Source of the DNA: an uncultured Desulfomonile sp.
Lineage (GTDB): Bacteria; Desulfobacterota; Desulfomonilia; Desulfomonilales; Desulfomonilaceae
Direction: 5' to 3'
Length of the DNA: 64,000 bases
Assembly (NCBI GenBank): GCA_964542775.1
Contig: CAZIVV010000010.1
Span: 1-64,000 of the forward strand
Part shown: positions 1 through 64,000 of the stretch, piece by piece
Numbering within the stretch: the first letter of the stretch is position 1
Layout: every line of letters begins with the position of its first letter
Made by a program: the position numbers and the translations under genes
The notes under the pieces: generated by a model
Database searches by the model: none
Told to the model about the DNA's origin: nothing
What the model saw: the letters and a program-made list of their open reading frames with translations, nothing else

Positions 1-505
1 AATTTATCGCAACATTCCCCAGAGCGTTTTTCTTCCAAAGCCTTACACTGATGCCCTGAACTATCTTTACGAAGATTTTTCAGAGGGTCGCACTTTTTCT
101 GAATCTACGTCTGACATCCCGGAAGGAACAGTTTCCGTATCGAAGATGGATCTGTTCGATTTTGCGAGGGTAGCCAGAATAGCATTTCATGAAACGGGGA
201 CTGACTTTGCCCAACAAGTAACGAATCTTGAAAACAAGGCTGTGGAAAAGGGGTGCGTGGTTATTCAGGTATGGTTAAAACTCACTGAGCCCTGGGTAGG
301 TAAGGTGGTGACAATTCTTCAGAAGAGGGGCTTTATCCTGGGTGGTTTACTTCCACAGTGGTTCGATGAAGATGGTCTTCTGATGCAGAAACTTCACTTT
401 CAGCCCGATTTTGATTCAATCCAGATTCATTCTGAACGTTCGATACAGATCGCCAAAATGTTGAAAGAGGAATACATTCAAATGTCGGCGAAAAGGATCA
501 GTTAG
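1..505 (+). CDS. Hypothetical protein, 3' fragment (ORF runs off the window edge; no stop in frame back to position 2)
   Basis: The reading frame of the 146..505 ORF stays open upstream to nt 2 (translation ...IYRNIPQSVFLPKPYTDALNYLYEDFSEGR...), so the true start lies outside the window. I recognise no family. Confidence 0.4.
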   Translation, partial: IYRNIPQSVFLPKPYTDALNYLYEDFSEGRTFSESTSDIPEGTVSVSKMDLFDFARVARIAFHETGTDFAQQVTNLENKAVEKGCVVIQVWLKLTEPWVGKVVTILQKRGFILGGLLPQWFDEDGLLMQKLHFQPDFDSIQIHSERSIQIAKMLKEEYIQMSAKRIS

Positions 506-551
506 TGGCTCAAGAATGGGGCATCCGGAGCAGCTTGGCCTTGTTTGATCT

Positions 552-1532
552 TCAGGTTTGATCATCCATGTCATAACCGGTTATTGTCTCAGGAACGCCC
601 TCCGGTTTTTCAGGATAAATCGAGAGGTCTTCCACACGTTTAAAAAGGGGCCACAATATTTCAGGTAACGAGTTGGGAGCCCCAAAAAAGAAAGCGTGGT
701 GGCCAAGCAAGTAAGATGTTCCCGCATAACCTTCATGGCAGTAGCGATTCAAAAATGCTTCCAGTCTACTCTTCTCTGCGTTGGTCAGGGCGCTGTTGTC
801 AGGAGAAAGTAAGGGTTTTTCCTCTTCCAGATATACAAGTTCAAGATTGTTCCAGTCCAGAGATGACAACGTCCTTCGAAAACAATCTGTTTCACTGGAT
901 AAATCGTCGTACGGGAACTGTTCCTGCTCAATTCTGATTGCTTCTTCAATTTTGCCAGTTTTCAGTAAATTGAAATTCTCGAGGGCCTTTTGGTGAATAA
1001 CGTAACAAACGAGAAATGTTTTATTGTATGCGTTGACCACTCTAACATCGTCGTCACTCAACCCTATGAAATTGAAAATGAATTGTGATCCAGTGCCTAT
1101 ATAGTCATCCAGTATCACCAGGGCTCGATTCCTGTAATTCCCTGGTTTCTTGAGTGTATCAGCCGTCAAAAAGTCAAATGTCCTGAAATCGACTGATGGA
1201 ATGAGGTTCGATTTTCGGTATATGTATGAAACGACATCGCCACTCTTGCACGTAAACTCACGACTAAAATCAACATCATGAAAGGTTTCAATATCAAAAC
1301 GGCTTTCTGAAAGCCTTTCGCAAAGCTTCTGGTGAAGGGCTCTGGTTTCCCGTCTGACTCGAGGTTGGGAATGATATTCAACATTGTTCAGTAACAGTAG
1401 AGCGGTGTCTCTATCTTCAGGCCTGAACCGGTCAAGCCATCGCTCAATTGCTTTCATGGGGATGACCGGCTCATTGAATCGGTCAAATATGTTTTGCAAA
1501 ATATTATCCGGTAATTCAGCTGAAAGTTTCAT
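552..1532 (-). CDS. Phosphoribosyltransferase (PRTase)-like domain protein of unknown function
   Basis: Motif ALVILDDYIGTGSQF matches the PRPP-binding signature of type I PRTases (hydrophobic run, DD, hydrophobic, then G/S-T-G). The flanking ~130-aa N-terminal and ~170-aa C-terminal extensions are unassigned. Confidence 0.55.
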   Translation of the reverse strand: MKLSAELPDNILQNIFDRFNEPVIPMKAIERWLDRFRPEDRDTALLLLNNVEYHSQPRVRRETRALHQKLCERLSESRFDIETFHDVDFSREFTCKSGDVVSYIYRKSNLIPSVDFRTFDFLTADTLKKPGNYRNRALVILDDYIGTGSQFIFNFIGLSDDDVRVVNAYNKTFLVCYVIHQKALENFNLLKTGKIEEAIRIEQEQFPYDDLSSETDCFRRTLSSLDWNNLELVYLEEEKPLLSPDNSALTNAEKSRLEAFLNRYCHEGYAGTSYLLGHHAFFFGAPNSLPEILWPLFKRVEDLSIYPEKPEGVPETITGYDMDDQT

Positions 1533-1963
1533 GGCTCATCGCCTCGTGAGCAATAGGCTCGCAATCTGCTTGAAGCGGGTCAAGCGCTGACTCCAGATCC
1601 TATCCTGAAATAAAAAAAATTGCAGTAAATTGAGAGTCAATCCAGTTTTTAAAGAATCGGACCTGGTTATATATAAGTGAACTCTGATAGTTACATGGGC
1701 TGGATAGGGCGGTGTTGTATTGTATCTGCGAACACGCTTCTAGAGACTTATTCTACAAGTCACGCGTTACAGAAGTCGCTTTGGTTGAAAGGTGGCCTGA
1801 CGCTTGTTAAACTAGATGAGAGTCAATCAGTTTCCGACAGGCGCCACGGTGTGGCCTGGCGTTTACTTTAGTGTATCGAATGGTACGAACATGCTTGATT
1901 TCCACTGCAATCAAAAATTTGAATTGGAACACGGAGGAACTCTCATGAGATCTCTACCGTCAC

Positions 1964-3478
1964 ATGATTATTATGTCTAAAAACTATCCCAATTTAATTA
2001 CCGGCTTGATGACATGCGTAATTCTATTGATAGCCACATGCTCTTACGCGGACAAGCCTTCCGCTGTGACTGTAGAGATTCCGAAGGATGTGAATCAGAA
2101 AGACGCTCCAGCGCCATCAAAAGTAACAGTTGAGGTTAAGAAGTCGGAAGGCAAGGATGCGCCGGAAGTAAAGGTTCAGGTGGAAGGTAAATCAGAAAAA
2201 GAAACAGCGCCTGCCAAAACTCCTGAACTACCTGCAATACTGCCACTTCCGGGAGAAAAACTCAGTCCGGTGGAGACCCAGCAGATAGACAAGGCTGCTG
2301 AAAAAGTTGGTAAAAAGGTCGAGGAAATTGAATTCAGGCTAGGATTGAAATGGGGTAGCTGGGTCTGGACCGAAGCTTTTTATGGAATCACCTGGTTCAA
2401 GATCCTCGCAGTCATTTTAGCCATAGCGCTTGTATTTCTTGTGGATCGAATTACTCGCTGGTTAATTCGCAGAAGGTTGCGGATGCTTCAGGACGCCAGA
2501 AGGAAACAAAGGTGGAAAGAACTTCTACTGGAGGCAGCAAGCAGACCCCTGAGTCTGTTCATCATAGTATATGGAATATATGCGGCAATTTCACCGTTGT
2601 TCGGGCATTTTGACAGACCTGGACAAGGAAACACCTTTCGCACAACAGCGGGATGGGCAACTGATCTGGTCGGTTCCTTTGTCATCCTCTGGCTCCTTTA
2701 CCGTTTGCTTCAGGCTTTTGAGAGGCTTCTGAGGCGATCGGTTCGAGAGGAGAAAGGCGTCGATGATCTGCTTGTTACCTTGTTGAGCAAGTCTCTGAGA
2801 ATAGTCATTGTGACACTTGGGGGAATTTTCCTGGTACAGAATTTGACCGGTCTGGAGCTTGGCCCGCTACTTGCCTCTCTTGGCCTCGGTGGCTTGGCAG
2901 TTGCTCTCGCAGCCAAAGATTCCATTTCCAATTTTTTTGGAACCCTGACCATAATTTTCGATCACCCTTTTGAGGTTGGTGACCACATTAAGCTGGCGAC
3001 TTACGAAGGGGTTGTTGAGTCCATAGGTTTCAGGAGCACTTTGATACGGACTTTTGATGGAGCATTGGTTTCTATTCCCAACGAGAAGGCCGTTAATTCA
3101 GGTGTCGAAAATGTAGGACGTCGCAGAACTATTCGTTGGCACACTAATATTGGAATTCGCTACGATACCTCGCCTGACAAGGTTACCAAGGCGGTTAGGA
3201 TCATATCCGAATCATTGTACGATGAAGAGAACATGAATGCGGATCAGCCACCGAGGGTTTTCTTCAATGGTTTCAACCAATCGAGTCTGAATATCACCAT
3301 ATTTGTCTGGTATAACAGGCCCACTGAGTGGTGGAGCTATCAGGAATGGCTTCAGGATAGATGCCTCCAGATCATGCGTGAGTTTGAAAAAGAAGGCATA
3401 GAGTTTGCCTTTCCCACTCAGACTCTTTTTCTTGAAAACAACATTAACAAACCACCCAAATCCGCAGCTGATCGTTGA
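1964..3478 (+). CDS. Mechanosensitive ion channel, MscS family
   Basis: Several TM helices are followed by the conserved MscS core (LGLGGLAVALAAKDSISNFFGTLTIIFDHPFEVGDHIKLATYEGVVESIGFRSTLIRTFDGALVSIPNEK). The N-terminus carries a signal peptide and a Lys/Glu/Pro-rich periplasmic extension. Confidence 0.85.
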   Translation: MIIMSKNYPNLITGLMTCVILLIATCSYADKPSAVTVEIPKDVNQKDAPAPSKVTVEVKKSEGKDAPEVKVQVEGKSEKETAPAKTPELPAILPLPGEKLSPVETQQIDKAAEKVGKKVEEIEFRLGLKWGSWVWTEAFYGITWFKILAVILAIALVFLVDRITRWLIRRRLRMLQDARRKQRWKELLLEAASRPLSLFIIVYGIYAAISPLFGHFDRPGQGNTFRTTAGWATDLVGSFVILWLLYRLLQAFERLLRRSVREEKGVDDLLVTLLSKSLRIVIVTLGGIFLVQNLTGLELGPLLASLGLGGLAVALAAKDSISNFFGTLTIIFDHPFEVGDHIKLATYEGVVESIGFRSTLIRTFDGALVSIPNEKAVNSGVENVGRRRTIRWHTNIGIRYDTSPDKVTKAVRIISESLYDEENMNADQPPRVFFNGFNQSSLNITIFVWYNRPTEWWSYQEWLQDRCLQIMREFEKEGIEFAFPTQTLFLENNINKPPKSAADR

Positions 3479-3509
3479 AAGTCACCGAATCGGAAGAGGA
3501 TATGAATTA

Positions 3510-3938
3510 ATGATGCTCGCTGAACATCTTCAAATCGTCAGAACCTTACTTGATTTCGGAATAGTGATAGTTGTGTGGCTGGCCCAGGTCATAATGTATC
3601 CATGCCTTGCCCACATTGAAAAAAATGATTTTGTGGCATGGCACAAAGCCTATTGCCTGCGAATATCCTTTTTCGTTGTCCCTTTGCTTTGTGGACAGGC
3701 TGTGACGGTGGGCGTGCTGATCTATCTCGATCCAGACATGAGGAATACTCTGTCAGCTGTGATAATATTACTTTGCTGGGTCTCCACCTTTGGCCTGTCT
3801 GTGCCCTGTCACAACCAGCTTCAGGAAGCAGGTAAGGATCTCACTGTGATACGGAAGCTGGTATGGACCAATCTCATACGCACACTTCTATGGAGCATAG
3901 TATTCATGATCGGCGTCTGGAAACTGTTTCAACCATGA
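3510..3938 (+). CDS. Hypothetical small integral membrane protein (4 predicted TM helices)
   Basis: I place the start at the MMLAEHLQ doublet ATG, because a GGAAGAGGA Shine-Dalgarno sits 9 nt upstream. The track ORF 3405.. would overlap the end of the MscS gene. The protein is hydrophobic with no recognised motif. Confidence 0.5.
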   Translation: MMLAEHLQIVRTLLDFGIVIVVWLAQVIMYPCLAHIEKNDFVAWHKAYCLRISFFVVPLLCGQAVTVGVLIYLDPDMRNTLSAVIILLCWVSTFGLSVPCHNQLQEAGKDLTVIRKLVWTNLIRTLLWSIVFMIGVWKLFQP

Positions 3939-4226
3939 TTGCGCCCAGATGGATGAGCTCTGCGGACTTTCTGTTGCATTGTGATCAATCACCCTTTTCC
4001 AGATCATCGAATCGGAACATCAGTCAGGCGGCGCATGGTGTAAAAGAATTATTCCACCCAGAGCCAATAATGCTCAAGTGGCTTTGAAGACACAACGCTT
4101 GGTTAACTATTTAAGCTCCAAATGATCGGTTTGACCCCATCATAACTCAGTCAGGCAACCTCATTACATTTTGGTTGACGTGGAAGCAGGACTTGAGTTA
4201 AATTCAAGGACTTAAATATTCAGGCT

Positions 4227-4291
4227 TTTTCATGGCCTGATGCCGATTCAGCCGGCTTTTGATGGCCTTGAACTTCATTTATGGCCTTTTA
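4227..4291. promoter_or_regulatory. Three direct repeats TTT-N-ATGGCCT(T) upstream of the liv-type ABC operon (candidate regulator binding sites)
   Basis: ATGGCCT occurs at 4232, 4262 and 4281, each preceded by a T-run. The repeats lie 90-150 nt upstream of the substrate-binding-protein start at 4384. Confidence 0.3.
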
Positions 4292-4383
4292 AGATTAGCG
4301 AAGTTGACGCCCGGCCTTTCAACAGAGACGAAATATTAAAAGCGGCGTTAAAGCCGAATTATCAATAAGTAGGAGTTGGCCTT

Positions 4384-5664
4384 ATGTCTAATCGTCTGTC
4401 TCACTCGAGCTGTTGGTCCTTGTTTGTGGTCCTGATGCTTGTATTCTTAGGTTTTGGTCCGGGCATGAGCCCAAGTATAGCCGCAGAAAAAGTCATCAAG
4501 ATCGGCACGCTTTTCCCGTTAACCGGTCCTGTAGCGACCGCCGGTCAGCGATGCCAGGCAGCTGTTCAGACTGCCGTTGAAATTATTAACAACAAACATC
4601 CCGAGCTAAAGGTTCCACTCGCTGATCAGGAAGGCATACTGGATGGCTACAAAATAGTGCTGGTTCATGCAGATAGCCAGGGAAAACCGGATGTTGGCAA
4701 GTCCGAGGCTGAACGTTTGTTCAATCAGGAAGGTGTCTGGGCGATCATAGGTTCATACAACAGCGCAGTTAGCAAACCTGCCAGTCTTGTTGCCGAACGG
4801 ATGAAACGCATTTTTATGTGCGGAGCGTCCAGTTCAGCTGCTCTGACTCAGCGTGACATGAACTTTTTCTTCAGACTGGCGCCTACTGATGAAACAGAGT
4901 CTGTAGAATTTGTCGAGGTTATCAAATGGCTTAACGAAAAGAAAAAGGCCGACATCAAGACCATAGGCGTCATCTACGAAAATAGCGAATTCGGGAAGCA
5001 TGCCGCTGGCGAGGCCAAGAAAGCGGCAGCTGCCGCTGGGTTGAAAGTGGTTTCGGATGTTCCTTTCAGCCCTGGAGCCACCAACCTTAACAGTGAAGTG
5101 CAGACCCTCAAAAAAGACAATCCGGACGCAGTTTTAAGCGCGTTGCTGGGGGCGGATTACTCACTGTGGATTCGCACCATGAAGCAGATGGCCTGGCTTC
5201 CCAAAATAGTCATAAGCTATTGCTCGGGTTACCAGGATCCTGTGATAGCAAAACAGCTTGGACCTGACGCAGACTTCTTCATGGGATCCACAGCCTATTC
5301 TCCTCAATTCTCAATGTTAATGCCCGCGGTCGCTGATGTTGAAACCATTTTCAAGTCCAAGACCGGTGGAGTCCCATTCGATGGTGACAGCATTCAGGAA
5401 GCCGTTGCGATGCTGGTTCTTGCCCAAGCCATACAGAAGGCCGGTGGCCTCGATCCTGAAAAGGTAGCCGATACTCTGCACAAGAACACCTGGGATTCAC
5501 CACTTTCGCTCGGCGGAAAAGTCGCTTTCACCAAGGGTGGCCAGAATATCAAGGCTCACAGTGTAGTAACGCAGCTTCAGGGCGGAGAGTACAAACGCAT
5601 ATTCCCTGAAGAAATGGCCGACACTGAGATAGTGTTCCCCATGAAACCCTGGAATCAGAGATAA
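4384..5664 (+). CDS. Branched-chain amino acid ABC transporter substrate-binding protein (LivK/LivJ family)
   Basis: A signal peptide is followed by KIGTLFPLTGPVATAGQ, the type-I periplasmic binding fold hallmark of Leu/Ile/Val-binding proteins. It is the first gene of a five-gene ABC operon. Confidence 0.85.
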   Translation: MSNRLSHSSCWSLFVVLMLVFLGFGPGMSPSIAAEKVIKIGTLFPLTGPVATAGQRCQAAVQTAVEIINNKHPELKVPLADQEGILDGYKIVLVHADSQGKPDVGKSEAERLFNQEGVWAIIGSYNSAVSKPASLVAERMKRIFMCGASSSAALTQRDMNFFFRLAPTDETESVEFVEVIKWLNEKKKADIKTIGVIYENSEFGKHAAGEAKKAAAAAGLKVVSDVPFSPGATNLNSEVQTLKKDNPDAVLSALLGADYSLWIRTMKQMAWLPKIVISYCSGYQDPVIAKQLGPDADFFMGSTAYSPQFSMLMPAVADVETIFKSKTGGVPFDGDSIQEAVAMLVLAQAIQKAGGLDPEKVADTLHKNTWDSPLSLGGKVAFTKGGQNIKAHSVVTQLQGGEYKRIFPEEMADTEIVFPMKPWNQR

Positions 5665-5719
5665 GCTTTCGGGGAATACAATCGCTTAGTTTGCCGGATT
5701 TCTGGAAAAGCGAAACCTG

Positions 5720-5759
5720 CCAGGAGCAAGTATCCACGGACGGAGGGTCTTGCTCCTGG
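5720..5759 (+). terminator. Intercistronic stem-loop between the SBP and permease genes (11-bp perfect stem CCAGGAGCAAG/CTTGCTCCTGG, 18-nt loop). It may act as a partial terminator or mRNA stabiliser.
   Basis: The inverted repeat is read directly from the sequence and has no strong U-tract after it. In liv operons such a hairpin typically attenuates read-through into the permease genes. Confidence 0.4.
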
Positions 5760-5855
5760 CTCTTGGTAAAACGATTTCCTGCTGGTTAGCTAATAACGGC
5801 CCATTCTGTAAATACAGCGGGAATTTTTGAGTTTGGCTAGAAAGTTGCGGGTTTA

Positions 5856-6716
5856 ATGGAGACATTCATTCAGGTTCTGATTGACGGCATGCTCAGTGGG
5901 ATGCTTTACGCTCTTGTCGCTGCAGGGCTATGCCTTATTTGGGGGGTCATGGATGTCATCAATTTTGCCCATGGTGAATACCTCATGGTGGCCATGTACG
6001 TGAGTTACTGGCTGGGATTTCTTTTGAATGTTGATCCCCTGGTTTCAACCATTGCTGCCGGAGCGTTCATATTTATCCTCGGAGCGCTCACATACAAGCT
6101 AATAATCAGGTTCACAATCGGAAAACCCGGACTAGTGGCTCTGCTGGCTACCTTTGGGCTTGCCGTGTTTCTGAAGAACCTCTGTATGAACCAGTTTTCA
6201 CCAAATTTCCGAATTCTTTCTGATACCTGGTTAGGCGGTAAGACCCTTCTCATCGGAAGTATCATCATCGCTGTTCCGCAGTTGGCAGCGGCTCTGCTTG
6301 CGCTCGTAGTTGTGGGTTTGCTCTATGTAATGGTGAATTACACCAGATTCGGGTGGGCTGTTCAGGCCACGGCTATGGATCGGGACGCTGCGGAACTTGT
6401 AGGCATAAACACAGAGCGAATCTACGTGCTGGTATTTGGAATTGGAGGGGCGTGTGTTGGCATCGGTGGGGGAGTGATGCCGTCTTATCTGGCGGTGCAT
6501 CCGGAAGTTGGTTCAATGTTTGGACTAATCGCATTTGTTTGTGTTGCCATGGGAGGTTTCGGAAGTATACCGGGCGCTTTTCTTTCTGGGCTTCTGGTGG
6601 GAGTGGTTGAAGCTCTTGCCGGGTTCTACATCGCTCCAGTCTTCAAGTACATAGCGGTTTTTGGTCTTTATCTGGCTGTCATCTTTTTGCGGCCCAAAGG
6701 AATTTTTGGGTGGTAA
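5856..6716 (+). CDS. Branched-chain amino acid ABC transporter permease (LivH-like)
   Basis: Polytopic membrane protein in the conserved operon position after the SBP. It ends 7 nt inside the next permease gene, which suggests translational coupling. Confidence 0.85.
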   Translation: METFIQVLIDGMLSGMLYALVAAGLCLIWGVMDVINFAHGEYLMVAMYVSYWLGFLLNVDPLVSTIAAGAFIFILGALTYKLIIRFTIGKPGLVALLATFGLAVFLKNLCMNQFSPNFRILSDTWLGGKTLLIGSIIIAVPQLAAALLALVVVGLLYVMVNYTRFGWAVQATAMDRDAAELVGINTERIYVLVFGIGGACVGIGGGVMPSYLAVHPEVGSMFGLIAFVCVAMGGFGSIPGAFLSGLLVGVVEALAGFYIAPVFKYIAVFGLYLAVIFLRPKGIFGW

Positions 6717-7720
6717 AACACGTGGACCAAAAAGCATTCAGCACAAAAGACGCGTTATGGCTCGGTTTCTTTTTGGTATTGGGGATTTTGCCCTTGATTC
6801 CGGCCGTATCTGCTGACTCGTTTCGCCTTCACGTCATGATACTGATCCTGCTGTTCGCGTCCATGGCTCAGGCCTGGAACATAATAGGGGGATACTGCGG
6901 TCAGGTTTCTTTTGGGCATTCAGTCTTTTTCGGCATTGGAGCATACGGCGCGGGGATGGCTGTTGTCACCTACGGAGGAACTCCCTGGCCAGGTATAATC
7001 ATAGGTATGGCGCTTGCGGCCATAGTCGCTGTCGTAATCAGTTATCCATGCTTCAAACTGAGCGGACACTATTTTGCAATAGCGACATTTGCGATCGTGG
7101 AAATATTCAATCGGGCTTTCCTTGTATGGGATTGGGTTGGCGGAGCTTTGGGGCTTGATTATCCCATCATTCAGGATGGCCTCAAAAACCTCATGTGGCA
7201 TCAGTCAAAAATTGGTTATTACTACAGCGCCCTGGTAATATTCGGGATAGTCTTTGGAACTGTAAGATGGCTTGAGGGTCGGCGTTTTGGGTACTACATG
7301 AGGGCGGTTAGGGAAGGTCAGGAAACAGCTGAATCCCTCGGAGTAAACAGCACGGCGATAAAATTGACAGCCATGGCCCTGTCTGCCGCCATGGCCGCAC
7401 TATGCGGGGCTTTCTTCGTGCAGTATAACCTAAGGGTCGATCCTCCCATGGTGATGTCTCTGGATATGTCCATGAAATTTGTATTGATCACAATCCTCGG
7501 AGGATCCGGGACTTTGGCTGGGCCGCTCTTGGGGGCCTCGGTTCTGATTCCGCTTCAGGAATACAGCCGGGCGTTTTGGGGAGGGCTCGGTGGAGGTGTG
7601 GATCTTATAATTTTTGGTCTGCTTATCATTTTGATGGTAGTCAAACAACCTGATGGGATGATAGGCATAATTCGCAGCATCAGCCGATGGGCTTCGAGAA
7701 GAACCAAAGAGGAAATTTGA
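6710..7720 (+). CDS. Branched-chain amino acid ABC transporter permease (LivM-like)
   Basis: Second permease of the operon, with 8-10 predicted TM helices, followed immediately by the ATPase genes. Confidence 0.85.
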   Translation: MVKHVDQKAFSTKDALWLGFFLVLGILPLIPAVSADSFRLHVMILILLFASMAQAWNIIGGYCGQVSFGHSVFFGIGAYGAGMAVVTYGGTPWPGIIIGMALAAIVAVVISYPCFKLSGHYFAIATFAIVEIFNRAFLVWDWVGGALGLDYPIIQDGLKNLMWHQSKIGYYYSALVIFGIVFGTVRWLEGRRFGYYMRAVREGQETAESLGVNSTAIKLTAMALSAAMAALCGAFFVQYNLRVDPPMVMSLDMSMKFVLITILGGSGTLAGPLLGASVLIPLQEYSRAFWGGLGGGVDLIIFGLLIILMVVKQPDGMIGIIRSISRWASRRTKEEI

Positions 7721-7723
7721 GCG

Positions 7724-8482
7724 ATGGCTCTCCTTGACGTACAAGACGTTACTATGAAATTCGGGGAGTTGGTCGCGAACCGGCAAGTGAGCTTTACTGT
7801 TGAGGCTGGCTCCATCGTTGGTCTGATCGGTCCTAACGGCGCTGGTAAAACGACCCTGTTTAATTGTATCTCAGGACTGTGCAAACCTACGCATGGTCAC
7901 GTTTTCTTTGATGGCGAGGAAATAACCAACTGTAAGCCTTATGAAATTGCAGCCAGGGGCGCTGTTCGCACTTTTCAGGTGGTGCGTCCACTCAAGGACA
8001 TGACCGTTTTTGACAATGTTCTGGTGGGAGCTTTCCTGAAATGTTCGGACAAACGCAAAGCCTTTCAGAAGGCACAGGAATGTATCAGTTTGTGCAGCCT
8101 GGAGGCTTTTCAGGGAAGGTTGGCTGGCGAGTTGTCCATCGGTGGCAAGAAGAGACTGGAAATGGCTCGCGCCCTGGCTACAAGTCCGAAACTGCTCATG
8201 CTGGATGAGGTTATGGCGGGCTTGACTTCAACTGAGGTCAAGGAATCGGTGGAAGTAATCCAGAAGCTCAGGCAGGCGGGTTTGACATTGATGGTCGTAG
8301 AACATGTCCTGGAAGCGATAATGTCGATTGCCGACAAGATAGTGGTCCTTGATGGTGGAGTAAAAATTGCCGAAGATTCGCCGGGTCAAATCGTGAATGA
8401 CGAACGCGTTATAGAAGCTTACCTGGGAGCCAAGTACAGCCAGCGTTACCGGCAAAACAAGGAGGGTGAAGCCGTTGGTTGA
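7724..8482 (+). CDS. ABC transporter ATP-binding protein (LivG-like)
   Basis: Walker A GPNGAGKTT, ABC signature LSIGGKKRLE and Walker B LLMLDE. Confidence 0.9.
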   Translation: MALLDVQDVTMKFGELVANRQVSFTVEAGSIVGLIGPNGAGKTTLFNCISGLCKPTHGHVFFDGEEITNCKPYEIAARGAVRTFQVVRPLKDMTVFDNVLVGAFLKCSDKRKAFQKAQECISLCSLEAFQGRLAGELSIGGKKRLEMARALATSPKLLMLDEVMAGLTSTEVKESVEVIQKLRQAGLTLMVVEHVLEAIMSIADKIVVLDGGVKIAEDSPGQIVNDERVIEAYLGAKYSQRYRQNKEGEAVG

Positions 8483-9191
8483 TCCTATCCTCGATGTTTC
8501 TGGCATTTATGCCGGTTACGACGGCGCTCCAGTGGTATTTGGAGTCTCACTCGAAATAATGCCGGGTGAATTGGTAGCTATTGTAGGGGCGAATGGCGCC
8601 GGTAAGACAACCACAATGCGCTCCATAAGTGGTCTTATACATCCGTTCAAAGGACACATTTCGTTTTCTGGAAGAGATATTTCGAGGCTGGCGGCCCACG
8701 AGATTCTGAAACTGGGAATTAGTTATGTTCCAGAGGGACGCCGTGTTTTTGGAAAACTTTCAGTCAAAAAGAATCTGTATCTGGGAGCCTACACTGAAAA
8801 TTCGCAGACAGAAGTTAATCGACGGATGGATGAATTGTTCGGGATCTTTCCTGTTCTGGCTGCCCGGGCCAATCAGACCGCCGAAACTCTTAGCGGTGGT
8901 GAACAGCAGATGCTTGCAATTGCCAGGGGCCTCATTTCACGGCCCAAACTTTTGATGCTGGATGAGATGTCGCTAGGCCTGATGCCCAGCATGGTTGAAA
9001 AGATGATGGAAACAATTACATCCATCAACCGTTCGGGGACAACGATTCTTCTTGTGGAGCAAATGGTTCAGGAAGCCCTGGAAATAGCTCACAGAGGCTA
9101 CGTCATTCAGAACGGAAAGATAATCCAGTCAGGTCCTGCCAGCCAATTGCTTGATTCGGAAGAAGTTCGCAAAGCCTACCTTGGGATGTGA
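8466..9191 (+). CDS. ABC transporter ATP-binding protein (LivF-like)
   Basis: Walker A GANGAGKTT, signature LSGGEQQMLAIAR and Walker B LLMLDE. It overlaps the preceding ATPase gene by 17 nt. Confidence 0.9.
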   Translation: MKPLVDPILDVSGIYAGYDGAPVVFGVSLEIMPGELVAIVGANGAGKTTTMRSISGLIHPFKGHISFSGRDISRLAAHEILKLGISYVPEGRRVFGKLSVKKNLYLGAYTENSQTEVNRRMDELFGIFPVLAARANQTAETLSGGEQQMLAIARGLISRPKLLMLDEMSLGLMPSMVEKMMETITSINRSGTTILLVEQMVQEALEIAHRGYVIQNGKIIQSGPASQLLDSEEVRKAYLGM

Positions 9192-9336
9192 AGTCTTTGT
9201 CCCGTCTCCCGGTTAATCCGAAGACCCCTGCTGGTTGATCATTAAAGTTTTGATTATCATGAAGCTGATTGATCTGTCGGAGCCGACTGTCCGGTGAAAC
9301 TTGCGACTCCGACAGTTGATACATTACCGGTGTGAA

Positions 9337-10665
9337 TCAGTGTGGTCTCTCGTCTATAATCCTTTTGGCTTTGCCTATGCTGCGTTCAATGCTCTCAGGC
9401 TCCAGAATTTTAACCGGGACCCTGATTCCTACAACCTGTTGAATACGATCCGAAATCTTTTTGGCAATTTCCAGTCTCTTCTGTTCACCTTCTCGAAACA
9501 CTGGAGCTTTTAACTCGGTTTCGACCGAAATGCGATCGATGTATCCTTTTTTACCAAGTCTGATCTGATAAAGGGGCTCCACTTCATTAAATTCCATGAG
9601 GACAGTCTCGACCTGGGAGGGGAAAACATTCACTCCACTCACGATCAACATGTCATCATATCGTCCCAAAATCTTGTCCATGGTTACTAATGTTCTTCCA
9701 CACTCGCATTTGCGCCTTCTCAGTGTGCAGATGTCACGCGTTCTGAATCTGATCATTGGCATGGCCCTGCGTTGAAGGGCCGTGAGAACCAGCTCACCTT
9801 CCTGACCTTCAGGAAGAGGCTCCAGGGTCGCAGGGTCAACAACCTCGGGATAAACGTGATCTTCATTTATGTGCAGATTGTAGCTTTCACAAGTGAAGGA
9901 GACTCCGGAGCCCATAAGTTCAGTCAGTCCATAATGTTCATGAGCCTTGATGCCGGCCCGTCTTTCCAGGTCGTTGCGCATTTCAACGCTCCACGGCTCT
10001 GCTCCAAAATGACCGGTACAGAGTGAAGAACTTTTTATATCCATCCCCATCTTTTCAGCTTTTTCTATTATTGTCATGCAATATGAAGGGGTGCAGCACA
10101 GAGCTGTTGTTCCAAAATCATTGATCAACATGATCTGGCGTTCAGTCATTCCCGCACCTGATGGAATGACAGCGCAACCGATCCGAATGGCGCCCTGCAG
10201 AAATCCAAGTCCGCCAGTGAAAAGACCCATTCCAAAAGCGTTTTGCAGAATGCTGTCAGGTCTGAGTTCCTGAGCCCACAGCCCTCGAGCCATGCACTCT
10301 ATCCATTGTTCCATATCTTCCGCAGTGTAAGGGCCCGTAACAGGTTTGCCAGTAGTGCCTGAAGAAGCATGAATGCGGACCACATCAGACATGGGAACCG
10401 CACATAATCCAAAAGGATAATTGTCCCGAAGGTCAGTTTTTATCGTAAACGGAAATTTAGAAATATCCCTCAACTGAATAAGATCAGAAGGTTTTACACC
10501 TTTTTCATCGAAGTTTTTTTTATAAAAAGGGATTTTTTCATAAACCCATTTTACAGTTTCTTTCAGCTTTTCTAGCTGAAAGGCTTTCATTTCAATCTCG
10601 TTCATGGTCTCGAATTTTTCGTCCCAGAACTTCCTGGACATGCAGGTCCTCCTAATTAAGAACAA
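9337..10665 (-). CDS. Phenylacetate--CoA ligase family protein (PaaK-like / coenzyme F390 synthetase-like adenylate-forming enzyme)
   Basis: AMP-binding motif SSGTTGKP and the overall PaaK-family layout (about 440 aa). Convergent with the liv operon. Confidence 0.8.
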   Translation of the reverse strand: MFLIRRTCMSRKFWDEKFETMNEIEMKAFQLEKLKETVKWVYEKIPFYKKNFDEKGVKPSDLIQLRDISKFPFTIKTDLRDNYPFGLCAVPMSDVVRIHASSGTTGKPVTGPYTAEDMEQWIECMARGLWAQELRPDSILQNAFGMGLFTGGLGFLQGAIRIGCAVIPSGAGMTERQIMLINDFGTTALCCTPSYCMTIIEKAEKMGMDIKSSSLCTGHFGAEPWSVEMRNDLERRAGIKAHEHYGLTELMGSGVSFTCESYNLHINEDHVYPEVVDPATLEPLPEGQEGELVLTALQRRAMPMIRFRTRDICTLRRRKCECGRTLVTMDKILGRYDDMLIVSGVNVFPSQVETVLMEFNEVEPLYQIRLGKKGYIDRISVETELKAPVFREGEQKRLEIAKKISDRIQQVVGIRVPVKILEPESIERSIGKAKRIIDERPH

Positions 10666-11015
10666 TATATCGACCCGGTATGGAATTAATTCAGGTAACC
10701 CATTAAGGGCAATCGTCTAGTTTATCCGGCTTATTGCTTTATGTCAAAGGTAAAGAGCCTATGGCCCCAGGTGATCAAAGTCAGTCAAACATCATCATGC
10801 AACCGTTGTTGTCTGATGATCTATCCAGTCAGGAAGGCCCTTTGTAGAACCAAATGTATTTACGTATTAACATTAATGTGTTATCGCTTTTAGTGATTGA
10901 GTTGGCAAGATCATGTGTTCCGGTTCATGTCATCCGTAAGGGTAAAGATGTCCTTGGAACGTGATGCCGTAATTGTCCAGTCTACAATTTCAATAACTTT
11001 ATCGAGGAAACATTT

Positions 11016-12683
11016 ATGGAAAAAATATGGCTCAAGTCATATGCGCCCGGTGTTCCGGCGACTATAGAGTTCGCTCAGATTCCTCTACACCACGCTCTCA
11101 CTAAAACTTCAACCAGATCCCCCAACAATCCCGCGCTTGCCTTTCAGGGAAAAATCCTTAATTACAGGCAGTTGAATGACCTTGTTTCCAGGTTTGCATC
11201 TGCTCTCAAAGGCTTGGGAGTTGAACCCAAAGATCGGGTTGCTCTATTGCTGCCCAACCTTGTTCAGACCGTAGTCGGTATATACGGAGCTTTTCGAATT
11301 GGCGCGATCGCTGTGCCCTGCAATCCACTATACACGGACAGGGAGCTTGCTTTGCAGTTGAAGGATTCCGGCTGCGAGTGTGTCCTCTGTATGGACACTC
11401 TTGTTCCTCGGGTGATGAAGCTCAGGGAACAGACAAAGATAAAAAAGATAATCTCGTGCCATATCAATGAATATCTTCCCTTTCCCTTAAAGCAGCTTTT
11501 CCCTTTCATGAAGAAAGATTTGTATTTGAAGACGCCAAATCAGGAGGGTGTCTACGAATTTGGAAAACTGGTAAAAAATAGTGTGCCAATGGAAGGGGAC
11601 TTCCCTACAACCATGGATGACACTGCAGTTTTAATCTACACAGGTGGGACAACAGGATTCTCCAAGGGAGTGGAGCTCACTCACGCGAACCTTACAGCTA
11701 ACTGTCAGCAGGCAAAAGCATGGTGCCAGGGGGTGATGGAGGAAAACGAAACTGTCCTGGGCTGTCTCCCTTTTTTCCATTCATACGGTCTGACAGCTGC
11801 CATGAACATGTCTATTTATTATGGCTGGCTCAATGTGCTGATTCCGAAGCCAGAGGCGCTTGCAATCCTGAAAGCTGTGGAAAAATACAAGGTCACGTTC
11901 ATTCCCGGTGTCCCGACCCTGTTCAATGCGATGATCAATCACCCTCAAGTCAAGAAATTCAGTCTGAAGTCTGTCAAGGCATGTCTATCGGCAGCTGCCC
12001 CATTGCCACTAGAGATTATTAGAGGGTTTCAGTCTGTAACCGGCATTCTCATTTCTGAAGCCTACGGACTCACTGAAACCTCGCCATGCACCCACGCTAT
12101 TCCGTTTGGTGGAAAGGTGAAACCTGGCTGTATAGGGCTGCCGATCCCAGGTGTCGATGCCAAGCTCGTGGACATTGACAATCCTGATCGCGAGATAACA
12201 GAATTCGGTGAACCCGGAGAACTCTGCGTGAAGGGTCCACAAGTCATGAAGGGTTACCACAACAGGCCTGCTGAAAACGCAGCCGCATTCAGGGAAGGGT
12301 GGTTCCTCACCGGTGACATTGCTACAGTTGATGAAGAAGGCTATTTCACCATAGTGGACCGAAAAAAGGACATGATCATCTCCGGTGGGTTCAACATTTA
12401 CCCCAGGGAAGTGGATGAGGTTCTCTTTGCACATCCTAAAATTCTTGAGGCTTGCGCAATTGGAATTCCTGACAATCACTTCGGTGAGAGGGTAAAGGCA
12501 TACGTCGTTTTGAAGCCGGGGGAGACTCTCACTGAGAAAGAAGTCATTGATTATTGCAGGGAGCGGTTGGCTAATTACAAGGCGCCGAAGAGTGTCGAGT
12601 TTATCGATAAACTTCCGAAAAGTGAGATTGGAAAGATACTTCGCAAAGGTCTTGTCGAAATCGAGAGAAAAAAGGCCACCTAA
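11016..12683 (+). CDS. Long-chain fatty acid--CoA ligase (AMP-dependent synthetase/ligase family)
   Basis: Motifs YTGGTTGFSKGV (AMP-binding), GYGLTE and the C-terminal KAPKSVEFIDKLPKSEIGKILRK typical of FadD-like acyl-CoA synthetases. Confidence 0.85.
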   Translation: MEKIWLKSYAPGVPATIEFAQIPLHHALTKTSTRSPNNPALAFQGKILNYRQLNDLVSRFASALKGLGVEPKDRVALLLPNLVQTVVGIYGAFRIGAIAVPCNPLYTDRELALQLKDSGCECVLCMDTLVPRVMKLREQTKIKKIISCHINEYLPFPLKQLFPFMKKDLYLKTPNQEGVYEFGKLVKNSVPMEGDFPTTMDDTAVLIYTGGTTGFSKGVELTHANLTANCQQAKAWCQGVMEENETVLGCLPFFHSYGLTAAMNMSIYYGWLNVLIPKPEALAILKAVEKYKVTFIPGVPTLFNAMINHPQVKKFSLKSVKACLSAAAPLPLEIIRGFQSVTGILISEAYGLTETSPCTHAIPFGGKVKPGCIGLPIPGVDAKLVDIDNPDREITEFGEPGELCVKGPQVMKGYHNRPAENAAAFREGWFLTGDIATVDEEGYFTIVDRKKDMIISGGFNIYPREVDEVLFAHPKILEACAIGIPDNHFGERVKAYVVLKPGETLTEKEVIDYCRERLANYKAPKSVEFIDKLPKSEIGKILRKGLVEIERKKAT

Positions 12684-13374
12684 ACGTTACCCCCGCTTAC
12701 CATTCTAAAAGACCTCCGAGGAATATACCCGGTTTGAGGGGATGTTTTTGAATCCGGGATATTCCAGGGGTCTCTTCCCCCTTGCCCCAAGAGCGTACGC
12801 CTCATTACCTTCAGCAATCAGTTCATTTGACACAGCCTTAAACGGCCATTCAGGCCCTCGATACTTTCATGAATTCCTGTTTTAAAGTCATACACAAAAA
12901 TTAATATTAGGTTTAGCTTGGCTAATAAACATCTGATGGCCGCGTCCGTTTAAATCAAAACATGCCTACCTACAAGTCTTTTTTTTCGCTTGAGCTAATT
13001 AAAAGTGAGTAGTATAGTTAGTAACGCTAAAGAAACAAGAGACGCTTTAGTATAGCTCATTCGTGGCGCCGGATAGTAAGTCCCCGTATGACTTGGTATT
13101 CCCCTGTGTTTTTAAAGATTCTGACGCGGTCAGATGGTCTGCAATCTGAAATCGTAGTGTTTATCAAATCTAAAAGTTTGACAAACGATCAGGGCTTTTC
13201 ATTTATTCAAACCAGCGTTGGCTTTGAGCTTTGACCGTAATTGTCAAATAGCGTGTCTTCTAATTAGTAGAACTCTTTTAAATCTAAAAAGATGAGTCTA
13301 GCTAAGTATATTGTTGAAGCGCGCTGCGCATTTGTTGATCACAGACTTCTTCTAGCTCGATAAGGAGGCCATGA

Positions 13375-13644
13375 ATGGTTTTTTTGCTTGTAAGCGAAAA
13401 GTGGACGCCTATGGGACAGTCTCAATACCGTCTGGAGAAGTGGGAACCGGAGGAAAGCCTGTCATACGGTGTGGATGATGGTTTCAATTCTAATGGCGAC
13501 TGGCGGTGGAGAGTTCCCCCCTACTACAGATTGTTTAAGGTCGATGGGACTGAACTGATTGACACAACAGATTGGAATCACATTGTGGGATTTCTGCAGG
13601 CGGTGTTGGGAGATGAGGTAATTCCGAGTGATTTTGAAATGTAA
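13375..13644 (+). CDS. Hypothetical small protein (89 aa)
   Basis: An AAGGAGG Shine-Dalgarno lies about 10 nt upstream of the ATG. I recognise no family. It sits in a long AT-rich intergenic region upstream of gdhA. Confidence 0.3.
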   Translation: MVFLLVSEKWTPMGQSQYRLEKWEPEESLSYGVDDGFNSNGDWRWRVPPYYRLFKVDGTELIDTTDWNHIVGFLQAVLGDEVIPSDFEM

Positions 13645-13698
13645 TCACTTTTTCATGGGTTGTTAAACCGTCGTGATCCTAAAGCGTGGCCAGGTTAA

Positions 13699-15084
<1,386 letters not shown>

Positions 15085-15243
15085 TTCGGGGGAATTCATT
15101 ACATCGGGAAACTGTTCAGGGGTAAAATCGAATACGATTTTGCTCCAGGTTTTCCGGTTTAGACACAAATACACAGGAGCTTCAATGATAAGAGTCGCTA
15201 ATCGAAAGTTCTGAAGAATTGCAAAACGAATAAAAGCCCGAAC

Positions 15244-16209
15244 TCATTTCAGGTTGTTTATCAATCCCTCTATTTTCACTATCGGCGCCGTAGCTTGATC
15301 AAATCCGACTGCGCCTACCACAAATTGACCATGTTGCACTACCAGGACATTTCCCTGATAGGGGTCTATCCCATTCAATTTGTCAGGTCCGTTTCTGACT
15401 GAAATCACATTGTCTGGACTGCCGTTTTTTATGAGGTATTCCCTGAAAAGCTCCATGGCCCTGGAGGCGGCCTGTTGGTCATCATAAATGGAAAGGAAAA
15501 GATTAAAGCCTGATTTGGCTGACTCGGAGGCTCCGTCCCTTATTGGTCCGATGTCCGATTCATAATTTGCCTTGAAGCCCCTTTGGAGGAACTCGTATCC
15601 AAGAAGACCATCCGGAAAGTATTCGATGGAGCCCGGTATGATGCCTTCTCTTGGGAAATATCCAATTTCTAAAGGTAGAGGAGAGTTGTCATTAATCCGG
15701 GTTGCTATCTCTTTGCCCAGAGTCTTGAGTATTGAATCATTCGACCCGAAAACTTTAAGGATTACGAAATATTTGCCCTTGCAAAAAAGGGCATACCGGT
15801 CGAGGAAACAGGACTCAGTTCCTATTCCAGCCGGGCTATCCTTCTGCCTGAACCTTGAGAATACCCCAAAAGCCTGCAGCGAATTCCCCATGTCATAGAT
15901 GTCAACATCTATCCTGTCGTCCGGCGAATTCTCACGCCTGTAAACTGCAAAAACTGACCGATTGAATCCATACTGAACAAATAGATCGGCCTCTCCATTA
16001 ATGTGTTCAAAAAGTGTTTCCCCAGTAAAAGTTTCTGGGGGATCCCTCATGAGCCAGCCCGAATGAACGCTTTCGGGAAGCAGTGACTCAAGCGGGTTCA
16101 TACCCGAGAAAGCTTCACAAACGACACACAGTGTTACCAGAACGGACACAAGAATGGAGAACACTCTCTTCATAAGAATTCTCCTGTCAGCGTTAAACGA
16201 TTGATTCAT
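15244..16209 (-). CDS. Hypothetical exported protein (signal peptide, about 320 aa)
   Basis: N-terminal signal peptide MKRVFSILVSVLVTLCVVCEA. Its 5' end sits 4 nt inside the stop of the upstream aldo/keto reductase gene (ATGA overlap), so the two are translationally coupled. No recognised domain. Confidence 0.5.
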   Translation of the reverse strand: MNQSFNADRRILMKRVFSILVSVLVTLCVVCEAFSGMNPLESLLPESVHSGWLMRDPPETFTGETLFEHINGEADLFVQYGFNRSVFAVYRRENSPDDRIDVDIYDMGNSLQAFGVFSRFRQKDSPAGIGTESCFLDRYALFCKGKYFVILKVFGSNDSILKTLGKEIATRINDNSPLPLEIGYFPREGIIPGSIEYFPDGLLGYEFLQRGFKANYESDIGPIRDGASESAKSGFNLFLSIYDDQQAASRAMELFREYLIKNGSPDNVISVRNGPDKLNGIDPYQGNVLVVQHGQFVVGAVGFDQATAPIVKIEGLINNLK

Positions 16210-17351
16210 GAATAGATCGAATGGGCCTTCTTTAACTGAGCCTGAATATCCAGGCCTCTAATGCAGGTCACAGAACATGAACTGCATTCGGAACAAACAC
16301 GAAGTTTCGCAAGATTGTCACCGTTGGTAAGCGCCTCCGATGCCAGCCTTTCATCTTTGTAACCGTAATGATACATTAGAGCCCGCAACAAATCGCAGTG
16401 GGCTATCCCTTTGGGACACTCACCCTGACAGCCACCACACATCGTGCAGAACCTTCCCTGAATATGGGAATGATACTTCTTCAGATCGGCCATGTCTTCC
16501 CGGGTCATAAGAGTCCCCATGACCGCGGCGCACTGTTCAATCTGCCCGATAGTCTTTACCCCTGGGATGGCAACCGCAACGTGTTCATCCTTCAGCACAT
16601 ATCTTAGAGCGGCCTGGTGTGGGTTGAGTCCTTCCGTCTCCTTTCCCTTGTATCCACCGGCCTGTGTTTTCATAGCGACGATCCCAATGCCGGATTCCGC
16701 CGCTGACGCAATAGCCCCCTTGAGTTCATTTGAGTGGGTGAAATTGTAAGAAGTCAGGACTACGTCGTGTAGATTGGATTTTGCAGCCTCCCTCAGGAGC
16801 CTTGCCATGTCCGTATGCGTCGAGAACCCAGTGAATCTGGCTTTTCCCTCTTTTTTCATGTTCTGGAGAAACCGAAGCAGGACTGGATCGGAGAGTTCAA
16901 CGGTTTTTTTCAAAGAATGAGCAAGCAGAACATCTACATAGTCAGTTTTGAGTCTCTTCAGACTTGTTTCAATGGACCTCCTGTTTTCTTTCTCGGAGGC
17001 GCTGAACTGAAATTTTGTCTGAATCAGAACCTTGTCCCTTTTTCCACTAAAAGCAGACCCCACCATCTCTTCATTTCTGCCTCCCATATAGGAGTGGGCG
17101 GTATCGTAGAAGTTTATTCCGAGATCCAGAGCCCGCATGAGCACAGACGGGTCAGAACAATTCATGACCCCCATGCTTACCGTAGTAACTTTCAGACCGG
17201 TTCTACCAAGTGTCCGATATTGCAAAGTATCGGCTTTCCGGGAATCGGCAAAAGAATGGCCAAGGTTCCAAAAGGAAGTAGATGCAAATCCCACAGCGGC
17301 CGTAGAAGCGCCCTTCAAAAAATTTCGCCGACCCATCTTTTTTATAGTCAT
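16206..17351 (-). CDS. Tat-exported aldo/keto reductase with C-terminal Cys-rich 4Fe-4S-like domain
   Basis: The start is set at MTIKKMGRRNFLKGAS, a twin-arginine motif, with a GGAAGGAG Shine-Dalgarno 5 nt upstream. The AKR core (GINFYDTAHSY...) is followed by C-terminal cysteine clusters CTMCGGCQGECP and CSECSSCSVTC. Confidence 0.7.
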   Translation of the reverse strand: MTIKKMGRRNFLKGASTAAVGFASTSFWNLGHSFADSRKADTLQYRTLGRTGLKVTTVSMGVMNCSDPSVLMRALDLGINFYDTAHSYMGGRNEEMVGSAFSGKRDKVLIQTKFQFSASEKENRRSIETSLKRLKTDYVDVLLAHSLKKTVELSDPVLLRFLQNMKKEGKARFTGFSTHTDMARLLREAAKSNLHDVVLTSYNFTHSNELKGAIASAAESGIGIVAMKTQAGGYKGKETEGLNPHQAALRYVLKDEHVAVAIPGVKTIGQIEQCAAVMGTLMTREDMADLKKYHSHIQGRFCTMCGGCQGECPKGIAHCDLLRALMYHYGYKDERLASEALTNGDNLAKLRVCSECSSCSVTCIRGLDIQAQLKKAHSIYS

Positions 17352-17821
17352 GACTGCTCCTTCCGGGAGTGAATCAATCTTGTCAAACTCAAAGGATCGC
17401 TTCAAAATCAAGCATCTACAAAACAGTCCGTTTGCTCCAGGGAGCCATTCAGTTAGATCCATACCACAAAAACAATCCATAGCGTCAGCCCGACATTTTG
17501 AAGCATGACCATATTACTGCCTGATTTGTTACAAATTAAGTCAGGTCACTGTTAGCTTTACAATTTATTCGGGTCAATCGCAACGGGAATCCTTGATACC
17601 AGCATGAAAGGGCTAAAATTGTCTGCTGGCCCCAATGAAAAAGGGGAGAATTTGAATCGGCGGACGTCCAATAGCGCCGGGGAGTTAACGAAAAGGGAAA
17701 TGAGAATCGAGAAGGATCTTACTATTTGGATGTGAAGAATATTTGAGGATCTGCCCGCTCACGTTTGGCTAAAGTTTAAACAAGGTTTCACGTAAACAGG
17801 CAGATCTCTGGACAAACGGTA

Positions 17822-20734
17822 TTATCCTTTCATGCGAAGATACCACTTGGTGAGCTCTTCGATTATGGCAGGCATGATAGACAGACCTAAGACCACTTCC
17901 CATTCCTTCAGACTAAGGGGATGAGTGTTAAAGATCGGGTTGAAGAAGGGCACTAGTACCGTCATGACCAGCAGTACTGTCGATAGAGCGACGGCCCAAA
18001 CCAGATACTGGTTCGAAAATGGGCCAATCTGGAATATAGACAGTCTCTCCGAACGGACTGTGAAGGCACGAAACAGCTCGCAAAGGGAAAGGGTTACAAA
18101 TGCCATTGTTTCAGCAGTTTGTATATCGATTCCTGACCAGTCATGTCTGAAAACGAAGAGCCACGGGTTGATCCCTTCCGGCAGGACGTCGATGGCCTGA
18201 GCCGTCCAGATGAGGCCTATAAAGAAAGCGCCCAAGGTGGCGGCGGTTTGGGCAAAAGCCTGGACTAATATTCCCAGTCTCATGGGTCCGTGAATAATAG
18301 GCTCGGTTTTTGGCCTTGGGGGACGCATCATGACATCTGGGTCTCCCTTTTCCTTTGCCAATGCCAACGCCGGGGCTCCATCTGTCACCATGTTGAGCCA
18401 CAATAGCTGAATCGCAGTCAACGGGCTTGGAAGCGCAAAAAGTGTCGGGATGAATATAATAAGAATTTCAGCTACATTGGACGACAGCAGGAAGAACACG
18501 AACTTCCGGATATTGGCATAGATGATTCGACCTTGCTCAACGGCTGCAACTATGCTGACGTAGTTATCATCGGTGAGAACCATATCAGCGGTTTCCTTGG
18601 CCACATCCGTTCCGGTAATACCCATGGCTATACCAATGTCGGATCGCTTGAGGGCAGGAGCGTCGTTTACTCCGTCACCGGTCATTGCGACGACTTCACC
18701 CTTTTGCTTGAGTCCATCAACAATTCGCATTTTGTGTTCAGGGTTGACTCTGGCAAAGACATCTGTCTTTTCAAGCGCGTTTATGAGTCCTGGCGTGTCC
18801 AGTTTGTCAAGTTCAGCTCCTGACATTACAGTATGACCAGGCTGTATGAGTCCTATAGACTGACCGATAGCTGCCGCCGTGTCGGGGTAATCACCTGTGA
18901 TCATAATGGTTCGGATTCCCGCCTGAACAGCCTTGCCAACGGCAGGCGCTACTTCGGGCCGCGCCGGATCGATGATGCCGAAAAGCCCCAGAAATACGAG
19001 GCTATGCTCTATGGTTTCAGCAGTGGCTTCCTGAGGCGCGCTACTGTCTACACGGTAAGACACAGCAAGGACCCGCAACGCCTCTCTGGCCATGGACTCA
19101 TTGGCGGCCATTATACGTGACCGCATTTCATCCGTGAGAGGCGCAGGCTCTCCGTCCATCTTTTGATACTGGGTACATAGTTTCATTATTACATCTGGAG
19201 CGCCCTTACAGGTGGCGACGTACATGTTTTCGGCTTCTGCAGGAATATTGCCTAAGAATCCGTCTCCGGCCTCCATGTCTACTACATTCTGAACCGTGGA
19301 CATGCATTTACGTTCTGAGTCGAACGGGACCTCACAAACTCTGGGGTAGGCTTTTTCCAGGCTTGTCCTGTGGGCTCCAGCTTTTGCGGCTGCAACTACC
19401 AGCGCGCCCTCCGTGGGGTCACCAATCACGCGGTATTCGGACTCTTCTGAAACTTCCAGATATGCGTCAGAGCACAGAACCACCGAACGCAGCGCAGCCA
19501 GGGCCCCTGGATGGTTCTTCATGTCAACTGCTACGCCATTCAGAGTGAATTCCCCCTTCGGAGCGTAGCCTTCTCCAGTTACTCCAAAAGTGCAGTCATC
19601 GACCCACAACTTGACCGCTGTCATCTGGTTCTGTGTCAGTGTTCCTGTCTTATCAGAGCATATAACACTAGCTGACCCCAGTGTCTCAACAGCAGCGAGC
19701 CTTCGGATCAAAGCGTGACGCTTGATCATTTCCCGCATACCCAAAGCCAGCGTGATTGTCACTACGGCCGGTAGTCCCTCTGGAACAGCTGCAATTGCAA
19801 GGCTGACGGCAATCATGAAGAACTCGGTCAACTCACCAGAGAAATGCTGCAGGTAAACCAGTAATCCACCATCTGGCGCAGTGATCATGCTCAACTTTGT
19901 CTGATTGAAAAGGGCCACGAGAAACACAAGGGCACAGATAGCCAGGGCGCCGTATCCAAGTTGCCTGCCCAGTTGGTCCAAACGCTCCTGCAGGGGTGTT
20001 GGCTCAGCTTCCAAAGTCTGGAGCATTTCCGCTATCAGACCCATCTGGGTATGCATCCCCGTAGCAACTACGATTCCGCTCCCACGCCCATAAGTGATCA
20101 GCGTCCCCATGAATGCCGTGTTGTGACGGTCACCCAACGGAATGTCTTCACCCAAAAACACATGGGCTATCTTTTCTACTGGCACCGATTCGCCAGTTAA
20201 CGCTGCCTCCTCTATGCGCAAATTGACAGATTCAACCAGTCTGAGGTCTGCGGGAACGTAATTTCCGGCCTCTAGTATTACAAGGTCTCCAGGAACCAGC
20301 TCAGAACTCGGAATTACTAATCTTACACCGCCGCGAACTACCGTGGCATTCGGAGCAGCCATTTTTTTGAGAGCCGCCAAGGCTTCTTCGGCCTTGGATT
20401 CCTGTATAACGCCTATGATCGCATTGAGCAGAACAATGGCCATGATAACCACGGCCTCTATGTAATCGCCTAACAGAGCCGAAATGACGCTGGCTACTAT
20501 CAGCATTATCACCAGAAAACTCTGGAACTGCTCCAGCAAAAGTTTCCAGAAAGGAGGTCTTGGCGCCTCCCGAAGTTCATTGGGTCCGATTTCCTGAAGC
20601 CTTCGTTTAGCGATGTCGGGACTAAGACCCGACACCAGATGTGCTGATAGCCTGTCAGCCACTGCTTGAGCTGATTGACTATGCCATGCTACTTTTTCCA
20701 GAAGTGGGTGGTTTTTGGTTTGTTGTTCAGGCAT
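17822..20734 (-). CDS. Cation-translocating P-type ATPase (PII-type, Ca2+/Mg2+-like)
   Basis: Phosphorylation motif CSDKTGTLT, hinge MTGDGVNDAPALK, TGES motif and about 10 TM helices, for a 970-aa protein. Confidence 0.9.
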   Translation of the reverse strand: MPEQQTKNHPLLEKVAWHSQSAQAVADRLSAHLVSGLSPDIAKRRLQEIGPNELREAPRPPFWKLLLEQFQSFLVIMLIVASVISALLGDYIEAVVIMAIVLLNAIIGVIQESKAEEALAALKKMAAPNATVVRGGVRLVIPSSELVPGDLVILEAGNYVPADLRLVESVNLRIEEAALTGESVPVEKIAHVFLGEDIPLGDRHNTAFMGTLITYGRGSGIVVATGMHTQMGLIAEMLQTLEAEPTPLQERLDQLGRQLGYGALAICALVFLVALFNQTKLSMITAPDGGLLVYLQHFSGELTEFFMIAVSLAIAAVPEGLPAVVTITLALGMREMIKRHALIRRLAAVETLGSASVICSDKTGTLTQNQMTAVKLWVDDCTFGVTGEGYAPKGEFTLNGVAVDMKNHPGALAALRSVVLCSDAYLEVSEESEYRVIGDPTEGALVVAAAKAGAHRTSLEKAYPRVCEVPFDSERKCMSTVQNVVDMEAGDGFLGNIPAEAENMYVATCKGAPDVIMKLCTQYQKMDGEPAPLTDEMRSRIMAANESMAREALRVLAVSYRVDSSAPQEATAETIEHSLVFLGLFGIIDPARPEVAPAVGKAVQAGIRTIMITGDYPDTAAAIGQSIGLIQPGHTVMSGAELDKLDTPGLINALEKTDVFARVNPEHKMRIVDGLKQKGEVVAMTGDGVNDAPALKRSDIGIAMGITGTDVAKETADMVLTDDNYVSIVAAVEQGRIIYANIRKFVFFLLSSNVAEILIIFIPTLFALPSPLTAIQLLWLNMVTDGAPALALAKEKGDPDVMMRPPRPKTEPIIHGPMRLGILVQAFAQTAATLGAFFIGLIWTAQAIDVLPEGINPWLFVFRHDWSGIDIQTAETMAFVTLSLCELFRAFTVRSERLSIFQIGPFSNQYLVWAVALSTVLLVMTVLVPFFNPIFNTHPLSLKEWEVVLGLSIMPAIIEELTKWYLRMKG

Positions 20735-21168
20735 GTGAAAGTCCTCTTGATGACGCCTCGCTGTGATTTTGATGTCCTACAACCTAACACTACTCGGTAG
20801 TGACACCTCTTGTCCCTTGATCTCTAAAAAAAATACTAAAGTTCACTCGGCTGAAATAATGATAATATTTTCATCCCAATTATCACTTATCTAAACATCA
20901 TACTACAATACCAAAAGCTACCAAAACAATAATTATTTACACAAAACATTTTTCATATCGCGGAACAGAAGCACTTCATGCGCGCCATAAAACAATCCAA
21001 AGCCTGACCATTAATTTCAAAATTACTAACTTGCCAGTTATCTTGGGTGGGCATGTGAAAATAATCCAGGACTTTTTCCGGGGTGAGGGGTGATCTGATT
21101 TGTAGACCTGTTACCCCTCATCCCATGAAAAAGTTTTCAATAAAATGCGGTAGAGTCATGAGTCCAGA

Positions 21169-22899
21169 TCATGTAAGCCCTGCTTGTGTCCCATAAATCA
21201 TTTTGCCTCCGACAAATGTGGCTTCTGGTTTAAGTTCATCAAGCTTTGAAGCTGACGAAATCTTGCTGATATCCATGTTCCAGATGACAAAATCAGCTCT
21301 TTTGCCCACCTCCAGTGATCCCAGTTCCTTTTCGTCAAAAGCGGAATAAGCGGCATTTAGGGTGTGGCATCTGAGTCCCTCAAGAAAAGAGATTCGCTCC
21401 GATTCTTCGAGCTGTTTTCCTCTCTCAGTCTTGCGAATAATGGCTGTTCGAATGCTGTCCCACGGCTTGTAGGAGGGGAAAGCCGGCACATCGGCCCCAA
21501 AGCAGATATTGGCGCCCTCGTTGATAAACGTGGCTATGGGGGTGATGGTGTTTACCAGTTTTCTGTCTGATTTTTCCAGAAGTTCATCACCCCTGACTGA
21601 AATCATTTCAGGCTGGGAACAAACCGGTGTCCCGTATTCCACTGACCTTCGTATGGAATCCAGTTTCAGAAAAGGAAAATGCTCAATTCGATGACGCCTG
21701 TTTCGACATTCGGATTTACTACCACAAGTTTTCAAAAAAGCGTCCAGAGTCAAATCGACGGCCTTATCTCCTACAGCATGGACATCAACCTGATAGTCGT
21801 GCTCATGAATAGCCCTTATGATTGCTTCGAACTGATCCTTTGGATGCATGGGTTTGACGACGTGTTCCTTCCGTTTGTTCAGAGGCTTGTACATTAGTGG
21901 GTACCCATCAATAGCTAGTTTGACCCCCTGTAACCGTAGCATCGGAGAATCGTATCGCCTCGTTTTTGAGAGTAAATGCTTGCATCTGTCGAGATCAGGA
22001 ATATACGGATAAACCCTCAACCTTATGGGCAGTTGTGAGTGTCGCTCCATAAGGACGTATTTCAGGGCCTTTTTGGCGGGCACGAAATTGTCATGGACAC
22101 AAGTTACTCCTTGCGCGGCGAAGAGCCGCATGGCCCATGAGGCTGCCTCGATTTCCTGTTCATCCGTCATCGGAGGGGTATATACGGAGTAGATGGCTGG
22201 GTAATGGACCAGGATTCCGTTTGGAAGACCGTCTTTAGCTCGCAGGTAGGACGCGCCGTATGGATCTTTGAGATCGCTTCTTAGAAGATTCGCTTTTTTA
22301 AGGGCGAGCGTGTTAGCCACACCGAACTGTCCGCTCCAGTGAATTATCAGGACAGGATTGTCCGGAACGGCATCGTCAAGTTCATGCCTGGTTGGGAAAC
22401 GTCCCTCCTTGAAATCCCTGAAACCACGGCCTACTATCCATTCCCCCCTGGATTTTTCCTGGGCTGTTTTAGCCAGCGCTTTTTTCAGTGTTTCAAAAGA
22501 TCTGATTTCAGGAGGTCTGAGAATCACAAACATCAGTTGCATCTGGCCAAAGGCAATCAGGTGACTGTGGGCGTCAATGAGTCCCGGACTGACACAGGCA
22601 AGTTTAAGATCTATTACTCGCGTTTTTTCATCAATCAATCTGGAAATTTCTTGATCCGACCCTACTCCTGCAATTAGTCCGTTCTTGATTGCCATTGCCT
22701 GGGCTGACGGTTTGCCAGTGGCCATGGTGATGAAATTACCATTCTTTAGCGCCAGGTCGGCGCCTGATCTGGGCGATGCAAAGACCCTCGGCGCGCCCGA
22801 AGATGTCAGAGCAACTATTGGAGCGGCCAGTAATCCCTTCAGGATTTTTCTTCGTGTGGGTAAATTCGGGAATGCCTCATCTCGGACGACCTTTCTCAT
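21169..22899 (-). CDS. Tat-exported amidohydrolase family protein (metal-dependent hydrolase)
   Basis: The start is set at MRKVVRDEAFPNLPTRRKILKGLLAAP, a Tat motif, with a perfect AGGAGG Shine-Dalgarno 7 nt upstream. The H-x-H and downstream His/Asp pattern fit amidohydrolase_3-like enzymes. Confidence 0.75.
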   Translation of the reverse strand: MRKVVRDEAFPNLPTRRKILKGLLAAPIVALTSSGAPRVFASPRSGADLALKNGNFITMATGKPSAQAMAIKNGLIAGVGSDQEISRLIDEKTRVIDLKLACVSPGLIDAHSHLIAFGQMQLMFVILRPPEIRSFETLKKALAKTAQEKSRGEWIVGRGFRDFKEGRFPTRHELDDAVPDNPVLIIHWSGQFGVANTLALKKANLLRSDLKDPYGASYLRAKDGLPNGILVHYPAIYSVYTPPMTDEQEIEAASWAMRLFAAQGVTCVHDNFVPAKKALKYVLMERHSQLPIRLRVYPYIPDLDRCKHLLSKTRRYDSPMLRLQGVKLAIDGYPLMYKPLNKRKEHVVKPMHPKDQFEAIIRAIHEHDYQVDVHAVGDKAVDLTLDAFLKTCGSKSECRNRRHRIEHFPFLKLDSIRRSVEYGTPVCSQPEMISVRGDELLEKSDRKLVNTITPIATFINEGANICFGADVPAFPSYKPWDSIRTAIIRKTERGKQLEESERISFLEGLRCHTLNAAYSAFDEKELGSLEVGKRADFVIWNMDISKISSASKLDELKPEATFVGGKMIYGTQAGLT

Positions 22900-23095
22900 T
22901 TCAGAACCTCCTGGTAAGACCATCTTAATTGCGGGGAAATTCATTTCAGTGTGTTTACTGTCGTGTTCTGAGTAAATTCCAGGGGCGACCCTGACAATTG
23001 TGAGCGCTTTACATAATTTTCTTAATGTGCCAGAAAAAACCAGGTACTGTTAAATCAGGTCAACAAATCCATCTTAACAAAGTGAGACCGTTCAA

Positions 23096-24163
23096 ATGCA
23101 TAAAGTGATGATTCATCCTGCCAGTTATGAAAAGATAACGGATGCTGTTGAGCTAGCCTTTGAACTATTTCCAACCCTCATAAAAGACAGAAAAGTTCTG
23201 ATCAAGCCAAACGTCCTGAGATCATCGGAAGCCTCAGAAGGAATTGTCACCAATCCGGCCCTATTGAGATCCGTAGTAGACAAGGTTGAGACCCTCAGGC
23301 CCGCTACTCTGACGGTGGGGGATAACCCGGGCATCATGAGTTACGGCGCCAATGAAGAAAGTTTTCAAAGAACCGGTCTTATGGAAGCCGCCAAAGGTTA
23401 TTACAGGAATATTGGAAATGAATCCGTTGAGATCAAATTCAATCCGGAATTCAGATCATCCGTGAGCGTTTCACGGGCAGTCATGGAAGCTGATGTTATA
23501 ATTAGTTTACCAAAGTTCAAGACACATGGCCTAACAGTAATTACCGGCGCAATAAAAAACAGTTACGGAATAATGCCTGGGGCTCAGAAGGCGGCGCTAC
23601 ACAAGGCTGCGGGTAATCCGCAGCGTTTCAATGATGTGATAGTGGATGTCTTTAAAATTAGACCTCCTGACCTGTTCATTGTAGACGCTGTGGTAGGGAT
23701 GGAAGGAAATGGTCCCGCTAGTCCGGAACTCAGAAACATAGGTTTGGTTCTGGCTTCTGACAATGCGGTAGCCCTGGATGCAATCATTGCAACCATGATG
23801 GGCTGTGATCCTTCCCGGCTTGGATTCCTGCGCAAGGCAAAACAGATCGGTCTTGGGGACTATGATTTGGATAATATTGAAATAATTGGGACTCTGAATC
23901 CTGTTCCGGACTTCAAACTGCCACCTCTGGGCGGTGAAGCGCTTTTCAGCAACACGGCCATTCAGGAGGCCATGTCACGTAAAATAACCCTGAGACCCAA
24001 GGTCGATCCTGATCTTTGTTCAGGCTGTGGAACATGTGTTGACCAGTGTCCGGTTTCAGCGCTTTCACTGGTGGAGAGCCTGCCTGAAGTTATCCCGGAA
24101 AAGTGCATAACCTGTTTCTGCTGTCAGGAAATGTGTCCTGAACATGCTATAACCCTGAGCTAA
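23096..24163 (+). CDS. DUF362 domain protein with C-terminal 2x[4Fe-4S] ferredoxin domain
   Basis: Two ferredoxin motifs sit at the C-terminus, CSGCGTCVDQCP and CITCFCCQEMCP. The N-terminal ~280 aa resemble the DUF362 family of uncharacterised Fe-S proteins. Confidence 0.65.
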   Translation: MHKVMIHPASYEKITDAVELAFELFPTLIKDRKVLIKPNVLRSSEASEGIVTNPALLRSVVDKVETLRPATLTVGDNPGIMSYGANEESFQRTGLMEAAKGYYRNIGNESVEIKFNPEFRSSVSVSRAVMEADVIISLPKFKTHGLTVITGAIKNSYGIMPGAQKAALHKAAGNPQRFNDVIVDVFKIRPPDLFIVDAVVGMEGNGPASPELRNIGLVLASDNAVALDAIIATMMGCDPSRLGFLRKAKQIGLGDYDLDNIEIIGTLNPVPDFKLPPLGGEALFSNTAIQEAMSRKITLRPKVDPDLCSGCGTCVDQCPVSALSLVESLPEVIPEKCITCFCCQEMCPEHAITLS

Positions 24164-24221
24164 AACCAGAGGTCTTTAGCCTGCATACCCCTGAAGATGA
24201 CTTGAAACATTCGAGAAGGAG

Positions 24222-24494
24222 ATGATGTCCACCATGAGAAAAATATGCTTTATGTTCCTTGCTGGCCTGGCCATGGCAATCGTTTCCATGACCCCCGGTT
24301 CTTGTCCGGCTCAGGGCTTTTTGCTGCATGACTTCGACAGAAATGCCTGTTATTCTACCTGTCCGTGCGATGTCCGTGGCATGATATCGGCCTGCGCCGA
24401 ATGCCGGCAAGAGTGTGACCGAAAATTCTGGGCAGATTTTGACAAGGAGACAACCGAAGAAAAGGTTGGATCCATGGATGATGACAACAACTAA
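24222..24494 (+). CDS. Hypothetical small exported Cys-rich protein (90 aa)
   Basis: A GAAGGAG Shine-Dalgarno precedes an ATGATG start. The protein has a signal peptide and 9 Cys in 60 mature residues (CPCDVRG...CAECRQEC), followed by an acidic tail. Confidence 0.4.
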   Translation: MMSTMRKICFMFLAGLAMAIVSMTPGSCPAQGFLLHDFDRNACYSTCPCDVRGMISACAECRQECDRKFWADFDKETTEEKVGSMDDDNN

Positions 24495-24509
24495 ACGCAT
24501 CGTGACAAT

Positions 24510-24543
24510 GTGACCGCCAGGAGATTAAAGCCGCGGCGGTCAC
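24510..24543. terminator. Stem-loop between the convergent small Cys-rich gene and the hisF-like gene (GTGACCGCC / GGCGGTCAC 9-bp stem). Candidate bidirectional terminator.
   Basis: The inverted repeat is read directly and lies between two convergent genes. Confidence 0.4.
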
Positions 24544-24559
24544 ATTACTGTAAGACCTG

Positions 24560-25324
24560 TTATAGAATCACAGGAACATTCCTGTCACGAAGATATTCTT
24601 TTACCTGCCTGACGGTCAACAGGCGGTAATGGAAGACTGATGCCGCCAGCAGAATGGTTGCCCCTGTTTTTGCAGCAACTTCGTAAAAATCCTCCAGTTT
24701 TCCCGCTCCGCCGGAGGCCACAACCGGAACAGAGACCACATCCGAGACAGATTTGGTAAAATCCAGATCATATCCGGCCTGAGTTCCGTCACCGTCCATG
24801 CTTGTCGGCAGTATGACGCCAGCGCCGAGCTTCTCGCATTGTCTGGCCCATTCTATGGCGTCTTTGCCAATTGCTTTGGTTCCTCCTGAAACCACAAGCT
24901 CAAACCCAGATGGCATGGCAGCGTTTCGACGGGCGTCAATCGCCACCGTTATACTGGCCGAACCGAACCTTTTGGAGGCTTCTTCGATAAGGGATGGATT
25001 ATTTACGGCGGCGCTGTTCATGGAAACTTTGCTTGCGCCAGCCCCTAAGACCAGCTCTATGTCTTCCAGGCTTGATATCCCGCCGCCAACTGTAAGAGGA
25101 ATGTGGATGACTGATGAAACATTCTTAACCCATTCCAGGCGCGTCTTCCGGTTTTCGAGAGTCGCAGCTATGTCGAGCATAGCCAACTCGTCAGCTCCTT
25201 CTTTCTCATAGATGGAAGCGCACTCTACGGGGTCTCCAGCATCCTTTATGTCCACAAAATGAACGCCTTTGACTACACGACCATTTTTCATGTCGAGGCA
25301 TGGCATGATTTTGATTGGTTGCAT
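24560..25324 (-). CDS. hisF: Imidazole glycerol phosphate synthase cyclase subunit HisF-like (orphan, no other his genes nearby)
   Basis: MPCLDMKNGRVVKG...IPLTVGGGISSLEDIELVLGAGASKVSMNSAAVNNPSLI matches the HisF (beta/alpha)8 barrel. The start is set at MQPIKIMPCLD, with an AGGAG Shine-Dalgarno 6 nt upstream. Confidence 0.8.
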   Translation of the reverse strand: MQPIKIMPCLDMKNGRVVKGVHFVDIKDAGDPVECASIYEKEGADELAMLDIAATLENRKTRLEWVKNVSSVIHIPLTVGGGISSLEDIELVLGAGASKVSMNSAAVNNPSLIEEASKRFGSASITVAIDARRNAAMPSGFELVVSGGTKAIGKDAIEWARQCEKLGAGVILPTSMDGDGTQAGYDLDFTKSVSDVVSVPVVASGGAGKLEDFYEVAAKTGATILLAASVFHYRLLTVRQVKEYLRDRNVPVIL

Positions 25325-25523
25325 TTTTTCTCCTGGGATTTCCTGTTTATTGTCAAGGCGGATCAATTCCGCCATTCCATACATAAAAAAACGTTGCGCA
25401 CGGACGGCCGAGTGTTTTCAGGTATTAAAATCCATGTTTGATGCATAACTATCTAGGTTGCGCCGACCGTACAGTCACAGACAGACAAACCTGTCTGGTT
25501 ATTGGCTACCACCCCTGGAGTGG

Positions 25524-27014
25524 TCATGACTTTTTCTGATCAACATTTTGTTCCTGTTTTGTTGCTTTACCAAGAAATTCGGGTAATTCCAATCCTGCTA
25601 CTTTTGCCAGTTCATGCATTGGCGGAATCACGCCCATGAATCTTCTGCCCAGATCAGACAATCCCCCATCTCCTCCACCGTCCCATACAATCACTTTCTC
25701 CAGTGGCAGATTCTTCACGGCTTCAGCCTGAATTCGAGTGAGTTCAGCAAGTTTCTCAATAATCAACAGGGCCGCGGTGAGTTGAGTATCCGACTGGCAG
25801 GCTTCCACCAGTTCCTTGTAGCCATGAGCCTTTGAGTCAAGCTGTGACTTTACTCCTTCAGCCTCCGCCTGCATTCGGGCAAGGATAGCCTCAGCCTCAC
25901 CCTGCGCCACCAGAACGCTTCTCTGACGCTGAGCTTCGGCCTCCAGAATGGCCTTCTGTTTCTCAGCTTCGGCGAACACAATGACCTCAGCGTTCAGCCG
26001 GGCCTGTTCCCTTTGCGCTCTGGCCTCTTCTGCCCTTCTCTGGGCATCCTGCTCGGCCACTCTGATAGATCCATCGGCCTGAACCAGAGCGACCTGACCC
26101 TTGGCTCTAGCCTCTTCTTCGGCAACCTTGCGAGTGGCCTGGGAATTGGCCACCGATGCGCTTGCCTTGGCCTCGATGTCAACTGCTTCCGCATCAAGCA
26201 TTGATACTTTCTGTCTTCTGTCACGAGAAGCTTCAGCCTCACCGATCATTGCCTCAGCATCCGCTGCCGCAAGAGCTTTTCTTCGATCTCTCTCGGCTTC
26301 AGCCTCTCCTACTGCGGCAGCGGCATTTGCAGCAGCCACAGCCCTTTTCTGGTCACGCTGTCTTTCTGCTACTCCGATAGTTCCGTTCTTTTCCTGCTCG
26401 GCAACATCAACAAGAGCCTGGTTAACCGCTTCCGCCGCCGCTTTTCGACCGAGCGCCTTTATGTAACCGCTATCATCCTCAATATCCTTGATGTTGACAT
26501 TAATCACCGAAAGACCGATTTTCTCCAGCTCGACGGAAAGTGATTCATTGACCTTGGTCATGAATGCCTGACGGTCGCGATTGATTTCTTCTATTCTCAT
26601 CGTTGCCATGACCTGTCGCATCTGTCCCAGTATTACACTCTGAGCTTGAGCCTGAACCTCCTCGACTCCTTGTCCGAGCAATCGGATGGCCGCATTCTGC
26701 ATTATGCCTTCTTCTGTGCTAACGGCGACTGTAACGGTGGTCGGGACGGTTACCCTGATATTCTCTTGAGAGAGAGCATTGTTCAGATCAATTGGGACAA
26801 CAAAAGGTTCAAGTTCCAGCCATGCAAAATCCTGAAATAGTGGCCACACAAATGCCGCTCCTCCGTGAATGCACTTTGCGGCCCCTCTTCCCGTCTTACC
26901 GTAAATTACAAGTATCCGGTTGGCCGGACAGCGCTGATAACGTGAACTCAACGCCCAGATAATCGAAATAAGCAATACTGCCAATACAACACTTATGGTT
27001 ATCGCCGCAGTCAT
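25524..27014 (-). CDS. Flotillin-like SPFH/band-7 domain protein (FloA/YqiK family) with long Ala/Glu-rich coiled coil
   Basis: N-terminal TM helix, SPFH core, and an extended EA-repeat coiled coil (AEAERDRRKALAAADAEAMIGEAEASRDRR...). The start is chosen at MTAAITI, with a GGAGG Shine-Dalgarno 9 nt upstream. Confidence 0.85.
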   Translation of the reverse strand: MTAAITISVVLAVLLISIIWALSSRYQRCPANRILVIYGKTGRGAAKCIHGGAAFVWPLFQDFAWLELEPFVVPIDLNNALSQENIRVTVPTTVTVAVSTEEGIMQNAAIRLLGQGVEEVQAQAQSVILGQMRQVMATMRIEEINRDRQAFMTKVNESLSVELEKIGLSVINVNIKDIEDDSGYIKALGRKAAAEAVNQALVDVAEQEKNGTIGVAERQRDQKRAVAAANAAAAVGEAEAERDRRKALAAADAEAMIGEAEASRDRRQKVSMLDAEAVDIEAKASASVANSQATRKVAEEEARAKGQVALVQADGSIRVAEQDAQRRAEEARAQREQARLNAEVIVFAEAEKQKAILEAEAQRQRSVLVAQGEAEAILARMQAEAEGVKSQLDSKAHGYKELVEACQSDTQLTAALLIIEKLAELTRIQAEAVKNLPLEKVIVWDGGGDGGLSDLGRRFMGVIPPMHELAKVAGLELPEFLGKATKQEQNVDQKKS

Positions 27015-27015
27015 T

Positions 27016-27636
27016 TCAATAATCCTCCGAATCCCACAATTCAATTACCTCGACCGTGTTTTGGTTAACAATGTTGACTACTTTAACTTTTGCCCCCTCC
27101 TTTATCGGAACGCCACTTTTACTGCAGGCGTTGATTACACTCATGACGCCTCTGACAAGCAACCTTACCTTACCCAGCCCGTTAGCCGGAATGTCTATGT
27201 ATACCGTTCCCTCCTCGCCAATTGCCCACGCGGCCGAGATATTTCCCTGTTCCTGCATGCCAAGGAAAAAATGCAGTATTGCCGATACGCAGAGCATTGC
27301 CAGGAAACCCCATAGAAAACTGTATGAAAGAGCTACCAAAACATGGGCGTTATCAGCAAGGTACAGTGAGCCTGACCAACTAAAAATAGTGGCGAATGCG
27401 AGCATGGACCGAACGGAAATCAGCACAAAGGCGCCAGAGCCCAAATCATGAGCCACATCATGAGCAGAAGGATCAGAGTCAGCGTGAGTTTCTGCCGAAC
27501 CAGCATGACCAAAGTCATGAGAATCTACCCCAACTGCCGTCATTACGATCTGCCAGGCGAACAGAAGCGTAAATATGACAGCAGAACACACAAAAACACG
27601 GTTTAGTGTTGAAAGTCCCTCCCACCAAAGTTCCAT
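27016..27636 (-). CDS. NfeD-like membrane protein (YqiJ family), the usual partner of flotillin
   Basis: N-terminal TM helices plus a C-terminal soluble (OB-fold-like) tail. Its stop abuts the flotillin start, giving the classic nfeD-floT operon arrangement. Confidence 0.7.
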   Translation of the reverse strand: MELWWEGLSTLNRVFVCSAVIFTLLFAWQIVMTAVGVDSHDFGHAGSAETHADSDPSAHDVAHDLGSGAFVLISVRSMLAFATIFSWSGSLYLADNAHVLVALSYSFLWGFLAMLCVSAILHFFLGMQEQGNISAAWAIGEEGTVYIDIPANGLGKVRLLVRGVMSVINACSKSGVPIKEGAKVKVVNIVNQNTVEVIELWDSEDY

Positions 27637-27877
27637 AATCTGACTCCATGTTCTGATGCTGACCCCTCAGGGAAATCATGCTACCATTAAGAGAGTCTTT
27701 TTGAAACGGACATTATTCAACTGATCACAACCACGGAGGTTGGTTTGATCCTGTTTGTCGGGTTGAATAATATAGATATATTCAATGGTTAAAAATATTT
27801 AACCCCCTGAGTGTAGACTGGTGTCATGCAGCTTCAACTGTCTTTGTGTAAACGACCTTTTGGACAGGCGCCTCAAG

Positions 27878-28348
27878 CTACATGATGAATCTGTCGATGA
27901 AAGATAGAATTGGTTTTGCAAAAAGATACATTATTGAAATAAAAACACCTGTCGAAATCATGATGATCATGAATATCTGCTGCCCCAGTCCAAGTTCTCG
28001 CCAGGCCTTTGGCCCTCCAAAAGCGTCCCAATCAGATGCGTCATAAAATCGTTTAGGCTTTTCCTTGCTTGGGTCAGACTTTTTTAATGTTTTGAACCTG
28101 TGCCCACAGATTGTGCATTCCAGGGGATAGTATCTCATCATGATCGTGCGCCAGCCAAGAGTCATGAAAGTCATGAGATAACTGAAACGCCTACCGTAAC
28201 CGTATTGAACAATGTGTTGGGTTACCTGACCGCATTGCTCACAGTAGCGTTTGATGAAAATAAGCTTACCCAGGAAGAGCACCAGAACCGTCAGCCCAAG
28301 TAGGCCCATGATGATCCACACTACAATTTCAAATGTCTCATATTCCAT
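27878..28348 (-). CDS. Hypothetical membrane protein with zinc-ribbon (CxxC...CxxC)
   Basis: CEQCGQ...CTICGH with a TM helix on each side. No family recognised. Confidence 0.4.
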   Translation of the reverse strand: MEYETFEIVVWIIMGLLGLTVLVLFLGKLIFIKRYCEQCGQVTQHIVQYGYGRRFSYLMTFMTLGWRTIMMRYYPLECTICGHRFKTLKKSDPSKEKPKRFYDASDWDAFGGPKAWRELGLGQQIFMIIMISTGVFISIMYLFAKPILSFIDRFIM

Positions 28349-28568
28349 GCCTTTTACCCAAAAGATATGAACAATCAGGCTGTCATGGATTTAAAACTAC
28401 GGTTGTCCGTTTGTTCTCCAAATCATTATCCGCTCAAAATTAAAGTCACTGTAAGAAAGTGATATTCATCAGGCTGTTATTGAACGAGATCCTGCCTGAA
28501 CAAGGTAAGGAGTCGCCCGTTACTGATTCATCAGATTGGGCAACTCCTACCGTGGCAGGACCACGCGG

Positions 28569-30209
28569 CTACATTTTGAGACGCTCTCTAAGATTGGAGG
28601 CCCTGTTACTGTAAGCCGCGGCTTTCTCAGTCTTGCCAAGGGCTTCCCAGCATCTTGAAAGATTTTCAAGAACAGTCAGGACCAATGGCTCTTCAACCCG
28701 TCCTGTAGATTCCAGACGACTAAGAGCCAATTCAAACCAGCAAATAGCAGTCCTAAAACTGCTCTTGTTGTATTCTTCCTCACCTCTGAGGTTGAGATCC
28801 TCTGGAGGCCATGAGGAATACTGACGTATAATAGATGCGCAGGGATCCTGAGGCGGCACAGTCTGAGTAACTATTTCCGGAGGTTCTATCTCAGTTACGA
28901 CTGGCACAGGCTCACTGATTCCCACAATGGCGATGGGAGGCCAGGGTCGTCTCCACCAAGGCCTTATCCAGGGAGGCCTGGCTCTCCACCAAGGCCACGG
29001 TCTGGCCCATGGAGGTCCCCATCTCCACCACGGGGCGCCCCATCTAGCCAAACCTCGACCCGGGCCGATGATTCGACCTCCCGGACCAACTACCCGAATG
29101 CCTGGTCCTACAATCCTACCCCCCGGTCCAATAATTCTTCCTCCCGGACCGATGATTCGACCTCCCGGACCAACTATTCTGGTTCCTGGACCAATGATAC
29201 GTCCGCCAGGACCTATGATTCTTCCTCCAGGCCCGACTACACGCCCGCCAGGCCCTATGATTCGACCACCGGGACCAACAATTCTGGTTCCTGGACCAAT
29301 GATACGTCCGCCTGGTCCAACAATTCTTCCTCCTGGTCCTACAATCCTGCCCCCCGGACCAACAATTCTGGTTCCCGGGCCAATGACACGTCCACCTGTT
29401 CCGGTTGTGCGCCCACCGCTTATAACCCTACCGCCAGTGATCCTTCCACCACCGGAGCTAATTATTCTTCCACCTCCGATTTGGCCTGTTCCGGTTGTGC
29501 GCCCACCTGTGCTTATGATCCTGCCTCCACCTCCCGATATCACTCTACTTCCACCTGTGCGCACTCCAGTTGTTGTTGTGGCGCCACCCAGGCGTCCACC
29601 GCTGGTGGTCGTTATTCTCCCACCACCTGTTCGAATGCCACCCGTCCTTATGGTTCCGCCTGTTGCTGTCCTCCCACCTGTAGCGCTTATGACTCTGCCA
29701 CTTCCAGTTCGGGAGCCGCCCACAACGACTCTGCCAGAGCCTCCTGAGAAGCCTCCAGTGCGGATGGTATGAGATCCTCCACTACGGCCACTGCCCGTCC
29801 TGATTACTCTTGAGCCACCAGTTCTGACGCCGCCAGTTCGAACGGTAGGGGTTGAACCGACGCGAACGCCACCCGTCCTTATTGCCCTGCCGCTACCCGC
29901 TCTGGATCCGCCAGCGCTGATGACCCGACCACCACCGGCTCTGCCGCTACCGTAACCAATGCTTCGACCGGCGCTGAATCCGGCTTGTCTGCCACCGTGA
30001 CCAAAACTGCGACCGCCTCCTCTTGGGCCATAGTCAGCAAGGGCAGAGGACTTTTCATTTTCCGTCACTGTTCGATTTAACTGTGGCTTCAAATCGGTGG
30101 CCGAGGAATTTGAGTCGGCTACAGTTGGACAGGGACAGAGAATCATTGCAAGGATTATGGCCAAAAGTAAGGCGTATTTAGTATCCCAGAAAACCAAGAA
30201 AGGATTCAT
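28569..30209 (-). CDS. Exported Gly/Arg-rich tandem-repeat protein with a Trp/Arg/Pro-rich segment and a small C-terminal helical domain
   Basis: A signal peptide is followed by about 250 aa of R-T/S-G-G type repeats and then about 15 GPGGRI(I/V) heptads. After these comes WGAPWWRWGPPWARPWPWWRARPPWIRPWWRRPWPP, and the last ~130 aa form an alpha-helical domain. Codon usage and frame are consistent. The plus-strand ORF 28927..29772 is its Pro-rich mirror. Confidence 0.6.
   Translation of the reverse strand: MNPFLVFWDTKYALLLAIILAMILCPCPTVADSNSSATDLKPQLNRTVTENEKSSALADYGPRGGGRSFGHGGRQAGFSAGRSIGYGSGRAGGGRVISAGGSRAGSGRAIRTGGVRVGSTPTVRTGGVRTGGSRVIRTGSGRSGGSHTIRTGGFSGGSGRVVVGGSRTGSGRVISATGGRTATGGTIRTGGIRTGGGRITTTSGGRLGGATTTTGVRTGGSRVISGGGGRIISTGGRTTGTGQIGGGRIISSGGGRITGGRVISGGRTTGTGGRVIGPGTRIVGPGGRIVGPGGRIVGPGGRIIGPGTRIVGPGGRIIGPGGRVVGPGGRIIGPGGRIIGPGTRIVGPGGRIIGPGGRIIGPGGRIVGPGIRVVGPGGRIIGPGRGLARWGAPWWRWGPPWARPWPWWRARPPWIRPWWRRPWPPIAIVGISEPVPVVTEIEPPEIVTQTVPPQDPCASIIRQYSSWPPEDLNLRGEEEYNKSSFRTAICWFELALSRLESTGRVEEPLVLTVLENLSRCWEALGKTEKAAAYSNRASNLRERLKM
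29058..29395. repeat. Tandem array of about 15 imperfect 21-nt repeats encoding the GPGGRI(I/V) heptad
   Basis: Plus-strand unit CC(N)GGNCCNAYNATNCGNCCNCC. Copies differ mainly at wobble positions, so the peptide is conserved while the DNA has diverged. Confidence 0.8.
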
Positions 30210-30367
30210 GACTGCTCCACCTCCAGGTCACCGGAAAGCGCAAATGAATGTCAAACGATCGTAAAACTCTCCTGTGACCGAATAAATCTGACCAGGAATC
30301 TGAATGGAACGCCTACTGTCATGTGTGCAGCAACTGTGATCTGTAGACAGTTGGAACGACTTTTGTC

Positions 30368-31600
30368 CTATTGCTTTGACGGCGTTGGCTTTGCAGACTT
30401 TTGGCCCCCTGCTTTCTTAAGTTGTTCCAGGGTCTTGCTGTCTCCAGTGACTCCTGCCAGTAGCAACGCTGTGGCGCCGTTATTTGCCTTGATGTTGACA
30501 TCTGCGCCTTTTTCGAGAAGGAGTTTAACCACTTCTTCATTGTCAGGAAGAAAAGAAGCGTACATGAGAGCCGTTGCTCCTGTCCGCGTCTTTGCGTTTA
30601 CTTGGGCGCCTTTTTCAAGCAGCAACTTTACCAGCTCAAGATTACCGTCACCGGCAGCTACTATGAGTGGTGTAATCCCATCTTCATTTGCTTCATCAAT
30701 TTTTGCGCCTTTATCCAGAAGCAGTCTGACAGTTTCGGGATTTCCGGCGTTTGTGGCAAGTAAAAGAGCCGATGTCTTGTCTGGGGTTTTGGCGTTGATG
30801 TCGGCGCCCTTGGCTACCAGGCTTTCCGCCGCATCCGGTGTTCCACTATTGACTGCAGCCATGAGCGCTGTGATCCCCTTGGGGCCGGCTTTTGCATTAA
30901 CCTCGGCTCCAGCTTCTATCAACCAGTTAACCATTTCCGAATCATCATTGGCTGAAGCTACCATTAGCGGGGTATTACCCTTGTTGTCGGCTTCGTTGAC
31001 TTTTGCTTTGGCTCCAACGAGCAGTTTAGCCATGTCAATGTCGCCAAGCGCGGTAGCGATAAGAAGCGCAGTGAGCCCCTCCCTGGGCTCCTTGTAATTC
31101 ACGTTAGCGCCTTTCTCGCTGAGCGTTTTGGCCACATCCAGATTGCCCTCTGAAACGGCCTGGAGAAGAGCTGTGCGTCCGTCCATGCTTACAGCGTTTA
31201 CATCAGCCTTGTTTTTCAGGAACAGATCAACAAGATCGATGTTGCCGTCATAGGCGGCTATCATTAGTGGTGTTAGGCCATCCTTGGCGCTGGCAAGGTT
31301 GACATCAGCTCCAGCGTTGACAAGAAGTTCGGAAACTTCGAAGTCACCTCCCATGGTCGCAGTTATTAACAGCGTGTCGCCGTGGGAATCCTTGACATTA
31401 ACATTGGCCTTTTTGGCTATCAGTTCCTTTATTTGTGCGAGAGTGGAGGCGTCTGACTGGTTTTCCTGTTCTGGGTAAAGAGACTTGAACTGGGAAATCA
31501 GATTGTCCTCAAGTGTTCCACCCCAACTCGGAAGCTGGAAACCAACTCCGAAAAGTAGGAGAAAACTCATGATCACCGTAACTACTTTGGTAGATGTCAT
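30368..31600 (-). CDS. Exported ankyrin-repeat protein (about 10 ANK repeats)
   Basis: A signal peptide is followed by iterated G-x-TPL(H/M)xAAxxGxxxxVxxLLxxGAdvN units. Confidence 0.85.
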   Translation of the reverse strand: MTSTKVVTVIMSFLLLFGVGFQLPSWGGTLEDNLISQFKSLYPEQENQSDASTLAQIKELIAKKANVNVKDSHGDTLLITATMGGDFEVSELLVNAGADVNLASAKDGLTPLMIAAYDGNIDLVDLFLKNKADVNAVSMDGRTALLQAVSEGNLDVAKTLSEKGANVNYKEPREGLTALLIATALGDIDMAKLLVGAKAKVNEADNKGNTPLMVASANDDSEMVNWLIEAGAEVNAKAGPKGITALMAAVNSGTPDAAESLVAKGADINAKTPDKTSALLLATNAGNPETVRLLLDKGAKIDEANEDGITPLIVAAGDGNLELVKLLLEKGAQVNAKTRTGATALMYASFLPDNEEVVKLLLEKGADVNIKANNGATALLLAGVTGDSKTLEQLKKAGGQKSAKPTPSKQ

Positions 31601-31684
31601 TTTGATGTCCTCCGCTTTATTGAAGTTTAAATTCTCTTTCCTGAAATGTTTTCAAACAGGAATATTTATAATCGGAACAATCTT

Positions 31685-32476
31685 CTACTCTACTCTTTTG
31701 AAGCCCCTTGGGAGCGCTTTTTGATCATTGGCTGAACCTTGGCCGCGTGATTCCGGTAACTGAGGCTTTGTCAACCCGGAAGCGCCTCTTATGCCAGCTA
31801 CCTCCTCCAGCGATTGAGATGTTCTGCCACCCTGAGAGGGGCTTGTTGGACCGGAAATTCTTTTTTCCCGAGATGAGCAAGGTGGAGGGTCCTGTCCTGC
31901 TGAGGACTCCCTGCTGTCCCCCTTTATGACCACCCTTCGATTGAGCATGCGTGTCTCTTCGCTGTCGTTGGAGTGAGCAGGTTGTTCAAGACCGTATCCA
32001 CGTGGCACAAGCTTATCCTTGTCCACACCCAGATTGGTGAGGTGGTCTATCACTGCGTTTGAACGTGACCACGATAATTTGCAGTTGAATTCGGCGCTGC
32101 CTATATTGCAGGTGTGCCCATCAACAAAAAATTTTTTGATTTTAGAGAGTTCCGGATGACTTTCAGCCTCTTTCAGGGCTTGGGCCAGGCTCTTGAGGTT
32201 AGGCATGGATTCAGATTTAAGGGTTGACTGACCAAAATGAAATAGCATCGTGTCACTAGTGTAGGTTACCTGGCCCTCGTTTTTTAGCTGCTCTATTATA
32301 ACATCCTTGGGTATAAGTTTAGGTCCACTTTTCGGAATTGGCGCTAATTCCTCGGCTGCAGCCTTTTGTCTCTGAAAATCCTCCCATGTGTCGTCTGCGC
32401 CGACTCCAACCGGCATGAGTATTGAAATCGTCAGGATGAGCAATATTCTTAACATGATCACCTCCCGTAAGTTCAC
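31685..32476 (-). CDS. OmpA-family (OmpA/MotB C-terminal domain) envelope protein
   Basis: A signal peptide and then a C-terminal OmpA-like peptidoglycan-binding module (FHFGQSTL...VDGHTCNIGSAEFNCKLSWSRSNAVIDHL...NRRVVI). An S/G/P-rich tail follows. Confidence 0.8.
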   Translation of the reverse strand: MNLREVIMLRILLILTISILMPVGVGADDTWEDFQRQKAAAEELAPIPKSGPKLIPKDVIIEQLKNEGQVTYTSDTMLFHFGQSTLKSESMPNLKSLAQALKEAESHPELSKIKKFFVDGHTCNIGSAEFNCKLSWSRSNAVIDHLTNLGVDKDKLVPRGYGLEQPAHSNDSEETRMLNRRVVIKGDSRESSAGQDPPPCSSREKRISGPTSPSQGGRTSQSLEEVAGIRGASGLTKPQLPESRGQGSANDQKALPRGFKRVE

Positions 32477-32515
32477 CAGGTCGGGACTCTATCAGATCCC
32501 AAATACAGGGCTTAG

Positions 32516-33829
32516 CTATTTTGAAGGTTGAGTCTTTTTAATGTCCTCCTTTTTAGCAGGTTTTGCTGACTTATCGCTTTTGTCGTTGTTGATGAGGCTA
32601 GAATTGTTACCTGGATTTGTCATCCGGCCCATGAAAAGTATGATTCCACTGACATTGTCCTTGATAAAGAAAATAAAAGGTCTGTCTACCTTGAATGAAG
32701 TAACCTCGGGCGCCTTTGCCGAGAGTGAATCTGAAACATGACTTGCAGTAGTGGATGACGCTTGTGTTCCTTCCTCGTTAACCTCAACACGGACATTCTG
32801 AATGACAGATGAAATGTAAAGACCGTTAATTGAAGCCGGAGCAATTCCTGTGAAATCAGCCAGGCCCGGGTCGAAGGCATCTCGCATTCCCATAGAAACG
32901 AGGGGCTTGGACAATTCGGTTGATTGTTGAAGCTCAAACTTCGGAAAATGTAAAAGGACTCGGGTCAATTTCAACTGATCTTTCCAGGCCCTCAGATTCG
33001 TGGTGGACAGTTCGTCTTCGATTACTTTGATTCCATCCGGGTTATCAGGAAGCAAGACGCACATTGACAGTTCATTCCCAACGTAAGGAATCTCGATTCC
33101 CTGACAGACACTGTTCCTGAAGTGTCTGAAGTCAGCAGTTGTTTCCATCATGCTGGTTTCTATAGATCTTTTTTGGGTTATAAAAAATGGGGCTTTTTCC
33201 GTGAGGCTAGTGTCAAATTTCACGGCCCATTGACCCTTGAAGCTAATGGCGTTCATGATCAGCATCTTGGTGGCAGAGTTTAAGTTATCGGCAGACACTA
33301 TGTCCTTGATCCTGCCTCCTGTTTGTTGAAACACCCAGTCGTTAATAGACCTGGCTGATTCTACCGGTTTAGTGGAAAAATCCAGGGAGTTGGTAGAGAC
33401 CCGAAAATGGTTTTTCAAGAGGTTATGGTATTCCGGTCGAATCTCATATCCAATTTGAGGCCATAGGGAATTGGATATAACGATCTCAGATCCTTGGCTG
33501 TTGAGGCCATCTATTCTGGAACTCATAGAGGAGAATAGCGCTCCGATACTGTTGTCTTCCGCAGGGAACCTTAGTATCTCACTCATCTGTTTGCGAGTTT
33601 GTCCCTTACCCCCTGCCATTGCCATTGCCAGTGAGGCTGAAATACCGTATGGGGAGAAGCAGAGATTTCCTTCCTGATTACCCAGATGTTTGTAAAGATC
33701 CAGAGCGAAATCACTTTGTTGCCGGATTAACATGTCTATTCCGTTTGAGTCTTTGCAACCCACAGAGACACTGGCTAATATGAGGCTTACACTAAACGCC
33801 ACTGTAAATACTTTTAATACTGGTCTCAT
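32516..33829 (-). CDS. Serpin (serine/cysteine protease inhibitor) family lipoprotein
   Basis: Lipobox signal LASVSVGC. The serpin core is present (NLCFSPYGISASLAMAMAGGKGQTRKQM...; hinge VNEEGTQASSTTA; C-terminal FKVDRPFIFFIKD). A Lys-rich C-terminal tail follows. Confidence 0.8.
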   Translation of the reverse strand: MRPVLKVFTVAFSVSLILASVSVGCKDSNGIDMLIRQQSDFALDLYKHLGNQEGNLCFSPYGISASLAMAMAGGKGQTRKQMSEILRFPAEDNSIGALFSSMSSRIDGLNSQGSEIVISNSLWPQIGYEIRPEYHNLLKNHFRVSTNSLDFSTKPVESARSINDWVFQQTGGRIKDIVSADNLNSATKMLIMNAISFKGQWAVKFDTSLTEKAPFFITQKRSIETSMMETTADFRHFRNSVCQGIEIPYVGNELSMCVLLPDNPDGIKVIEDELSTTNLRAWKDQLKLTRVLLHFPKFELQQSTELSKPLVSMGMRDAFDPGLADFTGIAPASINGLYISSVIQNVRVEVNEEGTQASSTTASHVSDSLSAKAPEVTSFKVDRPFIFFIKDNVSGIILFMGRMTNPGNNSSLINNDKSDKSAKPAKKEDIKKTQPSK

Positions 33830-33913
33830 CAGATTCTCCTCTCCAAACGTGGTCGAGGACTGTCATTGCTCAGGGCCACGAGACGGAGTTCAAATCACCT
33901 TTGCCTGAAATGA

Positions 33914-35346
33914 TCAATTCCTGAACCTGAACTCCTTGACTATGCCGTTCGGATCCACGAGACACGGTGTTGGGGGATTTGGTATGTGGCGTTTGCGCTT
34001 GTCGTACCAGTCTGCCACGTTTTCTTTTGCCAGATTGAAAGCAGCTTCCAGGTCCTGGCTACCCTGTTTTATAGCCTCAACAAGAAAGTACGTCAGAACA
34101 CCACCCTGCAACTTGGGATGAGAGTATGAAGTCTCATGTTTGAGCGCCGAGGCGATGAATGCCAGGTTGTCATTGTCATAATCGGGAACAGCGCTTTTCT
34201 CAGTGACGGGAAATTCTTCGTCTGCTCCCTCTAGGGCTATGTAATCGGAAATAAGCTCTGGATCAGTAATTTGAAAATGTTTTGCCATTGCTCTACTATG
34301 GCAGGAATCAACGATAAGTATTTTTTTTCTGGCAGGTATCTTATTGATCAGCTTAGTTAATTCTTTCTTGGATAGAAGATGTTTTTTGCCTCTGAACTGC
34401 GGAGTAGCAGCAAGTTTTTGTCCAGGATAGAGGACGAGGAATCCTTCTCCTCTTACGTTACCACCATGTCCGCTGAAGTAGATTATGGCTGTATCTTCAG
34501 GCTGGGTTACTGAAGCAAGCCATTTCAAACCAGAAACACTCCCTGGAAAATCGGCAGCGGCGTCCCGGAGCACTTTCAAATTCGAATTTTCTATCCCTGC
34601 CTTGGCCTGAAATGTCTCGGCTATCCTTACTACAGTATTATCGTGCGGTCTGTCATCCCAGACACCGTGGCCTGAAATTGCCAGGAGATAAGTTTTAGAT
34701 TTCTCAACGATAGGTGGCGCTGGTGGAGGTCCTGAGCCTATTGTAATGTTTAACTGAGCAGTCCCCCAATTGACGTTTTGTCCAACAGTTTCCGCGTTCC
34801 TCTGAAAGCGTATGGCAAGATCTTTAGCGTTTCCACGGTATTCCTTGAATCCAGTTTTCTGGATTTGCTGAAATTCCTGCTCCGAGAGAATCTTGCCTTT
34901 TTCGGATGTGGCATAAGCGATTATTCGCTCAGTTCCACTGGGGCCAGCTATTCTGAACCTGAACTTATCTCCGGTTGCTGGAAAATTGCGTGTTACATTT
35001 GCCTCAATTTTGTTGTCGGATCCCGAGTAATCATTAGGCCAAATCCTTAGAATACGGCCTGATGTGCCCATGTCCATCAGGGTGACATAGCACTCCCTGT
35101 CCGCCGAAAAGCTGAGTTTCAGCTCATCACCTGGATTTAGTGAATCCTTCTCAGTTGACAGAGTTATCCTGATGTTATTCGTGGAACCCGAATTCGTGGG
35201 AAGGATGTTGATATCCTTCCAGTCCTTGGTTCGTGCCAAACCCTGAGAATGAGATGCGTTAGCGCAAAATAGGAGAGTGATGGTAACTATGGCTGCTGAA
35301 GCAATGATTCTGATTAGACGTCCCATCCCGAACCTCCCGTGAAACA
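33914..35346 (-). CDS. Exported DUF4384-like domain + C14 caspase-like (orthocaspase/metacaspase) peptidase
   Basis: N-terminal DUF4384-like beta-domain (ECYVTLMDMGTSGRILRIWPN). The caspase catalytic dyad is in the C-terminal half, with His in YFSGHGG and Cys in LIVDSCHS. The start is at MGRLIRII, with a GGGAGG Shine-Dalgarno upstream. Confidence 0.75.
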
Positions 35347-35489
35347 ATAGAACCCCAACTGAATAATAAAATACCGAAAGCCCGTTATCTCAAAAAGTCA
35401 GCCAACTCATGATTGAGCTTAAGTTAGTAATGAAATCCATTGCTTATACCAGAAAGCTGTTTAATTTGCCTACAGTCCTGCAGCCTGGC

Positions 35490-36614
35490 TTAAGGTTTAA
35501 GAATTACTAACCCGTTCAAGAATTTTTCGACATCTTCCTTGAATTTGGGAAAGGCGCTTTCCGGACAGGAACTAATGAGCTGAACTAGCGCAGTTTTGCC
35601 AACCCACAGGTATCCATTAAAAATGAAGGGCGTTCCGTCGATCTTTCCATTGAGTGTCATGGAGGTCACCGTATAATTATTCGACTTTATCTCCTTTTCC
35701 TCCTTGAGTGTAATGTCGCCAATCATAGCTTTCAGGTACTCAAGAAATGCTTTTTTGGCCATTTCGACTGAAACCTCGCCTGAAACCTGTTGGACGATAA
35801 CAACCACGTCTAGCTCGCCTGAGCCATGGGTGAAAGCAGCTTCTGCCGTGTCGCCTGGAACCGGGGCCGATGTCCATTTGGTGTGGTCATACTTTATTTC
35901 ATAGAGACCATCTTTTCCCTTGAAAACTCCGGGTTCCTCAGGGGGTCTGGTTTCAGTTGTAACTTTAGGTGGCTCGGCAGGAGGCGGAGTCGTGACTGGT
36001 GCGGCCTCGACAATCTTGAAAGAGTATTCCTTTGTGGCCCATTTGCTGTGGTCAATTTTCTGAAAGGCTACTCCTATGTCCTTCATGACAACGGAGGGAT
36101 TCTTCATGCTCAGGAACACCTGACCCTTTTCAGGACCGGTCTCGATCGGCTGCTTGAGCTCTTCCTGTAACGATTGAATTTTGGAAAGCACAGGATCCAG
36201 AGATGCCAGAACCTTGATTCGCTCTGTGCCAACTGGAGGCATTACCCTGTAGGTGAAGTTGCTGCCCAGTGGGGGTATATTATAAATCCTGTCTTTCTCA
36301 ATCCTGTTTTCGACATGCCATTTGTTTGGGAAAAGCACGATCGTTTTTCCGCTGCTCCCGATGTCCAGGAGAGCCACATAACAGTCCTTGTCCGCCTTAA
36401 ACTGAAATACCACGTCCTCTCCAATGCTGTATTCAGCTTTATCGGTCTTTATCTCCAGTTTGATCCCCGGATTCTCATTCTGAATCTGGTTTGAGAGTTT
36501 CAGAAGTTCCTCAGTGCTGTATCCCGCAGCCTCCTGACCGTGGAATGTGAGAGCGACTACGAACATTACGGCGAACAACGCCGATTGAAATAGCTTTTTT
36601 CTCATGGCGGACAC
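35490..36614 (-). CDS. Exported DUF4384-like domain protein (no protease domain)
   Basis: A signal peptide and the same module (DKDCYVALLDIGSSGKTIVLFPNKW) as the flanking caspase fusions. The C-terminal half is unassigned. Confidence 0.6.
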   Translation of the reverse strand: MSAMRKKLFQSALFAVMFVVALTFHGQEAAGYSTEELLKLSNQIQNENPGIKLEIKTDKAEYSIGEDVVFQFKADKDCYVALLDIGSSGKTIVLFPNKWHVENRIEKDRIYNIPPLGSNFTYRVMPPVGTERIKVLASLDPVLSKIQSLQEELKQPIETGPEKGQVFLSMKNPSVVMKDIGVAFQKIDHSKWATKEYSFKIVEAAPVTTPPPAEPPKVTTETRPPEEPGVFKGKDGLYEIKYDHTKWTSAPVPGDTAEAAFTHGSGELDVVVIVQQVSGEVSVEMAKKAFLEYLKAMIGDITLKEEKEIKSNNYTVTSMTLNGKIDGTPFIFNGYLWVGKTALVQLISSCPESAFPKFKEDVEKFLNGLVILKP

Positions 36615-36849
36615 CTCACTTTCAAATCGTTGCAGGTTTCAGATCAACATAACAAAAGGTCTACCGAATAGTTGAAACAGCTTTGTCAGGTTAAGAGATT
36701 GAGCCTAAAGTTCCTTGCCGTAAAATGACCCGGGACTGTTTGACAAACCATCATTGAAAAAACAGCGTCCGGTGCGATCAAAGGTATCATTCCAAAATCT
36801 GTGTGAGCAGGCCCCGCCAAACCAGGAACATATTTGCAGGCAGACTGAA

Positions 36850-39800
36850 TCATGATGTTTCCCCCACAAGGATAAAGCCGCTCCAGAAGAAGGGGTGTTT
36901 ATAGCCTTCGTCTCTAATGTCCTGTCTGGCTTTTTGGAGTGATTCGATTTTTGTCTTGCCCAAGGTTCGATACTTGAAGAAGTTGGCGGCCAGTGTTACT
37001 GCGGATGAAGCCTCGACTTCCCATAATGACATCAGGACAGATTTAGCCCCTGCATATTGGAAGGCGCGTCCCATGCTCACAACTCCCTCTCCCGATTGGG
37101 CCTTCCCAAGTCCGGTCTGACATGCCGTTAGAGCCACTACATCCGCATTCATTTTTAAAGAAAGGATGTCGGACATTTTCAGAAAACCGTCTACGCCGTG
37201 CGGAACCATAGTGAGCGCAAGAAACGGTTCCATGATCCCGGCCGTCTGGTTAGAAACTACTCCATGCGTAGCAAAAACAACGTTGCCGTACCGACTGAGC
37301 CCGGGGGCAACACGAGTGAGAAAGGCTGTTTTGTCGGCTTCAAGTCCTGTTAGGGCCATGCACTTGGATCCGTATATATTTTGCAAACTCTCGGCTAGAT
37401 CTCCCGTTTCGGGAAGACGCCTGAATTTGAGGCTGCCGCTATCCTCTATGGCCTGCATCAGTCTTACGTTGTAATCTTTTTCACTTTGGGCCAATGCGGT
37501 AGGGGTGGCTAACTGGGCTCGTTGGTCGTTCAGATTGAATACTGGGTCAGCTACAACCAGAAGGCTGTCTTTTGGCTTTTCCCTGCCGCGGGTTTTTCTG
37601 ACCAGGGTGAGGGCCGAAAGGGACTGGTAATAGCTAACAGGATACATGTCACCCAGATACGTGACTCCTTCAGGATAATAAGTGAACTGCTCAGGCCAGT
37701 TTTTGCCCTCCAGCTTGCTCCATTTAGCCTGACCTGATGTGACCAACGCTTCAAATGGCAGCAAACATAGGATTCCATCAGGTATTATGATGAGCGGCGT
37801 TCCTTTGGGAACATCTACAAGAACTGCCTGAACCAGTTTACGGTAAAGACTTTTTGCCAGTTCAATGTCGAATTCCCGAAGATTCCTGTTTTCAAATGGC
37901 GCCCTGAATTTTAATACGTCCCTGACAAGATCTTCTGAGTCCCAGCTCTTGAAAAAACTCTCTGCCTCCTTCCTCTCCCGGATAAGCTTGATCATCACTC
38001 CCTGACGTGACACATCAAACATCAACACGCACTCGTCCTGGCTTAATCCGGAATCTTTAATACCCAGGGGGCGGGGATATTTCACTGCGGCGTATGCGGG
38101 ATAATTTTTCCAAAGCCCATCGATGAAGGATATCAGGTTAGCTTCGGCATCCTGGCACTCTCTTGAAAGGATTTCATATTTGACGGACTGACTGTTCCTG
38201 TCGGTCTTTGAAAGGTCTTTTTTGAGAGCAGCCAGCCTATTGAGGAGCAAGTGCTCCTCTTCCATGATTTCCTTCGGGGTTCCCGAGTTTCCGGAAGCCA
38301 CTTTCTCTGACAAATGGTCGGCAAAGGCCCTCGCTTTGGTAACCTCAATCGCCTGTATGCTTTCATCCTGTCGATTGAGTTTCATGCGAACCCTGGTGAG
38401 TCCTTTGGCCGGCTCTATTCGAGAAAAGCCTCCCAACCTTACCTCAAAGAAATTCTTGCGTTCCGAAGGTAAAAGTCCGGATCTTACCTCCTCAAGGAGA
38501 TTCATCGCTTTTTCATAATATTCGTCCGCCTTCTCATAGTTCTCCATGGCTTCATTGGCGGTTGCAAGACCGGTATAGCTTATGAAAAGGCCTTCAGAGT
38601 TTCCCGATTTCTCAAAGGCTCCAACGCTTTTCTCATAATACTTGGCTGCTTCTGGGTAGTCCTTCTTGATGAGAGCCAATCTTGCCTTCGTGGAATCATA
38701 TCCGGACGAGTTTGCTATGGCCTCAGCCTTGGACAGGGCTCCCATATCCATGAAGAGGTTTGCCAGGTTGTTTTCCTCGAATCTGGTTGGTTTACCAATG
38801 GCCCTGTCTATTTCGAGGGACTTTTTAAGGGCTGCCTCAGCCTCGGCGTATCTGCCCATGTCGGTGTATATGGCCCCTATGTTGGAATAATTGAGAGCCT
38901 CGCCAGCCCTGTCACCGATCCTTTTTCTGATTTCGAGTGACCTCTCATAATATTCAATAGCCTGGGAAGGTTGACCTACAGATCTATAAATAAGACCTAT
39001 GTTGGAAAGAACAATGCCCTGTCCCTTGACATCTCCTATGCTCTTTTTTATTTCAAGGGAACGTTCGTAACAATCCAGCGCTTTAGGATAGTGTCCCAGA
39101 GCACGATGGATGATCCCGATGTTATTGAGCGCTTTTGATTGTCCGGAAATATTCTGGATTTTCTTTGACAGCGCTAAAGAGCCTTCCTGACATTCAAGGG
39201 CCTTCTGATACTGGCCTCGAGAAAAGTAAACATTCCCCATTCCTATCAGAGAATTACTTTCTCCCCTCACGATTCCCAACTTTTTGTACGTTTCGAGAGA
39301 TTGTCTGAACTGTTCGAGAGCTTTGGTGTATTGGCCCAGGGAGTAGTAAACATCTCCAATAGCGACCAGATTATCTGCCTCTCCCCGAATGTTGCCAATC
39401 TTCGTGTTTATTTGTTTTGCCTGTTCAAAACATTTTGTTGCTCCGGGGTAGTCTCCAGTGTCATAATATACGCCACCCATGGCGGCCAGACTGATTGCCT
39501 CGCCACGGGTGTCACCTATTCTTCTCCTTGTTTCCAGTGCCTGTTCGTATTTTTTGAGCGCCTCCGGATATTTTCCCAGAGCTTTGTTTATACTTCCTAT
39601 ACTGTGAATTGACTCAGCGTTTCCTCGAAGATCTCCCAGTTTTTCCCTGATTTCAGCCGCAGTGGTGTAATACTTCAGGGCCTTTGTATATTGGGAAAGA
39701 GAATTGTAAATACCACCAATGGATTGATACGATCTTCCTTCACCCCGCTTGTTATTGATCTTTTTCATGATAGCCAGTGACTGTTCCATAAATGACAGGG

Positions 39801-40327
39801 CCTTATCGTATTGCCCGAGGGATTGGTAGACCCCACCGAGGTTGTCCAGCGCAACGGCCTCACCTTGCGGGTTAGATGATGATTTTGTTATTTCCAGGTA
39901 TTTTTCATAATATTCCAGAGCCTGTTTATAGCTGGATTGAGCCTGGTAAACTCTGCCGATACCGTTGGTTGACACTCCTTGACTCCACGTGTCAGCTGCC
40001 TTTTCACTTGAGACAAGGCCTTTTTGGTAAAACTCCAGAGACTTCTGATATTGCCCATGATCAAAGTAAAAATCGGCCATGGTATTGAATGTTCTGGCTT
40101 TTCCCTTTTCGGAACCTGCTTCTTCAAACATTCGCAAAGCATCCTGCAATTCTTTCAGCCCCGTCTGGCGTTCAGAAGAGGAATTGGCCTTTCTCAGCGT
40201 CTGCTGGCCTTGCTTCAATCTGTCGAAGCCCGCCTGTTCCTGCTGGGCTAAGGCGCACGGTAAAACCGCAAAAATTAAAAGAAGAATTGTGGCCAATCTG
40301 AATGTGTGCCAGGCCATCATGACCTCC
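36850..40327 (-). CDS. Exported TPR-repeat + CHAT-domain protease-like protein
   Basis: Signal peptide, then about 16 TPR units (repeated YxxALxxYExALxI motifs), then a C-terminal CHAT domain (LLVVADPVF...VVFATHGVV...ALTACQTGLG, the His/Cys dyad). The start is moved to MAWHTF, with a GGAGG Shine-Dalgarno 5 nt upstream. Confidence 0.85.
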
Positions 40328-40381
40328 GTTTTTCTATACAAGGCTGTCGAGGTTCATGCTTTGTTTGAAAGTAAAATTGCA

Positions 40382-41824
40382 TCACGGCGCTATATGCTTG
40401 AATTTAATGCGGATGACCTTGTCTGCCCCGACCACCTGTATCTGGTTTTCCATGCGTTGAAACAATTTCTCCCTGTTGGGATCCGAAAGCTGTTTAACTT
40501 TGTCAGGAACTGTATAATCCTCGATACCCATGAGGTTGAATTCACGCTCGAGTCCAGCAGAACGCAACTTTGAGTAAAGTTCTTCAAGTCTGGGGTTTCG
40601 CTCTCTGCTTGCGACAAGATATATGGTTTCTTCGCCTACGTTTTTATCCAGCACATACCAGTGCTTTCCCTGCTTGTAAGGTAGCCACTGGGTTTCACCG
40701 GCTTTTATTTCCCCAGAGCCTTCAGTAAGTTTGGGGTTCGGGAACAGACGCCCAACGTTTCCGTTGGAATCCCACCAGACAACATGCACGAAGCAGTCAG
40801 CGTCGGCCTTGAACGCCAGGCCCACTCGTTGCCCCGATTTTAAGGTCGCGTCATTAGCTAGGGGTTTTACCTCTCCATCGTCTTCCTGGGTCACGAACAG
40901 GGCTTCGATATTGAGAGGTTTGTCGTAAACAGGAGCCCTGAATATGGGGGTATTCTCTGCTTTTCCCTTGGCGGTGTATAGCTGGGGGTTCTGTCTGCCC
41001 CTAGTGGCTTCACGGGTCCCTTCATAGACAAAGTCGTATAGATCCTTGACCGTTATCACTCCATCGCCGGTGTTCTTGTAGGCGGCGCCTCTCAGACCTT
41101 TGAGTAAATAATGCGTAAACACGCTATTTCCGAATCGCTTGTCCTCCCAAGACACTTCATCTGGTCGGCTTGAGGCGAACCCGAATCTTCCCTGCAGATT
41201 CTGAAACACTGAGAAAAATATGTCGGCGGCCTTCGCTGTGGATTTGTCTAGAGCTGAACTAAAGCCTCCGGAATGACATGCGTCTGACATGAGAATCAAT
41301 CTGTCAGAATCAATGCCCTTAAAAAGTCCAGAAGTGTTCATTGGCAGGGCAGACCCAAAAAGATTCTCCACATCAGCGTCGTAAGTCAGAAAGTAGAATT
41401 CGTCGGTCCTAACTGGGTCGGATGCGCCATGTCCTGACAGAAATATTATGACGACATCATCCTTGCCAGCAGGTTTCAGATCATCCCTGATAGCTTTGGT
41501 GACATTTTCCCGGGTTGCCTGCTCGTTCACAAAAAGCCTTATGTGAGCCCTTTTGAACATTTTGGACCGCTCTTTTAGGAACACATGAAAATCCTGGGCA
41601 TCCTTCGGAGACAGTACGAGCTGATTCAGTTTTGTGTCGCGGTATTTCCCTATGCCAACAAGGACGGCATATAGCTCGCAATTGGCCAGCGCACCTGGAG
41701 TCGCGCATGCAACCTGTGACGGGAACACGAAGATTATTGCGGCTAGAAGCCACGATATCAATACCATGGTTAATCGCGCATAGATCCGGTCATGGGGGGT
41801 TGACACTGTTCCTGATCGATTCAT
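40382..41824 (-). CDS. Exported C14 caspase-like peptidase + C-terminal DUF4384-like domain
   Basis: p20-like region YAVLVGIGKY, with the catalytic dyad His in IFLSGHGA and Cys in LILMSDACHSGG. The C-terminal DUF4384-like module is DADCFVHVVWWDSNGNVGRLFPNPK. The gene's 5' end sits 4 nt inside the stop of the TPR-OmpA gene. Confidence 0.75.
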   Translation of the reverse strand: MNRSGTVSTPHDRIYARLTMVLISWLLAAIIFVFPSQVACATPGALANCELYAVLVGIGKYRDTKLNQLVLSPKDAQDFHVFLKERSKMFKRAHIRLFVNEQATRENVTKAIRDDLKPAGKDDVVIIFLSGHGASDPVRTDEFYFLTYDADVENLFGSALPMNTSGLFKGIDSDRLILMSDACHSGGFSSALDKSTAKAADIFFSVFQNLQGRFGFASSRPDEVSWEDKRFGNSVFTHYLLKGLRGAAYKNTGDGVITVKDLYDFVYEGTREATRGRQNPQLYTAKGKAENTPIFRAPVYDKPLNIEALFVTQEDDGEVKPLANDATLKSGQRVGLAFKADADCFVHVVWWDSNGNVGRLFPNPKLTEGSGEIKAGETQWLPYKQGKHWYVLDKNVGEETIYLVASRERNPRLEELYSKLRSAGLEREFNLMGIEDYTVPDKVKQLSDPNREKLFQRMENQIQVVGADKVIRIKFKHIAP

Positions 41825-51570: not shown

Positions 51571-53991
51571 ATGTCACACATCCAGACCGCCAATCAAAGG
51601 GGGTACGGAATGACAGAAACGAACAGGCCAGACCGCCGGACAAGGAACAGGATAGATTTTCTTGTGGATTTTAGGTGGCTACTCGTCAGCATCGTGGCAA
51701 TCCTGACCTTGATCCTTGCTTTTTTCATCCCGAACATCCAGGTTGATCCGACCCTGAAATCGGTGCTGGTTACGTCATCCGATTCATTCCATGAATATGA
51801 CCACTTCCGGAAATTCTTTGATGACGATGAATATGTTGTGGTGACTGTAAAGTCTGCTAGCGGGGTCCCGGACCCCAGCATCCTGGCCTCTGTAGATCAG
51901 ATCACAAAACAACTGAGTCGGGTTGACGGAATCCAGGAGGTTTTAAGTCTTACGAACTTCAAGGTTTATCAGAAACAGGGGCAAAAGCTGTCAAACCAGC
52001 TGTTCGTTGAGAGCCAGGGAGGCCAGCTGACCTTACCTGAACAGACAAAATTTGAAAATGTCAGAAAAGCTATTCCAGTGAGCGATCTACTACTTTCAAA
52101 GGATCATTCGACCCTCGGCATTCTGCTGCGCATCCATGAAAAGTGGAAATTTGATCACAAAACAAACGAAAGAATTTTGTCTGGCGTCGAGGAAATTGTC
52201 AAATCCGGTCTTTCCGCCGGATCCGAATACAGGATAGTCGGTCAGGCGGTATTGCGTCAGGCTATCTTGAAATACACGCTCAAAACGGCCCTGATATTCG
52301 GCATACTTTGTACGGTGATCTGTCTTGCTGTCACTGGCTATGTTTTCAGAAACATCACGGTGACAGTGATGACTATGGCAATACTGGGTCTTTGTGTTCT
52401 CTGGGTAATCGGAATTATGGCAGCGCTAAACATCCCGTTGAATGCCACCACCAGCCTGTCTTTTGGTTTGATCCTGATTACTACCCTTGAACTTGTCATA
52501 CACATGGTTACCAGATATAACCAGTTTCATCAGGAAATTCCAGACAGAATCCTTGCTGTAAAACAGACCGTGCGCTATCTTGCGCGACCTTTTTTCATCT
52601 GTTCAGCCACTACAGCTGTAGGTTTTGGCTCATGCATGATCACATCCATCCCGATGGTTTTTCAGTTGGGGTTGATCATGTCATTGGGGGTGACGATTTC
52701 CCTGTGTCTTGCCATGATTCTTGTCCCAACGGTCATCATTTCCCTAAAATCCATGGACTTGAGGGTGATTGATCGTGAGAGTCAGGATGGAGCTTCGAGG
52801 CTGCTTGAATATGTAATGGACTCGATTCGAAATCACTACCGTTTTTTCACCGCGGTTGGTTTTGTGGCGATCGTGATCATGTTATCCGGCGTGCCCCTGA
52901 TTAGGTCCGACCCACAAATACTGCATCAACTTGGGGAAGCCCGTCCTGAAGTGAAAGACGTGAGATACGTCGAATCTAATCTGGCCAGTATTCATTCAGT
53001 CCAACTGGTTCTGGAATCCAAAGACGGGGCTTTCAGGAAAACCCCAATATGGCAAAAAGTGGCTGAACTCGAAGCCAGACTCGGCGACATTCCTGAGGTA
53101 GTCTCAACGGATTCGCTTCTTTCCTGGCTCGAATATGTAAGAAACATTGTGAGCGCGCAAAAGGATCAGACATCTGACTTGTTCGCCAATCCCGGAATAC
53201 TGCCGCAGATGCTGTTCGTGACATCTTTTACCTCCGATGGCAAGCGACTGATAAGAAAGCATATTGATGATGAATATAATCGTCTGAATATTACTGTCAG
53301 GATCAATAATGACCCTTCTGTCCCGGTGATGGACACCATAAACAGAATAAAATCGCAAGCTCAGGAGGTAATGAAAGACAGCGCCTCGGTTTCTGTGACA
53401 GGTGAACTTGTTGTTATCGCCGCTCAGGGTGATGATCTCATCCGATCGGAAATTGAGTCGATGTTTGTAGCCATAGCGATAATCTCCATGCTCATGATGT
53501 TACAAATGAACTCGGTCAGTTTTGGCCTCATAAGTCTCATCCCAAATGTTCCGCCGGTAGCCACCGTCTTTGGAATAATGGGTTTCATGAAGATACCCCT
53601 GGACGGAGTGACGGTATTTGCGGCTACGGTGGCGGTTGGATTGGCTGTGGACAATACAATTCAGTTTGTAACACAGTTGAAACGTGAAATCAGACTCAAC
53701 CCGGGGATGGATGTTGAGGCCTGTGTGTTCAACGCATACCGTCTGGCGGCAAAACCCATGGCCTCCTGGTCAATTGTCACAGTGCTGGGTTTCCTGGCTA
53801 TGCTCGCCACCCCTTTTCAGGCAGCGGTTTCTTTTGGCATACTGGTTGCCTCAGCCGTTTTTATGGGAATCTTCGCCGATCTGATTTTCATGCAGTCCAT
53901 GATTCTGACTTTTCCGTCAATCAAAAACATCATTCAACGGATTGTGGAGAAGGAGAATCTGGCGGAGAGAAATGCCGAACTCACTACATGA
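51571..53991 (+). CDS. MMPL/RND-superfamily transporter (two 6-TM bundles, two periplasmic loops)
   Basis: Duplicated topology: TM1, a large loop and five TM helices, twice over. The length and hydropathy match MMPL-family lipid exporters (HpnN-like). Confidence 0.8.
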   Translation: MSHIQTANQRGYGMTETNRPDRRTRNRIDFLVDFRWLLVSIVAILTLILAFFIPNIQVDPTLKSVLVTSSDSFHEYDHFRKFFDDDEYVVVTVKSASGVPDPSILASVDQITKQLSRVDGIQEVLSLTNFKVYQKQGQKLSNQLFVESQGGQLTLPEQTKFENVRKAIPVSDLLLSKDHSTLGILLRIHEKWKFDHKTNERILSGVEEIVKSGLSAGSEYRIVGQAVLRQAILKYTLKTALIFGILCTVICLAVTGYVFRNITVTVMTMAILGLCVLWVIGIMAALNIPLNATTSLSFGLILITTLELVIHMVTRYNQFHQEIPDRILAVKQTVRYLARPFFICSATTAVGFGSCMITSIPMVFQLGLIMSLGVTISLCLAMILVPTVIISLKSMDLRVIDRESQDGASRLLEYVMDSIRNHYRFFTAVGFVAIVIMLSGVPLIRSDPQILHQLGEARPEVKDVRYVESNLASIHSVQLVLESKDGAFRKTPIWQKVAELEARLGDIPEVVSTDSLLSWLEYVRNIVSAQKDQTSDLFANPGILPQMLFVTSFTSDGKRLIRKHIDDEYNRLNITVRINNDPSVPVMDTINRIKSQAQEVMKDSASVSVTGELVVIAAQGDDLIRSEIESMFVAIAIISMLMMLQMNSVSFGLISLIPNVPPVATVFGIMGFMKIPLDGVTVFAATVAVGLAVDNTIQFVTQLKREIRLNPGMDVEACVFNAYRLAAKPMASWSIVTVLGFLAMLATPFQAAVSFGILVASAVFMGIFADLIFMQSMILTFPSIKNIIQRIVEKENLAERNAELTT

Positions 53992-54122
53992 TCCAGGGCT
54001 TTGGAGGATGTCTTGTCGGTGTTGAGTTTGATAGCCGGCAGGTCTCGGGAGGCCAAAGCCCTAATCGTTGCGGAACACCTCAGGAAAGAAAGGTAGTTTG
54101 CGCGACTTTCAAGAGAGGAAAC

Positions 54123-54914
54123 ATGTCAGCAATTCGTGGATGTTTTGTTGTTACGGTGTTGGTGGTTTTATTTCCCGTACTTGGCAGCCTGTCTGCTGCC
54201 CTGACTGGAGCAGAGATCATAGAAAAAGCCCAAAAAAAGCAATTAGGCGAATCTTTCAGAGCGTCTCTGGAAATTCAGACTTTTTCAGGAAACCGTAAAA
54301 CCTCCCAACATCAGATGTGGATGATGGGACAGGTGGAAAAAGATTCGACTACTGTTTTCATAGATTTCGTAGAACCCGAGGATTCAAAGGGTGTGAGAAT
54401 TCTTTGCATACTGAGACAGGAAAAGGATCCAGAGGCCTACATGTATCTGCCGGCTACAGGACAGGCTTTTCCAATAGATGTCCGGGATCCGACCACTGAA
54501 ATAGCAGGAACGGGACTCACCATGGCCGATTTTCAGCCCTTAATTCCGGAGAAGGGCGATACAGCGACTTTGTTGAGGGAGGAGAATCTAGACGGTAAGC
54601 CCAGTTACCTGATTCAGATAACAAAAGCAGATTCCGGACAGTCGCGCTATGTCTGGATTGAAAGGGATTCCCTTGATCTGTTAAGGCTGGAAGAAAAAAG
54701 TAAAGATGGGAAAATACTTCGAGAGATGAGGGTCGTCGAATTTTTTGATACCCTCGATGGAAAGCGATACCCGAGAGAAGAGGAAATCGTACTGCCCACA
54801 AAAGATGTAAGAATAAAGATCCGTCAGGAAAACGCCGTCTTTGGAATCACTATTCCTGAGGAACTCACCAATCCAGCGACCTTTGGAAATTTCAAGTGGC
54901 AGGTTCAGTTCTAG
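54123..54914 (+). CDS. Outer-membrane lipoprotein-sorting (LolA-like) protein partnering the MMPL transporter
   Basis: Start set at MSAIRGCFVVTV, a signal peptide. The ~260-aa beta-rich protein follows the MMPL gene directly and overlaps it, a conserved pairing. I assign the family from context and composition, not from a hard motif. Confidence 0.55.
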   Translation: MSAIRGCFVVTVLVVLFPVLGSLSAALTGAEIIEKAQKKQLGESFRASLEIQTFSGNRKTSQHQMWMMGQVEKDSTTVFIDFVEPEDSKGVRILCILRQEKDPEAYMYLPATGQAFPIDVRDPTTEIAGTGLTMADFQPLIPEKGDTATLLREENLDGKPSYLIQITKADSGQSRYVWIERDSLDLLRLEEKSKDGKILREMRVVEFFDTLDGKRYPREEEIVLPTKDVRIKIRQENAVFGITIPEELTNPATFGNFKWQVQF

Positions 54915-55179
54915 TTTTAAAACTCCTGGACTTTTTTGACTTCAAAAATGAATTCCGGGAGATAATTTGTTCCTGATCCGGCTGTTTCAAGGCGATGACT
55001 CATGGGCTGATCTGCCTTGGCAGTAAGGGCTATTTACGTTAATTATGTTGAGAGAGTTTTTTGGTTAGTGTTAAAATCCCATTCTCACAATGGAGAAAAC
55101 CGAATTCATTTTCAATATTCATCTTTCAGGAAGGGATTAAACTATATCTGGCAATCAACGAAATCTTGACGCTTTTGCA

Positions 55180-56034
55180 ATGACAATGCTGCTTGTGTTA
55201 TGCGCGAGTTGGGGATTGCAGCAGGTTGCCATCAAGATTGCGAGTCCGGGAGTTTCACCAATCTTCCAGTCTGGTCTACGGTCGGTTGGCGCCACAATTC
55301 TGATAATCTTGTGGATGTGGTTGAGGAGAGACCCCATTTTTGATCGTGATGGAACTTTGTGGTGGGGACTGGCGGCCGGTGTTCTTTTTGCCCTTGAGTT
55401 CCTGCTTATTTATCTGGGACTTGAGTATACTAATGCGTCGCGGGCGGTCATTTTTCTCTATCTGTCTCCTTTTGTCGTAGCTTTAGGGGCCCAGATTTTT
55501 ATCCCAAATGAAAATTTGAGAGCCATTCAGGTTGTAGGTCTGATTTCGGCGTTTGCGGGCATATTGGTGGCTTTTGGTGAATCATTGAGTTTTCCGACCC
55601 ACCGTATGCTCATCGGCGATTTGATGCTTGCTATAGCCGCTGTTTTCTGGGGAGCCACCACGGTCTTGATCAAAGCCGGTCCTCTGGCATCGGTGTCTCC
55701 AGCAAAAACTCTGCTTTACCAACTTGCCATATCCTCAGTGACGCTGATGGGCTGTTCCGTGGTATGGAACGAGCCCGGTGTTGTTAAAATGACGCCTCTA
55801 ATCGCATTGAGTCTCATTTATCAAACTCTATGGATAGCAACAATCACGTATCTTGCCTGGTTTTGGCTGATCTCGAGGTACCCGTCATATAAACTGGCTT
55901 CTTTTACTTTCCTTACCCCACTGTTCGGCGTGCTGTCAGGAGGTATGATTCTGAATGAACCAATAACCCTTTCCTTGCTCGTAGCGCTGGTCCTGGTGGG
56001 AACAGGAATCTGCCTGGTAAACAAAAAAGCCTGA
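55180..56034 (+). CDS. DMT-superfamily (EamA-like) transporter
   Basis: Ten predicted TM helices in two five-TM halves, for a 284-aa protein. Confidence 0.8.
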   Translation: MTMLLVLCASWGLQQVAIKIASPGVSPIFQSGLRSVGATILIILWMWLRRDPIFDRDGTLWWGLAAGVLFALEFLLIYLGLEYTNASRAVIFLYLSPFVVALGAQIFIPNENLRAIQVVGLISAFAGILVAFGESLSFPTHRMLIGDLMLAIAAVFWGATTVLIKAGPLASVSPAKTLLYQLAISSVTLMGCSVVWNEPGVVKMTPLIALSLIYQTLWIATITYLAWFWLISRYPSYKLASFTFLTPLFGVLSGGMILNEPITLSLLVALVLVGTGICLVNKKA

Positions 56035-56142
56035 AATAGTTGTCAAAAAGCGAATGGCCAAACAGGGCAGGTGTAGGTTTCAAGTGTTTCACGCGCCGTC
56101 CTGACGTTAAATTTTCCTGGAAAAGATGAGCGCCCTGTTGTT

Positions 56143-58773
56143 TTAGACTGCCATGACAGAATTGTGAATGACAAAACCAAATGTAACGGCTACCAGAATC
56201 GCAAAGATCACATGTGGAGTAATGCCGACAATTCTGTTCAGCTTCCTGGCCGGCGCCGCAATACCAAGTCGGTATATGGTGATGAGAGTCCACACGAGGC
56301 CCAGCAGAACAATCCCCATCTGGAAAACGTAGATCATCTGGACTGAAACAGCTCTTCCCTCCGGAATGGAAACTGAGTTGATTCCAAGATATTGAGCCAT
56401 TAATCCAAGTATCTGAGGCCCGGTGGTAAAGAGATAAAACGCGTGGAATGCCAGAAACGACATTGCGGTAAGTGGTAACAGCGCAAGGGCAAACCGCGAA
56501 TAATTCTCCCAGAATCGTTCCTTGAAGAGACGGTGAGAAAACCCTACGGCAAGCATTGAAAACAGATTTACCAGAGCGATCAGTCCTGTAAAGACAATTG
56601 TAAATCTTAACATGAAATTGTCAGGCGCCCACGAAAGCATTTGCCCGAACCATGTTCCTCGGGTCAGAATGTCTCCGAGCAGTCCACCGATGAGTCCAAG
56701 GACCAGGAAGCCTGTTCCCGCCCGGACATATCGAACTTCACCAAGTTCGTATCCAGGTATTCTAAGGTTAAGCCTGATAGCCGAGTGTGGGCAGTTCTTT
56801 ACGCAATTACCGCAGAGTTTGCAGAATTGATTGCTATGAAGCGTGGCTACCACCTGTCCGAAAGGGCATCCCTCAGCCTTATCTGTCCCCAAATAACATT
56901 CCTGTGAATGGCAGCTCGATAGACATACGGCGTTATCTGCCCTTAACTCGAGCATCGATACTCGTGCAAGCAAACCGTTCATGCCGCCAAGAGGGCAAAT
57001 ATATCTGCACCACGCCTGTCGCGCCCATATGGTATTAAGAGCAAAGGCTATGACGAACATGCTCAGGAGCAGGAGTCCGAGGTTGAAAGGAGAACTGCGT
57101 ATATCAGTGGCGCATTCCATCCAGATGATCGACAGTATTCCTCCTGCTATCAGAAAGTCACTTCTCGTGGTAAGCGCAGCGGGGAAAGGGATCTCGAGCG
57201 ATACAATCCTCTTGGCCAGTTTGCTCAGTGCTCCGATAGCGCAAACACTGCAAAGGATTCTTGCTCCAAAAAGGGCTCCTATTATCATACCGGGCCATGC
57301 CAGAGACCACATGACCATTGCGGCCAGGTTTTTTGATGGATCTGGGGGCCCCAGAAAAAGCATTAGCAAAATGGCGATAAAGATAGGAACAAAAGCGCTT
57401 TGCAGAATTGCCGGAAAGAGGGGACTTTTTAACGCCTGATAGATGGGTTTAATTTGTAGCAGATTGTATTTGGCCTTTGATTGGGTTTTTCTCGGGTCAA
57501 GTATGAGGTCCTGACGTCTGACAAATTCTCCTGGGGCGACCACAACGGCCTGTCTCATCGCGTTTGCCAATTCCAGGTCGTTGCCCGGCCATGAGTAGTC
57601 CATCATGGCCTTTAGCGTCAGATCGGCCAGCTTCGGAATCCTTGTGTTCATCTCTCTGGCATAATGCTCAAGATAACTTTGAGCCAAAGAAGGTATCAGT
57701 TCACGCCTGTCTCTGAGTGGCGGAATGACCAGGGATTTGTCCGAAAGTTCAAATAAAAGCGGGTTTGTTTCAGGATCATATTTTGAGGGGTGAAGATTTG
57801 TGTGACATATAAGTCTGAAACTGACCTGAATTGGCTTATTACTCCCAAGGGGGCAGTAGACACCAGTCTTCAGGGCGTCGAGAAGTTTTTGCTGGGTGAC
57901 AGCGGTCAGATACTGGGCCCCTCTTATAAAAAGAGCGCCATTCCTTGCCAGTTCAATGTAGCCTCTGGAAGTTTTGATGGCGCCCCTCTGACTGGTCGTC
58001 TGGTATCCGAAAAGGAACTTTATCTGCTCAATAGTCCTGGAACCTTCGTCTGCGACCGTTGCCCCTCTTCGGGTGAGGAAAAATGAACTTGAATGGATGG
58101 TTCTGGCAGTGACAGGAACCAGGACTTCTTTGAAGTCATCGGCCGCGTCAAAAATTGCGTATGCCAGTATGTCTTTCCCGACTCCCCTCTCTCCTGATAT
58201 GATGACTGAATCATTGGAGCATGCCAAGTCACAGAAGCGCGACTGGACATCCTGGGGTAGTCCTGGGTGAGCGGGATATGCGCAGGTAGCCGGAACCCCG
58301 GGGTCATGCTTTTTTACCGGTGTGGCAAAGTCGTCGCGATCTACCTTGACCGTTTTTCTGCCCAGAGATTTCAACAGCTCAACCGTGAAATCCGGAATTT
58401 CACGCAGTATTCTCTGAAAACGGTCTATGGATATTTCAAGGAAGCGACAGTCGTCCGCAGCGATTAATGTAGCCGCCGTTGGCCACGACCTTCCCGTAAG
58501 AAACGCAAGGTCTCCAAAAACATCCCCAGGTTCAAGAGAGTCAAGGACAACCTCTTGCGCGGCTCTGTAACCCATAGACAATTCAGCTTTGCCAGACAAA
58601 AGACAGAGGATTCGTTGCTGTCCTTCGGGTCCACTCGAGATGATTTCACCTCGGGTAAAGTCCAGAACCGAAAACTTTTCCGTCAAAAGAGGCTGAAAAA
58701 TGACCGGAGCCTTTTGGAGGGAATCAGCTACCGGTTCTGGCAGTAATATTCTGTCAGGCATTTCTCCGTACAA
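56143..58773 (-). CDS. Fusion protein: cNMP-binding domain + degenerate sigma-54-activator-like AAA+ domain + C-terminal membrane polyferredoxin (NapH/MauN/CcoG-like) domain, with no DNA-binding HTH
   Basis: Crp-like cNMP fold (GDVFGDLAFLTGRSWPTAATL). AAA+ region with an altered Walker A (GERGVGKD), no GAFTGA loop (FGYQTTSQRGA), Walker B DE replaced (GALFIRGAQY), but a retained WPGNDLELAN. Six or more TM helices carry the Cys clusters CRYICPLGG, CLSSCHSQEC and CKLCGNCVKNCP. Confidence 0.65.
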   Translation of the reverse strand: MYGEMPDRILLPEPVADSLQKAPVIFQPLLTEKFSVLDFTRGEIISSGPEGQQRILCLLSGKAELSMGYRAAQEVVLDSLEPGDVFGDLAFLTGRSWPTAATLIAADDCRFLEISIDRFQRILREIPDFTVELLKSLGRKTVKVDRDDFATPVKKHDPGVPATCAYPAHPGLPQDVQSRFCDLACSNDSVIISGERGVGKDILAYAIFDAADDFKEVLVPVTARTIHSSSFFLTRRGATVADEGSRTIEQIKFLFGYQTTSQRGAIKTSRGYIELARNGALFIRGAQYLTAVTQQKLLDALKTGVYCPLGSNKPIQVSFRLICHTNLHPSKYDPETNPLLFELSDKSLVIPPLRDRRELIPSLAQSYLEHYAREMNTRIPKLADLTLKAMMDYSWPGNDLELANAMRQAVVVAPGEFVRRQDLILDPRKTQSKAKYNLLQIKPIYQALKSPLFPAILQSAFVPIFIAILLMLFLGPPDPSKNLAAMVMWSLAWPGMIIGALFGARILCSVCAIGALSKLAKRIVSLEIPFPAALTTRSDFLIAGGILSIIWMECATDIRSSPFNLGLLLLSMFVIAFALNTIWARQAWCRYICPLGGMNGLLARVSMLELRADNAVCLSSCHSQECYLGTDKAEGCPFGQVVATLHSNQFCKLCGNCVKNCPHSAIRLNLRIPGYELGEVRYVRAGTGFLVLGLIGGLLGDILTRGTWFGQMLSWAPDNFMLRFTIVFTGLIALVNLFSMLAVGFSHRLFKERFWENYSRFALALLPLTAMSFLAFHAFYLFTTGPQILGLMAQYLGINSVSIPEGRAVSVQMIYVFQMGIVLLGLVWTLITIYRLGIAAPARKLNRIVGITPHVIFAILVAVTFGFVIHNSVMAV

Positions 58774-58868
58774 CCCGTCTCTTCCAAATAATGCGACTGA
58801 ACAGAATTATAGCACAAGCTAACCATGGTGTCTGCCAACAGTTAGTGTTGGTGGCTGTTAAAGGAGCT

Positions 58869-59087
58869 CTATTTGCACTCCCTGCAACTATTCACAACCT
58901 TGCCGCCTTCTTTTTCACATTCTGATTTGGTGTGAAGTTTGTCACAGTTGTTCTTGTCGTGACAGCAGTAAACTTTTTGGTCCTTGACTGATTTGTTCTC
59001 ATGAGCGTTGAGAGTTGCAGAGCCGATAAAGGCCAGTATTCCGCACAGAGCCAGGAACGTTTTCATGAATCTCCTCCAAACTTTCAA
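58869..59087 (-). CDS. Small exported Cys/His/Lys-rich protein (72 aa), possible metal-binding periplasmic protein
   Basis: Signal peptide, then CCHDKNNCDKLHTKSECEKEGGKVVNSCRECK. Located 52 nt downstream of the RND pump gene on the same strand. Confidence 0.4.
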   Translation of the reverse strand: MKVWRRFMKTFLALCGILAFIGSATLNAHENKSVKDQKVYCCHDKNNCDKLHTKSECEKEGGKVVNSCRECK

Positions 59088-59139
59088 TTAGTCTTGTTTT
59101 AATAAATGCTTAGGCACACGTAACCTTTATGCGTTGTTG

Positions 59140-62100
59140 TCAGGAGCGATTGATTCTGTTTTCGATGGTTGAGTATAGAGCTGGCAAGACCAGCATGGTG
59201 AGCATGGTGCTTGAAATGAGTCCGCCGATGATAACCGTAGCCAAAGGTTTTTGGACCTCGGATCCCGTACCGGTAGCCAGAGCCATTGGCAAAAAACCTA
59301 AAGAGGCCACCAGGGCTGTCATCAAGACAGGCCTGAGCCGGGTAAGAGCCCCTTCAACTATCGCATCCCGCAGAGGGTTCCCTTCATCACGCAATTTGTT
59401 GATGAAAGTCACCATCACCAGACCGTTGAGTACGGCTACTCCGGACAGCGCTATGAAGCCAACTGAAGCCGATATTGAAAGAGGAATGTCTCTGAGCCAC
59501 AACGCTGCTACTCCTCCGGTCATAGCCAGTGGAACGCCTGTAAAAACCAGCAATGAGTGTCGGGCTGACCCGAACGCAGCATAAAGCAGACCAAAAATCA
59601 GCAGGAGAACTATCGGAACCACTATTTGCAATCGCTTGGTAGCCGACAGAAGCTGTTCGAATTCTCCACCCCATGTGATCCAGTAACCGGGTGGCAGCTT
59701 GATCTTTTCCGCAATCACTCTCTGGGACTCCTCCATGAAGGATCCCAGGTCACGATCACGGACATTGGCCGTCACTACTACCCGCCTTTTGCCATCTTCC
59801 CTGCTGATCTGATTTGGGCCAGTGTCAACTACCAAGTCCGCAATTGCGCCAAGTTCCACAAAATACCGGTGACTCCTGGCTTCAGAAACATTGTAGGATA
59901 CCATTAGCGGGTCAGTAGATGTCTCCCGCTGAGGCAGAGGAATGGGAAGCCTCTTGAGAGCCTCAATGTTCGTTCTCATGTTTTCAGGAAGCCTCACGAT
60001 AATGTCAAAACGACGATCCCCCTCAAAAACCAGGCCGGCGTTTTTGCCACCAATCGCAATCTCAACAATGTTCTGCACATCGCTCACGTTAAGACCATAG
60101 CGGGACATTTCCGGTCTCTTCATCCTTACGGTCAACGCCGGCAAACCTGAAACCTGCTCAACCCTCACATGTGTGGCGCCCTCGACCTTTTTGAGAACTT
60201 CGGAAACCTCTTCAGCCTGTTCAAGCATGATAGCCATGTCGTCTCCAAAGACCTTGACCGCTACATCACTCAGCACCCCTGCCAGCAAATGATTGAAACG
60301 CATCCTTATTGGCTGGCTGAACTCAAAATTTGTTCCAGGAAGTTCATTGGCTGTTTTCTCCATCTGCTTCACAAGCTCTGCTTTGGGTAGATTCGGGTCC
60401 GGCCACTGAGATCGGGGTTTAAGTATTACCGTCTTGTCTCCGATACTCGGAGGATGCGGTTCAGTAGCTATTTCTGATGTGCCAACCCTGCCGGTTATGG
60501 TTTCGATTTGGGGATAATTCTGCAGCAGTGTCTTCGCCACGCGCGATTGCAGATCCACGGCCTGTGAAAGACTGGTTTCAGGGATTCTCAGAGTGTGTAT
60601 GGCAATGTCACCTTCGTCCAGGCTTGGAACGAACTCTCTTCCCAATCGTGTGAGCGTCGCTATACTTAGAATGACCACCATGAAAGCCGTTGTTAGAACC
60701 AGGGCCCTGTTGTTTAAGGAGAAAATCAGAACAGGCCGGTAAAGCTTCTTGGTGAGGGAACTGATAACATTTTCTTTGCGGGAAACTTTCGGTTTTAGGA
60801 AAACCGTGACAGCTGCGGGAACAAAGGTGAAAGACAGCAACAGCGCTCCTGTAAGGGCGAGAAGCATCGTAAGCGCCATAGGCACGAACATCTTGCCTTC
60901 TACTCCAGTCATGGTGAGTATAGGCAAATATACAATCATGATTATTAATTCGCCAAATAACATCGGACGTCTTACTTCCTGAGACGCCTCGTGGATTATT
61001 TTAATTCTCTTGGAAAGGCTAAGTTTTTCTGATCCTTCCCTTTGCGCTTCGGAAAGTTTTCTGGCGCAGTTCTCCACTATTACCACTGCGCCGTCAATAA
61101 TGATGCCAAAGTCTATGGCCCCCAGGCTCATCAGGTTGGCCGTAAGTCTGGAGCTAACCATCCCTGTTGCGGTGAACAGCATTGACAGAGGAATGACGGA
61201 GGCGGTAATCAGCGCAGCTCTTACATTTCCCAGGAACAGGAAAAGAATGATGATCACCAGAATAGCCCCTTCGCTAAGGCTGAGCCAAACCGTGCTTATG
61301 GTCCTTTCTACAAGTGTGGTCCTGTCATAGACAGGCTTGGCCGCAACACCGGGCGGAAGGGTCTTGTTGATTTCCTCAAGTTTTTTCTGCGCCCGCTTCG
61401 CTACAACCCGACTGTTCTCACCCATTAACATGAAAACAGTGCCAAGAACAGTCTCGTGCCCGTCTTTTGTCGCAGCGCCTGTCCTGAGTTCCTTCCCAAG
61501 GCCAACCTCAGCCACATCCCGAATAAGAACAGGAATTCCCCTGACGTTCTTGACGATAATGTTTGAGATGTCATTAAGGTCGGCTACCTGTCCAGGCGCC
61601 CTCACAAGGAGTTGGCCTGCGCTACCCTCTATGTATCCTGCTCCAACGTTGGCGTTGTTAAGATTCAGAGCAGTTATGACATCCGAAAAAGTTAGTCCGT
61701 TTGCAATTAGTCTGTAAGGATCCGGAGTAATGTGAAACTGCTTGTCGTACCCGCCAATCGTGTTTATTTCCGTAACTCCCGGGGTGTTTCGAAGTTGCGG
61801 CCTTATTATCCAGTCCTGGATGGTTCTCAGGTCTGTGATTGAATATGGCGTTCCGTCAGCTTTTTGGGCATCTTTGCCGGCTTCAACCGTCCACATGAAT
61901 ATTTCGCCCAGACCTGTGGATATCGGACCCATTACCGGCTCAATTCCAGGGGGAAGCTTACCCTGTATTTCCTGAAGCCTTTCGCTTACAACCCGTCTGG
62001 CAAAGTAAACATCCGTATCATCTTCGAATATTATCGTTATGAGCGCAATCCCATACTGCGAGAGTGACCTGGTTTTCACCAGATGTGGAAGCCCAGCCAT

Positions 62101-62316
62101 TCCTGTTTCGAGCGGAAAAGTTATCCGCTGTTCAATCTCCAGAGGAGATAGTCCGCTAGCCTGAGCTGTCACCTGAACCTGGACATTGGTGATGTCTGGA
62201 ACGGCGTCTATGTTGAGTCTCGCTATGCTGTATACGCCGAGACCTGCCATGACCATGGTCAACCCGATCATTATCCATCGGTGATTAATGGAGAACTTCA
62301 GTATCTCTGATATCAT
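59140..62316 (-). CDS. Heavy-metal efflux RND transporter (CusA/CzcA family)
   Basis: 1058 aa with 12 TM helices and the two large periplasmic loops of the HME-RND architecture. Coupled to an upstream adaptor gene. Confidence 0.9.
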   Translation of the reverse strand: MISEILKFSINHRWIMIGLTMVMAGLGVYSIARLNIDAVPDITNVQVQVTAQASGLSPLEIEQRITFPLETGMAGLPHLVKTRSLSQYGIALITIIFEDDTDVYFARRVVSERLQEIQGKLPPGIEPVMGPISTGLGEIFMWTVEAGKDAQKADGTPYSITDLRTIQDWIIRPQLRNTPGVTEINTIGGYDKQFHITPDPYRLIANGLTFSDVITALNLNNANVGAGYIEGSAGQLLVRAPGQVADLNDISNIIVKNVRGIPVLIRDVAEVGLGKELRTGAATKDGHETVLGTVFMLMGENSRVVAKRAQKKLEEINKTLPPGVAAKPVYDRTTLVERTISTVWLSLSEGAILVIIILFLFLGNVRAALITASVIPLSMLFTATGMVSSRLTANLMSLGAIDFGIIIDGAVVIVENCARKLSEAQREGSEKLSLSKRIKIIHEASQEVRRPMLFGELIIMIVYLPILTMTGVEGKMFVPMALTMLLALTGALLLSFTFVPAAVTVFLKPKVSRKENVISSLTKKLYRPVLIFSLNNRALVLTTAFMVVILSIATLTRLGREFVPSLDEGDIAIHTLRIPETSLSQAVDLQSRVAKTLLQNYPQIETITGRVGTSEIATEPHPPSIGDKTVILKPRSQWPDPNLPKAELVKQMEKTANELPGTNFEFSQPIRMRFNHLLAGVLSDVAVKVFGDDMAIMLEQAEEVSEVLKKVEGATHVRVEQVSGLPALTVRMKRPEMSRYGLNVSDVQNIVEIAIGGKNAGLVFEGDRRFDIIVRLPENMRTNIEALKRLPIPLPQRETSTDPLMVSYNVSEARSHRYFVELGAIADLVVDTGPNQISREDGKRRVVVTANVRDRDLGSFMEESQRVIAEKIKLPPGYWITWGGEFEQLLSATKRLQIVVPIVLLLIFGLLYAAFGSARHSLLVFTGVPLAMTGGVAALWLRDIPLSISASVGFIALSGVAVLNGLVMVTFINKLRDEGNPLRDAIVEGALTRLRPVLMTALVASLGFLPMALATGTGSEVQKPLATVIIGGLISSTMLTMLVLPALYSTIENRINRS

Positions 62317-62324
62317 GTCTGTTC

Positions 62325-64000: not shown

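Follow-up and report, generated by a model that had tools for sequence, protein, structure and literature searches.

An exported arginine-rich repeat protein as a candidate client of a caspase-like protease block in Desulfomonile

At the end of a compact block of protease-associated genes, the 64,000-nucleotide stretch of uncultured Desulfomonile DNA analyzed here (the window) carries a gene for an arginine-rich repeat protein with a predicted export signal. Because the tiny family to which this protein belongs always ends a caspase-like protease block, it is a candidate protease substrate or partner. The reading we favor, at a probability of roughly 0.4, is that this exported and mostly non-globular polycation acts as a client of the block in the periplasm or envelope, i.e., as a substrate and/or tethered partner. 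Literature searches on caspase and CHAT proteases, bacterial serpins, and Arg/Gly-rich repeats yielded no account of either the block or the protein.

Gene and domain organization

The protein is encoded on the minus strand by an ORF of 546 codons with an ATG start, in which the following features were delineated:

28569..30209, minus strand: whole coding sequence of the exported poly-Arg repeat/TPR protein, 546 codons plus stop (composition, orthologs, near-identical strain)
30215..30224, minus strand: Shine-Dalgarno-like GGAGGTGGAG, 5 nt 5' of the ATG (sequence read)
30117..30209, minus strand: predicted signal peptide, aa 1-31, h-region ALLLAIILAMIL, T-V-A then DS (sequence pattern)
30033..30116, minus strand: acidic/polar spacer, aa 32-59, from cleavage site to polycation (sequence comparison)
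29382..30032, minus strand: irregular Gly/Arg/Thr/Ser repeats, aa 60-276 (composition, sequence comparison)
29067..29381, minus strand: fifteen tandem heptads GPG[G/T/I]R[I/V][I/V], aa 277-381 (TRF, heptad list, synonymous/non-synonymous test)
29043..29066, minus strand: junction GPGRGLAR, aa 382-389 (alignment A3)
28935..29042, minus strand: Trp/Arg/Pro segment, aa 390-425 (composition, ortholog conservation)
28848..28934, minus strand: linker, hydrophobic then acidic Pro/Glu/Val/Thr, IAIVGISEPVPVVTEIEPPEIVTQTVPPQ, aa 426-454, net charge -4 (sequence comparison)
28572..28847, minus strand: TPR_12/kinesin-light-chain-like unit, aa 455-546 (Pfam, alignment A2, AF2, Foldseek, profile)

Codon-level patterns indicate that this ORF is a real, selected, and translated gene. 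Heptad identity is 82% for the protein vs. only 67% for the underlying DNA (21-nt period; TRF periods 21/42/84), with 182, 47, and 499 differences at codon positions 1, 2, and 3, respectively. This contrast, together with the excess of synonymous (420) over non-synonymous (129) codon differences, points to purifying selection on the minus-strand frame. An antisense ORF (28927..29772, plus strand, 281 codons) sharing the same third positions was rejected as a real gene, since its ratio is worse (299 synonymous vs. 163 non-synonymous), a start context is absent, and it is discontinuous with the conserved domains. The two comparisons proposed in the initial annotation as checks of the frame both returned it whole, open in a near-identical strain (L012, 98-99% identity) and intact in two orthologs (P0001, 407 aa; L009, 421 aa), which along with the heptad variation shows that the gene is translated. 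A promoter and terminator scan around the gene stayed at shuffle level and was empty on the coding strand, and exact-sequence look-ups returned no record for either this protein or the neighboring serpin. Annotation of the family warrants caution, as gene callers often cut the gene to its last 90-230 codons, on contigs where the adjoining genes are fragmented too and assembly errors are therefore suspected, and as the artefactual 281-codon antisense ORF overlaps it.

The outline of the protein given in the initial annotation was confirmed in most respects, starting with a canonical Sec-type signal peptide pattern that looks cleavable and recurs in orthologs, with K/R-rich n-regions and A-W-S followed by (D/E)S. 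A lipoprotein was rejected for want of a lipobox before the h-region Cys, and the PIVVPVV stretch was dismissed as a transmembrane anchor for being too short. After an acidic spacer common to all orthologs, the chain is, as had been stated, dominated by Gly/Arg repeats, first as irregular units (aa 60-276) that open with a conserved YG(P/R)(R/G)GGG and continue as GGRxI(S) and (V/I)RTGG units, then as the fifteen heptads. No Pfam repeat family matched the protein. Its residues include 126 Gly, 67 Arg (initially estimated at about 70), and 16 Trp, and the 364 residues from Y60 to W423 hold 57 Arg vs. 0 Lys, 0 Asp, and 0 Glu. For comparison, the remaining long ORFs in the window (34 in number) use 5.3% R, 5.9% K, and 1.0% W, and the probability of Arg at all 57 basic positions is ~0.47^57.

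The Trp/Arg/Pro string had been quoted exactly: its 36 residues (WGAPWWRWGPPWARPWPWWRARPPWIRPWWRRPWPP) comprise 12 W, 11 P, and 7 R (33%, 31%, and 19%). The calculated interfacial free energy of this segment is -11.4 kcal/mol, on scale values reportedly those of Wimley and White 1996, and is comparable per residue to that of tritrpticin and indolicidin. By the same calculation, the Trp patch is the most membrane-interface-favorable stretch both of the window protein and of each ortholog.

The small helical C-terminal domain also holds up, with AF2 predicting five helices for aa 455-546 at a pLDDT of about 97, arranged as two TPR hairpins and a capping helix over these 92 residues. Foldseek matched it with probability 1.0 to KLC1/2, LGN, and designed CTPR proteins, and the best local superpositions reach an rmsd of 1.0-1.3 A over 76-77 aa (KLC TPR: 1.3 A, 76 aa), with an E-value of only about 0.07 because the query was the model of the whole 546-aa chain. 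The unit scored 18.5 bits vs. a Pfam gathering score of 30.1 for TPR_12 (PF13424; E=0.0023, aa 488-542), while several orthologs have a precomputed PF13424 match. An exhaustive search with the family profile returned 353 matches at E<=1e-3 which, beyond about 7 family members, are proteins of 400-3000 aa with 3-13 matching stretches each, placing the unit, at the profile level, among relatives of bona fide multi-TPR (TPR_12) proteins. It is also weakly similar to the TPR array of the neighboring TPR-CHAT protein. Sequence searches of the PDB, run with the family profile as well as with a DUF4384 neighbor, returned no match. Although its fold and best structural matches (KLC1 and KLC2) are those of TPR_12 proteins, this is a single isolated unit that ends an exported low-complexity protein and lies below the Pfam threshold, and two of its conserved features are foreign to TPR_12: an invariant C-terminal LRERLKM and the pair Cys457 and Cys490 (alignment A2), both kept in near members and both missing in the distant P0019.

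A small family with changing repeats

Of 1.84 billion cluster representatives, only about seven belong to the family, and each of these comes from a Desulfomonile-like MAG or metagenome. A full-length homology search recovered one true ortholog amid swamping low-complexity candidates; a Streptomyces M6-protease match was spurious, the common stretch being only "RIIGPG"-like. Neither NCBIfam nor PADLOC holds a family for the protein. Between orthologs, the repeat units turn over completely and can be Gly-rich, Pro-rich, or Thr/Ser-rich:

Window: GGRxI / GPGGRII
P0001: SRPxxxPRV and VRTQPxRPTT
L009: 14-mers VRTQSTRTNTPISN
L004: RTPPTSVV and GPLVGPIRRPP
L006: 20-mers GGRGPGGRGPGGGILVGPGG

Three features are nevertheless conserved: the even spacing of Arg, a patch rich in W (rarely in His), and the TPR unit. 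Across the long Arg region, acidic residues are absent and Lys is essentially absent (L009: 40 R, 0 K, 0 D, 0 E), and Arg recurs roughly every 5-8 residues (median 5-7), gaps reaching at most 11 in the window protein and in L009 alike. The family clearly illustrates how selection can act on composition and on the spacing of charges even as the repeats themselves are exchanged many times over.

The W segment persists as RGPWGPW(V)RR repeats in five orthologs (P0001, P0003, P0013, L006, and L009), with RR dibasic sites every 8-9 residues and an (L/M/V)(A/V)ARR junction ahead of it, and is replaced by His-rich segments in the distant members L010 and L011. A profile of this segment (A3) gave no match at E<=0.1 among 2443 candidates (5.8 billion sequences), a result that is uninformative because the query is so short and biased.

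The caspase-like protease block

The initial annotation placed metacaspase and CHAT genes in the same cluster, and the window indeed encodes two C14 homologs and a TPR-CHAT protein on the same strand as the repeat protein, within the following block and its downstream flank:

41821..42807, minus strand: TPR and OmpA-like protein, exported, first gene of the block (Pfam, export signal)
40382..41824, minus strand: C14 caspase homolog with DUF4384, exported, SGHG / DACHSG (Pfam, motifs)
36850..40341, minus strand: TPR (TPR_12 array)-CHAT protease homolog, exported (Pfam, export signal)
35490..36614, minus strand: DUF4384 protein, exported (Pfam, export signal)
33914..35347, minus strand: DUF4384 and C14 caspase homolog, exported, FSGHG / DSCHS dyad motifs (Pfam, motifs)
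32516..33829, minus strand: serpin with lipoprotein-like signal, reactive-center loop EEGTQASSTTASHVSDSLSAKAP (Pfam, hinge counting)
31685..32476, minus strand: OmpA-like peptidoglycan-binding protein with signal peptide (Pfam, NCBIfam, synteny)
30368..31600, minus strand: ankyrin-repeat protein, exported, upstream neighbor of the repeat gene (Pfam, synteny)
27878..28348, minus strand: zinc-ribbon protein with two hydrophobic segments, downstream (Pfam, synteny)

The order CHAT, DUF4384, C14, serpin, OmpA, ankyrin, and repeat protein is kept at 34-80% protein identity, with linkage to the C14 pair and TPR-CHAT at six loci (L001-L004, L007, and L010). Wherever the flank suffices, the repeat gene comes last (loci L001-L010) and is preceded by the ankyrin gene, whose product is the sole strongly acidic member of the block (net -13, pI 4.8). 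Surrounding genes have been rearranged around an intact block: second CHAT, DAGK, MMPL, and LolA-like genes lie upstream of it in the window and downstream in L002 and L004, and the zinc-ribbon gene is kept in L002, L004, and L012 but not in L006-L008. This conserved adjacency may partly reflect shared ancestry, since all loci come from one narrow clade. In a Desulfomonile MAG (L007), a deletion removed most of the ankyrin gene together with the signal peptide and repeats of the target, leaving a truncated, frameshifted copy next to intact protease, serpin, and OmpA genes, which shows that the block can persist without this protein.

All nine block genes (9/9) carry predicted N-terminal export signals, so any action of the system would be periplasmic. 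The C14 motifs (FLSGHG...DACHSG and FSGHG...DSCHS) agree with the consensus of orthocaspases. Like metacaspases, orthocaspases cleave on the C-terminal side of Arg or Lys, and MaOC1 prefers an RR substrate (PMC7475262). The serpin was rejected as an obvious inhibitor of Arg-specific proteases because hinge counting predicts Ser at P1 in the window and Met in L007. Neither the repeat protein nor the block as a unit corresponds to an anti-phage defense system defined in PADLOC, which matched the neighbors only to generic caspase, TPR, ankyrin, and MotB-like models, and the block holds no exporter, immunity, or modification gene of the kind typical of peptide-toxin loci.

Candidate functions

In the client reading, the TPR unit would dock the protein to a partner, with the CHAT protein (through its TPR_12 array) and the acidic ankyrin protein as candidates; the Cys pair would be suited to a periplasmic disulfide, next to an invariant C-terminus. 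The Arg-only chain and Trp patch would associate with anionic components of the envelope and with the membrane interface, the C14 enzymes (metacaspase-type SGHG / DxCHSG) and/or CHAT would cleave at the regularly spaced Arg sites, and the serpin would restrain this proteolysis. Such cuts would either sever the tether or yield short cationic fragments. Within this reading, selection preserves evenly spaced guanidinium groups on a flexible Gly-/Pro-rich chain, not the repeat sequence.

The chain may be cut less readily than the initial annotation, which called it an ideal substrate for Arg/Lys-specific metacaspase or CHAT peptidases, had suggested. The linked proteases agree with that view, and the 57 Arg, as putative P1 residues, lie where little order is predicted. 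However, Pro at P1' is poor for most Arg-specific proteases, many of these bonds are R-P (Arg is followed by Pro at 4/7 positions in the W segment of the window, 10/28 in P0001, and 8/40 in L009), the predicted serpin P1 is Ser, and the heptads may be ordered. Exclusive use of Arg is furthermore not required for metacaspase sites, and so points at least equally to guanidinium-specific binding.

The latter observation leads to the foremost alternative, which we regard as somewhat unlikely: a structural polycation that serves in the envelope or at the surface as a spacer, glue, or matrix protein, with no role for proteolysis. Here, the Arg ladder would bind peptidoglycan-associated polymers, LPS, extracellular DNA, polyphosphate, or exopolysaccharide, the Trp patch would sit at the membrane interface, and the OmpA-like and ankyrin neighbors would be the real partners. 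A count of 57 R vs. 0 K suits guanidinium-phosphate/sulfate binding better than selection for protease sites, the block encodes two OmpA-like peptidoglycan binders, and L007 lost the target together with the ankyrin gene while keeping the proteases. The freely changing Gly-/Pro-rich units also resemble periplasm-spanning linkers such as TonB. The Pro-rich spacer of TonB and domain II of TolA are long, charged, Pro-/Gly-rich, non-globular linkers with a small C-terminal binding domain, and the target similarly places a non-globular chain between an N-terminal export signal and a small C-terminal domain. Unlike these proteins, its signal looks cleavable, its charge is Arg-only without an alternating acidic block, and it has neither a TonB or TolA C-terminal domain nor ExbBD or TolQR genes. 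Further points in favor are an elastomer-like GPGGx motif and a regular beta rod predicted for the heptads. Gly/Arg low complexity and a GPGG turn followed by variable residues are likewise found in eukaryotic RGG/GAR regions and flagelliform silk GPGGx, respectively, but the target has 1 RGG vs. 24 GGR, is exported and not nuclear or cytoplasmic, and shows neither an RNA-binding domain nor an evolutionary relationship. Against a structural role stand the constant place of the gene in a same-strand block where proteases and an inhibitor predominate, the lack in that block of any machinery to secrete or assemble a surface polymer, a cleavable-looking signal peptide that would leave no membrane anchor, and a family too rare for a general envelope component.

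A pro-peptide or toxin precursor is unlikely. Arg-specific block proteases would in this case free short cationic peptides rich in Trp (e.g., units of the GPWGPWVRR type or the W/R/P segment of 36 aa) that damage the membranes of competitors or of the producer itself, the latter as suicide or defense analogous to protease-activated gasdermins. The indolicidin-like character proposed initially stands with respect to composition only: as in indolicidin, tritrpticin, and PR-39, W, R, and P prevail in the segment, which is cationic and has a predicted per-residue membrane-interface affinity on par with that of tritrpticin and indolicidin. The conserved RR spacing and (L/V)ARR junction of near orthologs, a set of proteases and an inhibitor fit for zymogen-like control, and the preference of orthocaspases for basic and dibasic sites (PMC7475262) are all consistent with such processing. 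The likeness to animal peptides does not extend to homology, however. The target has no cathelin-type prodomain, its only Pfam match being the weak one to TPR_12, and no NCBIfam or PADLOC match; the segment spans 36-50 aa inside a bacterial protein of 400-550 aa, and orthologs share as consensus an RGPWGPW(V)RR repeat, which contains Gly. Within the W segment of the window, R-P bonds prevail, His replaces Trp in L010 and L011, the gene is dispensable in L007, and the block offers none of the exporter, immunity, or modification genes expected. This model also leaves the conserved TPR unit and several hundred residues of Arg-rich chain without a role.

The chances of an ordered beta-solenoid appear poor. 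In this model, the heptads of this lineage, and perhaps the GGRxI repeats too, would wind into a beta-helical rod around an Ile/Val core, with Arg facing outward as a rigid binding surface; such a rod, if real, would make a poor protease substrate. AF2 run on aa 262-392 alone gives a mean pLDDT of 84 and a pTM of 0.76, strands of 3 residues recurring at 7-residue intervals, and the nearest PDB folds found by Foldseek are beta-solenoids (TibA passenger, pentapeptide-repeat proteins, and pectate lyases). These matches are poor (TM 0.25-0.39, rmsd 8-12 A), though, the same region has a pLDDT of 34-74 in the full-length prediction, and single-sequence AF2 over-predicts solenoids for perfect repeats. 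The Pro- and Thr/Ser-rich repeats found at the same position in orthologs, moreover, cannot form such a fold.

Finally, it is barely credible that the ORF arose by chance or is a low-complexity relic in decay of which only the TPR part matters, despite the frequent calls of the C-terminal 90-230 aa alone, the damaged L007 copy, and the lack of an exact record, as 217-364 low-complexity codons are open in frame in three independent lineages, the heptads show a synonymous excess, the sister strain is intact, and the short calls coincide with fragmented neighbors, pointing to assembly errors.

Returning to the client reading, bacterial gasdermin systems and type III-E Csx29-Csx30 offer a parallel, in that caspase-fold proteases adjoin a dedicated non-enzymatic putative target; the TPR-CHAT architecture is common to Csx29. 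The target differs in having no gasdermin or Csx30 similarity, and its block in having serpin, OmpA-like, and ankyrin genes but no CRISPR or NLR-type sensor. A more specific scenario, which we consider quite unlikely, is a periplasmic serpin-controlled caspase/CHAT system with the poly-Arg/Trp protein as its terminal substrate, cut at Arg or RR, whose output would be either membrane-active W/R peptides released into the envelope of the producer (a gasdermin-like suicide or defense) or a clot-like cationic matrix. To our knowledge, few natural substrates or outputs have been defined for bacterial caspase homologs (orthocaspases and CHAT proteases), in particular for the many that bear export signals. 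One compact conserved block here pairs an unusual candidate client with caspase-like proteases and an inhibitor and, if the scenario above were true, exported bacterial caspase homologs would, for the first time, have a defined natural substrate in this protein and a defined output in its products.

A real gene with an Arg-only bias

The exported Arg-rich repeat protein is encoded on the minus strand (28569-30209, 546 codons), from an ATG start preceded by GGAGGTGGAG.

Layout of the Arg-rich repeat protein
aa 1-31, signal peptide with h-region ALLLAIILAMIL, ending T-V-A before DS
aa 32-59, spacer of acidic and polar residues
aa 60-276, irregular GGRxI(S) and (V/I)RTGG repeats, first motif YGPRGGG
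aa 277-381, 15 in-register heptads GPG[G/T/I]R[I/V][I/V]
aa 382-389, junction GPGRGLAR
aa 390-425, Trp/Arg/Pro segment, as quoted in the initial annotation (12 W, 11 P, 7 R)
aa 426-454, linker, hydrophobic then acidic Pro/Glu/Val
aa 455-546, helical domain

In total, the protein contains 126 Gly, 67 Arg and 16 Trp (pI 11.9, net charge +50). Between Y60 and W423, 57 Arg residues occur without a single Lys, Asp or Glu, at a median spacing of 7 and never more than 11 apart. Since Arg (5.3%) and Lys (5.9%) are used about equally in the window's 34 other long ORFs (Trp, 1.0%), this bias is both extreme and Arg-specific.

Four lines of evidence establish that this is a real gene. Heptads are 82% identical as protein and 67% as DNA, with 182, 47 and 499 differences at codon positions 1, 2 and 3, respectively, and 420 synonymous vs. 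129 non-synonymous codon differences. Two diverged orthologues, from cluster P0001 (407 aa, MAG JAZDKD010000300) and locus L009 (421 aa, positions 238-1503), keep an unbroken frame from the signal peptide through the stop codon. In a near-identical strain (L012, metagenome contig JGI 3300044603, 98-99% identity to the window), the frame is open across 13 heptads, the Trp segment and the C-terminus, with a single Cys520Ser change. The orthologues and the strain run counter to what the initial annotation had named as grounds for doubting the reading frame. Heptad order differs between the end of the L012 contig (1-100, GPGGRIV-GPGIRVV-GPGGRII upstream of GPGGRVV) and the window (29240-29340), reflecting either a true rearrangement of repeats between the strains or an artefact of short-read assembly.

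An antisense ORF (28927-29772, plus strand, 281 codons) encodes MIRPPGP and TILPPGP repeats, closely resembling the RRPPGP repeats that the L004 and L009 orthologues encode on their sense strand. It shares its third positions with the Arg-rich frame, has a worse synonymous to non-synonymous ratio (299:163) and lacks any link to conserved domains; we thus rejected it as an artefact that mirrors the Gly/Pro codons of the real gene.

A folded TPR unit and a variable repeat region

AlphaFold2 modeling with the family alignment predicted five helices for aa 455-546 (pLDDT ~97), in line with the small helical C-terminal domain first proposed from the sequence, and low confidence elsewhere. Foldseek linked this region to kinesin-light-chain, LGN and designed TPRs (probability 1.0; best local matches at rmsd 1.0-1.3 Å over 76-77 residues), the E-value of ~0.07 being due to the use of the whole chain as query. 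The Pfam TPR_12 match is below threshold, and the neighboring CHAT protein has a weakly similar TPR array. Cys457 and Cys490 are both kept in near members and both missing in P0019, a pattern consistent with a periplasmic disulfide.

The repeat region reached a pLDDT of 30-74 in the full-length model. Folded alone, aa 262-392 gave a pLDDT of 84 with a regular 3-residue strand every 7 residues, and weak likeness to beta-solenoids (TM 0.25-0.39), as might be expected if the heptads formed an ordered Arg-ladder rod. However, single-sequence predictions for perfect repeats are unreliable, and Pro- or Thr-rich repeats occupy the same place in orthologues, which makes such a rod a minor alternative.

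A profile of the linker and C-terminal domain matched 13 clusters in a word-indexed database. When 1.84 billion representatives were searched exhaustively with a profile, the family came down to only ~7 members (P0011-14, P0016, P0019 and P0022), all remaining matches being long multi-TPR_12 proteins hit in many stretches each. Genome and metagenome scans added loci recorded as uncultured Desulfomonile sp., uncultured delta proteobacterium and 'Pseudomonadota bacterium'. Many database entries comprise the last 90-230 residues only, reflecting either gene callers skipping the low-complexity part or frameshifted contigs; the contigs of L002-L004 and L010 contain frameshifts, and neighboring genes are fragmented too.

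After sequence reconstruction, all near members shared a signal peptide ending A-W-S followed by (D/E)S, an acidic spacer leading through Y(G/S)RGGGG into an Arg-rich low-complexity region, an (L/V)ARR junction, RGPWGPW(V)RR repeats, PIVVPVV followed by an acidic P/E/V/T linker, and the C-terminal motifs DPC...ALCWFELALKRLE...VLENLAKTYEALGK...LRERLKM. The repeat units of the Arg-rich region are wholly different between orthologues: SRPxxxPRV and VRTQPxRPTT in P0001, nine 14-mers VRTQSTRTNTPISN in L009, RTPPTSVV and GPLVGPIRRPP in L004, and seven near-identical 20-mers GGRGPGGRGPGGGILVGPGG in L006. Compositional statistics were kept in spite of this replacement, with 40 Arg, no Lys, Asp or Glu, and a largest Arg gap of 11 across 232 aa in L009. 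The L006 repeats (9061-10080) lie directly ahead of the Trp segment, and their near-identity indicates a very recent expansion; frameshifts on this contig break the orthologue into three ORFs.

Two more distant members carry His-rich segments in place of the Trp patch: EHKPHxWV repeats in L010, and a HHHHEHERHHGHEKH cluster in L011 (35-1804, at least 589 aa), which also has S/P/R-rich (SAPRRSAPSMSRSRP) and G/N/T/R-rich regions. The latter is the most distant member, with a TPR unit 34% identical and without both conserved Cys. Allowing for this His substitution, the family is constant in its export, in a Gly- or Pro-rich chain with evenly spaced Arg, in a patch rich in aromatic or imidazole side chains, and in having an acidic linker and a TPR unit.

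An exported protease block

The initial annotation had placed the gene in a cluster with caspase and CHAT homologues, which was borne out by two C14 proteins and one TPR-CHAT protein in the same-strand block.

Genes of the block and downstream, first to last
41821-42807, minus, TPR-OmpA
40382-41824, minus, C14-DUF4384
36850-40341, minus, TPR-CHAT
35490-36614, minus, DUF4384
33914-35347, minus, DUF4384-C14
32516-33829, minus, serpin, lipoprotein-like signal (…SVSVGC)
31685-32476, minus, OmpA-like
30368-31600, minus, exported ankyrin, adjoining the Arg-rich repeat gene
28569-30209, minus, Arg-rich repeat protein
27878-28348, minus, zinc-ribbon membrane protein, directly downstream

Every gene from TPR-OmpA through the Arg-rich repeat gene encodes a signal-peptide-like N-terminus, and both C14 proteins retain SGHG and D-x-C-H-S motifs matching the orthocaspase consensus. 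The order CHAT, DUF4384, DUF4384-C14, serpin, OmpA, ankyrin and Arg-rich repeat gene recurs in L001, L002, L003 and L004, is partial in L010 and decayed in L007, all loci coming from one narrow clade. The window has a second TPR-CHAT gene and DAGK, MMPL and LolA-like genes on the upstream side of the block, and L002/L004 have them on the downstream side, indicating that the block moved as a unit. This flanking set (43791-54914 in the window, 11000-20400 in L002/L004) also holds an 805-aa ORF (48218-50635) with no Pfam match. The zinc-ribbon protein (156 aa, two hydrophobic segments and CxxC...CxxC) is kept in L002, L004 and L012, its slot being occupied in L006-L008 by an unrelated 80-aa membrane protein. 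It is followed in the window by SPFH/Band-7 and overlapping NfeD-like membrane protein genes (25524-27636, minus, the latter with no Pfam match), a pair missing downstream in other loci.

In the uncultured Desulfomonile MAG CAJBEZ010000098 (L007, 9437-10426), a deletion has fused what is left of the ankyrin gene, riddled with stops, to the distal repeats of the Arg-rich gene, the last 15 codons of which are frameshifted. The protease, serpin and OmpA genes are intact. The same frameshifted end occurs in 10 sequences of cluster P0012.

Possible roles in the envelope

Characterized ortho- and metacaspases cleave after Arg/Lys (PMC7475262). On function, where every step is one we infer, our leading reading, held at a probability of roughly 0.4, is that the Arg-rich protein would be an envelope client of the block proteases, as substrate and/or tethered partner. 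A purely structural or polyanion-binding role is the next candidate, itself rather unlikely, and would fit the Arg-only bias, the R-P bonds, the loss of the gene in L007, and a serpin whose reactive-centre loop P1, by hinge counting, is Ser in the window and Met in L007 rather than Arg. This serpin is the fastest-diverging block member (34-47% identity to the window, vs. 60-80% for OmpA and ankyrin). The peptide precursor first suggested from the sequence seems improbable: the composition of the Trp segment, its interfacial energy (-0.32 kcal/mol per residue, the value that the scale used also gives for tritrpticin) and the RR periodicity in orthologues are consistent with it, and nothing else speaks in its favor.

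The adjacent ankyrin protein (30368-31600) may serve as binding partner or chaperone of the Arg-rich protein. It is the only strongly acidic block member (net charge -13, pI 4.8, 4 Arg) and its gene was lost in the same L007 deletion, so that a direct partnership with the +50 protein is a plausible lead.

No family covering the protein was found in Pfam, NCBIfam, PADLOC or PDB, and a literature search retrieved no paper on it or on the block. Its parts (Sec signal, low-complexity repeat region, TPR unit) are familiar singly; what is novel is how they are combined, together with the Arg-only rule and the linkage to exported caspase/CHAT proteases. The protein is a good, inexpensive starting point for experiments on the targets of exported bacterial caspase homologues.

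What the first reader, a model, noticed from the sequence alone, without database searches (positions are those of the whole stretch)
32516..33829. Bacterial lipoprotein serpin encoded directly between caspase-like and OmpA genes
Serpins are uncommon in bacteria. This one carries a lipobox (LASVSVGC) and a canonical hinge (NEEGTQASSTTA), and is followed by a reactive-centre stretch ASHVSDSLSAKAPEV. Alignment to alpha1-antitrypsin places P1 within VSD-S-L, and a Lys lies a few residues downstream. Eukaryotic and viral serpins such as CrmA inhibit caspases via an Asp P1. Here the serpin is the immediate neighbour of an Arg/Lys- or Asp-specific clan-CD peptidase. That suggests a cognate inhibitor-protease pair that gates the cascade.
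Basis: partly seen in the sequence, partly recalled or inferred. Interest (0 to 1): 0.7.

Follow-up and report, generated by a model that had tools for sequence, protein, structure and literature searches.

The report
Exported bacterial serpin paired with caspase-like protease
A real, probably inhibitory serpin gene sits next to a caspase-family protease gene in every related genome fragment I could check, and the serpin's bait loop and the protease's substrate pocket appear to have changed together, which points to a bacterial protease–inhibitor pair that may recognise aspartate.

Summary
Window 32516-33829 (minus strand) encodes a 437-aa full-length serpin (Pfam E=1.7e-107). It has a lipobox-type signal peptide, a canonical inhibitory hinge and a predicted exposed reactive-centre loop (RCL). 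It lies between a DUF4384-Peptidase_C14 gene ("C14_B") and an OmpA-like gene.

New evidence:
1. All 10 other loci that carry a close C14_B relative (50-63% identity) have a serpin directly downstream. None of 36 unrelated bacterial serpin loci has a C14 gene nearby.
2. More distant cassettes (35-49%) lack the serpin.
3. Nine syntenic-clade serpins keep one RCL residue invariant while its flanks vary: Asp367, 16 residues from the hinge Glu. That is the register used by the caspase inhibitor CrmA.
4. The serpin-linked C14_B clade has lost two of the three acidic S1 residues of metacaspases (D→T/S, E→S) and gained Arg/Lys there. A near-invariant linker Lys/Arg (VSK|Y) has become Asp/Asn (LISD|Y). 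This resembles the serpin's HVSD|S.
5. A sister cassette has Met at both sites.

Best reading: a periplasmic pseudo-substrate serpin that traps its neighbouring protease, whose specificity has switched. Nothing here is tested biochemically. The lipoprotein anchor is lineage-specific, and "gating a cascade" has no support.

The parts
32516..33829 (-). Serpin CDS, 437 aa
   Evidence: ORF. Pfam Serpin E=1.7e-107, full length. PDB sequence hits down to E=1.5e-63. AF2 model pLDDT 86.6 with serpin secondary structure.
33755..33829 (-). Signal peptide with lipobox (MRPVLKVFTVAFSVSLILASVSVG|C25)
   Evidence: Read directly from the sequence. It fits the PROSITE-type lipobox rule, which I recalled from memory. 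The Cys is absent from the orthologues, which have APA|AD-type sites.
32693..32776 (-). Hinge plus reactive-centre loop, E352-F379 (EEGTQASSTTASHVSDSLSAKAPEVTSF)
   Evidence: The hinge matches the inhibitory consensus ExGTxAxxx (PMC10090351, PMC8233489). Residues 357-370 have pLDDT<50, which suggests an exposed, mobile loop.
32729..32731 (-). Asp367 codon: proposed P1 (position 16 from the hinge Glu)
   Evidence: Invariant in 9 distinct syntenic-clade serpins, while positions 11-15, 17 and 21-27 vary. It also occurs in two further representatives, P0358 and P0378, as [VI]SDS. In two samples of other serpins Asp at this position is about 2-4%: 2 of 110 and 6 of 152.
32519..32611 (-). Lys-rich disordered C-terminal tail (residues 407-437)
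   Evidence: pLDDT about 44-51. A similar basic tail is present in P0004-P0007 and the L046 serpin, but not in P0009, P0010 or P0199.
33914..35347 (-). C14_B: exported DUF4384 + Peptidase_C14 protein, the proposed target of the serpin. The true start is probably the Met at residue 8.
   Evidence: Pfam DUF4384 E=1.8e-20 and Peptidase_C14 E=7.2e-14. AF2 pLDDT 86; Foldseek top hits are AtMC9, MALT1, AtMC4, GSU0716 and caspases. His294 and Cys349 are invariant in 53 homologues.
34121..34651 (-). Remodelled S1-pocket positions of C14_B: Arg233, Thr238, Arg352, Lys403, Ser409 (catalytic His294 and Cys349 lie in between)
   Evidence: Fixed differences between 15 serpin-linked-clade and 52 canonical (non-clade) homologues: D238 to T/S, G352 to R, D403 to K, E409 to S, plus an inserted D-x-R-P. 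The positions map to TbMCA2 Asp95 and to AtMC4 Asp137/Ser350/Asp352 (PMC4357240, PMC7206013). Codons were checked.
34241..34255 (-). C14_B linker motif L-I-S-D368-Y, the putative self-processing or self-inhibiting site
   Evidence: Canonical homologues have [LF]VS-K/R-[YF] here (K 49, R 3 of 52). The serpin-linked clade has D (11) or N (4). The L043 type has M. The precedent is AtMC4 Lys225 docked in the S1 pocket (PMC7206013).
31685..32476 (-). Exported OmpA-like (peptidoglycan-binding) protein, always directly downstream of the serpin
   Evidence: Pfam OmpA E=1.3e-14. The position is conserved in L037, L038, L039, L046 and the P0007 contig.
35490..36614 (-). Exported DUF4384-only protein
   Evidence: Pfam. 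In serpin-less cassettes a DUF4384-only protein occupies the serpin's slot.
36850..40341 (-). Exported TPR-CHAT peptidase (CHAT_A), an alternative target
   Evidence: Pfam TPR plus CHAT, E=6.3e-50. Present in L037, L042, L043 and L046.
40382..41824 (-). C14_A: Peptidase_C14 + DUF4384 with a canonical metacaspase-type (acidic) pocket
   Evidence: Pfam. Aligns to AtMC4 with ..PKD.. and DACHSGG conserved, and has ..EVSWE.
41821..42807 (-). TPR + OmpA-like protein, first gene of the cassette
   Evidence: Pfam. Conserved in L037, L046 and L047.
30368..31600 (-). Exported ankyrin-repeat protein
   Evidence: Pfam Ank. Conserved in L037 and L038.
28569..30209 (-). Exported Gly/Arg-rich repeat protein with a C-terminal TPR, probably the last gene of the cluster
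   Evidence: The C-terminus is conserved in L037.
43791..47090 (+). Second, divergently transcribed TPR-CHAT protein (CHAT_B)
   Evidence: Sequence read, where the C-terminal part carries the same CHAT-type His and Cys motifs as CHAT_A. NCBIfam gave only TPR-type matches. tblastn matches the CHAT genes of L037, L042 and L043.

Best explanation
The gene encodes an exported, inhibitory-type serpin. In this genome it is probably lipid-anchored. I propose it is the dedicated suicide inhibitor, a safety catch, of the caspase-family peptidase encoded immediately upstream (C14_B).

Proposed mechanism:
- C14_B descends from Arg/Lys-specific metacaspase-like enzymes, but its S1 pocket has been remodelled. 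Two of three acidic determinants are lost, and Arg and Lys residues have been gained.
- Its own linker or maturation site has changed from VS-K|Y to LIS-D|Y.
- The serpin presents the same kind of site (H-V-S-D367|S) on its mobile loop, 16 residues from the hinge, as CrmA does for caspases.
- Active C14_B would cleave after Asp367. It would then be trapped as a thio-acyl complex while the loop inserts into sheet A.

Shown here: the fold and family, the hinge, the gene linkage, and the co-variation of motifs.
Inferred: P1 = Asp367, the acid or Asn/Asp specificity of C14_B, the linker as a self-processing site, inhibition itself, and the localisation.
For: 1. The serpin looks competent. It gives a full-length Pfam match. 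The hinge E-E-G-T-Q-A-S-S-T has small residues. The AF2 model shows a native-like fold with a low-confidence, exposed loop at 357-370.

2. The linkage is strict and specific. C14_B, serpin and OmpA lie in that order in L037, L038, L039 and L046 and on the P0007 contig. C14_B is followed by a serpin in L040-L043. The P0009 and P0035 contigs are compatible but cut short. Among 36 other bacterial serpin loci none has a C14 within 10 kb, and one has a CHAT. Distant cassettes L047-L049 lack the serpin.

3. Asp at RCL position 16 is invariant in 9 distinct clade serpins that are only 41-47% identical to the window serpin. The surrounding positions vary. In two samples of other serpins Asp at this position is 2-4%. 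A 16-residue P-side is documented for CrmA, C1-inhibitor and alpha2-antiplasmin (PMC4493575).

4. The protease side tells the same story. There are fixed differences between 15 serpin-linked-clade and 52 canonical (non-clade) homologues at exactly the clan-CD S1 elements (alpha1/L1, L4, L5; PMC4357240): D238 to T/S, G352 to R, D403 to K, E409 to S, and an inserted Arg233. The acidic Ca-site loop is deleted. The catalytic His and Cys are kept.

5. The conserved linker residue is K/R in canonical enzymes, D/N in this clade and M in the L043 type. The L043 serpin (P0202) has Met at canonical P1. In AtMC4 the self-processing Lys225 sits in the acidic pocket made by Asp137, Ser350 and Asp352 (PMC7206013).

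6. The 64-kb window holds no other peptidase genes.

7. Every cluster protein has an N-terminal export signal, so the partners share a compartment.
Against: - There is no biochemical evidence at all.
- Every non-metazoan C14 enzyme characterised so far is Arg/Lys-specific (PMC5756287, PMC8283722).
- C14_B keeps the Asp two residues before the catalytic Cys (DSCHS). This is part of the acidic pocket in metacaspases.
- The co-variation rests on only two or three independent evolutionary events, so it is confounded by phylogeny.
- The L5 mapping (E409 = AtMC4 Asp352) rests on motif similarity and predicted secondary structure, not on coordinates. A direct sequence search of that region against the PDB found nothing.
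- The linker motif has not been shown to be a cleavage site.
- The canonical 17-residue count puts P1 at Ser368, not Asp367.
- P1' would be Glu in five of the nine distinct clade members.
- CHAT presence also correlates with serpin presence.
- Four clade members have Asn at the linker site, and their serpins are unknown.
Confidence: 0.5

Rival explanations
1. The serpin's cognate target is one of the TPR-CHAT peptidases of the cluster, not C14_B. The scissile bond would follow the conserved hydrophobic residue at position 18 (D-x-[LIMV]|S).
For: CHAT genes accompany the serpin in the window, L037, L042, L043 and L046. They are absent from the serpin-less L047 and L048. Nine clade RCLs keep [LIMV]18-Ser19. 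From my own recollection, not checked here, CHAT proteases of type III-E CRISPR systems cut after Leu or Met.
Against: - The serpin is always adjacent to C14_B, not to CHAT.
- L049 has CHAT genes but no serpin.
- An 18-residue P-side is longer than any natural inhibitory serpin listed in PMC4493575.
- P0358 and P0378 keep [VI]SDS but have Ala-Arg and Ala-Gly at positions 18-19.
- This reading does not explain the remodelling of the C14_B pocket and linker.
Confidence: 0.1
2. The serpin is a general protective inhibitor. It would shield the exported proteins of the cassette, or the cell envelope, from foreign or unlinked serine proteases, as proposed for miropin and the cellulosomal serpins. 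Its position next to C14_B would reflect co-expression only.
For: Most characterised bacterial serpins inhibit exogenous serine proteases (PMC10090351, PMC8233489). The serpin evolves faster than its flanking genes: 44% identity against 62% and 62%, as expected in an arms race. A lipid-anchored or periplasmic location is compatible with this role.
Against: - Asp is a rare P1 or P2 choice for broad protection. Most relatives carry Arg/Lys or hydrophobic residues at positions 15-18.
- The invariant Asp, set against variable flanks, argues for one fixed target.
- The serpin occurs only in those cassettes whose C14_B pocket is remodelled.
- No serine protease gene is linked.
Confidence: 0.2
3. The serpin does not inhibit. 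It would be a substrate, chaperone or scaffold of the cassette, and the conserved Asp would mark a processing site or a structural contact.
For: Non-inhibitory serpins exist. The window protein replaces the highly conserved shutter His with Gln (IQNVRVEV against IHKAFVEV). The RCL is 3 residues longer on the P' side than in most relatives.
Against: - The hinge keeps Gly-Thr at P15-P14 and small residues from P12 to P8, the signature of loop insertion (PMC8233489).
- The orthologues keep the shutter His.
- The fold is predicted with high confidence and the loop is exposed.
- P' length does not affect the trapping geometry. This last point is my own knowledge, not checked here.
Confidence: 0.1

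Closest known systems
CrmA / SPI-2 (poxvirus serpin inhibiting caspase-1 and caspase-8)
   Same: A serpin scaffold used against a family-C14 cysteine peptidase. Asp is presented as bait 16 residues from the hinge Glu, not 17 (PMC4493575, PMC7863939). The proposed mechanism is pseudo-substrate trapping.
   Different: CrmA is a minimal, cytosolic viral protein aimed at host caspases. This serpin is full-size, exported, bacterial, and encoded beside its presumed target. Its nearest sequence relatives are ordinary bacterial and clade-B serpins, so any similarity to CrmA is convergent. Inhibition is untested here.
AtSerpin1 with metacaspases AtMC9 and AtMC1 (Arabidopsis)
   Same: An endogenous serpin that restrains a non-metazoan C14 peptidase, including its autoprocessing (cited in PMC8233489).
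   Different: The plant pair works through a basic P1 (from my own knowledge, not checked here). The genes are unlinked and the proteins are not exported together. Here the bait is acidic and the genes are adjacent.
Characterised bacterial serpins: chloropin (8GXV), miropin, tengpin, thermopin, siropins
   Same: Same fold and hinge. Chloropin is the best PDB sequence match (E=1.5e-63). Miropin is also a lipoprotein (from my own knowledge, not checked here).
   Different: Chloropin uses Arg-Ser at P1-P1' in the 17-residue register (PMC10090351). These serpins are tested against foreign serine proteases, and the searches found no report of a genetically linked target protease. None of 36 generic serpin loci has a C14 neighbour.
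Metacaspases and orthocaspases (AtMC4, Yca1, TbMCA2, GSU0716), for the neighbour C14_B
   Same: Caspase-haemoglobinase fold, the His/Cys dyad and the D-x-C-H-S motif. They are the best sequence and structure matches. The linker residue docking in S1 has a precedent in AtMC4 Lys225 (PMC7206013).
   Different: The C14_B clade lacks the alpha1 Asp (TbMCA2 Asp95), the L5/p10 acid (AtMC4 Asp352) and the acidic Ca-site loop. It carries Arg233, Arg352 and Lys403 instead, and has Asp/Asn at the linker site.

Membership tests
Serpin superfamily (PF00079) | Full-length match to the serpin domain profile | tested here: met
   E=1.7e-107, 360 bits against a cut-off of 27. Residues 37-406 cover profile positions 2-370 of 370.
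Serpin superfamily (PF00079) | Serpin fold | tested here: met
   AF2 pLDDT 86.6 and pTM 0.83, with the expected order of helices and strands. There are 185 PDB serpin sequences at E<=1e-20. I did not run a fold search on this model.
Inhibitory serpins | Hinge consensus P17-P9 E-x-G-T/S-x-A/G/S, with no bulky or charged residue at P14 or P12-P9 | tested here: met
   E352-E-G-T-Q-A-S-S-T. The consensus is as quoted in PMC10090351 and PMC8233489.
Inhibitory serpins | P-side loop length of 17 residues (rarely 16) from P17 to P1 | tested here: inconclusive
   Asp367 is at position 16 and Ser368 at position 17. Which bond is cut is unknown. Both lengths occur naturally (PMC4493575).
Inhibitory serpins | Stressed-to-relaxed transition and a covalent complex with the target | not testable with these tools
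   This needs protein chemistry.
Cross-class, caspase-directed serpins (CrmA-like function) | Asp at P1 | tested here: inconclusive
   Asp is invariant at position 16 in 9 syntenic-clade serpins and in 2 further representatives. Its role as P1 is inferred.
Cross-class, caspase-directed serpins (CrmA-like function) | Demonstrated inhibition of a C14 peptidase | not testable with these tools
   Only gene linkage and motif co-variation are available.
Bacterial lipoproteins | Signal peptide ending in a lipobox [LVI..][ASTVI][GAS]-Cys | tested here: met
   ...LILASVSVG-C25 fits the PROSITE-type rule, which I recalled from memory. No dedicated predictor was available. The feature is not conserved: the orthologues lack the Cys.
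Peptidase family C14 (neighbour C14_B) | Caspase-haemoglobinase fold with a catalytic His and Cys | tested here: met
   Pfam E=7.2e-14. Foldseek hits AtMC9, MALT1, AtMC4 and caspases. H294 and C349 are invariant.
Metacaspase/orthocaspase type (neighbour C14_B) | Acidic S1 pocket: the equivalents of TbMCA2 Asp95 and Asp211, and of AtMC4 Asp352 | tested here: not met
   Only the Asp before the Cys is kept. The Asp95 equivalent is Thr238 and the Asp352 equivalent is Ser409. The second C14 (40382-41824) does meet this feature.
True caspases (C14A; neighbour C14_B) | Q-A-C-x-G active-site motif and the Arg/Gln/Arg S1 triad | tested here: not met
   The motif is D-S-C-H-S-R. The best relatives are metacaspases. 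An acidic specificity, if real, would be convergent.
Known anti-phage defence systems | Match to a system-specific PADLOC model | tested here: not met
   Only generic caspase, TPR, MotB and ankyrin hits were found.

The most novel reading that the evidence does not exclude
A lineage of bacterial (probably Desulfobacterota) periplasmic caspase homologues has switched from Arg/Lys to Asp (or Asn/Asp) P1 specificity, independently of animal caspases. In the same evolutionary step it recruited a serpin whose loop copies the protease's own maturation site. This would be a bacterial re-invention of the caspase/CrmA relationship. A sister lineage has done the same with Met, which would make protease specificity and serpin bait a co-diversifying module.
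Probability: 0.35. Interest if true: 0.85.

Novelty: new variant of a known kind. Interest (0 to 1): 0.72.

Why it matters
Reviews call the roles of prokaryotic serpins enigmatic. They also say that prokaryotes lack the regulated proteolytic networks in which serpins work in eukaryotes (PMC8233489). A serpin hard-wired to an endogenous protease would supply a physiological target and a first example of such a network in a bacterial envelope.

Reviews also state that caspases are the only C14 enzymes that cut after acidic residues (PMC5756287). A bacterial C14 with a de-acidified pocket and an Asp maturation site is a concrete, cloneable candidate exception. It bears on the old puzzle of caspase-like (DEVDase) activities reported in microbes whose metacaspases cannot account for them.

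The pair is small and testable: two exported proteins and one point mutation on each side.

Tried and rejected
- **Lys372 as P1 for an Arg/Lys-specific neighbour.** Rejected. Position 21 is K, K, R, N (five times) and S across the nine clade members.
- **A general serpin-C14 association in bacteria.** Rejected. None of 36 genome loci has one. Nostoc serpins with Asp at position 16 (P0039, P0048) have no C14 nearby, so Asp16 alone is not diagnostic.
- **C14_A as the partner.** Unlikely. It keeps the canonical acidic motifs and is not adjacent to the serpin.
- **A legumain-like (Asn/Asp) pocket.** This was only a lead from memory. The profile hits legumain at E about 0.2 over the His strand only. 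I kept it as a possibility (Asn at the linker site in 4 members) but did not pursue it.
- **Mapping the L5/p10 motif by a single-sequence PDB search.** No relevant hit.
- **Promoter and terminator scan.** Counts were at chance level and say nothing about co-transcription.
- **PADLOC.** No known defence system.
- **Horizontal acquisition by base composition.** The GC content of the serpin gene matches its neighbours.
- **Model coordinates.** They are not exposed, so contacts between the pocket and the linker could not be measured.
It was re-run without that sequence.
Full report
**1. The observation**

Window 32516-33829 holds a 437-aa ORF on the minus strand. A strong ribosome-binding site precedes it. 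It matches Pfam Serpin over the whole profile (E=1.7e-107) and 185 solved serpin sequences at E<=1e-20. The best is the bacterial serpin chloropin 8GXV, followed by SERPINB1, MENT and SERPINB3 (chloropin identified in PMC10090351).

The N-terminus, MRPVLKVFTVAFSVSLILASVSVG|C, is a lipobox-type signal. The hinge is E352-E-G-T-Q-A-S-S-T. The loop continues T-A-S-H-V-S-D367-S368-L-S-A-K372-A-P-E-V-T-S-F379.

An AlphaFold2 model built from 93 homologues (pLDDT 86.6) has the serpin secondary structure. Residues 357-370 have low confidence, which suggests an exposed loop, and the Lys-rich tail 407-437 is disordered.

**2. The surroundings**

The serpin lies in a run of same-strand genes. Every product starts with an export signal. 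In order they are:
- TPR-OmpA (41821-42807)
- C14-DUF4384 ("C14_A", 40382-41824)
- TPR-CHAT (36850-40341)
- a DUF4384-only protein (35490-36614)
- C14_B
- the serpin
- OmpA
- an ankyrin-repeat protein (30368-31600)
- a Gly/Arg-rich repeat protein (28569-30209)

A second TPR-CHAT gene is transcribed divergently (43791-47090). The rest of the window is ordinary chromosomal content and holds no other peptidase. The GC content of the serpin gene matches its neighbours. PADLOC finds only generic domain hits. The promoter and terminator scan is at chance level.

So this is an envelope system, not a cytoplasmic one. Names attached to homologues (Thermodesulfobacteriota, Deltaproteobacteria, Desulfomonile) suggest a Desulfobacterota host, but that is weak evidence.

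**3. Is the linkage real?**

*From the serpin side.* The closest homologues (41-47% identity: P0004-P0007, P0009, P0010) lie on contigs with the same order, C14_B then serpin then OmpA, wherever the contig is long enough (L037, L038, L039, L040, the P0007 contig).

*From the protease side.* A metagenome scan with a C14_B alignment returned three loci (L041-L043). All three have a serpin directly downstream. The 302-kb contig carrying P0126 (L046) shows the complete cluster.

*Controls.* Among 36 serpin loci from reference genomes (26-38% identity), none has a C14 gene within 10 kb and one has a CHAT.

More distant C14_B homologues (49%, 40% and 35%; L047-L049) sit in a recognisably related cassette: C14-DUF4384, DUF4384-C14, a DUF4384-only protein, then OmpA. 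These cassettes have no serpin.

The serpin is therefore an accessory gene, acquired in one branch of a widespread cassette and kept there since. It has diverged faster than its neighbours. Between the window and L037 the serpin is 44% identical, against 62% for C14_B and 62% for OmpA.

The exhaustive search of 1.84 billion representatives finds 57,474 serpins but only two representatives of this clade.

**4. The loop**

I aligned nine distinct clade serpins: the window, P0004-P0007, P0009, P0010, the L046 serpin and P0199. P0199 is 98.8% identical to the L042 fragment. Asp at position 16 from the hinge Glu is invariant, while positions 11-15, 17 and 21-27 vary. The loops read:
- SHVSD-SLS (window)
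- LSVPD-GMS
- MIATD-EIS
- SVIATD-EIS
- IMAPD-GIS
- IAVAD-SIS
- ITVPD-GIS

Two further representatives align to the window serpin without a single gap and carry SVSD-S and TISD-S (P0358, P0378). Their genomic context could not be fetched.

In other serpins, Asp at this position is 2 of 110 and 6 of 152. Most of those have Arg/Lys or hydrophobic residues at positions 15-18.

The canonical count of 17 residues, confirmed experimentally for chloropin's Arg-Ser, would make the variable Ser/Gly/Glu the P1 residue. A 16-residue P-side is the documented exception, used by CrmA, C1-inhibitor and alpha2-antiplasmin (PMC4493575). On conservation grounds Asp367 is the best P1 candidate.

The alternative, P1 = [LIMV]18 with Ser19, would need an 18-residue P-side. 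It is also not kept in P0358 or P0378.

**5. The protease**

A profile of 53 C14_B homologues aligns to AtMC4 and Yca1, with the family consensus ..L-K-Y-C-x-x-D-A.. on ..L-R-G-C-x-N-D.. and ..D-S-C-H-S-G-T.. on DSCHSGG. The family ancestor therefore had the metacaspase pocket, equivalent to TbMCA2 Cys92, Asp95 and Asp211 (PMC4357240, PMC6426788).

The AF2 model of C14_B (pLDDT 86) is closest to AtMC9, MALT1, AtMC4, GSU0716 and caspases.

I compared 15 members of the serpin-linked clade with 52 canonical (non-clade) homologues; three of those 52 had their locus checked and lack a serpin. This gave a short list of fixed differences:

| Position | Canonical homologues | Serpin-linked clade |
|---|---|---|
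| 238 | Asp | Thr/Ser |
| 233 | (absent) | two-residue insertion bringing an invariant Arg |
| 352 | Gly (CHSG) | Arg (CHSR) |
| 403 | Asp | Lys |
| 409 | Glu | Ser |
| acidic D-x-P-P-x-D-E-x-D-G-x-D-E loop | present | deleted |
| 327 | Asp | Lys |

The motif [EQ]-S-S-Y-E409 has the form of AtMC4 Q-T-S350-A-D352. Its Ser and Asp line the pocket that holds the self-processing Lys225 (PMC7206013). The predicted three-residue strand 408-410 is where L5 pairs with substrate in clan CD enzymes (PMC4357240).

His294 and Cys349 are invariant, so the enzyme is probably active. Two of its three acidic S1 determinants are gone, however, and four basic residues have been added around the site.

The net charge of the whole domain hardly changes (+0.4), so the shift is local.

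**6. The linker**

Nineteen residues after the catalytic Cys, the canonical homologues have a near-invariant [LF]-V-S-K/R-[YF]-x-P (Lys 49, Arg 3 of 52). In the serpin-linked clade this is L-I-S-D-Y-L (11 members) or S/P-N-Y-L (4 members). In the L043-type cassette it is L-V-S-M-Y-Q-P.

In the model this segment is confidently placed (block pLDDT 88) and forms short beta-bridges. That is how the AtMC4 linker around Lys225 behaves in the crystal structure (PMC7206013). I could not measure contacts because model coordinates are not exposed.

If this residue is the enzyme's own P1, then specificity is K/R in the canonical enzymes, D/N in this clade and M in the L043 type. The associated serpins fit:
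- L-I-S-D|Y in the protease against H-V-S-D|S, T-I-S-D|S or x-A-T-D|E in the serpin loops.
- In the L043 pair, L-V-S-M|Y against G-R-V-M|G, with Met at the canonical P1. The L043 serpin is 100% identical to P0202 over 353 residues.

**7. Mechanism and its limits**

The most economical reading is a pseudo-substrate safety catch. The serpin offers a copy of the protease's maturation site on a mobile loop and traps any prematurely active C14_B as an acyl-enzyme in the periplasm.

The gene linkage and the two-sided motif co-variation are shown. P1 identity, acid (or Asn/Asp) specificity, linker cleavage and inhibition are inferred.

Weak points:
- Every characterised non-metazoan C14 enzyme is basic-specific (PMC5756287, PMC8283722).
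- The Asp before the catalytic Cys is retained.
- Only two or three evolutionary events underlie the correlation.
- CHAT presence also tracks the serpin.
- P1' would be Glu in several members.

Rival explanations are: a CHAT target with a hydrophobic P1; general protection against foreign serine proteases; and a non-inhibitory role. The window protein alone replaces the shutter His with Gln.

What the cassette as a whole does remains unknown. ECF sigma and anti-sigma genes beside it in L046 and L047 hint at envelope-stress control.

**8. Comparison and novelty**

Functionally the closest systems are CrmA with caspases and AtSerpin1 with metacaspases. By descent the serpin is an ordinary bacterial, hub-type serpin, and C14_B is a derived metacaspase-like enzyme, not a caspase (it has DSCHSR, not QACxG).

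Full-text searches found no paper combining serpin with CHAT domain, and none linking a bacterial serpin to an orthocaspase or metacaspase. The library is incomplete, so this is absence of evidence only.

I rate the finding a new variant of a known kind: a serpin/C14 inhibitor-protease pair, here bacterial, operonic, exported and apparently acid-directed.

The lipoprotein generality, the role of Lys372 and the 'cascade gating' do not survive.

Noticed in passing
window 28569-30209 (-), and the antisense ORF 28927-29772 (+): An exported 546-aa Gly/Arg-rich protein made of about 20 imperfect 7-aa (21-nt) repeats, GPGGRI[IV], with a C-terminal TPR. Its C-terminus is conserved in L037. Being Arg-rich, it could be a substrate of the canonical Arg/Lys-type C14_A. 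The 281-aa plus-strand ORF is only the shadow of the repeats.
   Followed up: partly
P0093, P0242, P0247, P0253 (other metagenomes); window 30368-31600: Several bacterial serpins are fused to N-terminal ankyrin repeats behind a lipobox. In this cluster a separate exported ankyrin-repeat protein lies two genes downstream of the serpin. This hints at a recurrent serpin-ankyrin partnership.
   Followed up: partly
L043 (C14 367-1824, serpin from 1899); P0202, P0201, P0035, P0135, P0136: A sister cassette has Met at the conserved linker site (LVSM|YQP) and Asn at the alpha1 pocket position. Its serpin has Met at canonical P1 (AILGRVM|GH). This would be a second, independent match between protease and serpin.
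   Followed up: partly
L047, L048, L049: Serpin-less versions of the cassette carry a DUF4384-only protein exactly where the serpin sits here, between DUF4384-C14 and OmpA. DUF4384-only proteins may be the ancestral regulators or partners of these peptidases.
   Followed up: no
window 34466-34303 region of C14_B (residues 294-349): The serpin-linked C14_B clade has deleted the acidic D-x-P-P-x-D-E-x-D-G-x-D-E loop and changed L-[IV]-D-D-E to L-S-K-K-E. In metacaspases these regions bind calcium, so the enzyme is probably no longer calcium-activated.
   Followed up: partly
window 32804-32827 (serpin residues 335-342... s5A, IQNVRVEV): The window serpin (and P0010, P0358, P0378) has Gln where nearly all serpins have the shutter His (IHKAFVEV). 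The window protein also changes the next three residues.
   Followed up: no
P0130, P0132, P0133, P0134: Four members of the serpin-linked C14_B clade have Asn instead of Asp at the linker site, and DSCHARA instead of DSCHSRA. This recalls the Asn/Asp specificity of legumain. Their neighbouring genes could not be retrieved.
   Followed up: no
L046 1-1488; L047 16082-17802: An ECF sigma factor and a putative anti-sigma gene flank the cassette in two relatives. In the window that side is occupied by a divergent second TPR-CHAT gene (43791-47090), which has a poly-Gly run and an uncertain start.
   Followed up: no
window 25524-27636 (-): An SPFH/Band-7 protein with a long Ala/Glu-rich coiled region overlaps a 206-aa membrane protein, in an NfeD-like arrangement. 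The pair lies just downstream of the cluster.
   Followed up: no
window 552-1532 (-): A PRTase-CE domain protein (Pfam PF24390, E=2e-17) at the edge of the window.
   Followed up: no

Follow-up and report, generated by a model that had tools for sequence, protein, structure and literature searches.

A conserved membrane protein joining a CAP-type domain and a degenerate sigma-54-activator-type AAA+ module to a polyferredoxin-like membrane module in an uncultured Desulfomonile

The window analyzed here is a stretch of 64,000 nucleotides of DNA from an uncultured Desulfomonile sp. (GCA_964542775.1, CAZIVV010000010.1:1-64000), and its minus strand carries, at 56143..58773, an uninterrupted ORF that encodes 876 amino acids when read from a TTG codon and is 100% identical to the database protein P0001. 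The likely start is an ATG at 58761, which gives a protein of 872 residues and is preferred because the sequences of homologues start at the position matching residue 5 (MPDRI...). A sigma-70-like promoter match (58806..58834; CAGACA, a 17-nt spacer and TATAAT with a TG extended -10) lies 45 nt upstream of the ATG and agrees with 10 of 12 consensus positions, a consensus match only, as the number of such sites in the region is not above shuffle expectation. No sigma-54 promoter of the form TGGCAC-N5-TTGC was seen by eye upstream of the gene, and the window holds neither a sigma-54 gene nor a gene for a bacterial enhancer-binding protein (bEBP), the textbook ATP-driven activators of sigma-54 RNA polymerase. 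The neighboring genes in the window are czcBA, a small ORF, an EamA gene and MMPL/LolA-like genes. All features described below, including the promoter match, are on the minus strand.

The encoded protein comprises, in order, a CAP/CRP-type cNMP-binding domain (residues 39-124, 58402..58659; PF00027, E 3e-11, 43.5 bits against a cut-off of 27.5), a bEBP-type AAA+ core (residues 178-329, 57787..58242; Sigma54_activat PF00158, E 2e-19, 70.3 bits against 20.2) with its lid (residues 354-434, 57472..57714; AAA_lid_14 PF25601, E 1.5e-15, 57.2 bits against 27), and a membrane module of nine predicted TM helices (residues 456-869, 56167..57408) within which Pfam detects Fer4_5 at residues 566-604 (E 5e-6). 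The initial annotation, which read this architecture from the DNA, named a frameshift or assembly error joining two genes as a possible refutation; nothing was found in favor of such an artefact, and full-length homologues with the collinear architecture of roughly 870 residues recur in 71 protein clusters (37-84% identity) and at 80 species-genome loci drawn from many assemblies and sequencing projects. Mean pairwise identity is 0.45 for the cNMP domain, 0.43 for the AAA+ core, 0.52 for the lid, 0.61 for the lid-TM linker, 0.61 for TM1-4 and 0.67 for the ferredoxin domain, values that indicate purifying constraint on every domain. This conservation refutes a frameshift, a misassembly or a decaying pseudogene, leaving such an origin a negligible chance, and the fused ORF is a real, conserved membrane protein of 872-876 residues.

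Descent of the AAA+ module from bEBPs is indicated both by the Pfam matches and by a full-length AF2 model that superposes on the AAA+ domain of NtrC1 (3m0e_A; target TM-score 0.82, E 1.5e-13), and its catalytic determinants were assessed in an alignment of 63 full-length close relatives. The Walker A motif, GERGVGKD (residues 194-201, 58171..58194), had been described as altered, but it keeps the GxxGxGK signature and is among the most conserved features of the family, with the three glycines present in 63/63 relatives and the lysine in 59/63 (pattern GExGVGK[ED], against GETGTGKE in canonical bEBPs). The remaining departures pointed out at the outset were borne out: at the Walker B position, ALFIRGAQ (residues 280-287, 57913..57936), the DE pair is replaced by R284-G285, with Arg in 62/63 relatives (Lys in the other) and Gly at the following position in 52/63, while the GAFTGA loop is absent from the L1-loop region LFGYQTTSQRGAIKTSRGY (residues 254-272, 57958..58014), where the aligned positions read TSQRG-A and only one Gly is conserved across the 63 sequences. 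Ahead of this region lies a family-specific insertion of about 25 residues (residues 226-252, 58018..58098), predicted to be partly disordered (pLDDT below 50 at residues 224-237 in the 872-residue numbering). The Arg-finger region, TNPLLFELS (residues 336-344, 57742..57768), has lost the bEBP motif FRxDLYYRLN, with E, G or A in place of the Arg finger, and the retained sensor II motif WPGNDLELAN (residues 395-404, 57562..57591) carries Leu for the Arg of the bEBP GNxRE motif in 56/63 relatives and a family-specific Asp in all 63. Fused relatives with an intact ATPase were likewise not found among about 85 cluster representatives and about 45 more distant species-genome proteins (about 130 sequences), all of which are without a DE Walker B. 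The fixed Walker B Arg, together with the kept P-loop Gly and Lys residues, points to a change of function and not to decay. Finally, none of the NCBIfam bEBP equivalog cut-offs was passed (scores near 100 bits against 440-800; the best, TIGR02915, 114 against 502.6), and no HTH_8/Fis domain was matched by Pfam even at E<=1, in agreement with the proposed lack of a DNA-binding domain.

The canonical phosphate-binding cassette of cNMP-binding domains runs from Gly-Glu to Arg-Ser/Thr/Ala. The corresponding segment here, FGDLAFLTGRSWPTAATLIA (58459..58518), is degenerate, and in an alignment with CRP and PKA reference sequences the cassette FGDLAFLTGRSWPTAAT is interrupted by two inserted residues and carries no Arg where the canonical one stands, a state seen throughout the Desulfomonilia clade. 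In contrast, most, but not all, of the distant relatives sampled have a canonical cassette (PR[SA]). Thus, while the presence of a cNMP-binding domain was correctly recognized, cyclic-nucleotide sensing is doubtful in the Desulfomonilia clade because of this insertion and the missing Arg.

The membrane module is predicted to adopt an N-in, C-out topology with periplasmic loops of 8-33 residues and all Fe-S motifs on the cytoplasmic side. Two membrane-proximal Cys pairs, CSVC (residues 508-511, 57241..57252; 100% conserved in all groups) and the CX3CP motif CRYICP (residues 589-594, 56992..57009), precede ferredoxin-like motifs (56788..56925) of the form C617-x3-C621-x4-C626...C636-P and C651-x2-C654-x2-C657-x3-C661-P, which are predicted to hold two [4Fe-4S] clusters. 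Of the CxxCxxCxxxCP clusters originally proposed, one is canonical (651-662) and the second (617-636) instead reads Cx3Cx4C...CP. Twelve cysteines are approximately 100% conserved across fused and stand-alone forms of the module, including all eight of the cluster motifs. The assignment of this half of the protein to the NapH/YccM(CcoG) superfamily of polyferredoxins holds, as hhalign shows the segment from TM2 to the ferredoxin domain to be homologous to NapH (E 3e-15) and YccM (E 4.5e-16) of E. coli and NCBIfam places a NapH/MauN match at residues 559-668; structure comparison found no solved structure resembling the membrane module. Ligation of haem b by conserved His residues in TM7 and TM9 was also considered, but H777 and H854 vary outside the Desulfomonilia clade and are invariant, or almost so, only within it, and the candidate was set aside as a lead only.

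Relatives were confirmed in 477 species-genome stretches, of which the best 80 were examined and span about eight phyla as judged by record titles. Members of the family occur in Desulfomonilia, Desulfobulbales (including isolates), Nitrospirota, anammox Planctomycetota, Dehalococcoidia and Acidobacteriota, isolates with a homologue being Desulfomonile tiedjei, Desulfosediminicola flagellatus IMCC35005 and a Desulfurivibrio sp., with close relatives labeled as Syntrophaceae or Desulfomonilaceae MAGs, and literature searches found no study of the cNMP/AAA+/polyferredoxin architecture, consistent with the suggestion of an undescribed family. The pattern of domain combinations is varied: some versions carry additional N-terminal sensor domains (GAF, AIM24) before the AAA+ domain, the relative P0263 ends in a periplasmic cytochrome c, which fits both electron transfer and a C-terminus-out topology, and the membrane module also exists alone in proteins of 435-500 residues. 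No adjacent cNMP-AAA+ gene, as expected of a split version, was present at the 12 stand-alone-module loci examined. Six of these 12 loci have an upstream gene for a DegP-like protease and a convergent CNNM/CorC-like gene, as judged by reading the sequences.

Gene neighborhoods were compared by clustering the ORFs of 88 loci, taken from species genomes and the window, and of 80 metagenome loci, and no operon partner recurs across lineages in either set. Recurrent neighbors in clade B appear to be housekeeping genes (hisD, rsmG, leuB and prs-like, again from reading the sequences), and the commonest neighbor of the 54 fused metagenome loci is an apparent cysteine synthase gene, at 4 loci. At two loci, a gene for an Old-Yellow-Enzyme-type FMN oxidoreductase directly adjoins the start of the homologue or overlaps it. 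In the window itself, the pump gene upstream encodes a CusA/CzcA-family RND protein (1498 bits against a cut-off of 701); the efflux system in line with the fusion gene had originally been described as Cus-type, but its adaptor is CzcB/IhpB-like and not CusB-like. A conserved 65-aa ORF and the sigma-70-like promoter match separate the pump gene from the fusion gene. An RND pump gene lies directly upstream only in the window and in one relative of 80% identity, among approximately 35 Desulfomonilia, 45 distant species-genome and 54 fused metagenome loci; at one further locus an RND pump gene is found 2 kb away on the opposite strand. The proposed link to metal efflux is thus not upheld by the neighbors of homologues.

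Together, these features lead us tentatively to favor, as a reading that could well be correct, a membrane Fe-S redox module under the control of a ligand or nucleotide rather than a classical sigma-54 activator. The AAA+ module probably still binds nucleotide or phosphate, judging from its intact P-loop, whereas normal ATP hydrolysis would be impossible because the Walker B acidic pair, the Arg finger and the sensor II Arg are all missing, and classical sigma-54 engagement would be impossible because GAFTGA is absent. The CAP-type domain would be cytoplasmic and bind a putative ligand, its canonical cNMP contacts having been lost in the Desulfomonilia clade, and the membrane part would work in electron transfer or as a redox module linked to quinone, like those of NapH, NosR and CcoG, occupying the "output" slot that an HTH fills in ordinary bEBPs. 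Together, the N-terminal domain and the dead AAA+ module may form an allosteric or oligomerization switch through which a small ligand, and possibly the adenylate pool, adjusts the redox module. In favor of the redox module we count the motifs, the constraint on the domains, the twelve cysteines, the stand-alone modules, the homology to NapH and YccM and the adjacency of FMN oxidoreductase genes; against it stand the lack of a conserved neighbor pointing to a substrate or partner at the clustered loci, the lack of a structural relative of the module, the restriction of invariant H777 and H854, which might bind haem, to this clade, and one relative in which an RsbW-like HATPase_c_2 domain follows the membrane module, an arrangement that would fit the module as a sensor input and not an output.

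The same anti-sigma-kinase-like domain favors the main rival, a membrane-tethered modulator of sigma-54 signaling, in which the Fe-S module and/or the CAP domain would sense redox state or ligand and the dead AAA+ module would act by protein-protein contacts, forming mixed inactive assemblies with genuine bEBPs or holding sigma-54 at the membrane and thereby controlling sigma-54 transcription without either binding DNA or hydrolyzing ATP. The clear bEBP descent of the AAA+ module speaks for this rival, as do the near-GAFTGA L1 loops (GAFSFA, GSFSFA, GALPFA) of many distant fused relatives, which nevertheless are without a DE Walker B or Arg finger, and the position of the gene directly downstream of a histidine kinase and a canonical NtrC-type bEBP in one Desulfomonilia subclade (L027, L028, L031), with a bEBP also nearby in L015 and L017. 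NosR and NirI were, moreover, initially defined as regulators by genetics (PMC5928378). However, in the window's own clade the L1 loop shows no conservation and nothing resembling the GAFTGA residues, the adjacency to bEBPs is confined to a few, probably orthologous, loci and has no counterpart in the window, and the membrane module also occurs alone and therefore functions independently of any AAA+ partner. We consider a sigma-54 modulator unlikely on balance, if worth keeping in view. An ordinary sigma-54-dependent activator, as NCBI names the relatives, is a far poorer candidate: Sigma54_activat and AAA_lid_14 do score above their Pfam cut-offs and the source names of close relatives are mostly "sigma 54-interacting transcriptional regulator" or "cyclic nucleotide-binding domain-containing protein", but the protein has neither an HTH nor GAFTGA, its Walker B DE pair, Arg finger and sensor II Arg have been lost, and the equivalog scores are far below their cut-offs. 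These sequence criteria refute this function, leaving it almost no probability, and we infer that, whatever its database name says, the fusion protein does not activate sigma-54-dependent transcription.

A third rival takes the protein to be a CcoG-like (cupric) reductase, or a metal/redox sensor, that serves or controls the adjacent RND efflux system. The gene does lie downstream of czcB-czcA-type genes and a small ORF encoding a secreted, Cys/His-rich protein, all on the same strand, an arrangement shared by the 80%-identical relative; cbiMQO (Ni/Co uptake) genes precede the gene in another subclade (L034, L036, L037), a TerC gene adjoins one homologue, and the module is homologous to YccM, itself a CcoG homologue (PMC7558416). 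Nevertheless, RND adjacency is missing at the large majority of loci, the adaptor type indicates divalent cations, a 107-bp gap and a promoter-like site lie between the fusion gene and the efflux genes, and the matches to CcoG-specific models discussed below are lacking. The link to metals or to cupric reduction is weak because the CzcBA neighborhood is not conserved, making this reading improbable.

A broader reading is possible, if doubtful: the family may represent a multi-phylum class of membrane pseudo-bEBPs in which a dead, P-loop-retaining AAA+ module was repurposed as a signaling scaffold, either coupling second-messenger or adenylate sensing to a transmembrane Fe-S conduit or tethering sigma-54 or bEBP partners at the membrane. 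If tethering were true, control of sigma-54 transcription would lie with respiratory redox state, with no need for DNA binding or ATP hydrolysis. A large and conserved branch of bEBPs, common in environmentally important anaerobes, has lost all its catalytic and sigma-54-contact determinants while keeping the P-loop and has acquired a respiratory-type Fe-S membrane module, a combination that suggests uncharacterized regulation of membrane electron transfer or the feeding of membrane redox state into sigma-54 networks. As relatives are named sigma-54 regulators, bEBP counts in these genomes may be inflated. Furthermore, since the module has no solved structural relative and also stands alone, its characterization would inform the poorly understood NapH/NosR/YccM/CcoG superfamily.

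Among known systems, the fusion protein has in common with the bEBPs NtrC1, PspF, ZraR, FleQ and DmpR the AAA+ core and lid (target TM-score about 0.8 for NtrC1; 24-28% identity), the Walker A, LFG, PPLRxR and WPGN..EL motifs and an N-terminal sensor followed by a central AAA+ domain; it differs in lacking GAFTGA, the DE pair (RG instead), the Arg finger, the sensor II Arg and the HTH, and in ending in a nine-TM Fe-S module. A C-terminal Fis-type HTH is usual but not obligatory in bEBPs, and FlgR, CtcC and FleT, which like the fusion protein are without one, are soluble proteins. TyrR, DhaR, HupR and VpsR are transcription factors that retain a DNA-binding domain, and some of them still bind or hydrolyze ATP. 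True EBPs are by accepted practice recognized by an intact GAFTGA (PMC3162934; PMC7175178), which the fusion protein does not have. FlgR, CtcC and FleT are described as functional sigma-54 activators (PMC7175178, PMC3162934), whereas TyrR, DhaR, HupR and VpsR have a defective GAFTGA and do not use sigma-54 (PMC3162934); the fusion protein likewise has a bEBP-derived AAA+ domain without the sigma-54 contact motif, but is an integral membrane protein with no DNA-binding domain.

On the membrane side, CcoG reduces Cu(II) using two [4Fe-4S] clusters, and YccM is its shorter homologue (PMC7558416). CcoG/FixG and YccM resemble the fusion protein as polytopic membrane proteins with Fer4_5-type helices and two tetranuclear Fe-S motifs, but the latter is joined to cNMP and AAA+ domains and has no identifiable Cu sites; Pfam finds no FixG_C Ig-like domain, no CcoG/FixG-family model is among the NCBIfam matches listed (best 25 of 54), and no cco genes (ccoGHIS) are among the window neighbors, so that the CcoG-type identity initially suggested reduces to homology with YccM at the superfamily level. 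A four-TM module carrying two CX3CP motifs is common to NapH, NosR and RdhC (PceC) and is implicated in quinol-linked electron transfer (PMC5928378). The fusion protein scores 36-50 bits against a NapH/MauN family cut-off of 213 (TIGR02163 / NF007013: 36.5-37.9), has no NapG/NapF partner and no nap, mau, nos or rdh context among its neighbors in the window, and shows no Pfam match to the periplasmic FMN-binding domain (FMN_bind) of NosR, NirI and RdhC. Its first membrane-proximal motif is a CxxC (CSVC) rather than CX3CP, while the second, CRYICP, is canonical, and its first cluster motif is non-canonical. The fusion protein resembles NapH and NosR in having TM helices with two membrane-proximal Cys motifs followed by two cytoplasmic 4Fe-4S motifs (PMC5928378), to which it adds a further TM1 and, at the C-terminal end, four more TM helices.

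The gene is an unbroken open reading frame on the minus strand, running from 58773 to 56143 and encoding 876 residues when TTG is taken as the start. Translation probably begins at the ATG at 58761, since homologues align from the position that corresponds to residue 5 (MPDRI...), which would give a product of 872 residues; the 876-residue numbering is used here. Pfam profiles identified a cNMP_binding domain (residues 39-124, E 3e-11), a Sigma54_activat domain (residues 178-329, E 2e-19), an AAA_lid_14 domain (residues 354-434, E 1.5e-15), a Fer4_5 domain (residues 566-604, E 5e-6) and weak Fer4 matches (residues 648-669); at a threshold as loose as E<=1 there was still no HTH of the Fis type, in agreement with the initial annotation. 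In NCBIfam, many equivalog models of bacterial enhancer-binding proteins (bEBPs) match residues ~175-440, all far short at ~100 bits against cut-offs of 440-800, and NapH/MauN matches residues 559-668 (38 bits, cut-off 213). An AlphaFold2 model generated from a 52-sequence family alignment (mean pLDDT 76.6) likewise bears out the assignment of the ATPase, as its AAA+ part superposes on the AAA+ domains of NtrC1, ZraR, FlrC, FleQ and PspF; the best structural match of the model is 3m0e_A (target TM 0.82, E 1.5e-13, 28% identity).

Among 5.8 billion clustered proteins, 71 clusters match the query collinearly over 60-100% of its length (most >94%) at 37-100% identity; they are labelled as Syntrophaceae, Desulfomonilaceae or Desulfomonile tiedjei MAGs and include two 1060-residue relatives with an additional GAF domain. 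Scanning one genome per GTDB species confirmed at least 477 stretches as relatives. The best 80 of these loci encode proteins of ~830-930 residues and carry record labels of Thermodesulfobacteriota (among them Desulfobulbales isolates, e.g. Desulfosediminicola flagellatus and Desulfurivibrio sp.), Nitrospirota, anammox Planctomycetota, Dehalococcoidia, a Thermaerobacter MAG, Sumerlaeia, Acidobacteriota and Armatimonadota. Within the close family, mean pairwise identity is 0.45 for the cNMP domain, 0.43 for the AAA+ core, 0.52 for the lid, 0.61 for both the lid-TM linker and TM1-4, 0.67 for the ferredoxin domain and 0.42 for TM5-9, and every domain is under constraint. Since the same architecture recurs collinearly in the 71 clusters and 80 species-genome loci, with all domains constrained, a frameshift or assembly error joining two genes, which the initial annotation had raised, is ruled out. 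Several Desulfomonilia genomes hold at least two paralogues from different subclades (for example, locus pairs L008 and L031, L014 and L032, L019 and L036, L011 and L039, L023 and L028); no second copy is present within the 64-kb window.

Motif states were read from an alignment of 63 full-length close relatives with canonical bEBPs. Walker A is kept as G-E-x-G-V-G-K-[E/D], and because its three glycines are retained in 63/63 sequences and its lysine in 59/63, the earlier description of this motif (GERGVGKD in the window protein) as altered was essentially wrong. The remaining readings of the ATPase held. At Walker B, where DE had been seen to be replaced by RG, the Asp position is Arg in 62 of the 63 and Lys in the remaining one, and the Glu position is Gly in 52; the positions aligned with GAFTGA are unconserved and bear no relation to that motif, in line with its reported absence; and WPGNDLELAN is present, the sensor II Arg of WPGNxRELxN being Leu in 56/63 and directly preceded by a family-invariant Asp. 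The Arg finger position (the Arg of FRxDLYYRLN) is occupied by E, G or A, and an insertion of ~25 residues, predicted to be partly disordered, lies ahead of the L1 region. An intact GAFTGA defines true EBPs (PMC3162934), and both the Arg finger and the Glu of Walker B drive hydrolysis (PMC7175178); on these established criteria, the window protein is, as judged from its motifs, not a sigma-54 activator. Because Arg is strictly fixed at the Walker B Asp position and the P-loop is intact, the pattern looks like a change of function rather than decay, with nucleotide or phosphate binding without Mg as one possibility.

Distant fused relatives (24-29% identity) extend this picture. Neither a DE Walker B nor an Arg finger was found among ~85 cluster representatives and ~45 more distant species-genome proteins, the usual Walker B readings being VIENIE, LLKNVE and LVFTHIH. 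Among the distant relatives (loci L040-L081, database proteins P0131-P0266), many have a near-GAFTGA L1 loop (GAFSFA, GSFSFA, GALPFA), and several have also lost the Walker A Lys or have it out of place (GEPGTEKL, GETGTELW). Most, though not all, of the distant relatives sampled have the canonical cNMP phosphate-binding cassette (FGE...PR[SA]). Judged against CRP and PKA reference sequences, the cassette of the Desulfomonilia clade, to which the window protein belongs, carries two inserted residues and is without the canonical Arg, which makes cyclic-nucleotide binding by the window protein doubtful; for the ancestor of the superfamily it is plausible. Of the cyclic-nucleotide sensor originally proposed, the domain thus stands, with a cassette that is degenerate in this clade.

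Hydropathy and AlphaFold2 secondary structure agree on nine TM helices (residues 456-474, 483-505, 540-558, 565-583, 685-703, 726-749, 761-779, 813-831 and 851-869). Lys and Arg cluster in the predicted cytoplasmic loops, so that the N-terminus is predicted to lie inside and the C-terminus outside, which would place all Cys motifs on the cytoplasmic face; a periplasmic C-terminus agrees with the cytochrome c domain found C-terminal to the module in the homologue P0263. Twelve cysteines are ~100% conserved in the close family and in distant fused and stand-alone forms: CSVC after TM2 (C508/C511), CRYICP after TM4 (C589/C593), Cx3Cx4C...CP (C617/C621/C626/C636) and CxxCxxCxxxCP (C651/C654/C657/C661). 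Both E. coli NapH (E 3e-15) and YccM (E 4.5e-16) align with a profile of stand-alone modules from the first Cys motif through the end of the ferredoxin domain, so the label NapH/MauN/CcoG-like is correct at the superfamily level but not as membership of either family: the window protein scores 36-50 bits against the NapH family (cut-off 213), and Pfam and NCBIfam gave no CcoG/FixG-family model among the listed matches and no FixG_C or FMN-binding domain. YccM is a short CcoG homologue, to which the window module is a superfamily relative.

An exhaustive HMMER search with the module alone returned 1727 representatives of 50%-identity clusters at E<=1e-3, of which 209 reach E<=1e-30. The best 150 are mainly fused proteins (~850-930 residues); some stand alone (435-500 residues), and variants bear an extra GAF or AIM24 domain, a C-terminal HATPase_c_2 or a C-terminal cytochrome c. 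P0194 carries an RsbW-like HATPase_c_2 domain C-terminal to the module, P0233 places AIM24, cNMP and AAA+ domains ahead of it, and P0158 and P0220 place cNMP, GAF and AAA+ there.

On the minus strand of the window, the order is adaptor (62325-63836), RND pump (59140-62316), a conserved ORF of 65 residues (58869-59066), a 107-bp gap in which a sequence matches a sigma-70-like promoter of the extended -10 kind, and the window gene, beyond which lies a convergent EamA transporter gene. The efflux system had been called Cus-type; the pump is of the CusA/CzcA family (TIGR00914, 1498 bits against 701) and the adaptor is CzcB/IhpB-like, matching CusB at just E 9e-9. Behind its signal anchor the adaptor has a His/Asp-rich stretch (SADSHDHGAGCDHQHEGTNGKHGG), probably a metal-binding extension. 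The 65-residue ORF lies directly 3' of the pump gene, and its counterpart in L001, the locus with 80% identity, occupies the corresponding place (9683-9880). It has a GGAGGAG that resembles a Shine-Dalgarno sequence and no NCBIfam match; its product, with an N-terminus like a signal peptide and a mature part rich in Cys and His (...VYCCHDKNNCDKLHTKSECEKEGGKVVNSCRECK), may serve the efflux system as a small, secreted metal-binding protein of the periplasm. As the window ends at 64000, just beyond the adaptor, it shows no gene for an outer-membrane factor. Elsewhere in the window, an MMPL/HAE3-type RND-like transporter (806 residues, weak HpnN similarity) and a LolA-like protein (308 residues), encoded at 51571-54914 (+), where the transporter gene overlaps the start of the LolA-like gene, may form a pair for the export of lipids or lipoproteins; a TPR and CHAT (caspase-like) protein of 1099 residues lies at 43791-47090 (+); and an 805-residue ORF at 48218-50635 (-), with a hydrophobic segment at ~residue 620, has no Pfam or NCBIfam match.

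The czcBA-type arrangement is common to the window and its 80%-identical relative and occurs essentially nowhere else, and clustering the neighbours at 168 loci revealed none that recurs across lineages. By its gene contexts the window gene behaves as a self-contained unit, and the proposed link to metal efflux appears to be a local feature at best. In L004 (8860-9978) and L014 (cluster c363), an OYE-family FMN oxidoreductase gene lies directly upstream, separated by 22 nt in the L004 database call and abutting or overlapping the homologue start in our own ORF calls. Three loci of another subclade (L034, identical to L007; L036; L037) have cbiM-cbiQ-cbiO, a Ni/Co ECF importer, directly upstream on the same strand. 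In one Desulfomonilia subclade (L027, L028 and L031; 37-39% identity to the query), a histidine kinase and a canonical, GAFTGA-bearing NtrC-type response regulator occupy that position, an adjacency from which a functional link between pseudo-bEBP and genuine bEBP is possible; L015 and L017 also have a bEBP nearby. Other contexts include polyprenyl synthase and BamD-like genes, both downstream, a TerC gene, or unrelated genes. Six stand-alone nine-TM modules of ~450 residues (L127, L129, L133, L134, L140, L143) lie directly downstream of a gene for a membrane-anchored DegP/HtrA-like protease (trypsin-like plus PDZ, read from sequence) and convergent with a CNNM/CorC-like gene (DUF21 plus CBS), with MgtE upstream in two.

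Sequence and prediction together describe a single polypeptide in which a cytoplasmic CAP-type domain, a dead bEBP-type AAA+ domain that keeps its P-loop and a strongly conserved linker precede a nine-TM module that is related to NapH and YccM and has predicted Fe-S sites on its cytoplasmic side. By its motifs, it has no classical sigma-54 contact, no normal ATP hydrolysis and no DNA binding through a recognizable HTH. We tentatively lean towards the membrane module being the effector, regulated by the CAP domain and the pseudo-ATPase. The module would then stand in the bEBP output place of the HTH as an electron-transfer or quinone-linked redox device, as with NapH, NosR and CcoG (PMC5928378, PMC7558416), and the two cytoplasmic domains would act as an allosteric or oligomerization switch responding to a small ligand and perhaps also to adenine nucleotides. 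The stand-alone module, the varied N-terminal sensors before the AAA+ domain and the cytochrome c fusion fit such an arrangement.

The main alternative is the reverse direction of signalling, in which the Fe-S module would sense redox state and the dead AAA+ domain would act on sigma-54 or genuine bEBPs by protein contact. It would accommodate the remnants of GAFTGA in distant clades, the NtrC-type systems that occasionally lie next to the gene, the past of NosR/NirI as regulators and the HATPase_c_2 fusion; we consider it less likely, as the L1 loop is unconserved in the window clade and the membrane module exists on its own. The metal-reductase or efflux-linked function suggested initially is less probable again, since the synteny underlying it is not conserved.

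Named close relatives are mostly called 'sigma 54-interacting transcriptional regulator' or 'cyclic nucleotide-binding domain-containing protein' in public databases, and our literature searches found no description of a widespread family that has lost the catalytic and sigma-54 determinants completely, kept the P-loop and fused to an Fe-S membrane module of respiratory type. Each domain of the window protein is individually known. Among known bEBP homologues, TyrR, DhaR, HupR and VpsR are without GAFTGA, and FlgR, CtcC and FleT are without an HTH (PMC3162934, PMC7175178).
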